A stretch of 64,000 bases of DNA from Callorhinchus milii (taxonomy: Eukaryota): contig NW_024704752.1 in NCBI RefSeq assembly GCF_018977255.1, positions 9,734,001 to 9,798,000 of the forward strand, in the 5' to 3' direction. Of this stretch, positions 1-64,000 are shown in pieces; position 1 is the stretch's first letter; each line of letters starts with the position of its first letter. The notes under the pieces were generated by a model. That model had not been told where the DNA came from, searched no databases, and saw only the letters and a program-made list of their open reading frames with translations. The translations under genes were made by a program, and so were the position numbers.

Positions 1-3000
1 CGGTCTCTGTGTCTGAGCTGGTGAGCTCTGTGTGTATCCCTGAGAAGATCGAGGAACTTCCTGCTGGGACCATGTGCTACATTGCAGGCTGGGGCTCAGT
101 CTATGAGGGTAAGGAGAGAGCACACAGGCTGATGCTGATCTGGAAAACAGGCTTTCTAATCAAAAGCTTCTAAAGAACAACTAGCTGTTAATTAACATTA
201 GAAGCTGACCTTTGCAATCTTACTAACTCTCCCAAAACATCAAGAATACTTTGGAAATATGACACAGACAATTTCTGTGCCTCTTGAAACATCAGTCAAT
301 GTAGCAAATAGTGTTGAACTGGTGCCATCATAGTCTAATAGAATCATAAAGTATCTAGCGTTCAAAGAGTTAATTCTTGTTGCTTGAAAGTATCCTAAAA
401 TTCAACATACAAATCATTTCTAAACAAACCTTGTCTGACGGCTAACAGGTAGACAATCATTTGAAAAATTAATCATGAAGCTGAACTGAGAACAGCGCCA
501 TTATACACTTCATTTGTCTAGACATGGTGTTAGTACACCCGAGGTGTTCATTATGTGACTTGCATATAGCTGCTTAATGTTACTGGCAACAGAGCAAAGT
601 AGTAAAGGTCAACACAGGTCACTGGAGTGGATAGCCATAGACAAAGAAAGGATGTGCTCACGAGAGAAAGTTCTTTTAACAATAATTGACTTCCTATGAA
701 CGGACCCTTTTTTAATGGTCCACCTTACACTGAGCCACAAATGTATTCTTGGTGTATTTTGGGAGTCTATCTGTTTAAAGAAAGAAAATACAGACTGTGT
801 TTATTTGAAGAAAAAAATGTGAATTTGCAGATTCTTTTGTGAGCTCCAGTACTAGTTCAGTGTCAAAGTAAACTATGGGCACTGTCTTCAGATCAGTAAC
901 CCACACAAATAAGACATGATGTACGATGTATACTCCAAGATGCTACCTCACGTGAAATACTATATAAATGTAAGCTGTTGTTGAATGCTGCTGTAAATTG
1001 AGGTATATCGCAGTAATAATGTAAAGGGTAGTGCAGACGTTTGTGTTGAAACGTATTCCATACATGTATACCATGTATACCATTATTCACACATTGAGCG
1101 ACACACAATTAATAAGTAAAGCTGGTGGATGATGCACCTTATGATGTGAGGAATCAGTAATTAGGCAGCAGAGCGGGAGCAGAATGAAATGACTGTCAGT
1201 GGGCGGTGGCTCCGAGGGCAGTGTTTGGTTGTTGGAAGTTCCCAATGATCACTGATGCATTGCTTATTCCTGGTTGTCTTTTGTTCCTGGGCACAGACGG
1301 GCCCTCTGCAGATATACTGATGGAGGCAAAGGTGCCCCTGCTGGCTCAGAGCACGTGCAAAACTGCGTTGGGGAAGGAGCTCATCACCAGCCAGATGTTC
1401 TGTGCCGGCTACCTGACCGGGAAGGTTGACTCCTGCCAGGTGAGATATCAATAGGACCATTTAGAAAAAGGCAGCTGGTGGTGCAGCGAATATCACTGGA
1501 TTAGTGAACTAGCCAACATTGCAGGAACTGACTGAGTGCATGGAGCTGAGTGTGTAGAGACTCACACTCAATGTACGGATGCACTGCTTAATTCAGAGCT
1601 GACCTGGAAAGTCTCAGGTTTGAAGCATGCTCTGAGTTATCTGATCTCAGCCAGGCAACAATTAAGGGTACTTTGACTCATGCCCTGGTTTAGGGAAAGA
1701 AAACATTATCCAAGGTTCCCCATTCCTGATCACAATCTAATAACCCAGTGGGAGAGTGTGAACGTGCAGGGACACTGGGTGAGGAACAGTGACACCTCTT
1801 TATGACTGAAGAGCATACCATTGCTTATAGTCTGGAGAAAGGCTCCTTGGGCAGTTATTGGAAGGTTTCTGGTTCCTGGCAGCCCTGGAACCAAAACCTC
1901 AGCACGAAAGGCTACTCTTGTTCTGAGGCTGAGTTCAGATGGGTTACAGGGAATTCAGTGAAGGAGAGAAAAACAAATCAAATCTAATTCAGGACAAACT
2001 CACTCCTGTTTTCCAGCTCTATCTGAGGCCCCAGTCAAGGTGAAGGTAACATTAACAACTAGGATTCACTTGACATGAATTTGTTACTGATATGGTATTG
2101 AGTAAGTTGGAGTAGAGTGAGATTGATCTTACAATGGCTTTTTGACTGAGATTTCTGGTTCAGGGATATACAGAGTACAGAGTGTAACCGTGTGCTTCAT
2201 TCTCCTGTCACAGGGGGATTCAGGAGGTCCGCTGACCTGTGTGGACCCCACATCTAAGCAGTATTACCTGTATGGCATCACTTCCTGGGGAGATGGCTGT
2301 GGGCAGCGGAACAAGCCAGGAGTTTACACCCGAGTGCCAAGCTTTACAACCTGGATCAACGAGGAGTTAAAAAGTAATTAACAGCCATATTAAACACCCA
2401 AAGCAAATACAGTGGCACAATGCCTCCAGTGTGCAGGGCCCTATAGAGTGATGTCATTGAGCATAAGGACAACAGTGACCATGTACAGTTCAGTGATAGA
2501 ACAATGACATAGTAGTTTTTTCAGTATCACCATCTAAGACGAAACTTGATGCATCCATGAGGAAGAAGGGAATGGAGGGGTATAAGAGGGGAATGAATGT
2601 AGGGGAGAGGGCTTATATGGAGTATAAAGCCTGCATGGACTATTTGTTGCCAATCCCCTGTTTCTGTGACATATCATTCTATGTAACCTATGTAACTTAT
2701 CTGAACGTAGCCTCAGTACAAGGTTAGTCAACCCCGTTCACCACCCTTAGACATTTCTGTTCTATAACACAGTTCATATAACTTTACATTCAATTCAGTT
2801 CAAGCACCAAAACCAGTTGGCCAAACTTCTGCTTTTAGATCCTGATCCTGCCTTCACCTTAGAAATGCTGGCATGTCCACTAAACAACAACAACACCAAA
2901 TCACATTTGTGATGCTTTTCACATCAGGAGGACGTCCCAAGGCTCTGGACAGTCAAGGATTAAATGCTGCTGGAGACCACTAGAGGGCAAGAGATTTCAG

Positions 3001-6000
3001 TTTCTAAACTCGGTGATAGCGCCCTCAACCACCGTGAGCAATCCCTGTCCATCTGTTACTGGTGAAATGTACTGGCCTTTTGTCAACAGTACAATAGAGT
3101 ACTACTGACCTGCCCGGCTCAGGAACCAGATTACTGAAACCACCTCAGAATATCGACTCAATTACGTCGCCGTGGAGCCAGCCCCAAAGACACCCGACAA
3201 AAAACTGACACTCCCCGAAGGACAGCTTTCGGATACAGACCACAAAAGGAACGTGACCTGCCTGTAGGCTGAACGTGGATCAGTATCATGGAACAAGACC
3301 ACCCTCCTGGTCCAGAAGCTGCAGTAGCTTCTCAAATCTGTTGCACATGTGCATGTGTGTGCACACGGTGTGTTTGCCTGCATACCTACCTCTATGTGGT
3401 GGTGGATTAATTCACTGACCTGAGCAAAATGATTTCTCCGCAGAATCGCTTGGGAGCCGAGAGCCCACCTGCTATGATTTTCAGAAGCTGTTGGAGGTGC
3501 AGGAGGCGCAACGACAGTCAGAGGTTACTCGCCTCTGCGCTTTCTACTCCAAAGTGTGCCCCCCATCTCTGGGGTCAGCAGCCTGTAACCAGAGCGCACA
3601 GCAGAAGTGTCAGATGAAAATGAAAACCTGCGGTAAGCACTGCCCTCACCTGAGCATGTTTAAATGGGCAGAGTCCTCGAGTCAGACAGTGAACCTCCAA
3701 ATAGAGTGTTCGAGGGGGGGAGGGGGCTCGGTGTGTGTCTCTGAGTCTGTCAGAAATTCACTGCAGATGAGGAGGGCAAGAGCAGAGACAGTGGATCCCT
3801 GCAACCAATTCCCACTATGTCTAGCCATGCTTTCCCAGAAAGAGCAATCAAGTAGCCCAGGTGAATACCAGTAAACAGTGAATATAATTAGCTGACTTAT
3901 GGGTAAAAGCAGTAACCAGAGTACGAGCAGTATGCAGAGTACTGGGGAGGTGCCCATCTCAAGCTGTGATTTCCCGTCACTAAATGATGATCTCTCCTCC
4001 TTGTAGAGGTCAGGACGTTCCTGCAGAACCTGCTGGAGCTGTTGGGGCAGGTGCAGGACTTTCTGCGAAGCGAGGGCAACTTCTCGTTCTTCACCGACAC
4101 GATCCCCAAATTCATGGAGGATATCTACAGCAACATCTTTACATCACTGGAGCAGCAGCCGTCGCAGAGTGAGGCAGGTACGCTGAGCAGTCACCGGCTC
4201 GGGTGCACTCTCTGCTGTATGATATTGACTGTACCTGCTGAAAATATCACAACTCAATGACCATCCTGAATACAGTGAATGAGAGCTGATCAATCCAGTA
4301 GGCCCACACCAAGGCTGTCATAGTTCCATTGCTCAAAAAGTATCATTGTAGTGCTCCAGGAAGCCCCCCCAACCCCCTCCACACACATAGATTAACACTT
4401 GGATTTTCTCTGGAAACTCTGCTGATGTAGTGTTTAAAACAGACTATGTTTTGGGTTTGTACCACCCACATTAGGAAAATGTGGTCTTTATAATAAAGTA
4501 AGGAGGGAAGTGACGGTGAAGAAAAGAACCTCTGATCTGGCAACTCAGCTCTTTGTCAAGTCCAGGAAATGTAATGAATTCCAGATGAGCAATGAGGTCT
4601 CAGTTGCTCTCCCCACAGGAATACATCAGGATAATTGCTTCACTTGGTGGTGGTGCTCACTACCAGTGCAAATGTGATTGACTAGTTTGCGATTGAAAGG
4701 ATGATGGATTTTTGTTTGTCAGCATGCGGAAACCCATCACCATGCTTAAGAGTTTCCAAACCAATCTGAGAATTGCCTGATAGTGAGTTGAAAGTATCCT
4801 GAATTACTCATCTATTGAGTACTGCAGCTAAACCTCCGATGCACTCAAATAAGGGACAGATTGTGGTTGGCAGATTAGAGGCAATGCCAGAGCAGACAAA
4901 CTGGTAATATCTAAAATGATGGCTTCCAGCTTCATTAACTAATTCATGTATTCTTTCTAAACATTAAAAGAACAGATACATTCAGCTGGGCTAAAAGAGG
5001 AAAGACACAGACGGTCTCTGAGGCCAGACACTGGGTCAGACACGCAACAGGAAGTCAGCAACAGGTGAGTGCGTCTTTCAGCAAATCACATTCTACTTGC
5101 AGTTGGAGACTGTCAATCAATAACTCAACAATGTTCATTCAAAAGGCAAGTACACCCAGAGTTGAGATCAGGCCAGTAAGCGACCATCAGACACTTCAAA
5201 CCAGACACGACCAGGGTCAGCCAGACAGAGCACTTGCTCTTCGAACCAGTCTCTGTCGGAGTCAGGGTCAAGCTCATCAGCGACACTTAGATTCCTAAAG
5301 TTTGAGCACTGACAGAGTAAATACAGAAAGACTATATCCACTGATTCATGAGTCAGTAACAATAGGTCATGTTGTTATTACACAGAGGTTTATGGAATGT
5401 GGAATGCTTTACCGCAAGACCTGAGTCAATAACAGTATTTAAAAGGGAACTGAATAAACACGAAGAAAAATCTTAAAGCAATATTATTAGGGGAGAAAGA
5501 AGAGAAATGGAATTAGAGTAGATAACTCCAGTGAGGGAGCTAGCACCCACACGAACATATAGACCAAATGGCCTTTTCTTGTATTGTAAGCATTCTATGA
5601 GTCTACACCACATTCAGATCCCTTCACCAACACGCACCAATGTTTCCATGTGATGAAACGTTTTTTATATGCAAGTACTGAAAGTTCCCAGTTTTCCACA
5701 TGCTTGCTCTTGGGTTTCAGTGTGTTATGTTCACGAGCTCTGTGTTTACTAACTCTCCATGCAGTTCACTTATTCGGGCTCCTCTCTTTTCAAGAACTGT
5801 AGAAATGGGAACAGCAGAGGTTCGGTCACTGTTTGAAGAGATTGGACCAGGTTTGGATGATTGGGTCCATTACTTCAGTGGAATCACTGAATGGATGGAG
5901 TCCGGTGCTGGAAACGTGGAGCAAAAGGACGCAATCAGCAAAGAGAAACAGCTCTTTATACAGGTACAGCAATTGACAATGTAATAAACATAATCCTTGT

Positions 6001-7347
6001 ATTTGATACAGAGTCTATAACATTGAAACATCTCAAAGTACTTCAAGAGTAATTCCTTTCAAGTGTAGTGACAGTATGTTTGTAATCAAACAATTGGTAC
6101 ATAGAAAGGTAGCCATAAAATAAATGACTAAAGTATCTGGAGGATTGTTGGCGAGGGAGAAACTCTTTTCAAATAGTGTTGCAGGAACTTTTAAAATCCA
6201 GCCGTCTTGGTTTAATATCTCATCTGAAGGATGGTACATTATTCCGACAGTTGGACAATGAATACAAGTCCTAACATGGGACTTGAGCACATAATCTTCT
6301 GACTACAGGTGAAGGTGCTACCAACTGAACCTGATGGAGTTGATCACACTCTGATGAATGCATCAGAATCACACTCACTCAGCTTCGAATTCGTTATAGC
6401 GCCTGGTGTGTGCACTTGTAAATTAATTCCCAATTTTAAACCACAATATTTTCCATGCAGAGTTCCAAAGCACAGGTGGAAACCCTGAAAGAACAACTTC
6501 AATCTCTGATAAGAAGTCTGAGGTCCCAGCCTGAGATGGGTGATCTGCTAAACCACACACAGATTCTGGACGGAGCTAAGCTATTGACATCACTGAAGCA
6601 CAATGGTACGCTGTAAAATATTTCACACATGTTTTCTGTCAGATTGGTTTGTTTGAAATGAACTGAAAATCTTGACGTATTATTAACAGGATTGAATATC
6701 TCAATGCATGAATCAAAGGTGAAGAAACGAGATGTTTCGAAGGTGCTAGCTGAGTCAGAAACCCATCTACAAACCACTGGTGAGTTACAAATGTATAAGT
6801 GGAAGGACAATGGAGTGCTTAACAGCGTTGTAGTACAACTGGTGATGGGGAAGTGTAAGTGGGAAGGAAAAGTTACTGATGTGTGTAAGTGCTGAAATCT
6901 TGCTCTCTCTCTATTTGCAGACCCAGGGTGTCTGAGCGTGAACGAATCACTATTGAATCTCTCTATATTGATGGATAGCTATAAGTGGATTCTGAACATC
7001 CCAGTGGAGGAGCTGTCGATGAAATTTCAGGAGGTACGTGCAGAGTATTTCATGGTGTGAGTGATGGTACCTCATGATAATGAAAAATTCTATTCACATT
7101 TACATAGAACATGTTCCTTTGTGCTTTGATTCACATACTGGTGTTTATTGGTTATATTTCTGATCTTCTCTAGGTACTGGTGGACATGACTTCCAAAAAC
7201 GAGAAGGAACTGTACAGGGCACGAGTAAAAGCCCTGGTTGCAGGACGTTCCATCAGCTTTAATTGCCTGATGGGAGTGCAGAATGATTCCTTCTCCAGGA
7301 GCATGGCACGGGTCATCGCTTTGGCCCTGGACTCTTTAAAGACATAG
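1..7347 (+). CDS. PRSS56: Serine protease 56, 3' part (5' exons lie upstream of the window)
   Basis: Phase-consistent exons <1-108, 1297-1439, 2214-2373, 3444-3632, 4007-4177, 4971-5064, 5765-5963, 6461-6605, 6690-6779, 6921-7033, 7174-7347 (TAG). Trypsin motifs CYIAGWG, DSCQ|[16 protein letters not shown]. The tail resembles PRSS56 (REPTC...[11 protein letters not shown]; [16 protein letters not shown]|VLVDMTSK). It lies next to CHRND, as in tetrapods. Confidence 0.92.
2977..2990 (+). promoter_or_regulatory. CTCF-like core motif in a PRSS56 intron
   Basis: CCACTAGAGGGCAA matches the CTCF core CCASYAGRKGGC; motif match only. Confidence 0.4.
5380..5605 (+). mobile_element. CR1-like LINE 3' fragment
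   Basis: Contains ...tggaatgctttaccgc...atttaaaagggaactg...gaccaaatggccttttcttgtattgtaagcattctatgagtcta, typical of a fish/shark CR1 3' end. Confidence 0.5.
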
Positions 7348-8799
7348 TGGGAGCCAGAGGATTCCTTACTTGGGAATGATATTACTTCTCGAAAAGATTA
7401 GAACATCTGGGCAGGACTTTTAAATTGGTTGGGGTCTGGCTTGAGTTCTCCAGAACTCTAATCTGTGAGCAGTCAGAAAACGTATTGGAAGACACGTGTG
7501 GAGTGTTTGGCAATGAAATGGCAATTGGGGATGAAAGGAGCTCCATGCGTGGAACTCTGCCTGGGGGGAAATATGTGTGTCTATACTTGCTTTATTTGAG
7601 GATTGAATTGTTTGACAGCTCGTATTTGGCCATTGCCGATGGGTTAGAGTCAACATTGTTTGCCAGATCCATACATAGGCAGGATTCGAGTGAGGTGGAG
7701 TGACCTTATGTGGAGAACTCTGACCTTTGCTTTTCTGCTGATTTAAAATGAAGCAGAATTTTAAAAAAAAAACAGCTTGTGCATCTTACAGCAGAAGTAA
7801 ACGGGGGGCAAAAAAGGACTTATTATAAAACTAGACTGTTGGTGTCCAGGGTTACATCTTAGATATTTCTGGACCATTTGTTATAAAAAGCGTCTGGTCA
7901 AAAATGGGATGATAGTGTCCATCTCTGGTTTAGTGGAAGTGTTAAGTGGTCTATCACAGGCTGAGCACTGAAAGCAGCAATTGTTTCCTTATGTAAAATG
8001 CTTAATCCCATTATAAAGATCTCATGGCAGAAAATCAATGGTTTTAGAGCAGATTACAAAACAATAATGATTGAATTCTTGCCCTTTGCAAGAGATAATC
8101 TCTTTGGGTTAAATAGTTCTGTCATACAAGGGGAGTAAAGCATGCTCACAGCTAGATATTTTCGAATACCCACACATCCTTGATAGCTGAGGACATACAC
8201 ATCTGCCAAATGCTCGACTATCCCTGAAATCCAGCATCAAACCTGCAAAGAACATTGACTGAGTCTTTTTAGTGCCTTCCTGCATATGTGGCTCTTGACT
8301 TCTACAATCCCCTGTGCTGTAAATATGTAAATTCTGCATCCAGCAAATGATAATTATGTCACAGAAACAAGCAGGTTTCATTGAGATTTTGGGACATTGA
8401 GTGTCCGAAACATTGAGTGTTCGACCCAATTGTGTGTTAAACAATCCAGCAACTAGGAGGTTTGAGCCAAAGCTGCCATTTAAACTATCAGATTGGGCAA
8501 TTCTGTCCTGGTGGAGTGAAACCACTTGTCTCTTCTGTAACTTGATGAACTCCCTGATGGTTGTACTCAAAGGGCGTGGCTAATGTAATTTCAATCAGCA
8601 AACTGGATTTCTAACCTGGGACCTTGCATAACATTTCTGCTTTTTGTAAAACTACATGTACATACGGTGAAGGACGCAGTGACTGAGACTAAGGGACTGT
8701 ACTGCTGTTACCATTGTTGTCGACAGGAAGACTTTATTTATTATTTGTACTTTTTTATATAATTCTTTTATTTTGTGCTGAAAAGCATTGATCGCCTGA

Positions 8800-8805
8800 A
8801 ATAAA
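8800..8805 (+). terminator. Candidate PRSS56 polyadenylation signal
   Basis: AATAAA about 1.45 kb after the stop, preceded by an AU-rich tract (tttatttattattt ~8733) and followed by T-rich sequence. Confidence 0.5.
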
Positions 8806-8950
8806 GATACTGGAAAAGCACATTTCTTTTAGATGTAATTATGTTCCTAGGCTTTGACCGCCTCTACTGAACTTCCCAGCTCGACCCTATGATATAATCC
8901 AACGTTCTGAGATGCTATCCTGTGTGAAGATGCCAATTGTGTTGCAAATT

Positions 8951-9241
8951 AATAATAATAATAATAATAATAATCCTTGCATTTGATATAGCGCTTTTCA
9001 CGTCAGGAGGACGTCCCAAAGCGCTTCACAGAACACACTGTAAAGTGAATTGACTGTATATTTGTGGGCGAACGCGGCAGCCAATTGCGCACAGCAATGT
9101 CCCACAAACAGTCGTAGATTGAAAATGACCAATTTAATTATTGTTTTTGGTTTTTTGGAGGGATTATTATTAGGCGTGTGGAGTAAGGAAACTTGCCCAA
9201 GGTTTCGCCCTGCCTGGAATTGAACTCAGGTCTCTCACTTG
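8951..9241 (-). mobile_element. tRNA-derived Deu-domain SINE, 5'-truncated
   Basis: (TAA)n tail followed by ccttgcatttgatatagcgcttttcacgtc...gcggcagccaattgcgcacagcaatgtcccacaaac; near-identical to the copies at 17688, 33268, 39378 and 54329. Confidence 0.9.
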
Positions 9242-9602
9242 TTTTGGTATGCACTGGAGAGAGGGTTTAGCCTCCTGTAGAAACAACAGATTAAATTATA
9301 TGTAACTGACACGGCCTCAAAGAACTAGAAACATGTATGGGCGTGCTTTATCCATGGCCTGTCCTGGCTCCTTCGCTCAGACCCCCATCCTCTATGATAT
9401 CTTTGTTTCTCTAATTGTGAGACTCCCACTAAATTCTCCAATATTATTCCAAATCAGTTCTTTTGTGGAGGAGGGAGGGGACAACTTGCCGAGCAGGAGA
9501 GGGGGTGACGCTGCATGGGTGGGAGGGGGTACTGTGGTGTGTGGGAGAGGGGAATCGATTGGATACCAGAGATTTCAGTGGAAATCCTTTACATGGAGAG
9601 GG

Positions 9603-9640
9603 CAGCTGTTTGTGTCGGTTTCATGTGTGGATCAGGTTTC
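9603..9640 (+). promoter_or_regulatory. Muscle-type proximal promoter of CHRND (E-box and MEF3)
   Basis: CAGCTG at 9603-9608 and TCAGGTTTC (Six/MEF3 consensus) at 9632-9640, about 85-120 nt upstream of the ATG at 9725. Confidence 0.55.
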
Positions 9641-9724
9641 AGTCTGTCCCTGCCCTTCAACAAACGCTGTTAAAAGCTGCCAGACTGACCAGGCTTCCAT
9701 TGCTGTGTTACACTGACGCTCCGA

Positions 9725-12700
9725 ATGCGGAAACTCGCCATCTCCATCCTGCTCATTGCAGGTCTCTCTCGCACAGGTAAGCTCTGCTGTTTTACTGCCT
9801 GTAACCATTAAGTTGGAAGAGAAACCCTGTCTAGATCTAAACTACCAGCAATACATCCCTGGACCTGTTCCTTAATAGAGTTATTCGGAAACTTGTCTCA
9901 ATCCCAGGAGATGAAGTTTATATTGCGACTGATAGAGCTGGCAGGGCACAGACAGACAGGTAAGTAAGGATAACCATGTTCAGAGGAAGGCTGAACCTGA
10001 ATCAGATCAGGCATTCCCTGTACACGTGCCGCTTGTAACAGGTTTTCTTTCAGTTTCAAGATTTTAACTGTATTACTCACAGGTTTAACCTGCTCCAGAC
10101 TTGAGGGTTAGTGCCACTAAGAGCTCAGTACCAGTTCCCAGCACTGCAGCGCTCCATTAGCAGCTGATTGACAATTCCTAGGAATGCTGTGCATGAATGA
10201 GGAAAAGACAGAGGCAGAGAGAAGATTGACAGATTCTGTGTGACGCTGCCTCAGGGCACACAGCGAATGCTTAATACTGTATTTAGTAGCCACAAAAGGA
10301 TTTCAAACCCAAACACTTTAAACCTAAAGTCACAGCAACGATCGATTGTAATGTGCAAAATAGAACAATGGGTTTTAGATGTAAAGATTGAGACAATGTG
10401 AGTCTGTCGGGGTGGAGCTGAGGACACTGTGGGGCTGTGAGTGGGTGAGGGCAGGGCCATAATATTAATAATAATAATCCTTACATTTGATATAGTGCCT
10501 TATCACGTTGTTGAGACATCTCAAAATGCTTCCCAGAATATACTGTAAAGTGAAATGACTATATTTTGCCGGCAAATCGCAGCAGCCAATTGCACATAGC
10601 AGTGTCCCACAAACAGTTGTGGATTGAGTGACCAAATTATTATTATTTTTAGGCGGGAATTATTATCTTGTGGGGGTGTCAGGGGATGGGGGCTGGGGAC
10701 AGTGTGGGGCTGTCAGGTACCCAACAGAAGATGGGTATTGGGATGAAATTCCATCAGTTCAGTCTCTGACATACCAGGGACCTGCAGGACTCACCAGGAA
10801 TCACTTTGTGACTCTCACAAATGAGACCCTATTGTTGCTTTAGTTTACAGGCCTTGAAGAGAGTTCAAATATAGAAGGCTTAGTGAAGCAGCTGGTGTTT
10901 CCATATCTAGCGCTTGGGAATGCCAGAATACTCGGTTCTAAGGAATCCACAGTGACACAAGAGTAGCTGCTGTGGTGACACTGTGCTGAGGGGTTGGCAG
11001 GCCAGGATTGATGAGCGTCCTCCTGATGTGAAAGGTGCTATACAAATGTAATTGGTTGTTGTTGTCTCTTGACTCTTCTTCCTGAATTTATCAAGTAGCC
11101 ATTCTTCGTTTGTGAGCTTGGATAGATTACAAGAATGGTTTGGGTGAAGAAGGCCCTTCGGTCCATCTGATCTTATCTCTCCAGTGAGTGCTAATAGTCC
11201 ATTTGTAGTGAATATCGCGGTCAAACTCAATTCTGCCGTCACCCTTTGTTCACACGCTCACTTTAGAGCAGGCGTTGGGTAGCAGTTAGCAGTTACAAAC
11301 CTGGCTGATTTCCCCCCCACCCGAGGGAGCAGCAATTTTTAGTTGCACCTGCTGTTCAGGTTCATATCAGCTAACTCAGCATAGACTACAGATTCAACCT
11401 GGAGACTTCTGTCGGATATGATCAGTGCTGCACCGGTCATTCCTTTACCCACTAAGCCGTTGAGGAAGCTGCAAGAGATGACTTACAGGGAATGAGGACA
11501 ATGTACTTTTCAGGAGATATTATATTCCTAGAGACATTTTCGCAGAATAAAAATAACTACCTCATAATATCAATAAATAAACTGCACTAAAGTCAATTTC
11601 TGCATCCTTGCAGGCGAGGATAATTTGTTATAAATAAATAACGGTTTACATGCCAGAATTTTTACTTGTGCAAATGGAAATTATTAAACAGGATATGGGA
11701 ACTGAGTTCATCGCTCTCGTGCGTGTGACCCGAATCCTATACTGTCACTTGATCCTCTGATTCCTCAGAGTATCTCCGTCTTCCAGGACAAACTGAGCAG
11801 TAAGTTATGAGCTGCAGCTCAGTACATTCTGTTCTAGATTTCAACCAAACTGCCTGACAACCATAGGCTTTTCCTCCGCCTTAATCACAGTCTACCCACC
11901 CTATTGTCTGTCTCCCCTTACTGGTCTCGGACTCCCTGTCTTAGCATCCATCTCCTTACGCCAGCCTCCACCCACAAAATATGCAGTCAATTCACTTTAC
12001 AGTATATTCATGATGCACTTTGAGATGTGTCGAAGACGTGATGAGGCATTATATCAAATGCAAGAATAATTATTATTAATATCTCCTTGTTTCATGTATT
12101 CGGTGATTTGCTGATACTGTCCTTTTTGTTTGGTTTGTCCCCAGAATGTTCCAGCCAGAATCAGGAGGAGAAGCTGATTAACGATCTTTTTAATGTAAAA
12201 AATTACAACAAAGAAATCCGCCCAGTCCAACACAAAAAGGAAGTGGTCAATGTATCGCTGAGCTTAACCCTCTCCAATCTCATCTCACTGGTAAGTTAAT
12301 GTCAGAGATGTTGGACCTCAGCCAAATATCAGTAGATCCTGCCATTAATAAACTAAAAGACATACCCATTTTACGAGTTGTTGCCTGTAACAATATCAAA
12401 ACATTATTGAATCTCTTTTTTGATGTATTTGATTCCACACAGTTATCATTATTGATCAGAGAGGGAGCTTATGGACACGCAACATTCAGGTCATTCAGGA
12501 AGTGCTTTTGACTACTAAACCAAGTGGCAAGACTCCATAGATGAGGCCAGGAGTTTAAAGACGGTGGACCCTGAGTCATAGATGTCTTCCATATGTCTAC
12601 GTGGACTTGCACTAAAATATAAGCTCTTACTCAATTCTCTGTTTTCAATTAATTCTAGAAAGAAGTTGATGAAACTTTGCTTACAAACGTGTGGATTGAA

Positions 12701-15700
12701 CATGTGAGTATTGTTTCCAGTCTTTCTGAGCTCTCTGTATGAGAGGCTGGTCTATATTTTTTCTGGTCAGCTGGATATCTGACACATGCAAAAACCCATC
12801 ACCATGATTAAGCGTATCCAAAACAAACTGAGAATTCCATGCATTTCACCTACACATGGAGATTCTATAGAGATAGATTGTTGGAACGGACTGCGTACTC
12901 TCTCCCTAGAGGGACGTATCATGCTTACCTAATTCTGGAAAGTAATAGGTGCAGGTTGCCAAGAGCTAAGGCTTGGAGACCCCCAAAGTGTGTGTTGGGG
13001 TACTGCTGGAGTCTAGCTAGCTAGAATTACATAGCTCGTCATTGATATTGCTATCTGGTCTATGCTGCAAACTCTTTTTGTAATGAAGCAGAGCCCAGGC
13101 TCCGGACTTCCTGTGCAGGAGCATGTCACGTACTCTGAGTTTCCTCTGTGCAAACTGTCTTAGCCAATCCTTGCTATGCTGTTGTTCCATATGGTCTTGT
13201 GCTCTTTGTTGCAGTTCTTTCAGCAATACATGTCATTGTTTCTGTTGCAGGGGTGGTTCGATACTCGGCTCTCCTGGAAGACATTGGACTACGGTGGAGT
13301 CTCAATCCTTCGTCTTCCTCCCAGCATGGTGTGGCTGCCAGACATTGTCTTAGAAAACAAGTATGAATAGTTATTGCATTAAAATGGATATGAGAGTGGG
13401 CTGAGAGCTGATGGAATTTACAGTGAAGATTTACCTCTTTGATGCCACTGATCAGCATTCCCACACAGACCCAGGATAAATGTACTGTGTAAAGTTCAGC
13501 TGGTGGAGGTTCAAAGACTGATCAATCACTCATTTCTTTGAGCTAACCATTTGCACAGAGTAGACAAGAGTGTCTCACTATGGGCCACAAATCCCCTGGG
13601 ATATAGGCATGGGGCGGGTGGGGGGGAATCCAGTGATATGATTATTATCACCAGTAATAGTTATGAAATGGCATGATGTTTTCTCCACAGTTTGACATAT
13701 CACCTATTAGACAAACTGTATGATGGGGGTGCAGGGTAAAATGTAAACCTGAGTGTTAGAATTGAACCTGAAGTTAGGTCTGGACACACTAGAATATAAG
13801 GTGAGAGATTAGCCAGAAGTACATTTTAAGAAACATTTATGTGTTTTTATACCTTTGAACACAGTGCAGACTATTAACTTGCTGTATGTATCCACTGGGA
13901 ATCTCATCAACTCTGCACTTTATTCCCCAGTGTTGATGGCCAGTACGAAGTGGCGTATTATTGCAACGTGCTGGTTTCTTCAGATGGTTTCATCTATTGG
14001 CTCCCTCCTGCAATATTCCGGAGCTCCTGTCCGATCAATGTTGTGCATTTCCCATTTGACTGGCAAAATTGCTCCTTGAAGTTCACGTAAGTCTCCTCAC
14101 AATTATAGGGTTCCAGTTTATACGATAGTTTCCAGAAAAACTAATTAAATGGTACATTGTCATTTTGAAAAGTATCCATTGTCCTTGAGTCCCATCTGAA
14201 GCACTAAACCATTGTATTGAATATTCTTTAGAATAAAATGGAATCAAAGGTAGAATAAGTGGCGTTGCAGCTACAAGGAAGCTTGTTCCTGATTCAGTGT
14301 TTTCATGTTGAGTAGAGTGAAGCTCAGAGATATCACAAGCAGCCTGTTTCCCATTCATTCCATAACTACTCTCTAGAACCCACTTCCAAAGTGTATTGAC
14401 CTCTTGCCATCTCTCAGAATTTCCATTAAAAATGTATCTCTTTGAATCTTGGTTGAGAACTCTCAAATGTCTTCACGTTCATAGGAGAACATCTGAAAAA
14501 GTATCTGGGATGAGGTTAATGATAACATTGGATGTAAATAACACGAGTATTTATTTTACTGCATGATCTGCTGATCTGTGCCATAATAATTTCCTTGGTA
14601 GTGTGTGCTGAGTAGTAAACACCAGTCTACGGGTAATAATCTTTGTCTGTAAAGTTACTGTTAAATGATTGCATTATATACCTGCCTTTATCTCTATTGC
14701 TGGTAGATGTCTGATGCATTCATGTAATTTGGACTGAGACCTCTGATATGGACAGGGTTCTGGGCATTTTACTGGCAATGACAGTGTGATGATATGGGTG
14801 TAACAGATTTTTATTTCTGTTTGAAGCTCGTTCAATTACAATGCCAATGAAATACATCTGGAGCTCAAAACAGAAATGAAGGATGGCAAGACATACCCAA
14901 TTGAGTGGATAATCATTGATCCCGAGGCTTTCACAGGTAATGATTCTGGGTTCCTGCTCCTGATCACTATCCAAGTAACTGCTCCTGTGACTATCCAGGT
15001 TACTGTGTAGGTATATGTGGACACCAGGGAAAGTGCAGTATTGGTCTTGGCTGTAATGCCCCCCACTTACATAGTTTACCAGCATTTACTGCCTAAACTT
15101 GCAGAGGAAGGACAGCCACTGACTGCAGGGGTGTTGTGTCTGGGAATAAAAAGCCTCCAGTGATTGAATTGAGAATGTTGTATGATTTTAATGAATCACA
15201 GCCTGATAGATCAAAATACCTTTTCCCATATTTTGGGTTGTTCTTACGAACTTCAGGCGAGGAGGGTAAAACTGGACCAACTGTTCAGCCATGCAGGAGT
15301 GTTGCTCAGTCATGTATTGTATTGCTAACGTGGACTGTTCTGTCTTTGCACAGAGAACGGTGAGTGGGAAATTGTACATCATCCTGCAAAAAAGAACATC
15401 CACGTAAACGTCTCTCCTAACAGCACCAAGTACCAGGATATCACCTTCTACCTGATCATCAAACGCAAGCCTCTGTTCTACCTCATCAATATCATCACCC
15501 CTTCTGTCCTCATCTCATTTCTGATGTTGCTGGCTTATTACCTCCCTGCAGACAGTGAGTGTCCATCCTGAGACCCTAATCTATAACAAGCACTTGCCAC
15601 ATGAGGTGCCCCAGTGCACCAGAGTCTAACACTTGATTGCTTCCCAGGCAGTAAGGATTGTGGCACATCAGTAAAATGGCTGAAGGTAGTGGTTGTATTA

Positions 15701-18700
15701 GGTCGACATTCTGTGTGTTAGTCCTTGAATTCTGAGTGTTGATAGATCTTGACAGATAGTGAAGACGTTCAGGGTTGTTCTGGTGGAAGGAACTAAGGAT
15801 GGATCTGTTTAGGGAATTCAGGGAAGATTTGTCATCAAACCAGCAATGATTTAGGAAAATTCCAGAGCAAGGAGTTGTCAGAACATTTTGCTTTAATGTT
15901 TGGTCCCTGGAATTGTAGAGACATGAGCTAATAGAAACCAATCCAATACTGAACATAAGATTGGATGAGGTGATGCACAGAAGCCTTATCCAGATGTAAA
16001 ATAGAAACTTTGAAATACTGGCCGCTGAGATCACCTTAAAACTAGAAAGTTTTACCTGTGTTCTAAAAGAGGTCACTAGTTCCGTGATAAGCAATTGAAC
16101 TTTGGTTCACACAGCGTTACTGCTCTGCCAGCATCATTGGATTGGTTTGATTGAAACACGAGAAAATTATTTTTGATACTTAAACGGAGTATCCAATGGA
16201 TAGAACCCTCCAGAGAGATGTCAGTGTAACTGTGTCCATTATTGTGATAATAACAATAATAATAACCCTTGCATTTGATATAGCACCTTATTGCATCATT
16301 GAGACGTTTCAAAGCGCTTCACAGGATATACTATAAAGTGTTCTGTGTGTTTTGTGGGCGAAATGCGGCAGCCAGTTGTGCACAGCAATGTCCCACAATT
16401 TTTTTTACTGTAAAGTGTAATGACTGTGTGTTTTGTAGAAGAACACAGCAGCCGGTTTAATCAATGTAGGAAGTGGGTGCTTCAGAAAAGGTTATGTTTT
16501 GCGGGCAGGAACCTGATTGTACACTGAGAAATTACACATCATAAACTGAGTGACTCGGATCTCAGTGCTGGCAAGGCCTGTGAGCTGTCTAATCTCTATT
16601 TGCTTTTTCAGGTGGTGAGAAGATGACGCTGTCCATTAATGTCTTACTCGCACAGTCTGTCTTCCTGCTGCTGATGTCACAAAGATTACCAGAGACCGCT
16701 GACGCTGTTCCGCTGATTACCAAGTGAGTGACTCCACACTAATTATGGGACATTCCATTCCCGGCTCTTCACTGCATTTCTGTGTACTAGTGTACACAGG
16801 CTGTGGATGTGCTGTACATGTGTTGTATTCAGCCTGTACACAGTGGACGTGCCAGGAATCTGTTGTGTGTGAGTGGGTTTGCAAGCAGTGTGTTGTGTGT
16901 GAATGGTGTGCAAGGAGAGTGCTCTGAGTAACTACTGCCTTTTTGTTTTCTCCTAGGTACTTAATATTTATTATGGTCCTCGTCACTTTTGTAATCGTAA
17001 ACTGTGTTGTGGTATTAAACATTCATTTCCGTACTCCCAGCACCCACGTCCTCTCAGCCTGGACTAAACGGGTAAGTAACGCAGCACTGGTCATATCATT
17101 CACAGCCCTGAGAATATCTACATGGAGAAGCAGAAAGAACCCAAGAGATGAACATGTTCTTTGTGTCTTCCTTGCCATGCTTAGCACACTGAACCAGTTC
17201 ACATAGTGAATCTAAATTAAGCTTCCAAGGTCTCAACAGGCAAATGCACTCTGCAATGTGGTTCTGAGCCATTCAGATTCAGAAGGTACCAAGTTTGATC
17301 TCTGTCTGGGTTTGTGTTGAGTGCCTGATTTTAGCCTGGGTTGACATTTTCACTGCTACAGTTGGGTTCAAAGTCCTTGCTCTGGGGTGAAGAGGTCAAC
17401 AATAGTAATGATTTATTGGTTCAGCAGTTTAAATGTTCAGAGTGTTATTGAGATTATTTGTACAGTGTGTTTGCACATTATACACATAACCTGAAGTGCG
17501 CTGTGATAACTGAGATAAATTCGGAAACATGGGGTGAAGCCCAACTTCAGAAAATTTAACTCAAATAGTCAAGGCTGACACTTGAATGCAGTGCTGGAGG
17601 TATGCTGTATTGTCACTGGAACTATCCTTCAGATAACACATTAAACCAAAGTCCCGTCTGCCTGTTCAGGTGAACATTAAAGATTCCATAATAATAATAA
17701 TAATAATCCTTGCATTTGATATAGCGCTTTTCACGTCGGGAGGACGTCCCAAAGCGCTTCACAGAGTACACTGTAAAGTGAATTGACTGTATATTTGTGG
17801 GCAAACGCGGCAGCCAATTGCGCACAGCAATGTCCCACAAACAGTCGTAGATTGAAAATGACCAATTTATTATTGTTTTTGGTTTTGGAGGGATTATTAT
17901 TAGGCTCTGTGTGGAGTAAGGAAACTTGCCCAAGGTTTCGCCCTCTGCCTGGAATTGAACTCAGGTCTCTCACTTGCAAAGCGAGTGCTCTAACCACTGA
18001 GCCACAGGACTCCATGGCAGTATTCGAAGAGAAAGTGTCCTGGTATCCTGGCTAATAATTTCCCCCAAAATAAAAATTGTTCACTCACTTCATGACTATT
18101 TGCGGGACATTGTTGTGTGCAAATTCGCTGCCACGAACACCTACAAAATATACATAAAATTTACATAAATCCTGTGAAGTGCTTTGAGGCAAACTCTTGA
18201 CATGAAAGACCCTGTAGTCAAATGCATGGACTATTGTGATGGCTGTTCTGTGTCCCAATTGTTCTGTTAATGTTGGTGCACTATAGCTGATTGTTTTTCC
18301 AGCTGTTTTTAGAAACTCTGCCACGGATCCTGCACATGTCACAACCAGAGGAGGAGGAGCTGTGGGTGAACGGGGCCATTCAGCGACGCAGCAGCTCAGT
18401 TGGATACATTGCCAAAGCCGAGGAATATTTCACCATCAAATCCAGGAGCGAACTGATGTTTGAGAAGCAGTCACAACGGCACGGGATGAAGGCGAGAACC
18501 ACCCCCAAAGCACGTGAGTGGACCAACGAGCAAAACCCAAAAAAAATTCCAATGTGGGTGGTTATTGCTCAGAACTGTAAAGATTCGACAATAATTGAAG
18601 CTGGGCTCATCTTAAAAAAAAAAAGAAGATTTTTTTTGTGTCAGCTGGGTGTCTGGCAAATGTGGAAACCCATCACCGTGCTTAAGCGTATCCAAACTAA

Positions 18701-19822
18701 GCTGAGAATTCCGTGAATCCCACCTACACATGGAGATTCCAGAGACAGACTGTTGGAATGCAATGTGCACTCTCTCCCTGGAGGGCTACATCTTGCTTAA
18801 CTAGTTCCGGAAAATATAAGGTGCATAAGAACACAAAAATTGGTAGATGAAAAAAAGACCAAGGTCCATCTAGTTCACCTTCCACCTTCCTGGTGGTCAC
18901 ATGCACATATGTCCCGAACTACTTATGTACTATATCCCATAATGTTATTCCCTAAAAGAAAATGAATCTGTGTTTGAAGCAATCAACATTTCCTGCTTCA
19001 ATCGTCCTCCCTCGGGAGCCTGTTTCACAGTTTACTGTTCGCTCACTGAAGGTTGGCAGGAGCTAAGATGTGGGGACCCCAGAGTACGTGTTGGGGTACT
19101 GCTGGAGTCTAACTAACTAAAAACTGATAGCTTGTCATTGATATCGCCGTCTGGCAAGATTTCCATGGCAATTTGGAGAAAAGAAATGGTACCTTCAATA
19201 ACAAAGATCTAAACCTTTTTTTTCAATGCAGCTACTGCTAACAGTGGCGAGAAGCAGCACGAGATTTCAGACCAGTTTTACTCCGAGATCAAGCCTGGTA
19301 TCGATGCGGCAAATTACATTGTGAAGCACACAAAGGACACAAACGATTATGATGAGGTGAGTAAGAGCTCTCGCAGCAACACACCACCTTCTCCACGTGA
19401 CCACGTTTCTGACTGTTCTGATGCTCTCTACGTACTTCTCTCTGCTGAAGCACAGTCTCCCGCACTATGCAGGGTTATCAGTCTTCTGTCCTCAAAAATA
19501 AGAGCATACCATTCATTGTATGCTTATTAGAAATGTATTTGTCTCTCTCCTTCCAGTGTATCTCCTTTTGCTGTGATTCTTACTCTCCTTCCACTGAACA
19601 TTGGGCTCAATCACATGTTTCTTTCTGTCTCAGGAGAAGGATAGCTGGAATCGTGTGGCCCGGACTGTGGACAGACTCTGTCTCTTCCTGATAACTCCAA
19701 TCATAATCATCGGAACAATCTCTATCTTCTTGATGGGCAAACTCAATCACCCCCCAGCGTTACCGTTTGAAAATGATGGTTTTGATTATGCACCAGGGCA
19801 TCCAAGATACTTAATAAAATAA
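9725..19822 (+). CDS. CHRND: Nicotinic acetylcholine receptor delta subunit (complete, 12 exons)
   Basis: Exons 9725-9776, 12145-12290, 12659-12703, 13251-13360, 13931-14086, 14827-14936, 15354-15554, 16612-16723, 16957-17071, 18303-18513, 19232-19356, 19634-19822 (TAA). Signal peptide [13 protein letters not shown], Cys-loop [36 protein letters not shown], and the delta-specific [28 protein letters not shown]. Confidence 0.97.
10464..10655 (-). mobile_element. Diverged SINE 3' fragment
   Basis: taataatccttacatttgatatagtgcc...gcagccaattgcacatagcagtgtcccacaaac; similar fragments at ~11975-12078 (+), 16250-16400 (-), 20770-20900 (+) and 50570-50765 (+). Confidence 0.75.
12764..13060. repeat. 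Unclassified ~300-bp interspersed repeat
   Basis: ggtcagctgg...aacccatcaccatg...cacctacacatggagattc...ttggggtactgctggagtcta...; homologous copies at 18638-19157 (split), 47780-48065 (opposite orientation) and 56572-56863, with fragments at ~4718-4775 and ~61095-61135. Confidence 0.8.
17688..18012 (-). mobile_element. Full-length young tRNA/Deu SINE nested in an older SINE
   Basis: tRNA-like head on the minus strand (ggagtcctgtggctcagtggttagagcactcgctttgcaagtgagagacctgagttcaattcc), Deu-like core and (TTA)n tail. The flanks ...aaagattccat / atggcagtattcgaagag rejoin an older SINE like the one at 21405-21690. Confidence 0.9.
18638..19157. repeat. Unclassified ~300-bp repeat split by a CR1-like 3' fragment (~18826-19049)
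   Basis: Homology to 12764-13060 breaks at ...ggtgca|taagaacac... and resumes at aggttggcaggagctaag. Confidence 0.7.
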
Positions 19823-21404
19823 GAGAATTCAGGGATGAGAAAAGGCCATTCAGTCCCAAAGCTTATCCTTCCTGTATATTAGCTGTCCTATTATCATATT
19901 CTATTTTGAATAAACCCTAATGTGTTTGTTCCACAACTTGCTTGGTAGATTACCCCAAACTTTGAGAAAACATGTTTTTTTCTGTTATTCACTACATATG
20001 TGTGCACACATTCTGATACAGACTTACACACGCACACATTCACTTTCAGACAAACAGAAACCTAGAGACACATGAAACACATATATCTGTGCACATGATC
20101 GATCCAAATGTGAGATGCATAAAAAGGATCAGTATGATCTGTATGGTTGAGGCACGACAGAAATTGTTTTGAAACATCAGAGTATTTTTCTGAAATTTTG
20201 TACCTGGAGATTTGCTGTTACGGAATTCCTATGGAATTCAGCAATTTTCACATCTCTAATTTCACTGGACAGTAGATCGGAAGGGAAGTTTCTTTTTTAG
20301 TATAATCTGTGTTTTACAGTAAAACCTGTCACCAAATATAATTGATTTGTCACTGTATATAAGTGACTCATTGCTGGTCGATGCTGCTTATATGGAACAT
20401 CTGTGCTGAGCCCTGAAAGCTACAATGGATGTAAAGTGTATTTTTCTCTCTGGGGCAATGAATAGGACAAGGCAAGTGCAGTATTTATTGGGTATCTGAG
20501 TTGGGCAGTATGGAGCTGGAAGGATGTACCAATAAGCGAGTGGGGAGTCCCAAATTCACCCACCCCCACATCCAAATAGAAATCTAAATAATTTGAGTTG
20601 TTTGTGGAATGTCATATCAATAATTTTCAAATGCTTTTTTGGGCAAAGCTGTAGCCAGTCACAATTATTCTTGGAGAGAGGTTTAGGGAGTGATATCCTC
20701 ACATAGGCTGGCATTGGAGTCAAGATTCTCACTGCTATACGTCTTTAACCTATATATCACCTTCTGGTCAAATTGGCTGCCGCGATTTGCTCACCAAATA
20801 CACAATCAATCCACTTTACAATATATTCTGTGAAGTGCTTTGAGATGTCTCAACGATGTGATAAGATGCTATATCAAGTGCAAGGATTATTATTATTATT
20901 ATTCTCATCTAATAGCTGTCAGTTAGTGACCTGATGTGCCATTCTGCAGGAAACCCCTTCAAACAATATTTACACCTGAGACAGGTGTATTGTGCCTGGC
21001 CAGCTGAAGTCAGGCAGCTGTGTAATACTCGAATCTATTTTTCAGAGATTGCAACTGATGCGGCACCAGATAAACATCTTCTGGGTGTTCAAAGGGACAC
21101 AGATTCTTAAACCTTGTCTTCATTTGGAAGCTGGTATATCTTCTAAGAACTATGGAAATCTGGCTTCCAAATCAAGACTGAATTCAGGTACTTTCCACAA
21201 TTCTGCATGATCTTAAATTTTAAGGCAAAATGGTCTTGAATGTTAAGACTGGCCTAGTTTGTTTAAATTGCAGAAAATAGTTAGTTAATATTTAGGCTCA
21301 CCTTAACATGCTGGGCATTGGTGATTCACACAGAAATACGTGACCCAGGAGCTGTGAGACAGCAGCAATCGGTGGCTAGTAATCCCAGGGCACACAGACA
21401 TTTA

Positions 21405-21690
21405 CTGTCCTTTGGATAAGACATTAAACGGAGATCCCGTCAGCCTGTTCAGGTGGACGTTAAAGATCCCATGGCACTATTCAAAAAGGAATGGAGTTTC
21501 TCCCAGTGCCCTGGCCAAAAATCTCAAATAAAACTGGTCACTCCATGGCTGTTTGTGGGACATCGCTGTGTGCAATTGTTCTGCTGCGTATGCCTACAGT
21601 CACTGTAATTCATAGTAAATCTGTGAAGCACTTTGAGATGTCCTTCTGACGTGATAAGGTGCTATACCAAATGCAAATATTATTATTATT
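21405..21690 (+). mobile_element. Older Deu-domain SINE
   Basis: ctgtcctttggataagacattaaacggagatcccgtc...gctgtttgtgggacatcgctgtgtgcaatt...gctataccaaatgcaaatattattatt. Confidence 0.7.
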
Positions 21691-22185
21691 CAATTATATT
21701 GAACGTGGGTGAACCTCTGGATATACTGAATCCTAAAGTTGGGAAGAGAAAGAAATTTATTTTGTGCTCACTTCTCGAGTTGGTATAACTCTTTAATGTA
21801 AGTTTATTTCTTGGAACAAGTTATTTGTGAATTCTAAGAATGTCACAAAACCCATTCTTTCAACGTCAGTCTGTGTTGACAAGTACTGTTAGCTGTGTGT
21901 ACACTTCCCTATTCTGCAGCCTTGTAAATACAAGTGTCCAGAGGCTATTGTTTCTCACTCCCAAATTTATTTTAATTTATTCCTGGTTCTCTTGTTTTCT
22001 CCTTGAAAGCTTGGTTAGGATTGCACAGGCTCTCCTGAGAGAGGAGAATCTTACGGCGCCTGAGTGAATCCTTTATTTAAAAACACAATGAGTAAGATCC
22101 GGTGGTTGGGATGGAAACTCCAGTAATCCGATCAAGAGTTTACGAACTTTATTTTTGTAAAAAAAAGTGTGGAGAGGCAGCAGAC

Positions 22186-25100
22186 ATGTCTGCAGTGACC
22201 ACACAGCCTACCCCCTTTGGGGTATTAAAGAGAGAAAAACACATTGAAAGTGTTTGGGGAGAATTTAAGGGTAGGAGAGGTGTAGAACCTGGTGAGCCAT
22301 TGAATACTATCCAGCTTTCTGCAACTGGAGGGACTGTGACTGAGCCCATTGGGATGTGCTTGGGAAGATCGAAAGAAGTTCTGGAGGAGATGGAATCAGA
22401 CGGAGATTCAGAGTTGAAAGAACAGAGTTCCAGGGCCCATCTGAAGGAGCTCGGGGGAAGACAATGGGCCGAAGCCTCATATCGACCTCTTCCCCTCTCA
22501 ACACACCCAGAGGCAGGCCAGCAATTACATGGACTGAGACCTCTCCAGCAGCTCCACCAGCTGTGCATCACTGCAAAGGCTGAGCTCCAAGGTGAGTACA
22601 TCCTGTTCTTACACCAGTGACTGTGTGAATTGCATGTATATGCCATTAACATCTCTTGTATAGTTGTAGGTTAGAAATTGTAAATTACGGAGGTCATCTT
22701 TAGATGACATAGACTTGGAGTGACTCTATTTTAGAAATCTCAGCTCTCACAGATTGGGGTCTAATATACTTGGTAGGAGGTCACTGTTTCGCAGTAAAAG
22801 GCAGGCCTTTACAACTAAGCTCTGGCAGGAATATTACTCCAGTTGATGGTAGGGGCTGGAGCCAAATGTTCAGAGAAAGCAACAAATTCACCTTCAGCTA
22901 CAGAGCACCAGTTTAACCTGCATTGAAGCAGAATATTGACAGGACTGAAGCATGTTCTTTCGTATCTCACTGTTTTGGTAAAAGATTCAGCAAGTCATTT
23001 TGCTGCTGGGCATGTTTTATTGCTTCAGGACTAGAAGTATAAAAGGCTGGATTAGAAAAGAGTGATCTCTGGGACCTGACTGCCCACACAGGGCAGTGTG
23101 ACTTTTATCTCCACAGCAACCATCACTTTAAGTCATTAGAACAAAAGAAACCCCCCGCAAAGATAGAAGTGGACTAAACTTTCACCATCTGAGACACAGA
23201 GCTGACTCGCAGCACTCACTGCTCTGCACAAATTCATTTTATTGTTTTGCAAGTTTGAAAGGGGAAAATTCCAATTGGTGTACAATAAAGGCTACTTTGC
23301 AGAAAGGAACAAGAGCTAATTGTTTAAATTTCGCCTCTTCTGCTTTTCATGTGATTTATGTGCCGAGCAAGGTGAAGGTTGTTAGTGCTATCATTCCATT
23401 TTGAGCACCAATGTCAGCCACTATGTGTTAGATACTGATGAAACCCACCTGCACTGTCACAGATCAAATTCAGCATGTGTTTAGACACACGTTTACATTA
23501 TCCCTTTAAAACTCCTGGTCGGGTGCAGGATGTGATAAAGACACAGAATAAACCTTTCTACTTGGTCTTTTTTTTTATTATCTTTCATCTCTATTGTAGG
23601 ACCAACTTGTGATCCTGCCAGATGCTACACCATCACAAACCAGACAGGACGACAATTGTACGTGGCTTCTGAAGGTAAACATTCCTCTCTCTGTCAGGTC
23701 AGGTCTTGTTGCCAAAGCCTGATACTATTAACCAGACCTAACCAGCAATAGGAACTTTCATATCAATTGGACTTTCCATTTCTTGATATTGACCACATTA
23801 CTTTCAATTAATAACAAATATGATCTCCCTCCAATGGCTCAGAGAGTAAATGTGTAGAGGGGCATTAAGTGATACTGATGAGGATTGGTTTTGCTTGCAT
23901 TGAGTTAACAATGGCAATAGAGACCCTAGTTCCTGGTCTAGGGAAGGGGATAAAGAGGTTCTGCTCCTGATCAGTATTCAGTGACTCTGCTATAAACTAT
24001 GGGCTAAGGACAGGATTAGGAACATCTGAATGTTCTCACTCTGGTACATTTGGGTGAGGTGCTGGGGAGCCTTGCAATACTTGTCGAATTGTATGCTACC
24101 AATGAGATGTGGAGGGAAAGGGAGAATGTTTTCTGGAAGGAAATATAATCCATTAATTAGGGGCTCATTGGCTCCTGCACTGATTCATTCCTGAACAGAA
24201 GATGTAGAAAGTCCCGATAGGTCCAAAAATATCTTAAACATAAATCTACTGAAATACTGTATCTCACTTGTGATCTTAAGACCCACCCCATATGAAGTAA
24301 CAGTCACAGTATGTAAGACTTTTATATCATAGGCATTTATGATAGGCTGGTTATAAACAAGTCCTGTCACACTTCAGTACATCATTTATAACTGTATTCT
24401 TTCTAATCAGAAAACCACAAGCATCATGAAATTTAATGTTTCTGTTATCAATCTGTAAAAGTGTTAAATGTCTCCTAGCATTGAAAATTTGAAAATAGAT
24501 TTTTAAAAAATGTTCATTTGCCTCCTGGCTGTTTGTGGGCTTGGATGTGCACACATTGGCTGCCTAGTTCATCTACAAAATACGCATTATAGTAAATCCT
24601 GTGACATGCTTTGAGATGTTTCAACATGATAAGGTGCTAGACCAAATATAAATATTATTATAGGATTTTTTTTTCTCTCTCAGATACCAGCTGCCTGTGC
24701 TTGAACCTGTGTGGTCCCGCTCGTTCCTGTTGTATTAAAATCTATAACCACCAATCAGAGGAAGTGCTACACTTCATCAGACCCTTCAGAGTTGATGCTT
24801 GTTGCTTTGGGTGCTGTCTAATGGAGATGAGTGTGTTCAACTCCAGGAAGGAATTAATTGGCTCAGTGAAACAAAGGTAAGTGCAGCCTGCTTAATACTT
24901 AACCATTTTAATCAATGCAATGATAACTCTTTATAGCAACAACAATCTAATGGCTTCAGTGCAATTACTTTGCAGCAGAAAGGCCTCAAATAAGTATGGT
25001 GCTGTATTTCTCCTAACTGGTTTAAATTGCTATATATTCAATAAGGTTATATATTATAGTAACATGAGCTTAGAAGAAACTCGTTCTGATCAGAACATTC

Positions 25101-27791
25101 AAAGACTCAAAGAAGTTTCAGCAGTTAGGAGATTCAATCTGTCTCGAGGAATCTGACATTAAATTAGGACTTAAATGGGTGCAACAGGGGTTTTACTATT
25201 AATGTTATTTCTTTGAATCTGGGTTCAAATTCAGCTGAGTGATAGTAGGAGGTCATGCCTGAAATTAACTTGGTGAGTGCAGATGCACCATGTGAAATTG
25301 CCCACAATGTCACAGAAAGTGCCAGGCTCACTCCGTTTAGTATTGCCCTTTGTGTCTCTGCAGGTGGAGCATGTTCACACCCCTCCTTGAGGTTTGTGAC
25401 CCAGAAGGATGTGGCATTATGAAAATTCATGGTGCTGTTGTCCCTGCAGATGTTCCGCAGATCAGGAATTCCAGGTAGAGTACGTGTACCTATTTCAACT
25501 AAGCAAAGGATAAGTAGACTGGGTGAGGTAGGTTCTGATGAAAAGAATAAGAATCATTCTACAGTCGGTCAAAAACTTGCATTCATATAGCTCTCTCCAC
25601 ACTGGGCGGCGATCCAGAGTGCTTAACAATGCTGGAGCCTGATGCCGAGCCAGGGGGAGAGGGAAGGTGATCATAGGCACGGTCGAAGAGGAAGGTCTTC
25701 AGGCGCAACCAGAGAGGGCAAGGCGAAGGGATTGAGTGAGGGGTTTATAACATAGTGATTTGGATTCATAAAATCAGATCCAGGTTAATAGTTTGCCTAA
25801 TGGAGTAGCCTCTGGCCAGAACTTCTTGATCAGCAGGTTGCTGTAGACATCTGTACTGTGTGCAGCAATCCCCTACTAGTGTACTTTTCCAGCAGTTATT
25901 GGGATGAGGAGAGGTCCTCTAAGCGCCAGAAAAAAACGATCATTCAATTCATTGATGTTTGTTGGACATTGTGGTGCACAAATTAGCTGCTGTATAACAC
26001 CTAGATAGTCACTACAATTTACAGAAAATCCTGTAATGTTTTAACATGATATAGTGCTATGTCAAATGAATTATTATAATTGACAGAGATCATGAATTTT
26101 TCTCTCACCTGCAATGATTTTTATTTATTATTACTGATATCGCAAGCTTACTCTTGCATTGTGTCGATCTGCAATAAGGTTGATTTGCTGTGTGTGTGCG
26201 CTCTCGCATGTATTGTGATCGCAATATATCACCATAATCCTACTACTTGTGTGTGCTCACCACTGAAGGTTACGTCCAGGATTGGCAATAGGTTGGGGCT
26301 GATCTGGAAACGATGGCGAGGTTTCAATGCGGAATTTAACATGGATCACGATCACTTTGGTGTGGACTGTAAGCATCTTTTATAAATCTATACCAAACCG
26401 CATATAACATTTGTTGTTTATGAATGTACTGCTCTATTTATGATCGTTGCCTCGAGACACTCAGCACATCTTAGAAAGGACAGGACCATTACATCACTGC
26501 GTGGAGATTTTCTTAAAATAAAAACCTTGAATATAAAATAAGACAAAAACGTAAAATCCACAAGAACTGTTACAGCTCAGCACGAACGTTCCTTAGCAAC
26601 CAAGGCAACAACACTGTACTGCAGCCTGGATACTGCAGGGACTGAGCCTTGCTCAGACTTGTTCGTAAGACAACCCTTTTACTGTTACAGTCATTAATCA
26701 GGGCATGAGGATACTTAGAGATGTAAAGGGAGGTCCTATTTATTCAGACGTTGACTGACTGGCTCCAGTACAAATATTCTGTTGGTTTTGTGGCTCACTG
26801 TTTTCTTGGTAAATCTTGGACAGGAGGATCCCAATTAAATCCAGAAGACAACCATTGAATTCCAGCCAGAAAATGGCCCTGAACTTGACCAAGCTTGCCA
26901 TCTGTCCATGTGTTGGCTTAGGCAATGCAGTCTTTTGAGTGAGCTACCCATAATTTCTAAAATTTATGCTGATATATTTACTTGCACTGAGGTATATTAC
27001 ACAGAAAGAATATACTGTATAATGATCCTTGCATCCCATCGGGGTTTAGGAGAGTTTGAGGCTAATGTGGATATAAACATCAGCATGGACTAGTTGTGGT
27101 CTATGGCCCATTTCTGTGCTGTAACACTGTATGTAATTTACTTCTCAACATGCTTTACTTCACAAGTGACTGTTGATTGTAGACAAGTGTGGTAGCAGTT
27201 TTGAGATGAATGACCAGTTTATCGGGAAAATTCTTGGTCAGGACACTGGCAGAAACTCTCTTCTCTCTCGGAATTATCATGGGATCTTTAGTAGGACCTC
27301 GGTTTAATTTCTCAGCTGACAATGCAGCACTTTCCAGCACTGAACTCAAGCGTCAGTCTAGACTGAGTTTAAGTCCCAATTAAACTCACAAGTTATTGAC
27401 CAAGAAGCAAGAATGTGACCAGCTGAGCCAGGCTAATAGATTTGCATGTTGTAGGATATACTAATATGGATATTAGTATGTGTTTTGTGTAGATTGTGTA
27501 AGCATTCTGAAATTTTTATGTTAAGGTTCATGTCATAACTGCAGGTGGCATTAAAAATGTCAGATATGTCTTCAAAACTTTTAAGCTCTGATTTTTGTTT
27601 TTTTTAAAAATGCAGTTCCAGCCAACATGAACCCTAATGCAAAGGTGCTGTTACTGAGTGCAGCCTTTTTACTGGTAAGTTGCAAATCTAGGCAAACTTT
27701 TCTACATGGTTTTCAGGGTTGTTTACTCAGTTAAGTGTGTAAGCATTTCTCTGATCTCTTACAGAACTACATGTTCTTCGAAATGAGCTGA
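22186..27791 (+). CDS. Phospholipid scramblase-like gene, 7 exons, with an apparent 1-nt frameshift in exon 4 (possible pseudogene or assembly error)
   Basis: Exons 22186-22591, 23600-23674, 24684-24876, 25364-25474, 26269-26368, 27616-27674, 27765-27791 (TGA). Translation: ...GLRPLQQLHQLCITAKAELQ|GPTCDPARCYTITNQTGRQLYVASE|DTSCLCLNLCGPARSCCIKIYNHQSEEVLHFIRPFRVDACCFGCCLMEMSVFNSRKELIGSVKQ|RWSMFTPLLEVCDPEGCGIMKIHG/(shift)CCPCRCSADQEFQ|VTSRIGNRLGLIWKRWRGFNAEFNMDHDHFGVD|FPANMNPNAKVLLLSAAFLL|NYMFFEMS*. This is collinear with the PLSCR scramblase domain. Confidence 0.9.
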
Positions 27792-28263
27792 ATCTTAAGA
27801 TATTTCTTCCAATGACCTCAATGATTCAGCAGCTTGACACTAACCATTAAATGATGAAAATTGATAAATTAGGAATTTTATATTGGTATCAATGTATCTT
27901 CAGTGTGGAATTTTAAAAACTAAAACAGTATAAATAGCTCCTGTTTGTGGAATGTTTGATAGAAGCTGCTTTAATCATGTTGTAGTATGTTGTAGTAAAT
28001 ATGACATTTGCCAGATAATTCTGGACAGACTTGAGTTAGAAATGATAGAACATGTTTTACTCAACTTGCTGAGTTAATGTTGTAAGCACATGGTTCTTGC
28101 CTCATAATAGGAAATAAGTTATCCCAGATACAAATTGTGTGGTACAGTGTACTAAGTTGATCACAGCTGGTACTGCGTGCCTGTGATCCTGAAAGCTGAC
28201 TTCATTCCTGTTTGTGATAATTATACTGGCATCTTCATTATCTTTGTATGGACAAGCATAGTT

Positions 28264-28269
28264 AATAAA
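28264..28269 (+). terminator. Candidate polyA signal of the scramblase-like gene
   Basis: AATAAA about 470 nt after the TGA at 27791. Confidence 0.5.
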
Positions 28270-28494
28270 GTTATTTGTTAAAGTGGCCAGACCAGTGTCG
28301 ACATCTGAGTTGAATTTTTAATGGTCATAAGTGTTTATAACTTTGTATCTCCATTTAACTGACTTGAGTTCAATCAATGGTCTGTTCAGAGAATGCTGAA
28401 ATTGAGCACTGTGGGTTAGTGGGGGTAGGGGAAATGAGAACATCAGTTAAAGTTCTCAGTCCTGGATGTAGGTTTGAAATTGTTATGATAAACT

Positions 28495-28699
28495 CATAAT
28501 CCCTCCAAAACCAAAAACAATAATAAATTGGTCATTTTCAATCTACGACTGTTTGTGGGACATTGCTGTGCGCAATTGGCTGCCGCGTTCACCCACAAAT
28601 ATACAGTCAATTCACTTTACAGTGTGTTTCTGTGAAGCGCTTTGGGACGTCCTCCCGACGTGAAAAGCGCTATATCAAATGCAAGGATTATTATTATTA
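28495..28699 (+). mobile_element. Young SINE 3' portion between convergent 3' ends
   Basis: taatccctccaaaaccaaaaac...gtttgtgggacattgctgtgcgcaattggctgccgcg...aagcgctatatcaaatgcaaggattattattatta. Confidence 0.88.
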
Positions 28700-29453
28700 C
28701 ACGTGGCCAGCAGGTGAGGAAAATTGATTTTGGATGCACGACTATTTTCCTCCCCACCTTGTTAAATATCCTGCCCACAATTACTCCCTAGACATTAAGA
28801 ATTACCTTTAAGTAAAATACAAAATGGGCCTTTGGTAACTGTACTCAGGCCCAAATCATCGCCTTCAGGAGTTGTAGCGTTTCTAATGGCTTTTCTCCTT
28901 TGTGCATCATTCATTCAAATCCTTTAGTACAACAGAAAAGCTAAGTCAGCCATAAAGTGTTTTTTTATTTGAAAATAGCACCAAGCAAATGGTTTGTTTG
29001 CAAAAATATCTGAACATGTACATCTGCAAATAAAAGATGGCTTATAAAATAATAAAGCAGCAGCATTTCCCCATAAGAAGAACCAAACAGGAGTATGGAG
29101 ATAAAAGGGAAATATAGATGTGAAGATATAAGAAATGAAATTAGGAGAGAATGAGATGGAGTAGCCAAAGGAGACAGGGAACCAATAATTTAAGTGCACC
29201 ACCAGCAGTACAGCTGTCTTGCTTTAAGCCTTAGGTTCTATATACACAAACATTGACAGGTGTACAGCAGATTTTACCACTAAAAATAACCCAATGGCAA
29301 AGAGAAAGTCTCTGAAAGTGAAGTCAGGACTCAAACTGAACGTTGGAAGATGGCTTTCAGTTTTGTTACTCTCTTTAAAAAAAGTGAAGTTTCTTCATGA
29401 CACAGTGCAAGTACCTTCCTTATGAGCTGAAGTGGAGGGAGTGCACAATGTGC

Positions 29454-32400
29454 TCACAAGGTGAGTTTTGTATTTCTAAAGCTTGAATTATCTCTGTGAA
29501 AGAAACAGAATTATTCAGGAATACATTGTTATTCAATACACCACAAAATCAAACAATATTTCAATTAAATATAGCTAGATAAAATTCTCATTACAGTTGT
29601 AAATGTCATTCACAAAATACTTTCTCTTTTGACATTTCTGGGCTACCCATTTAACTAATATATAGAATCCCAGGAATTTGATTCATGGGTGTGTGAGTCT
29701 TGCCCCCTCCCCCGAGCTAGAACAAGTTGCCCTAGTAAATTCTTGTCTTTCCTTGACAGGAATTTATTTCACGTCTTGAAGACGTGATAAGGCACTATAT
29801 CAACTACAAGGATTATTATAATAGGACTTTTCCTTGAGCATTTATCCAATTTCTGGTTAAATAATATTGTTAAGAACTCCGCTTCTAAGTCATTTGTGGT
29901 AAGGCATTCCGCATTCTGACAACCACAATACTCACTAAGAATAATTCTAACCACGAAATTCCCTTTGAACTCAATTTAGTACTCACAATTTGATCGTAAT
30001 TTTTGCCAGCTCTTGGCGTACTCACTTGATACTGTCTGTATGAGTCTTGTACTCCATGATAGTATTGGGTGGTAGGTTCAGAACACGGCGCAATGTGTCC
30101 CGGATTCTTGCAGTAGTCGCTTGGTCACTGGCTGTTTTATTCCATATTGAGATGATATCCTCCTATGGTACAAACAGAAATTCGAATTCACTAACTGACG
30201 GTGCAGATACAATACTTTACCAAAATGAACAGCAACATTAAAATGGCAAAGTCAACAAAACATCGCTAAAATTTGGAATCTTTTTTCCTGCTGGGGCAAA
30301 AACGAAAGCTTCAGGCCAAAGGGTAAATTAAAAGTTTCTTTGCGACAAGAATGCGAGCCACAGCATCGGTACTGCAAAGAGGTCGGATTTTGTCATTTCC
30401 TTTTTGCAAAGGTGTCTTTTTTTTCCCTCCAATTGTATCTTCTGTCCATAAACACTTCAATTCTTCAACTTGGATCACTGATATAATGCAGTGCCTCTGA
30501 TAAGTTTCTTCTCTGTGATGGCATTTAATCTTTATTGTGCCATAACCAGAGTCCAAGTGACTGTCTTCTAAAGCAGAACAACAGCTTTTCTGAGTTCCAT
30601 ACAACAAAACAAACATTTCACATTTAACTCCCTTATTTTGTTACAAATATTTCAAATTAAAAACACAAATCTCTGGTTTCTAGATTTTCTTTAAATGTTG
30701 TAGGTACTGAAACAAAGTGCAAATCTCGACAGTACATCAGATTACAAATCATATTACCAATACCTTAAAATGTTACCTTCACCGAGGCATTTTATACTTC
30801 AGTGGAATTTGTGCTTTTAGTGACAATGTCTGAGTTTAACAGTAGCAAATGCTGTAAAATGACTCTTAAAATGACAAATCAGGCCTAATTTTTTTTAAAT
30901 CACAGATCAATTTAAATTAGTCTCAACTGTTCAGATAAAGAAAAGCTTATAACCATTAGAATCTGAATAACCTGGTCTTACATTACAAATAAAACATTTC
31001 TTAAATAGGATTTCATAGATCACAAGACATTTTCAGCAACCAAAAACCTTGCAGTATATATCTGCTGTGAACTTGGATTCTAGGTGTGAAACTCTGCACA
31101 ATTTATTTCTAGAAAGGTGGAATCTGCCCATTGTTAATCTTGTCCTGAATTATTCTGCTGAGAGCCAAACAAGCAAAGTACTTCCTCTTAAGTGCTGAAG
31201 CAAGCAACGTACCTGGAACCGAACTGAAACAACTGCCCCACAGACCTCTTCTCCCACCATGAACTGCTCCCCCAGCATTGCTAGAATTAGATTCTCCCAA
31301 CAGCGTGATGCCAGCCCCTTCCGCAGGCGAATAATCCACTTCCCACCATTCTTGTTTGCTTCATCCTGCAAAGAGTCCAGAAAAAACCCTCAAACCAAAG
31401 CCTGGTCTCATCTTCATCCACCTATTTTGACTTGAAAGCTGGTATATAAATGCAATTTGTTGTTGTGTGGCCACACAGCTAGGTAATACTGCCATTTTGT
31501 CCCATTCTTGAAGTAAACAAAAGGGTATTAGGATTTAACACTGAGTTTAAAAAATGTTTACATTGATGCCTTGATTTGCAATTATTTATTCTAAATTGGA
31601 GGACAGGGATTTTGACTGTCCTTGAGAATGGGAACGGCTGTCGTGTACCATACTCTATGAATAGCTGAACATTCAGACAGTGAAGATTCAAGTTACAGAA
31701 TGTTCCTGCCATTAGGGAGAGGAAGAGGTAAGATTTACAGTCTGCACCTGCTATCCCACTTCAGAGTCAAAGCATGGGCATTTCCGAATGGTAAAAATAG
31801 GGAGGAAATTGATGAAAGCAGCCGCAAGCTATTGACAGGCGGCCAGAGGTCAGAATGGACCCCCAGCCCTATCATAGGCCCTGTCAAACAGCCAGCAGGT
31901 GCAGCCATGTGACAAGTCTGCCATTAAGTAGTAGATTCAAAACAGCGCCTTCACACTGGATACATGAGAGATGGACTCGAAGGTAGCTGATGCTCATGGG
32001 ATTGTAGCCTTGCCTGGGATAACGAGAGGAGGAAATCAAAAAAAGAACAAAAACATATGGAAAGAATTCAGAGGCAGCATTGCAGCAATCTTCATCAAAA
32101 CAAACATATTGTACTGTAGCAGCCCAAGATTTACTATCCTCCTCCCAGTTAGCTTTTTTTAATATAAATAGTGACCTCGGGAGCAGAGTTATTACTTTCC
32201 ATTGTTTTGAGGTGTACCGTAAGCGGCTGTGACAATGCCACTGTCTGTCTATTCCAATCTCTCTACATAAGCATTAAAATAAATACAACCACACAAACAC
32301 AAAATGGCTAAAATAAAGTTAAACTATGAAAACTCCTAAAATCTACCTCACCATCTTAGGCTTGTGCTTCTTCACAGCCAAACACAGTCATCAAATCACT

Positions 32401-35400
32401 ATGTGCAACTGCACAATGCACATCAATCCGAGGGATTCCTTCCATTTCTATTGCGCTTTAAATCAATGGAAATACTTCTGTCAAAATAAAGTCCCATGCC
32501 TTTAAATAACGAATGGACTCAATTGCATAATAGGCAAGAAACAAATACCAGTATGACATTTTAGCTGATATTTTAGCTGCTGTTTTTGTTTAAACTTTCC
32601 TTTCTTAAAATAAATGACTTCTGTCCATCCAAACCAAACATGTTTTGTTGAGGATATCAATAACAAAGTAACATATCAATTCACTCACCTACTTTACAAA
32701 AGACTCTGCACAATGTTTTTTTCATTATGTCAAGCAAGTGCCAGATGATGAAAAACAGAATCAAGAGTATCTCATGCACTTCACAAAACATAAACATATC
32801 TAAACAGGAAGCTGTTTGGCGGTTTAACACAGCTGAGTATTTATTTAAATTTAAATAAACCAGATGAACAGTGATTTCTCAAACTGTTCGTGTAACTATC
32901 TACTGTAATTAGCAGGTACAACTTAGATTAGGGATAATTTAATAAGCCAACAGGATGGTCATTGTCTCACTCATTGAGAGGGGTAAAGGTTTAAAAGCTA
33001 ATGGGTTGATACATGTCACTTAAAATGTAAACATGCATGCAATTGGTATCATTCTCTAATCATTAATCTTATTCCTAACAAATCTGCTTCTTGCGAAGTG
33101 GTTTCTATTCAAGGCTGAGTTTCTATTCACTGTACTTTTCACTGTAGAGAAATGAAAAAGAAGCGAACAAAATATAGTAATACTAAAGTGAATAATTATT
33201 ATGCATGGGCAAGAAAACATGCAAAATCAAGTCTTGAAAAGAGACATTCAGGATTTATGTGTTGTTTCTGTAGCTCAGTGGTTAGAGCACTCGCTTTGCA
33301 AGTGAGAGACCTGAGTTCAATTCCAGGCAGGGGGAAACCTTGGGCAAGTTTCCTTACTCCACACAGAGCCTAATAATAATCCCTCCAAAACCCAAAACAA
33401 TAATAAATTGGTCATTTTCAATCTACGACTGTTTGTGGGACATTGCTGTGCGCAATTAGCTGCTGCGTTCGCCCACAAATATACAGTCAATTCACTTTAC
33501 AGTGTGTTCTGTGAAGCGCTTTGGGACGTCATCCCGACGTGAAAAGCGCTATATCAAATGCAAGGATTATTATTATTGTTTTGGACTCATTTCCTTGTGT
33601 CTGATTCCCTTATGAATCTAAATTGGCCCAAGATGCAAACCTGGAGCTGAGTCTGGGTAAATTTGGAGGATTTGGAGTGTATCAAACAGACGTTGGACTG
33701 TCCACAATTAAATGTAAACCTTTTGTAAAATGAATGCGCAAAAGATGTGATCCTGAAATAAAGAGAATGTTACTTGAATAGCAGGGCCACACAGGAAAAC
33801 TCTAGGCAAGACTATATATTTGTTCAGTTCTCCCCTCCAAACATAGCAACTCACCTCCCACATTGGTTTGATGCCATCCTTGAAAAGATGAAAATCACTG
33901 TGGCCAGTCAAGTCGCCAGGTCGAACTAAGTGACTATAAAACCTCCAGAATTGTTCAACCTGAAAATAAATCAAACATTGATGGTGAAATTCACATACAG
34001 GTGATTTTCAGATATTTAACTATTTGCTATTTCAGGTTGCTATTACAACTTACAAAAACATTTACAACTTTAACCAACCCATGCTTTTGTTCTCATTTTT
34101 AAAAAAATGCACTTAAACTATGGTGTCCTTTGCGGTTTAATGGTGTTTATTTTGTGCTTATTGTGCACACTAATCTTTTGCCAGGTAGTATTTTAACTAA
34201 GGCACAATATTCACTGGTAGGTAGCACCACAGAAATATACCAACACATCACTGCATGGTATACAATTCCACGACTGTCATTCTACATTGTAAGTTTCTGG
34301 TCAGAGTGATCTGGGAGATCTAGCCTTGGCCCTAGGATCACAAACAATGATTTGATTATCGGCAGAAATTATTGAAAGGGCGATGGGAGGTAGTTCAAAT
34401 AATAAAAGATTGACAATTTCTGTGTAAAAAGGTTAAAAACACAATGATGAAATCAAGTGCACTTAGAATCACTTTGGAGGATCTTAGAAGCTATCTAAGC
34501 AGAGGTTACTCATTTAACAGTTTGACTGTTGATTTAGCCTTTTAAGGCTGTGTTTTCTGCACCATGGCTTTACTAGCATCAAGCACCAAACCTGAAAAGT
34601 TGTTCTCTGAGATGCAAGTCTTTACTAATTAGAAACATAGCAGAATGGTTCGAAAGGACACACTGAAAATGTGCTACTTACAATATGTATTTATTACGAC
34701 AACTTGACCTCAGGAAAACTAAAAGGACACACAGACATTCTGTAATACTCTGCTAGACTCTTAAGTCAGGAGACAAGCTGTACTCCTATTAAATACAAGA
34801 CTATGTCTAAACCATTTTTTAAAAAAACTTTTAATATATTTTGGCATCTCTATTGCATAATGACATCCACACTATTAATAGGACTAGAGTGAGATGAACA
34901 AACTGTTTATTGTTTCGTAGTTAATCGCAGATGACCCCAACAACCCAAGATAATCCTGGGAGAAATATCATCACTGTGAAGATAAATTCCTTACAGATGC
35001 ATATTCAATTCTCTTTTAAGTTTAATTCAAATCAAGTTGTGCAGAGCACTGTATATGTTGCAATGACGCCCCACAGTGGCTTGCAAAGTCATTGTAACTC
35101 AACTTGCAAAGTATAAAGCTTTTTCTGATTAGTATAAGCAGAAATAATTCTATAAGTATTCTCTCCCTTTTTGAAAAATTGTCATTATTCTTACAAACGT
35201 TTACAAAGAACAGCAAGGAAACAGACCAATTGGCCGAACCAGCCCATGCCAGTGTTTATACTCCACATGAAATATGGAGTATATCATCACTGTGAAGATA
35301 AATTCCTTACAGATACATATTCAATTCTTTTTTAAGTTTAATTCAAATCAAGTTGTGCAGGGCACTGTATATGTTGCAATGACGCCCCACAGTGGCTTCG

Positions 35401-38400
35401 CTCCTTACTCCCTCCAAGTCACATCCGTTCACATATCCCTTATGTGAAAGTCTAACTTCTCCTCCTTCTTGACAGCCATTCACCTGCATGGTCTCCATTA
35501 AATAAAGAATGTGATTAACAAAGCTGCAGATATCTCCACCACTGCTGGCACTATTCTTGTCACCATTGTGGAAGTACAAGAGGTTCTGCAGTGGTTAAGG
35601 TTCAGAACCAATCGATGATAGTAACAATTAGCACTGTAAAGCTCACGTCAAACCTTTCAGGCAGCCCTGTGATTCTAGCTCTTCTAATCTTTGTGAAAAA
35701 TTCTACTGCTCATTCAGTGAGAATTCGGTTATTAAACTCATAAGCTAAAGTTTTAAACACATTTTGCCTGAAGTATTTTGCCTTTGAAAACAGTAAACAT
35801 TGTTGACTAAAAATCTCCTGGGACAATCTGGCATTTTGTGAGTTAACTCGTGCCTCAAATATCTACGTTACAAAATGTCAGGTTTATACAAAAGATCTGC
35901 TGTTTACACTGTAGCTTTAAGCAAATAACTTTGCTGTGTGCAAATTGGTTGTCATCTTAGCCTACAAATACACAGTCATGACACTTGACTGCAATTACCT
36001 GGGAAGCACATATAAAATGCAAGGATTATTATTATAAAGGCTTACAGAGGCAAAGGTTCCAATCTGTTTAACATTCTGTTCATAACTCTGCGAACTGGTG
36101 GGGCGGCCTGGAGTCCGCCTGGAGTACCAAAATGTGTAGTTGTACTGGAACGGGTGTTCTCCTGGGCCAGGGACCACAGCCTGTATAAAATAGAAACAGT
36201 CCACTGAATTTATATTGAACATAATAAGAGGAATAGGCCATTCAGCCTATCAAGGCTGTTCTGCCAGTTATTAGATCACGGCAGATCTTTTAATCCAATT
36301 TCCCCGACTTAACCACGTTAAAGAACAGCAGATTATATAATTAGACTGAAGTGCAGTTTCAAGTTAACAAGCCTTGAGATTTTCCTATCAGTATAATTGA
36401 CATGTTTAACTCCCAGCTAAAGATTTGTTAGATAAGGGTTTTAGAAGAACTACTGGGGTGATGGAACACCCCAGTAGTTTCACAAGTGTTTCACAATGAA
36501 CACAGGGTAAAGGATTGCACTGACATTCTGAAATCTGTTGATTTACCTTTGGTGCAGACAAAAGATAGTAGAAACTTTTCTCAGGATATCAAATGGGTTG
36601 CAGACTGTCTGGGGAAGAAACAGCCTAGATAGGGCAAATGGTCTTCTCCTACCATACTTCATCTTTGCCTTTTAGCCTCTTAAAGTAAAAATATAGAAAT
36701 GCAGCAAACACACCTCTAGTGACATTGTATTTTAAAAGACAACACATATAATGGGTGTACAAGATTTAGAAAATAATGAATGTGAATGGTTTGCCTCTAT
36801 TGATTAGTAGATGAATGGAGTCAAGACATTTCCGTGATACCTGTTCTGAATTTAGTTTTCATTTGTTTCTATGGCCTCTACTCCCATGCCCAATGTAATA
36901 ATCTGGTTTTACCTTACCTACGTCAATAAATAATTTCATACACAAGAGGATACCCCTTAACCTGCAATTATTCCTTTCATCTCTGATGTGGAAGTAAAGT
37001 CTACCTGCAATGTCAGCAATATTTTCTTTTAAATTGCACGCAATGTTACTGCATGCAATTGCTTTGCATAAGCAATGATTCTTCCTGAACGGTTCAAGGT
37101 GGAGATCTGATCCAGACAAGTAAATAACTAGTGAGAGAGCGAGGGAAAGACCTGCACAAACATGCATACACAGATAGAAAGAGAGGGAGAGGTATACATA
37201 CTGTTTTAATATTCACAATGCAACTGATCCCAATTATTGCGAACATCAGGCTCTCTACTTCAGATTCCCTCTTCTTAACTGCTATCCTTCCAGTCTGCTC
37301 CCCTTTTTGGTTCGGTAACACTTCATTTAATTTAGTTTCTCTTTTTATTGTACTGTGCCTGCTTTATCATGCAATAAACAACCCCTATTAATGATTCAGA
37401 ACTCATCTCACCTTCCTTTTGATGCTATTCTGGCTCTTCTCTTTGTCTGATTTTTCCTTCTCACTCTCTTTCTGTGTGTGGTTATCTTCATTCTGATCTT
37501 GGTCTCCACTATCATCATCTTTCAATCTACAATTCAGGAGACTAATTGGTAAGTGTCGACACTGAGATAGAAATCACTGGATAAAATAACACTGTAAGAA
37601 ATTCCTTTTGAATTTTTTTAAAAATGCAGAATTTTCAGTAAAAATAACAACAATCAATCGGTAACACACCTCCTTTTTAGTGGCATATCAGGCACACAAA
37701 GCTGCAGCCAGACAGCAGTTATAAATCACAGGATACTGTCAACAGTAAGGAGTATTTGTCAAATAAAATCCATTCTTTGTATGTCAACATAGTCACAAAA
37801 TACATTCACTCCACTTTATTGTAAATCCTATATATATTGTACTGAAGCACTTTGAAGCATTCTCCTGCCATGAAAGGAGCTATATCAAATGTAAGGATTA
37901 AATATTTTATGCATTTTATGCAAATATTGTGTTTAGAAGTTGTTGCGAAGGCATTTTAAAGGAGTAAACGCAATATCGTTAAAGCATTTTTTCCTGCAAT
38001 TACCCCCAAGATTGAACATGGTGCAAACGAGAAGACTGCAACTCACTGAAATATTTGATATTGTAACAATGAGAAACGGGAGGCTATTGATGTTATAGTA
38101 AACAACAGTTTGTGTCATAGCTAACACCAATTCATGAATTTGCATAAAGTGAAAAATTGATTTGAATGAACAAGAAAATACTGGCCCAAATTTTCGTAAA
38201 GGTTATTCTTTGAGAGAAGGCCATTCAGCCTTTGAAGCTCATCGTTTCTCAAGTGCAGTATATTGACTGCTGCGTCCGGGAAAATAAGAAAAAAACCACT
38301 TATAAACTATTAGGGAATAGGAGCTCCTCAAAGTACTTCACTTCACATTGATGTTACTTTATTACAAACTGCGGCTGGAAAAAAAGCCAAACCTTTTACA

Positions 38401-39172
38401 AACATTTACCACGGCACAAAGGCAATGATAAACAAAGAGAACATGACGGTGGGCTGAACAGTCAAATCAGTTGAATTTAATTCCCCAGAAGTTGTAATCA
38501 CACGGCACAGTGTTTACGTCAGTCCCACATCCGGATGAGATCCCCCAGTCCCACCCCCCAAAAACATACAGTCAATCCACTTTACAGTACATTCGTGCGA
38601 AGCGCTTTTGCGACGTCTCAACGACGTGATCGGGCGCTACACCAAACGCGCGGACGACGACGACGGCGGCGGCGGTGGCGGCGATTACTATTATATCCGC
38701 ACCCCAAGTGCCTGACGATCGTCGTCTCGCCCCCAAAAAACGTACCGCCAATTCACTTTGGGGCGTAACCCCTGAAAGCGCTTCGAGAACGTCTCGAAGA
38801 CGTGATGAGGCGCTGCACCAACTGCGAGGATTACTATATATTTATCAGTAGTGTATATATATATATATATGTATATGTGTAGATATAAAACATCCTACAC
38901 CCCGAGTCCCAATGTACCCCAACAGCCCCCCCTCACACCTGGATTGCCCCCTCCTACCCCCAGCCCCGGGCTCTGACAGGCTCTCGCTGGGCCGGGACCG
39001 GGACGGTTTATTTGCGATTCTTCTGCCAGAAGCGACCGACCGACCGCCCGACGGAGGGAGGGAGGGACCTGCCCCCCCAGGACAGAGCCGAGGGGAGGAG
39101 CGCGGCCCCTGTGGGGCCCAAACCCCCACAGCGGCCCCCGGGAGGGACTCACGCGTCGAACTTGTTGTTCAT
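29454..39172 (-). CDS. EIF4E2: Eukaryotic translation initiation factor 4E type 2 (4EHP)
   Basis: Exons 39172-39153 (MNNKFDA), 37526-37412, 36180-36046 (AVVPGPGEHPFQYNYTFWYSRR), 33959-33855 (VEQFWRFYSHLVRPGDL), 31365-31213 (GGKWIIRLRKGLASRCWENLILAMLGEQF), 30162-30026, 29493-29454 (DNSSFRNTKLTL*); all phase-consistent. Confidence 0.97.
33268..33577 (+). mobile_element. Full-length tRNA/Deu SINE
   Basis: A-box tagctcagtgg, B-box gagttcaattcc, Deu-like core and (TTA)n tail. Confidence 0.9.
34965..35398. repeat. 118-bp direct duplication in an EIF4E2 intron
   Basis: 34965-35082 and 35281-35398 (atatcatcactgtgaagataaattcc...gacgccccacagtggctt) differ at only a few positions. Confidence 0.9.
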
Positions 39173-40100
39173 GGCGGCGGCCTGGACTCGCAGACCTGCG
39201 CGCGCAGCGGCCTCCCCCCCCCCGGGGGGTGGGGGAGGGAGGGAGGGGCGCGTGGGGTGACGTCTCCCGCGCGTCAGCCGTGCGTCGATTCCATGGCAAC
39301 CGCTGTCAACAAACAGCCCCGGAGGCGGAGCACTCCCGACCCCACTGCGGTCTGCGCCGGTGGCCGCGGTCATGAGGATAATAATAATAATAATAATAAT
39401 CCTTGCATTTGATATAGCGCTTTTCACGTCGGGAGGACGTCCCAAAGCGCTTCACAGAACACACTGTAAAGTGAATTGACTGTATAATTGTGGGCGAACG
39501 CGGCAGCCAATTGCGCACAGCAATGTCCCACAAACAGTCGTGGATTGAAAATGACCAATTTTTTATTGTTTTTTAGTTTTTTGGAGGGACTATTATTAGG
39601 CTCTGTGTGGAGTAAGGAAACTTGCCCAAGGTTTGGCCCTCTGCCTGGAATTGAACTCAGGTCTCTCACTTGCAAAGCGAGTGCTCTAACCACTGAGCTA
39701 CAGGACTCCACAAGGTTGAAAAGGAAGGACGAACTTGAAAAGGGGAAGAGAGGGGGGGCGAGGCGGGGGGGACTGAGGGAGTTGTGTAAACTTTGTTACA
39801 CAACTTTGTTACACAACTGTGACGTGTATAGGGAATGTCACCCCAGCCTGGAGATCACCGCCGCTCCCCCACCCTCACCCCATCACACTGCTCGCACGGG
39901 AAGCAGTCACTGGTTACAGGCTCGCCCGGCCTGGCTCCTCAGCAACCCTTGGGAGTCACAAAGTTGATATCTCCCCCTCGGCTCCTGTTAACCCCAAGCC
40001 AAGGCCCTAACGGGGCGGGTGGTCCGAGCTGGACAAGCGGTGGGAAAGCTGTCAGACAGCAATATCAATGGCAAACTGTGTAGCTTAGTTCTTATTGACG
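38500..40100 (-). promoter_or_regulatory. CpG-island promoter and first exon of EIF4E2
   Basis: Strongly GC/CpG-rich. Kozak gccgccATG, NRF1-like tgcgcgcgca (~39197), TGACG (~39258) and RFX X-box-like GATTCCATGGCAAC (39287-39300). Confidence 0.75.
39378..39709 (-). mobile_element. Full-length young SINE inside the EIF4E2 promoter
   Basis: Near-identical to 17688-18012 and 54329-54664; begins about 205 bp upstream of the EIF4E2 ATG. Confidence 0.92.
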
Positions 40101-40611
40101 ATAATAACGTCACATTACGGCAACAGCTCCTTTCACATCAGGACAATGACTCAAACTCTTCACAGGATTCACCGTGAAGTGTAGTGACTGTGAGTTTAGT
40201 GGGCAAATACTGCACAATGTCTCGCAAACAGCCGTGCAGCGAGCGAGTGAATGAGCGATTTTATCTGGGGTTTGTCGACCGGGAGAGAGAAACTCCCTTC
40301 TCTATTCGCTCAACACCGCGGGAGATCTTTAACATCTGTCCAAACAGGCAAACGGGGCCTCGGCTTAACTTCTCACCTTAATGAGGCACCTCCAGTAATG
40401 CAGCGTCTGCCCAGCACTGCACTGGAGCGTCAGCTTAGACTATATACAGCAGCAAATGATGGTCATCCCTCACGTTTGATGCAGCGCCTCGTCACGCCTT
40501 CGAGACGTCTCAAAGTGCTTCACCGCAACCCGCTATCAAGTGCATCCGCTGTATATTTCGTCAGCGAAACGCGGCAGCCAATCGCCACAGCAGGGTCCCC
40601 CCCACCCTTCG

Positions 40612-40945
40612 CCGCCGAAATGGCATCTATAGAGCGCCTTTGGGACGTCCCAAAGCGCTGCCCCGAGCGTGGGGGAGGGCGGGGTGTAGGGGTGAGGGAA
40701 GGCAGAGGGGTGGTGGTGGGGGGGGGGGGGGGGAGACCAAAGGCACGGTTGAAGAGAAGCGTTTTGAGACCGGCCTTGAAGGAGGCGAGGGAGGAAGCGA
40801 GGGGAAGGGACCGTGGGATGGAGTTCCAGAGTGTGGGGGCAGAGAGGCTGAAAGCCCGACCACCGGTGGTAGGGCGGGTCAGGCGGGAGACATGGAGCAG
40901 ATCAGAACCTGCTGAATGGAGAGAACGGGCAGGTCGGTCCCACAA
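40612..40945 (-). mobile_element. L2-clade LINE 3' end
   Basis: The minus-strand frame encodes LRS-like...GGRAFSLSAPTLWNSIPRSLPLASSLASFKAGLKTLLF, a typical L2 ORF2 C-terminus, followed by the 3' UTR agcgctttgggacgtc...gcgctctatagatg. Confidence 0.8.
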
Positions 40946-40964
40946 ATAGTTGGGGTTTGAAGCG

Positions 40965-41168
40965 ACCAAATTATTATTTTTTTTTAAGGGTTTATTACCC
41001 CTGGAAAAGCGATACGCCAATCAACTAATACCCTGGTTCCAACTTACTGCTGGTTGAGCAGAGGCCTGTGAAGTAAGGAAACTTGCCTAACGTTTCATCC
41101 TGCCCGGGAATCAAACCCAGGTCCTCTCACTGGCGAGGCGAGCGCTCTAACCACTAAGCTACAGGACT
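40965..41168 (-). mobile_element. SINE 5' portion (longer subfamily)
   Basis: tRNA-like head plus the ggttccaacttactgctgg..cagaggc segment shared with 51575-51914. Confidence 0.7.
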
Positions 41169-44100
41169 GCACAGATTGAGAAGTTCATCAAAAATGTATT
41201 TGTTCAGATGGTTCAGTTACAATATTCAAAAAGACAAGGGAGTCACAGCGAACAACCTTCAATATAACTGGTTCAAAACTGGTTATTCACGTTATGCTAG
41301 GTGTGTGTAAATTGGCTGTAACATTTGCCTATAAATAAACTTGACAGCAATAACCTGTGAAGCTTTGAGACATTTCAATCTTATAGATATTACATCAAAT
41401 GCAAGAATTATAAATTATACAAAACTAGCAAATTGCATATAACCAACAAAATGTATAACCAGTATGCAATTAGAAAAATATACTGCAACAACTTGCATTT
41501 ACGCAGCATCCTTTATGTGTGTGGTGGTGTGAAGAGCAAATAAATGTCAACATGAACTTTGCGAAGAATTACAATTGCTGGCATTTTATTCAATCAGCCA
41601 TTCTTTTAATTCTGTAAAATATTGTTATTTGTCTGCAAACATACTGTTTTCACTAACAGGTATCAATCAGTGCATGTGGGTAGGGTCCATTTGCTTCAAC
41701 CCATTCCTTAGTGTTGCCTGTTGATGATGGAGGTGAAACCCATACTAACAACTTACTTTTGCATTAGGACAGTCAGATAAAATAATACCTCAAACTTCTA
41801 AACACTGAGAAATAAATTTACACTTGACTGAAAGAATGGGTTCAAGAGATACATTTTTAGGGATGTTTTTCAAAGCAAGGTTAAAGGACCATAGCAAAGT
41901 GATTTTAAGAATTCCTAAAGATGGGAGTGTAGTGGTTAAAGGTTCGACTTCTGACAGTGGTGTAGAGGGAGTGAGCCACGAATAGCAAACCAGCATCAAA
42001 AGACTGGAGAATGCAGATAGTTTTAGTCTGGGACAGCAGCGCTTCATGTCAATAACTCAAGCATTATCCAGCTATCATATGGCAACTCCTTAGGGTCCAG
42101 CTGTATTACTATTCCTTCCAAGTCCAAAGTGAAAGGGTACTCAGATCTCTGTCGTCAACCTTTGTCTCAATTTCTCACCTTATATAAACAAAGGCACTGT
42201 TTCATGCTGAAGTTAGATTCCAGAGTCTATAGGGTTCTGGTATCTCAACCTTAGTGGCATTTTTCATGCATGAGCATAGCCAATTATTGGCGGACTCACT
42301 ACGGAGGACATTACAGTCGAGCCCAATCATGTACTCACACAGTCCACACCTACACACACATATTCCAGCAGGGGTAGATGGATAGTGATAAAGAGCAGAA
42401 TGCAAGATGTTGTACTCTCTTGCTAAATCTGTTTATCCAAAGGAACCCTATTATTGAAGAAATTCCTTCTATACCTTCATCCTTGATTCTTTTGCTTGAC
42501 CTAGCACTATTATGACTGATTCCTCAACTAAAGGAAATAGTTTTTCCTATTTACCTTGTCTTAACTTCAAATTCTTAAAGACCTATATTATATACCTTCT
42601 TAGTCTCTGCTTCCATAGAAGAGTTTAGCCAGCCTCTATTTAAATATATATTACCTGATATCTGGTACTGTTCTGGTGAATCTATGCTGCACCTTCTCCA
42701 AGTCTCGCATTCTTCCTGTAATAGGATGCCCAAACCTCAACTTGCTACTCCAAGATTTACATAACCTAGCATCTATCACTAAAAGTAATGCACATTTCAG
42801 ACCAGGTTATGTTATTCAGTACTATATATCAGAGCCCAAACCTGCAAGAATTAAGTCCATATATTTTCATACTGTGTCGGGCAAAAATTCAAACCAAATT
42901 GAAGCTGATGGGTACGTCATTGGCCAATGCTGAATAGTAACCATTACCTCACAGGAAAGATATGAGTGAGGTTGTCCCTGATCTAAAAGAAGCTGCACAC
43001 GTTAAGAGAGCAGTGTACCTCAGTACACCCTGCATCGTGCAAATTAGAAGAGAGACATTGGTGAATGGAACTAAAGATCCAGGTTTTTAACATGATTAAA
43101 ATCCAGTCCAGAGGAGGTCATCGCCTGAGAAAACAATACAAGCAACGCAGACCTTTAAAACTCAGTGAACTGTATAACAGGGTGTGCTCAAAGTACAAAC
43201 TGAATTTAAATGTTGTTCTCATCTGTCTTCAGTAAACATCAAAGCAGCGGGAGACTGATCAGCTCTTTGTCCATTGCTGTGCAGAGCTGCTGACTCTTTG
43301 AAGTAGCATCCAGTTCTGAGGCAGCCTTTGTTCTCGCTCCTGCGCATCAAGCACATTTCCAGCCGCTTAAAGCAGAGCTGCTCATTTACAATGACGAGCG
43401 CTGTCACATCTTATTAGCGTGAGGTGGTCTGGTTCTGTGATGTGCAAATGTTGGGGAGTGAATGTCTCCCGATTGACTCCCTTCTGATAAAAAAAAGTTT
43501 CTTACTGTGTTCAGAGAATCATTTGGAGAGTTTGGAGTTTTAGTGCTGCATCACTGAGTTGTAGGAAAGCTTTGGGAAACAGAAGAGGAAGCTACTGTTA
43601 GTTATGTCAACTTAAACGTTACTGTAAGCCTTATATCTGTTTGACCAATCTCAGTTGAACACTCAGGGACAGGAAACATAATTTCAGATAATAACACAGG
43701 TAAAAGTGCTCAGCTGTTCTCCCAGTAGTAAGGGTTGTGATCATCTGGTTATCTAGCCAGCTTCTGCTGGTCATCTAGTCACCAACTTCCGGTCATCCAG
43801 TCACCTGTCTATGTTCAGCTATCACGAGTAATCTATCTGCTGTCCAACTTTGACAAATCACTTTGATTTACTGTCTGACCCAGGAACCCACAGAACCCAA
43901 TAAAACATTGCAATGCAACTGGCTGAATTTAAAGGACTCCAGGCAGGACAAACTCGAAGAACAACTGAGTATTTTTACGTTTAAAGAATCACACTGACGA
44001 TGCCAGGAACATGAAAGAAATCCCTCAGCAAATGTAAAGTCTAAAATTCATGAGTTTCATCTCTTCCATCTGCTATCAGCATCATTCACACCCTCAATTC

Positions 44101-44880
44101 TACAAGAAAAAACACTGAGGTCTTCTTTGCGTTTGAACTTTGTCAGCCACAGATAAATAACACAATTCTCCTCCCTTGTCATTTCCATAACCCTGCATTC
44201 TGCAGCCCTGTGTCATCAGATTTAACATTATAACAACAAAATTATATTTGTATAGCGCCTTTCACTTCGGGAGGACATCCCAAGGCGCTGCCTTTCCTAT
44301 TGGCACAAGTCTGATGATCATTTTGTTTTTTTCTCTAGAACCTCACGCAATCTGCTTTAACAAGTCAATCCCTCCCAAAAAGCCTGTCAACATAAATTTG
44401 CAGTTTAAATATTCTAGTGCTAACTACAGAACACATTTTCCTGACAGCAGAAGAATACAATTCCCTGACTGAACCCATGCACGTCAGCATCTGCTTCAAA
44501 CATGAAGCCATAGTGGCACCAAGTGGTGAGCATTAAGTACTGTCAGCAATAAGACAATAATAGGCATAGAAACCCAATCAGATTTGCAATATTCACAATA
44601 TTCTGTGTTTAACTGCAACTTCGAATAGGTAAAACCCAGTTGGCAAACCTGACAAAAGGTGGGTAAGTAAAATTTTTTTTTTGTAAAATGTCAGTCTTTC
44701 TAGGATTTTATTGAACTTTATTGACTTGGGATTCACAGACTGAATTTCACAAACTGGAATTCAGAGCCCCCCCCCCCCGTTTGTCAACATTTGAAACTAG
44801 ATTATTACTTTTTATAAATACTGTATTTAAAAATCAGATTTACAGATTAAAACTAAATTACTAAATTAAATCACTGTTAC

Positions 44881-47800
44881 CTCATCAATGGCGTGTCCCA
44901 AATTCTCTTGACACTGCAATGGTTTCCTGAGCAGAGGAATAAACAACATGTTAAAGTGAAATGCAAGTACAAATTACATTTATATAGTATTTTTCATTTG
45001 AGGAGGATGTTTCAAAGTGTTTCACAAAAGTGTCTGGGAGCCCAAGCTGTTTGTAGGGAGAGGGAGGGGAGAGCTGAGGGGAGGAGAGAGGTGCTGAAAG
45101 CATGATTGAAACATTGGCTGTTTGTGGGACATTACTGCTCATAAATTGTCTGCTGAATTTACCCTAGATTATACCTTTTCAAAAATGGGTTAGGTTTGGG
45201 CAGGGTGTATTTTAATGAAACGGACACAAAATGGCAGCACATTTGGATGAAATAAGATGAACAGAATTTTTTATCTCACCTGTCTATTTTGGTCTCCAGA
45301 GACACTGTAAAACTTGCCTCACTGTTGGGTTGATATGTAGAGGGTACAATGTTATAGCTTCCTGGCTTAAGAGTGCAAAGCTGAGTCACCTCCTTTGTAT
45401 AGCGATGTGGTACACAGCTCACTGTTGGCTCCAGAAGATAAGAGGAGGCTTGGCTCAATGGTTTACTGCTGTTATTATATACCTATTCAAAACCAGCAAC
45501 AGCTTAAATAAAACCTTGTAAGAACAACAGCCACTGCAGTAACTTCAAAATAGTATTTTCAGGAAACAAAGACAGGGTGAATTTTCCTGGGACAGGAACC
45601 TTAAAGAAACCATTTCCTCCCTCATCTGGGAAACATGTTTTTTCAATGTTTCTAAAAATGGCACCTATGGAATTGGGGTGCTTGAGGTTATTTAAAATAT
45701 GCAGCATGATTGGGTTTAATGCATTACCTGATAAACATGGAATCCTATTGGCAGAAATTGTCCATCAGAGTTTTCCTGGTGCAGTGTGATTCTAACATTC
45801 TTGACACCAGTGTCCGAGAGGATTGAAAATGGAAAGTGCGGATTAGTGTTGTATGTTGGGAAATTCCTGCTTCCACCTGCGTTCATTCCACTGATCCATG
45901 AATCCATGAACTGTATCATCTCCCACTCCCCTTCACAATTCTCCTCAAACTGGGTTACTGGCTGAGTTGCCTTCATTGCACTGAGGAGAGAAAAGCATCA
46001 GATAGTGTTAATAATAATCCTTGCATTTAATATAGCACCTTATCATAGTATATAATGAGTATCCTGTTTCCTTTGTTACTTATGTTTCTCTGCTCTTGTG
46101 CTTCTCAAACCCAACCTCTTCAAACAAGACTTTGGCCACCTCCCTCTCACGCCTGCTCCAACCCCTTCCCTGGAAAGTGCTCTGAGATATCAGCCAACTT
46201 GAAGAGTACTATATAGAGTATAGAGTACTACACATTATTGTTTTCTTACTTCATTGAGATCTTTGATGATGAGAAGGCACGCAGCAGGAATTGGATGGCT
46301 TCATCCTTCATAAATGTGCTGGGGATAACAAGATAGTAGCCAGGAGAGAGTACACCGTGCAGTTTCACCTCCCTGTCATATGTGTGACATTCTGTTGACA
46401 TGGCCGGTGATTTGGCAACCGTTTTCTGCAAATTAAACCGTCTTTTCTCCACCTGAAAGTTTGAAATGAGAAATTAAAAAATTATTTAATGCATAACATC
46501 AAATTGAGAATTTGCATCCACCTCAATCTTACTGTAAAGATTTGTCACTTTATAACAAGCTACGGTGGTCTGACATTTTATTGGTTATTGAAATTAAAAT
46601 CCAATAGACCTCTAAATTATATTTGAAATATCATTCCCTAGTTAGTGTAATCTTGTTACCGAAACTGAAAGCCATAGCTCATTTAGATGTTATGTTAACC
46701 TATAATCTAAATTGTAAGTTTTAATACAAATTAAGTTAAGAACATTTAAGCATTTGTGTCTTCTGTAGGATAGCTTTCAATTGAACAAATGTAATCTGCA
46801 TAGTCCTGTCATGGAACCCATTCCTGTTGGGCTACCTATTCTAACCGCAGTTGATGACCAGATCTGTTATTTCATTTTTCATCTTGCATGTTCACAAATA
46901 TCTTTGCTTTGTTTGTGACAGATGCCTTCTGCTTGTATGTTTTGCATTGATGTGCGAATACCTTCCATATGTGCAGCCCTATTGCTCGGTAATGCTTCTG
47001 TCGCATAATATCAGGCTCTGGATCTTCTTCATTGTCATGGCACTGTGCAGAAATACGCTCTGTCCAACAATTGGTGCTGCTGAAGTCCTGGGTTTTCTGT
47101 AGGAGTGCGATAACCACTTCACAAGGATTCACAATTCTCAGCCAGAATTTGGGGTTACTACAAAAACTGCTGTTATTACGGCAGCCACCTGCAGTTTGTC
47201 CTTTGACCCATGCTCCTGGACATAGCTGTGTATGGCACAAACTTTTACCTATAGAATGAAATCAAAATAATTAACTCTCATTTAATCAAATGCAAGGATT
47301 ATTATTATTGTTGTTTATTTTGATTCTCTGAAACCCAATTTCATGAGAATTTTAGAAGGGTACAAACTGGCACATTCATCATTGAAAGTTTGTTAAGGTA
47401 ATACATGTCTAAACCTACCTGTTAAAAGACTGATGATATTTCCCTCTGGATTTATGGGATACCCTACAGTCACCTCATCAAAATCTCTGAAAAACTCCTC
47501 CTCCTCCACCCAGAACTCCCCATCTGCTGCCAAGGATTGCAGTTTGGAAGCAATGGCAGGATCCACTTTCTTCCAACCATCACCTCTGAAAAATAAATCA
47601 CTGATCAGAAATCAGCATTAAATCTGAAATGCAGACAGCCACCACCCTTCACGCAATAAATCACTGACTAAAAATCTCTGAGTAGTAAGTATGTTGTTAA
47701 GATTCCACTGTGCTGAAACTTGATGGATCCCAAATCCTAATGGATAGGGTGGTCCTAGCTGGTCAAGCAGCAAGAAAGCTTGCCAGACATTTTTTGGAAT

Positions 47801-50800
47801 GCAGTTTTAGCTGATTAGACTCCTTCAGTACCCCCAACGCACACTCTGGTGTCCCCAAGCCTTTGCTCTTGCCAACCTATGCTTAATACTCTCCGGAATT
47901 AGTTATGTAGGGTGCGTCCCGCCTGGGAGAGTTGCAATCCATTCCAATAAATATTTCTGGAATTTCCATATGTAGGTGGGATGCTTGGAACTCTGTTTGG
48001 TTTGGACACTCTTAAGTATGGTGATGGGTTTCCCCATGTGTCAGACACCTAGCTGACCAAAACAAATTCAAGGACATTATTAAATACCTTACCCATCCTG
48101 CCAGGAACCGTTCCAGCAACGCCTGTCCCACAGGTTTCTTATCTTTAGCAGCCGGATCTCCTCGGCGACCAGACCATCGATTTGCTTCACATCTGTGACA
48201 CTGAAGGCATGATACTCTGCACGATCGTTGGCACCTGGAGGGTAAGTTGTACAGAACAAATAAGAACTTTATCTTTTGCAGTGAGATTGAGCAATCTGAC
48301 TGACCAGTAATCTAGTTGTGGATATTTTGCATAGATTTAGAATGATTAACATTACCTTCGGCTGAACCATGGACAGAGCAACTAATGAAGCTCTTATCGT
48401 TTAAATGCTTCAGCAACTCAAATTTGGACCTTTCGGAAATATCCAAGTGGCCACGTTCCTCATTGTTTTTCCTAGAATTCTTGAGTGTCCACCTCTCAGC
48501 AAGGCTTCCTGTAATGTCAACTAAAGCTTCACCCACTTGCCCGGCCCACAGCTGTTCATAGCAGCCATGGAATCTTTGGAGAAGGAAGAGCGACACAAAA
48601 AGTTTTAGTCAAGAGTTGTCACGAAACAGCACACACACTGATCCGCGTTATAGTTAAACGGGATGAGAGGTTGCAACATTCGTGCAAACGCTGATAAAGA
48701 AAATGTTTCACATTCTTCAAAACTTAGTGGAGTGGAGCACTAACTAAGTGGAGCACATCTTGGTAATCTGTCACATTTTTAGTAACAAATAATTAAATGT
48801 TCTGATTTAATCTACATCCTCTAAACTTAATTAAGTAACGTACAAAAGATACAAAACATGCAATAAAGGGTTTGAGGAGTAATACAAAGACCAGAGTTTT
48901 ATAATTGTCAGCACCAGTTTAAAAATATACTAAACTGGACAATAATACGAGGCTATCCTGAGCAGAAGACAATTGTGCAGCAGGTGGGAGGGAATCCCAA
49001 TATCAGAACAAGGCAACATTGTTCATAACAACCAAGCTGTGTATGGAAACTGTGTTAACACCTCTCCCCCTTCCCTACATGGATCCAGGGACATCACCTG
49101 CAGGTCCCTGACCAACAATACATTCAATTAAAGAACTCACAGCATCTGATGCACTTGTGAATTAAGTCCCAGCTCAATGAGGCTGGTTTATAAACTGCTT
49201 GAATGAGTTAATACTAAGAACATAACTGTACACTTAAATCAAGATTTATACATATTGAAAGTGACCATGACACATGGAAATGTTCCCAAATATATCTATC
49301 CAGATTCCTTTGTACAAATAGTTGTTATTAATGGTTAAGTAGAACTATAATGATAAAGAAGGTGATCAAGAGATTGGTCAAGTATAGTTACAAAAGCTGT
49401 ATATAAAATAGAAGTAAATAGAAATCATCTTCTTTAGATGGATCTTATGCAAAGGGAGTGACAGGAAGAAGATATTACAAATCCTTATCTAACCCTTGGA
49501 TTATGCAAAGAGTGAATTAGAATGCAGATGGCTTTTACTTAAGAAATTTCGTACTTAGCAAATGCCTTTTCCACTAACGGTAACCAAAACACCTCTTCAG
49601 AGCGGTGTCGAGAGAAGCAGAGCCTCCCACCTATGCACGGCAGTCGATCATCTATCGTTACTTCAACCCACTGTCCAAAGCGCCAGAAATGGAATCTGAA
49701 ACATCCGTTGTATCCAGATTGTGTCCACGAGTCCTGGCCAGGGGGCATCACCTGCAATACATGGGGCACAACTATCAGGACAGCTTGTTTATAATCTAAA
49801 ACCATTATTGCTCCCTCACCTCCGGTGCATCATTTCTGTCCTAGAGGGCCCTTTGATCAGGCTGCTTTCTCACTAGCTGCGAGGCTTCCGCCAGCTGCTG
49901 ACTGTGACTGGATGGAAGAAATACAAACACTGACACGGACTAGCGGGGCTAAATGACCTATTTCCGTGCTGTAAGGTCTGTGTAAGACATTAACCATTCA
50001 CCTGAGAGCAGTCTCACTCAGATTTGTGCAGCTTTAACATACCTTATCTAACAGAGGTCTGTTTTTACGCAGAGTTTCGCAAGCACAAAGAAACCAGCAA
50101 TCTCCCAGTAGTCCTTGCTTGATGTGTCCTTCTTGCAGATTAGCTGGGAACAGCCGAGGAGATTTGCAGATTTCCTGAAATTTAAAAAAAAGTGTTTTAG
50201 AATTTAAAAAAAACAGCAGCAGCAGTGGGCAAACAAGAGAGAGCGAGAAAGTGAGAGACAGAAAGATACAAAATACTAAATAAACTAGAAAATACAAAGA
50301 CACTTTCAACCGTACCCTGCAGAATGTGCCAGAAAATCCATACTATTACAGTAGAGCAATTATAGTGGTTCAACAGATTTTATGGGTGAAAGAATCTTAA
50401 ATAGTTAAATTATATAAACAAGGGATGGATCTGTCTGAAACGCCAATGGAGTGTAGTTTCAGATCAGCATCACACAAACCATCTTACAGGTTCTTAATTA
50501 TCTATCACTTGGATAAAAATGTACACATCTTGGCATGCGTGGAGATTTCACACTTCTAGGCAGTCCAGTTCATGGCTGTTTGTGGGACCTTATTAGCGCA
50601 ATTGGATGCCACTGTTTGCCTACAAAAACAATCACAACCTTTGACAGTAATTAGTTGTGCTTACTTGAAATGTTAGTCAATCCACTTAACAGTATATTCT
50701 GTGAAGGGCCTTGAGACGTCTCAATGTCGTGATAATGCGCTATATCAAATGTAAGGATTATTATTTCTTATTGTTATGTTTTGGCATGATAAGGTGCTAT

Positions 50801-50964
50801 AAAAATTCAAGTTCTTTCTCGTCAAAGAAGCTGCTCACCTGTGGTCTCAACCATGAAGTTTTGCCACAGACTTTGGCAATGGGTGTAGAATAGGTGGAAA
50901 AAAGAGAAGAGTCAGCAGCAGGGAAGTCATCATCATCAAACAAGATCTTCTTTGGGGTTTCCAT
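44881..50964 (-). CDS. CAPN10: Calpain-10 (terminal exon not resolved)
   Basis: Exons 50964-50839 ([27 protein letters not shown]), 50174-50043 ([14 protein letters not shown]), 49751-49555, 48573-48356, 48234-48093, 47585-47419, 47248-46962, 46452-46250, 45980-45728, 45482-45280, 44926-44881 ([16 protein letters not shown]). Protease core followed by two C2-like domains and no EF-hand. Confidence 0.93.
47780..48065. repeat. Unclassified ~300-bp repeat, opposite orientation
   Basis: Reverse complement of the 12764-13060 family; ends gacacctagctgaccaaaacaaa. Confidence 0.78.
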
Positions 50965-51574
50965 ATCCCAAAAGTCTCCACAAGCTTCACATGTGCTTGA
51001 AGCAATCCCAAGAGATCATCTTAATGTTAGGCAGCATCTTCTTCTGATTGAGCAAAATGAAAGGTTAGTCACACGAGATTCTGCTTTCTTTTTTATTATT
51101 CATGAATAATCAGGACACTCAGTAGAGGAACTCACTGGGCAAAAGTGCTGGGGACACAATTTTAAGGATTAAAACAGTACACATTCAGTCTCTTGTGATC
51201 CATTAGTTCCTCTCAAGGAAGTCCAACCAACATCAAAAGATTGTTAATGTGCTGGAAATTTGAGTATAGCATGAAAAGGGAATCCAGCAAGCATTACTTT
51301 CTTAAATCTTTTAGGCGTACATGTGTGTCACAAGAGTAACACAGACAAAACAACAAAATTAGTTTGAAACAGAGACGCCACTTTGTGATAAGTGTTACCT
51401 TTCAGCGGGTGTTGGCTTTTTAATATTATGAAAGGCTGGTCACAGAATCTATTGTTCATTAATATTAAGAAAAATTAGTTAAACATTGGAGGAATTTAAT
51501 AAACTGTCTTGACTGATCAAGGTGCAGAGACGGGGATCCATTCAAATTGCACTCACCACATTCATACTATAATA

Positions 51575-51914
51575 AAATAATAACAATCCTGCATTTGATA
51601 TAGTGCTTTCTACGTCTTCTAGACGTCTCAAAGTGCTTCATAGAATATACTGTAAAGTGAATTGACTGTATATTTGTGGGCAAAACACGGCAGCCAATTG
51701 TGCACAGCAGTGTCCCACAAACAGTCGTGGATTGAGTGACCAATTATTATATTGGCAATCTGCCAATCAACTAACAACTGGGTTCCTACTTACTGCTTGG
51801 TAAACAGAGGCACGTGGAGTAAGGAAACCTGCCCAACGTGTTGTCCTGCCAGGAATAGAACCCGGGTCTCTCGCTTGCAAGGTGAGTGCTCTTACCACTG
51901 AGCTACAGGATTCC
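51575..51914 (-). mobile_element. tRNA/Deu SINE (older subfamily)
   Basis: Tail, Deu core and tRNA head are all recognisable. Confidence 0.82.
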
Positions 51915-52534
51915 AGGGATGGGCAGGAGGGAGGTGAGGGTGAGGCTGAAGATGTTGACTAAAGGCACAGTCAAGGCGCATAGCGGAGATAGATTTTAAG
52001 CGAGTTCCAAAGAATTAGGGTATGTATAACAGCTGAGTCCTTGACCACTGATGGGGTTGGGGAGTCAGACAGCGATGAACAAGCAGGAGCCCAGAACACT
52101 GCAGCAAACACGAATTGAACTGCTCTGGAAACCAACAACTGACTCATCCCCTATTTCTGTTGTTTGTGTACTGTTGGAATGGTATCAAATTGTATAATTG
52201 TGGGAATGGGAGCGGTGGTTGGGTAAGAATATGAGCCACAGCAAATCATGTTGCAATTGCTCCCTATAGTCCACAGTCTATTGAAGCTCTCAGGCCATGA
52301 GCAGCTCATGACGGTTAAACGGACTGTTTCTCAGTTGCCAAAGAGTGGATAACTTATCAAATTTGACAACAAAGTCGAGAAACAGTTATCAAAAAGCCCA
52401 ACATTAAAATCAAACATCCTCGGTTTAAGTTTACATTACGGAACCTGCTCCAAATCTTCACACAGACAACAGCAAAATGGCTTCACTTTCATCAGTATTG
52501 AAAAAACACAGAAATACTCCCAACACACAGAGGG

Positions 52535-52870
52535 ATAACAACAACAACAAAATGACATCTATAGAGCGCCTTTCACGTCGGGAGGATGTCCCAAAGCGCT
52601 GAACAGTCAGCTGTCGGGGCCCGAGCATGGGGGAGTGGTGTAGGGGTGAGGGAAGGCAGAGGGGTGGTGGGGGGGGGAGACCAAAGGCACGGTCGCAGAG
52701 GAGGGTCTTGAGACCGGGCTTGAAGGAGGCGAGGAGGAAGCGAGGGGAAGGGACCGTGGGATGGAGTTCCAGAGTGTGGGGGCAGAGAGGCTGAAAGCCC
52801 GGCCACCGATGGTAGGGCGGGTCGGGCGGGAGAAACGTGCACAGAGGAGACCTGAGAAGGACCTGAGATA
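52535..52870 (-). mobile_element. L2-clade LINE 3' end
   Basis: Close paralog of 40612-40945 (GGRAFSLSAPTLWNSIP). 3' tail cagcgctttgggacatcctcccgacgtgaaaggcgctctatagatg followed by (TTG)n. Confidence 0.8.
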
Positions 52871-53116
52871 ACATCCGCTGCTGTAGAGGCACCAACTAGT
52901 CCAGAACTCGGTCGGAGTTGCTCTTTGTGAGTCCTCTTGGGGGACCTGATCTCCAGCTCTTTCTCTTTCTCTCTCTGCCCCGAACATTGTAACAATAACC
53001 CCATTTAATAACAGGACGTTTGGCAGCACTGAGAGGTTTCAAAGCAGATGATGTCTGTCAATGGGGGAGGGGGGGGGGGTAGCCATGGCATCGTAACCTG
53101 AGCCATCACAGTCAGA

Positions 53117-53298
53117 NNNNNNNNNNNNNNNNNNNNNNNNNNNNNNNNNNNNNNNNNNNNNNNNNNNNNNNNNNNNNNNNNNNNNNNNNNNNNNNNNNNN
53201 NNNNNNNNNNNNNNNNNNNNNNNNNNNNNNNNNNNNNNNNNNNNNNNNNNNNNNNNNNNNNNNNNNNNNNNNNNNNNNNNNNNNNNNNNNNNNNNNNN
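53117..53298. other. Assembly gap (N run)
   Basis: Run of n characters. Confidence 1.
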
Positions 53299-53467
53299 TC
53301 AGACACACACACAGACACACAGTCAGACACACACACAGACACACAGTCAGACAGACACACACACAGTCAGACAGACACACACACACAGACACACGCACAG
53401 ACAGTCAGACACACACACAGACAGTCAGACACACGCACAGACAGACACACACACACACACACACACA
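53299..53467. repeat. Compound (CA)n/cagtcagaca microsatellite
   Basis: Directly visible; it abuts the gap. Confidence 0.95.
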
Positions 53468-53499
53468 GTCTATCTGCTCCTTTACAAAGAGACCGGAAC

Positions 53500-54320
53500 G
53501 CTGCTCCCGCTGACATTAAGGAGAGAGAGCGCGCGAGGCCTGAGTGAGGGCTCAGTCCTGGTCCAGGGACCGCATCCATCACCAGTTGCCATTGTTTAAC
53601 TGAGACCCACAACCGCGTACCCGGGATCGGGGGTCGGGGGGAACATCACCGCTGTCCCCGGGCCCAGGCTCTCCCCCTCCGGCCCCTCTCCCTCCCTCCC
53701 TCCCTCTCCCCCTCCGGCCCCTCTCCGCGGCTTCACTGACCCTCGAGCGCAGCGCTGGAGAGCGGTTCAGTACCAGGTCTCTGAGCCCCAACAGTTCAGG
53801 AGTAAAAGGCCTCGACCCCACCCACAGGCCCCGCCCCGGCCCCGCCCCCACCCGCCAGGCCCGCCCCACCGACCAGGCCCCCCCCCCAGACCAGGCTCCG
53901 CGCCCACCCGACCAGGCCCCGCCCCACCCAGGCCCCGCCCCCACCCAGCCCCCGCCCCCCACCTAGACCCCGCCCCCCGCCAGGCCACGCCCCCCAGCCC
54001 AGGCCCCGCCCGCCAGGCCACGCCCCCCGCCCAGGCCCCGCCCCCGGCCCCTGTCACTCAGAGTGATGGATCGCTGTGACTGATTGGCACTTCTCTCCTA
54101 TTTTTAAAAAAAATGGCCAAAGTGATTGACAGCCGTTAATCGGTCGTCTCCTCCGGGCTGATTGACAGCTGCTGATACGGTGCCGAAGCAGCTCCGGAGC
54201 TTATCACAAAAGTGATCTTCGGTATCGCAAGAACATCGATTCGTGTCCTTCTCACGCGGCGCCCGTCTTGTTGAACGCACTTCTGGTTTGCACAGCACTG
54301 TTCATCTTTCGCCACTGAGT
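53500..54320 (-). promoter_or_regulatory. CpG island and GC-box array, probable CAPN10 promoter and non-coding exon 1
   Basis: Many ccccgccc/ccacgccc boxes at 53820-54050, a CCAAT on the minus strand at ~54083-54087, and a candidate donor (cagcg|gtgatg on minus) near 53650. Confidence 0.65.
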
Positions 54321-54327
54321 TTCCCGC

Positions 54328-54328
<1 letters not shown>

Positions 54329-54359
<31 letters not shown>

Positions 54360-54664
54360 CCTCGCATTTGATATCGCGCTTTTCACGTCGGGAGGACGTC
54401 CCAAAGCGCTTCACAGAACACACTGTAAAGTGAATTGACTGTATATTTGTGGGCGAACGCGGCAGCCAATTGCGCACAGCAATGTCCCACAAACAGTCGT
54501 GGATTGAAAATGACCAATTTATTATTGTTTTGGGTTTTGGAGGGATTATTATTAGGCTCTGTGTGGAGTAAGGAAACTTGCCCAAGGTTTCGCCCTCTGC
54601 CTGGAATTGAGCTCAGGTCTCTCACTTGCAAAGCGAGTGCTCTAACCACTGAGCTACAGGACTC
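54329..54664 (-). mobile_element. Full-length young tRNA/Deu SINE
   Basis: Near-identical to 17688-18012 and 39378-39709. Confidence 0.92.
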
Positions 54665-55204
54665 TTAAGAGTTCCCCTCTCACGTGAAAGCGTTGTGGGA
54701 GACGCTGTCCCTTCGGATGAGTTGTTAAACCAAGTTCAGGAGAACGTTGAAGGTCCGAGGCCAGTATTGAGAAAGCTATGATGATGTGTATTCCTCGCGC
54801 ACAGATTTGAACCTTGTAATTTTCTGCTCTGTTTCACTCCAGTTCTGAAGCCTCACACACCACTTGGGGGAATCCTTCAGCAATCACATGCTTTGCACAT
54901 TAAAATAAAATAATTCAGGGATGTTCTCTCATCACTCCATGAAACAAATCGAATCCACACTATGTCATGCATAGGCCTTCGATAATAATTGTGTACCAAT
55001 CAATAAGGATGAACAGTATTTTATGAATAGTTGTAACAAATTGCTTTACCTTACAATTTTTCAATCAGATAAACACGTGACAACATTGACAGTGACATAA
55101 AGTAACAACATTGAATTTTGCTTTTCAGATAATTCAACAAACCAGAATTTAACCAAAGTTTAGATTATCCTCAACTAACTGTTATCGCCAAATGCAAACA
55201 ATTT

Positions 55205-58200
55205 TCAAAGAGCTTTTGAAGCCATTTTACCCATCATATGCTTTTTAGTATTTTGTTCTTTTTTCAGCAGGATAATATTACATTTAGGGGCAAAAATAAA
55301 GACCAGAAGCCCAAAGCTTGATGCCAAAATAGCAAATATTTCTACAGCCACAGTATATTTTCCAGGAGAGCTTACATAAGCTGGAATGAAAGTGATCCAA
55401 ACAGCACAGAAGATAAGCATGCTGAAAGTGATGTGCTTCGCTTCATTGAAGTTGTCTGGAAGTCGACGAGCGAGAAAAGCAACTCCAAAGCATACACAAG
55501 ACAACAGTCCAATGTAACCAAGTACACAGTAAAAGGCGACTGCAGATCCCAGATGGCATTCAAACACAATTCTGTCTGTAAAATATTCACTATTTTTCAG
55601 AGGATAAGGTGGTGACAAACATAGCCAGACAGTACATATTAAGCATTGTATTAGGGTAAGGATGAAAACACTCAGGCGTTGTTGTGTAGGTCCAAACCAC
55701 TTCATCATGTTATTACTGGGAAGTGTTGCATTAAATGCCATCACCACAACGATTGTTTTTCCTAAAACACAGGAAATACAAAGAACAAAAGTGATAGCAA
55801 AGGCTGTGTGACGTAACCTACAGGACCAGACTGAAGGCTCTCCAATGAATGTAACTGAGCACAGAAAACACAAAGCTAATGCGAAAAGAAGCAGAAAACT
55901 TAACTCCGAGTTATTAGCTTTAACAATAGGAGTGTCTCTGTGAACATAGAAAGCTGCAAATACACTTATAGTGATGAAGACTCCAAGCAATGCCAGTGTC
56001 ACTAGAGCAATCCCCAATGTCTCCTCGAAGGAGAGGAATTCAATTTCCTTCAGTATGCAATGATCCCGTTTATCATTGGACCGGTATTCCAAAGGACATT
56101 TGAGGCACAAAGTTGAATCTGAAAGAAAGTAAATTGTGGTCGAAAGTACCTGAATGGAAATCCGTTCAATCAAAGTTTGAGAATATAAGAAAGAATTAAT
56201 AGCTGTGTTTGTTCTTACCAGTGATGTTACTAATTTCACCATCAGCACATTCTATACAATCAAAGCAACACTTTGGTTGTCCTCTTTTTGCTGCTTTCCT
56301 TGTTCCAGGTAGACAACTGTCAGAGCAAACCGCCCGTGGGACCTAGTTACAGAAAAATTTAAGTTTCAACACTTTATATTTTACTTATTTTGCTCGACAA
56401 CTCACACTCCCATTTCTCACCCTGAATACCATTTGGAAAGTATTTTGTATGTTGCAAGAGGTTAATGGCAACATTGTTTTGGTTAAAAAGTGCAATAGAG
56501 CACTTTAAACAGCTATTTGGGGGAGTAATTTGTATTTTAGAGAAAATTGTTTGAAATTTATCTTTTTTTCTTGGTCAGCCGGGTGTCTAATACATGCAGA
56601 AACCCATCATCATGCATAAGAGTGTCCAACCCAAACTAGGAATTCCATGCATCCCACCTACACATGGAACTTCCAGAGATAGATTTTTGGACTGGAATTC
56701 TCACCCTTTCCCTGGAAGGATGCCTCCTGCTTACCGAATATCAGAAAGTATTCGGCACAGGTTGGCAAGAGCCAAGGCTTGGGGTCCCCAAAGTGTGCAC
56801 TGGGGTACCACTGGATTCTAACCAACTAAAACTGCATTGCTTGCCATTGATACCACTGTCTGGCGGAGTTAACAGGAGCTGTGGGGTGATTTCCTGCCCC
56901 CTGTGCATATTTAGTAAATAAAACTATCTGGAGGTCTCTTCATGCTTCTACCTAACACTTGAATTACAAATGACCTTCATGTTTTGGATGATTCACAACT
57001 ACCAATTCTACTCTTCATCCGAAACCCATCTGATAAAGCTCCTTGAACATTTGTGATAATATAACGCAAGGAAAGACCTTACCGTAATCTGACCAACGCT
57101 CCACACAATTTCTTTTCCTTTCAATTTAAATTCTTGCCCAGCAGGAGCAGATCCATCATAGTGCCCGACAGTGACTGTCTCAGTTCCGCCGAGGTCATTT
57201 GGTTGCCAGTTTACAATGTCGTATGTTGCTACTGGATCCCCATTTTCATCGAAATTAACATTTTCACCAATCTTTGTTTTGAAATTTACTGTTTTCATGT
57301 AATGTAGAAGCTGTGTTGGGAAATGACAAAGGAGGAAGAAACACTGTTGAAATTCAACAACATACTTTAACAATTCAACGTGGCTTTCCACTCGTGCAGC
57401 TGAAATACATACAGTATAGTTATATAAAAGTAATACTCCTTACTTGCCACGGCTGAAAACGTGAAATAGCTGCACAACTTTCATTGGGAAATGGACCTTT
57501 GCCACTTTCACATGACAGCATATCATGGAGAGCATGAGCTATAGCGTAGGTCGCTGCATAGACATTGTAGGTCACTCTGTACTGAGACACATCAGTATAT
57601 GTATTGTGTACAGACTGTAAATCCTCTCGTCCTGTGCATTCCTTAATTCCATCTGCTTTGTGCTCCTCGTTTCTTAGTGTACAGTTGAAGGTCATTTTCC
57701 AAAACTCTTTCACTAAGCGGTTTCCTGGATATGCAGAAGGATGAACTCGCAGTAGAAACTCTCTCAACCCTGGAACGTGTACTTTGCGAATCGCAATTCC
57801 AATTGTGCCGGAAAGGAACCGTCTGCTTTCTTCTGGGGACAGAACTGTTGTGGTGACCCACGCCTCACTTCCTATCCATTGAATACCTGTCACATTTTGT
57901 CGCACAATTTCATTCATAAGAATAGTCATATCTGCTTGTGCGAGAAATGCCACAACAACCTTTGTGGTAGATTTCTTAATAATATCTACAGTTTTCAGCA
58001 ATTCTCCCCTCGAATATGTTATATGGAAAGACTCAGAGAATGCAATACAAACACCGAGTTGTTGCACAGCTTTTGTGAACGCTTTCATTCCAAAGTTACC
58101 ATAGTCATCGTCACTTCTAACGGTCCCGATCCACGTCCAACCAAAGTGTTTCACCAACTGAGCCAAGGCTCTGACCTGAAAGTAGTCACTTGGTATTGTC

Positions 58201-60100
58201 CTAAAAAATGATGGATATTCCCTCCTATTGCTCAGACATTCACATGTAGCAACGTAACTTACCTATGGATTTAGAATAATGAGAAACTTGAATTTAAATT
58301 ATTTAATCTCGTAGCTGCAATGGAGTAAATGTACATTTTACTGATTGCATTTGTATTATAAAACAGGTAACAATTATACAAACACAGTGATAAAGCCATC
58401 TATATGTGGCTGTCCATTTCATGGATAATCACATCTTTTAAACGTATTTTACAGAATAAGTATTTCTTAATGAAATAATTTAATTTAAGGAATGTCGGGT
58501 ATTACATATTTTGTGACCAAGTTTGCCCATAAATGCACAATTACAACATGAAGTATCTTACCATTGGGATTTTAAAAGGACTGATCAAGCTCGCTATTGC
58601 TAAGGACTGTGAGGAACCAGAGTCACCAACAATAGCAGAAACGACTGGTGCCCTTTTGCAGGTGAAATCCGAAGATGTTTCTTCGAGTCTGTTCAAAAAT
58701 TCAAATGTTGTTTTTATTGATACAGAAGGCATTCCACAAGAGTCGTAAATCCAGTAGCCCAGAGTAATGTTGGGAAGCAGTGTCGGGTCTTTGTTTATTT
58801 CATCTATTGCAAAGATCATCGCCATTGCAAAACGAAATAGTCTGAATCGAAAGCTATTAGGAATCAAAGTATTAATTCTCAACCACATATTTCAAAGTCA
58901 TAACAACACGAGTAATACAGTAGATACTAACATTTCGATTGTATTTCCTGTGGTTTGGGCAACATGCAGAATGGTAACGCTTGTACATAGATTGCCACTT
59001 TTTACACTATTTACAAAATTGCAACCTGTTGTATAATACAAGTGCAATCGCAAAATGTACATTTAAGCCATTGCAGCTATTCGATTTCCGAAATATCCTT
59101 TACTCTGCGGAATTACAAGCAATGTCCATTTTACCACATTTCATTTTTTATTTTACTTTATGTTCATTTTCTTATCAACCGACACGGGGATGTTTCCAAA
59201 CTGAAAACACATAAAATAATTTGCACGCTGCGCTGCGCACAAGCCAGATTTCTTCCAAAAGACTATCAATAAATGCAAATCTATACATAGAACCATAAAC
59301 AAAGGAGAAATTGTTCAAGTGATAACGATAAAACAAAGGATAGTGGTACCTCATTTTATTGGGCTACAATTTGAGTGGAATCCAATAATTCAATTGATAC
59401 CTCTATGCACATTTAAGTGTGGACGATTTATGGACGAACCATCATGAAGATTTCACGCAAATGAAGTGTCCAGTTTGGGAATCCAATCTGTTTTCCAACA
59501 TCATGGAGCAACGAACATACAGCTTCATCCACATTTTAGATAGCAAATTTGACCAGAGATTACTTATCATTTCAACTCAAATTTATCTAACTTGTGCTAA
59601 GACTAGAGACAGCAACACCAATATATGTGGGGTGATCCCTAAAGTAACATCAAAATCAATCAATTGGGTATCGGACTATCTTACACGTGAGGCAACTAAT
59701 TTTTAAAAAAAACAGTTTTTAGCCAAACAATTAGATTATTTTCCTATGTTTGAAGTTGTCTGTACATATATTATTTTGAAGCAGTATTAAATACAGTATC
59801 TAACAGTAAGTATGTAATATGGTTCTTTCACGGCATTAATTTAAAAAATGAAGTTACCGACTCAAAGATGGAAAATTGCACTAACTTTGTACATTTTACC
59901 GCTCTCGGTTGGGTCTTAAAATTTACGTCCTGATCCTCAACATCAACATGCACACTGAAAACTCCGCCAAGAACGATATCCCCATCTTTGGACAAACCAA
60001 GCAGATCAAATATGCCCCAGCGTTTGCAAATTGTTTTTTCTTCAAGCCAAACAGTAACTAGAGTAGACATAAATAGCACAGCATACATACTGTAATGCAT
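55205..60100 (-). CDS. Vomeronasal type-2 / OlfC receptor (class C GPCR), complete 6-exon gene
   Basis: Exons 60100-59886, 58853-58562, 58262-57444, 57310-57083, 56342-56219, 56118-55205, in phase and without stops. Signal peptide, Venus flytrap domain ([29 protein letters not shown]), Cys-rich domain and 7TM ([22 protein letters not shown]). Confidence 0.95.
56572..56863. repeat. Unclassified ~300-bp repeat copy
   Basis: Homologous to 12764-13060. Confidence 0.8.
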
Positions 60101-60147
60101 TGCTTAACGTGTGCCCATCAGTGGCTCACAGCATTCCCAATTGCTCC

Positions 60148-60153
60148 TATATA
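60148..60153 (-). promoter_or_regulatory. TATA-like box of the first V2R gene
   Basis: TATATA about 50 nt upstream of the ATG at 60100. Confidence 0.4.
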
Positions 60154-60929
60154 TGTACTGTTACCTTCCAAAGTAAACGGTGTAAATTTGTTTTAAATAG
60201 AACTAGTGGATATGTTGAGCAAATTAGGTGCAATTCCCAGATGGAAGCAAATTGCCACTTTAATCCTTTAATTTTCTTCGAGATAATTAAACTAATTATG
60301 AAGGGAAATGTTTTAATTATATTATCATCTGATTAAAAGGTATCCGTTTAATTGTTCCATTAACTTACAACAGCAAAGGTTAACTTGGATGAATTTGTAG
60401 TGTTAAGGACATGATTTCATTATTTTTTAATATCTTAGACTAAGCCACAAGAACTAGTTTCAGTTGGACTCAGTTCACAGCATTCTGGCCTTTAAATCAG
60501 AAATTTGTGGTCTCAAGGCCCAATTCAGACCTGGAGCTCATGAACTAAGATGACACTCCCTTGCAGTGTCCGGGGGCTGGGCGGGTGCTTGCTGTGTCCT
60601 TCAAATGAGAGAAGAAACCCAGGTCCCTTCCTTTGGTCTGTTAATAGAACAGAGAAGCTCATGTGACACTACATAAAATGACATTTTAACAGCAATGTTC
60701 ATAACTTCCAGTGTGTTTCGGTCACATGCTTACTAATTTCCTCGAAACATTTGACCAGGTTGGTTTAGAATAAACTCTTCTTTATCATCTGTATTAACTC
60801 TCTCTGATTAACCTACATCTAAATGGTCACTAACATTAACCATGATTATGGTTTCTCACTATTCGCCTACCACCAACATGAGACAAACTGGACATACCAG
60901 TTTTTTTCCCTTTGCCTTTTCTTAAACTA

Positions 60930-61052
<123 letters not shown>

Positions 61053-61295
61053 TCATCTAGTATCTCACTCTCAACAAATTCTTGTCCATTTTAGTTTCCC
61101 TAGAGGGACGCATCTTGCTTATCAAATTCCAGAAAAGGTAAAGTGAATATGCAAAATTTATACAAATAGTGATATATTTCTTTTTATTTCATGGTAATTT
61201 TTTTACACAGTCACCGAATGCAATAATACAAACATTTCACTCTGAAACAAGAAATTAAAACACAATACACAATACACAAAACTATCATGTTACTT

Positions 61296-63999
<2,704 letters not shown>

Positions 64000-64000
64000 A

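Follow-up and report, generated by a model that had tools for sequence, protein, structure and literature searches.

The scramblase family (PF03803) includes the vertebrate PLSCR1-5 proteins, whose function is debated between weak scramblase, antiviral fusion blocker and adaptor. According to PMC10371867, PLSCR1 requires five cysteines for membrane targeting, depends on Phe281 for its activity and scrambles lipids weakly, with such scrambling detected in TMEM16F-null cells, while its barrel is too short for the bilayer. PMC3590573 reports that exosomal secretion of PLSCR3 depends on palmitoylation. The 'Ca-binding' motif of PLSCR1 overlaps a core strand and cannot form an EF hand, and its meaning is disputed (PMC2639001).

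The window analysed here, a 64,000-nucleotide stretch of the elephant shark Callorhinchus milii, contains one gene of the scramblase family, coded by seven exons between 22186 and 27791 on the plus strand; four scramblase queries found no second one in the window. Its database protein, P0001, scores 141.2 bits against the Pfam Scramblase profile PF03803 (cut-off 25.4, E 3.9e-41, profile positions 15-220 of 221), exon 3 alone reaches 35 bits, and the matches of an ESM Atlas search are scramblase clusters only. The comparisons below indicate that the gene very probably belongs to an ancient second PF03803 subfamily, which diverged from the PLSCR1-5/insect subfamily earlier than the protostome-deuterostome split. 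The best overall explanation, which joins this ancestry to a palmitoylated membrane-adaptor mechanism, has a probability of roughly two in three. The gene model itself is known: RefSeq and UniProt already carry the gene (XP_007901083.1, 'phospholipid scramblase 2-like'), so the first-pass annotation was right to call it hidden in the open-reading-frame track and wrong with respect to the databases.

As that annotation proposed, all seven exons are bounded by AG/GT and join into a scramblase domain. Exon 1 (22186..22591) holds the start ATG shared by the orthologs, a conserved N-terminal motif, a variable linker and the first barrel strand. The RefSeq model starts 25 residues earlier, at an in-frame ATG (22111..22113), whereas rows of other species in alignment A1 begin at the Met of 22186. 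RefSeq isoform X2 (P0011) uses an alternative first exon (21058..21187, plus strand) spliced to 22331, which drops the conserved N-terminal motif; this splice was not seen among the contigs listed. The boundaries of exon 2 (23600..23674, 75 nt) look conserved because some records from coelacanth, bichir and turtle miss exactly this segment. Exon 3 (24684..24876) encodes Cys clusters 1 and 2, with the stretch that corresponds to the palmitoylation motif of PLSCR1, and exon 4 (25364..25474) encodes the third, which carries Arg279 (P0001 numbering), a residue specific to the branch. Exon 5 (26269..26368) encodes the stretch equivalent to the nuclear localization signal and an N-x-D-H-[ED] motif with the near-invariant His314, exon 6 (27616..27674) matches P0001 and encodes the core helix, and the coding part of exon 7 (27765..27791) ends in FEMS-stop. 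The motifs GLIWKRWRGF, SCLCLNLCG, ACCFGCC and CCPCRC are present as originally quoted. The N-terminus, described at first as about 110 residues and not Pro-rich, comprises 112 residues before the domain with 7% Pro, against a median of 14% in canonical rows (n=76, with a wide spread; a short rabbit PLSCR5 isoform has 9%).

The phylogenetic position of the branch rests on trees that have no outgroup. In an IQ-TREE LG+C20 tree of 48 rows by 230 columns, the 13 vertebrate rows of the branch form one clade (support 100/99), and these together with nine invertebrate-type rows, seven of them named (amphioxus, crinoid, urchin, tunicate, two annelids and clam), are split as 22 rows from 26 canonical rows, again with support of 100/99. 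Named insect scramblases and PLSCR2/3/5-type proteins fall in the other branch, where the named vertebrate rows are PLSCR2-like, PLSCR3 and PLSCR5; none is named PLSCR1 or PLSCR4, the PLSCR1-like rows being unnamed. Among the vertebrate orthologs the tree follows the species tree. Grouping with all vertebrate scramblases, which a vertebrate-only origin would imply, is rejected by the AU test (p=0.000182). A FastTree for which the 150 library rows were taken without hand-picking and the motif columns were removed recovers the clade with 31 rows and a support of 0.97. The suggestion of a distinct paralog lineage thus holds relative to the PLSCR1/2/3/5-type clade, and the annelid and clam members make the lineage older than was implied.

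The branch is also marked by its own residues. Because the 17 invertebrate-type rows had been chosen partly by motif, the count was repeated without hand-picking on the clade recovered after removal of the motif columns, leaving out 12 of 157 rows that were less than 75% filled. His314 occurs in 27 of 28 clade rows and in 0 of 113 others, Arg279 in 31/31 against 7/109, and the FEM[ST]-type stop in 22/31 against 0/114. A broader set of 151 vertebrate rows, which are mostly teleosts, include isoforms and are not independent, has Asp313 in all 151, Asp or Glu at 315 in 150 and the conserved N-terminal motif in 136; the C-terminus lies two residues past the conserved Glu in 133 of them against 0 of 119 canonical rows. 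(The 151-row and 17-row counts leave out 24 rows: fragments, near-duplicates, the long-branch P0179 and P0230, and the canonical fragment P0249.) The scramblase domain contains 18 cysteines. Four Cys stand at the palmitoylation-motif columns 225-230, where 139-148 of the 151 vertebrate rows have Cys. Members from turtle, lizard and alligator no longer carry several of the loop cysteines.

Structure prediction places the protein in a described fold. An AlphaFold2 model shows 12 strands followed by one helix, and between residues 141 and 348 most 10-residue blocks exceed a pLDDT of 80. Its best structural matches are At5g01750 (Z 12.5, rmsd 2.9, 146 aligned) and Tubby (Z 12.3, rmsd 3.0, 154 aligned), and the next match has a Z of 8.4. 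Foldseek returned no match at E 0.001 or better, its top match being At5g01750 at 1.6e-3, and alignment A1, searched by sequence against solved structures, had no significant match (best E 1.8). The prediction is a beta-barrel of 12 strands that encloses the C-terminal helix, with a disordered N-terminal arm in front, and a second model from a branch-only alignment brings the N-terminal motif to a pLDDT of up to about 63 only. Topology suggests that the Cys-rich loops share a barrel end with His314.

These features are most readily explained by a palmitoylated Tubby-like barrel that works as an adaptor at the inner membrane face, a mechanism somewhat favored by analogy. The Cys clusters would be S-palmitoylated, as the work on PLSCR1 and PLSCR3 suggests, and would anchor the barrel to plasma or endosomal membranes from the cytosolic side, without its spanning the bilayer. 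The protein would then act as a membrane adaptor or a modulator of vesicle fusion and trafficking, and any lipid scrambling by it would be at most weak. Each functional step is borrowed from paralogs with 31-36% domain identity because no experiment on members of the branch was found.

A more specific reading is that the second subfamily has a sealed barrel end, where a dedicated ligand site, missing from the PLSCR1-5 type, is built from the invariant His, Arg and Asp together with the free carboxylate of the C-terminus. The ligand could be a lipid head group, an inositol phosphate or Zn, and the subfamily would then have a distinct conserved function. We regard this proposal as tentative and rather doubtful.

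It is unlikely that His314 and neighboring Cys and acidic residues bind a transition metal (Zn) instead of Ca and make the protein a metal-regulated variant. The near-invariance of His314 inside the branch and its absence outside, the constancy of Asp313 and acidic 315, and the Cys-rich loops that topology would place at the same barrel end speak for such a site. However, of the two histidines that the first-pass annotation saw in the Ca-binding-like motif, the first is conserved and the second is found in no more than 17 of the 151 vertebrate rows and in none of the 17 invertebrate-type rows. Moreover, the PLSCR1 motif lies over a core strand with no EF hand possible (PMC2639001), the equivalent cysteines of PLSCR1 and PLSCR3 are acylated (PMC10371867, PMC3590573), and reptile members drop several Cys yet keep the His.

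It is quite improbable that the protein scrambles lipids in a Ca-dependent way, as the textbook PLSCR1 does. Its family membership, the weak activity of PLSCR1 in TMEM16F-null cells (PMC10371867) and the retained Asp-x-acidic-x-Phe portion of the 273-284 motif all speak for such a role. In the elephant-shark protein this motif keeps the first Asp, the second acidic residue and both Phe, while it has His at position 2 and Asn in place of the last Asp. Against it, the counterpart of Phe281, although Phe here, keeps this residue in no more than 16 of the 151 vertebrate rows, the final Asp is kept equally rarely (16 of 151), and the helix is predicted to be buried rather than transmembrane (the model and PMC2639001).

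The neighborhood of the gene invites another reading, in which it replaced CHRNG, or shares its regulation with CHRND and has a role at the neuromuscular junction. The upstream neighbor is CHRND (acetylcholine receptor delta), with exons at 13164..19822 on the plus strand and a gene start further upstream. The scramblase gene follows on the same strand, 2.4 kb past the CHRND stop. Tail to tail with it lies EIF4E2 (approximately 31150..39170, minus strand, 3' exons not mapped), and beyond that a calpain gene (45716..51015, minus strand) with a catalytic domain and a pair of domain-III units, resembling CAPN10 in architecture and synteny. A tblastn search with seven CHRND exon peptides found neither CHRNG nor any second receptor-subunit gene in the window; extra matches of these peptides fall in the non-coding repeat tail of one open reading frame. 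The position and this absence would fit a replacement, and fly scramblase mutants with synaptic vesicle defects (as cited in PMC2639001) would fit a neuromuscular role. But the named insect scramblases belong to the other branch, the support for replacement is adjacency, and CHRNG had already been reported as not identified in Callorhinchus milii (PMC6354393), which may reflect loss or an assembly gap. In bony vertebrates the scramblase gene may simply adjoin CHRNG. A link to CHRNG beyond position is not supported, and we consider replacement or a neuromuscular role very unlikely.

Scarcely credible is the reading that the database names convey, of a cartilaginous-fish ortholog of PLSCR5 or PLSCR2. 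Most named matches are indeed called 'phospholipid scramblase family member 5' or '2', but the numbers vary among 1, 2, 3 and 5 across species within one orthogroup. Domain identity is 31% to rabbit PLSCR5 against 44% to the amphioxus member and 36-37% to the clam and annelid members. The AU test, with one named rabbit PLSCR5 row and two unnamed look-alikes, rejects grouping with PLSCR5 (p=0.000129). Orthology to PLSCR5 or PLSCR2 was rejected on the IQ-TREE clades, both AU tests and the motif-free FastTree.

The exons sum to 971 nt, 1 nt short of frame, and read-through across the break in exon 4 yields 323 residues, of which 322 are identical to P0001 residues 26-348 with the sole mismatch at the break. 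The one-nucleotide frameshift is an assembly error: a C is missing behind 25434 (25434..25435), where the first-pass annotation had proposed to add a base, and it is present in all four runs (X1, X5, X8 and X10, from four studies). Contigs join exons 1-2-3 (X8 record 20) and 3-4-5 (X8 record 21 and X10 record 11), which bears out the proposed splicing for four of six joints; joints 5-6 and 6-7 are not among the contigs listed, and X5 record 15 runs on into intron 5. No run is recorded as RNA, and the guess that X5, X8 and X10 are RNA is backed by their exon-to-exon contigs. Contigs end at 28280-28289 in the three runs guessed to be RNA and extend to 28510 in the DNA-like run, a weak hint that the AATAAA at 28264..28269 (plus strand) is the likely poly(A) signal. 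The open frame and spliced transcripts make this an expressed protein-coding gene, with splicing shown for exons 1-5. A frameshifted pseudogene, to which the exon 4 frameshift and the stops after it in the window sequence would point, was rejected as virtually impossible, since the runs restore the frame, spliced contigs cross the break and the domain is 79% identical to a shark ortholog.

The branch survived in jawed vertebrates as far as reptiles, with orthologs in sharks, coelacanth, ray-finned fish, amphibians, turtles, lizards and alligator, and has related invertebrate members in amphioxus, tunicate, echinoderm, annelid and clam. No bird or mammal ortholog appeared among the 20 matches of a search scoring 8000 candidates, nor among the 120 matches listed of 200. 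The mouse gene table lists no scramblase between Chrnd and Eif4e2, in line with the absence that the first-pass annotation stated for the human locus. These weak negatives, drawn from database matches and one gene table, suggest that the branch was probably lost in mammals and perhaps in birds.

The result is a useful evolutionary correction and not a new kind of system. If the subfamily holds, more than 100 fish, amphibian and reptile records carry the names PLSCR5 or PLSCR2 without being orthologous to the human genes, and transcriptome studies that transfer human function to these records are led astray. Bilateria would have two ancient scramblase subfamilies, only one of which has been studied; we found no paper describing the branch, and supplements, subscription papers or Ensembl/PANTHER gene-family trees may already show it. 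The different, sharply conserved residues of the sister subfamily at the presumed membrane face offer specific positions to mutate, and its single vertebrate lineage suits knockout in fish or frogs. A dedicated ligand site, if true, would provide a handle on what PLSCR barrels bind.

A comparison with known systems sets out what is shared and what is not. With vertebrate PLSCR1-5 the protein shares the full scramblase domain, three Cys clusters, the D-x-[DE]-x-F motif, the K-x-W-x-G stretch in the nuclear-localization region and the predicted buried C-terminal helix. It differs in its position on a separate pre-vertebrate branch at 31-36% domain identity, in His314, Arg279, Asn311 and Trp300, in a C-terminus that stops two residues beyond the conserved Glu, and in a conserved N-terminal motif in place of the Pro-rich arm. 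The RefSeq records named 'phospholipid scramblase family member 5(-like)' or '2-like' comprise this gene and its fish, amphibian and reptile orthologs (XP_067850821.1, XP_064418256.1 and others); the names are automatic and inconsistent, and true PLSCR5 lies elsewhere in the tree. Invertebrate 'scramblase 1/2/3-like' proteins of amphioxus, tunicate, echinoderm, annelid and clam (CAH1245351.1, XP_039251113, XP_033117892.1, CAH1781338.1, ELU07337.1, XP_045201851.2) belong to the same branch and have in common CGP-x-R, an R-C following the third Cys cluster, H-[ED] and an end of the FEM[ST] type, although most lack Trp300 and the L-x-R-E-K-H motif, which the tunicate row has. Finally, the predicted fold is that of the Tubby-like/LURP1 superfamily (At5g01750, PDB 1zxu/2q4m; Tubby, PDB 1i7e) at only 9-16% identity, and Tubby relies on phosphoinositide binding instead of acylation (PMC2639001).

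Although the annotation of this Callorhinchus milii gene is in itself ordinary, the gene represents a second scramblase subfamily that is old, apparently lacks a name, and has conserved residues of its own. Seven plus-strand coding exons with AG/GT ends (e1, 22186–22591; e2, 23600–23674; e3, 24684–24876; e4, 25364–25474, which holds a frame break; e5, 26269–26368; e6, 27616–27674; e7, 27765–27791) total 971 nt, 1 short of frame. Reading through the break in e4 yields 323 aa, of which 322/323 positions are identical to residues 26–348 of RefSeq XP_007901083.1, 'phospholipid scramblase 2-like isoform X1', also held as A0A4W3HXP0, which e3 matches at 100%. Because of this match and the PF03803 score of XP_007901083.1 (141 bits), the gene is real and was annotated beforehand. 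The first-pass annotation was thus right about seven GT-AG exons and membership in the Scramblase family, whereas the gene is hidden only in the ORF track. In RefSeq isoform X2, a different first exon (21058–21187) is used and the conserved N-terminal motif is lost; none of the contig pieces listed shows this exon spliced.

The frame break is an assembly error, because a C is inserted behind 25434 in all four runs compared of the 24 listed, matching the 1-nt addition proposed at ~25435. Exon-to-exon contigs of sequencing runs X8 and X10 bridge the predicted junctions e1–e2, e2–e3, e3–e4, and e4–e5. Joints e5–e6 and e6–e7 are absent among the contig pieces listed; an X8 contig that starts 6 nt before e7 and fits the end of e6, with one mismatch, gives a weak hint of the latter. 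Contigs of the three runs presumed to be RNA stop at 28280–28289, shortly past an AATAAA at 28264. One contig of X5, among the runs presumed to be RNA, is spliced in its earlier part and then runs on into intron 5 (26369–27060), which may have been left unspliced or be retained. An abundant short interspersed repeat has left decayed copies at 20800–20900, 21500–21690, 24530–24660, 25940–26080, and 28500–28700, and one copy stops ~20 nt upstream of the e3 acceptor.

The phylogeny separates this gene from the canonical scramblases. In the main tree (IQ-TREE, LG+C20, 48 rows, 230 columns, no outgroup), the vertebrate orthologs (13 rows) fall into a single clade with 100/99 support that matches the species tree, and nine invertebrate-type rows share their side of a 100/99 branch. 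The opposite side combines insect scramblases with rabbit PLSCR5, koala PLSCR3, sloth PLSCR2-like, and unnamed PLSCR1-like rows; no row of the tree is named PLSCR1 or PLSCR4. A quick tree with 84 rows gives the same picture, and the clade (31/145 rows, support 0.97) is recovered from all sufficiently complete library rows without the motif columns. Two alternatives are rejected by AU test, one uniting all vertebrate scramblases (p 0.000182) and one placing the orthologs with PLSCR5 (p 0.000129); these rejections and the 100/99 branch bear out the distinct PLSCR lineage claimed earlier. Since both sides contain protostomes and deuterostomes, the duplication would predate their split wherever this unrooted tree is rooted.

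The subfamily carries its own residues (XP_007901083.1 numbering): His314 in 27/28 clade rows vs 0/113 others, Arg279 in 31/31 vs 7/109, Asn311 in 25/29 vs 1/111, and a FEM[ST]-type stop in 22/31 vs 0/114. Of the two His first noted in the Ca-binding-like motif, His314 is present in 150/151 rows of a larger, teleost-heavy vertebrate set and His316 in only 17/151; metal binding through His314 is conceivable. The N-terminal motif Q-P-x-P-F-x-x-L-x-R-E-K-H occurs in 136/151 vertebrate rows, its core also in a tunicate row. The counterpart of Phe281 is Phe in the Callorhinchus milii protein, but in only 16/151 vertebrate rows; PLSCR1 numbering was mapped through the motif letters of the first-pass annotation and the PLSCR1 motif range, 273–284 in the available text of PMC12003403.

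A profile search gave 200 matches, and the 120 listed come from chimaera, sharks, coelacanth, ray-finned fish, and amphibians; their names assign them to scramblase 1, 2, 3 or 5 with no consistent pattern. In a full HMM scan, with the best 150 of 2290 matches listed and 20 of these looked up, named branch members among the 20 include amphioxus, crinoid, sea urchin, tunicate, two annelids, and clam. The 20 matches of a reptile-weighted search (8000 candidates scored) comprise six turtles, six lizards, one alligator, two amphibians, and five teleosts, with no bird, snake or mammal; the branch was probably lost in mammals. Reptile members (P0300–P0311, P0138, P0141) have longer branches and lack several loop Cys. 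Most still carry N-x-D-H-[ED], and FE[MV]S persists at the C-terminus; the Cys losses and long branches may reflect relaxed selection preceding loss in other amniotes. No description of the branch was found in the literature searched; it may be visible elsewhere. In the portions available, PMC12003403 counts five human family members, PMC7353957 confines zebrafish coverage to plscr1.1, plscr1.2, and plscr2, and PMC7948452 has nothing further on the branch.

The gene order is trypsin-like protease (+), CHRND (+), scramblase gene (+), EIF4E2 (−), calpain (−), and class C GPCRs (−), with no second receptor-subunit gene in the 64-kb window. Trypsin-domain exons at 1188–2381 are followed by plus-strand coding-looking exons to ~7347, probably a long C-terminal extension of the protease, presumably PRSS56; five of these coding-looking exons, when tested, gave no Pfam match. 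EIF4E2 (31150–39170, −) and the scramblase gene are convergent; human EIF4E2 presumably shares the orientation of CHRND, and if so the opposite strand would be a local inversion in one lineage. At least two vomeronasal type 2-like class C GPCR genes occupy 55205–64000 (−), and the calpain at 45716–51015 (−) is CAPN10-like, with two domain-III units besides its catalytic domain. CAPN10 lies in the same block in birds, beside CHRND-CHRNG-EIF4E2, and the order CHRND-CHRNG-EIF4E2 recurs in human (excerpts of PMC3786927). In the mouse list in the accessible part of PMC3420870, Chrnd, Chrng, and Eif4e2 follow one another, the last two 2.3 kb apart; unlike in Callorhinchus milii, no scramblase is listed there, in keeping with the earlier claim that the human CHRND-EIF4E2 locus has no counterpart. 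Because of these orders, the block is the expected CHRND/EIF4E2 block. CHRNG was not identified in Callorhinchus milii in the available text of PMC6354393.

In the AlphaFold2 model, a disordered N-terminal arm precedes 12 strands, and a helix closes the chain; the model of the shark ortholog has the same layout. The order of the strands would place the Cys loops, Asp223, Arg279, Asn311–His314, and the helix end together at one barrel end. In the passages available, PLSCR1 is not long enough to cross the bilayer, depends on its Cys cluster for membrane targeting, and blocks membrane fusion, an effect independent of its weak scrambling activity (PMC10371867), and exosomal sorting of PLSCR3 is palmitoylation-dependent (PMC3590573). 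From these papers, the predicted fold, and the residues at one barrel end, the protein is proposed to be a peripheral, acylated barrel with a putative subfamily-specific site on the end that would face the membrane; the N-terminal motif would provide a second interaction site. The available text of PMC2639001 describes a buried scramblase C-terminal helix, palmitoylation as the probable anchor, and a 'Ca motif' unable to be an EF hand. The top structural matches to the predicted model, At5g01750 (Z 12.5) and Tubby (Z 12.3; next best Z 8.4), have a fold like that predicted here, as expected from the same source.
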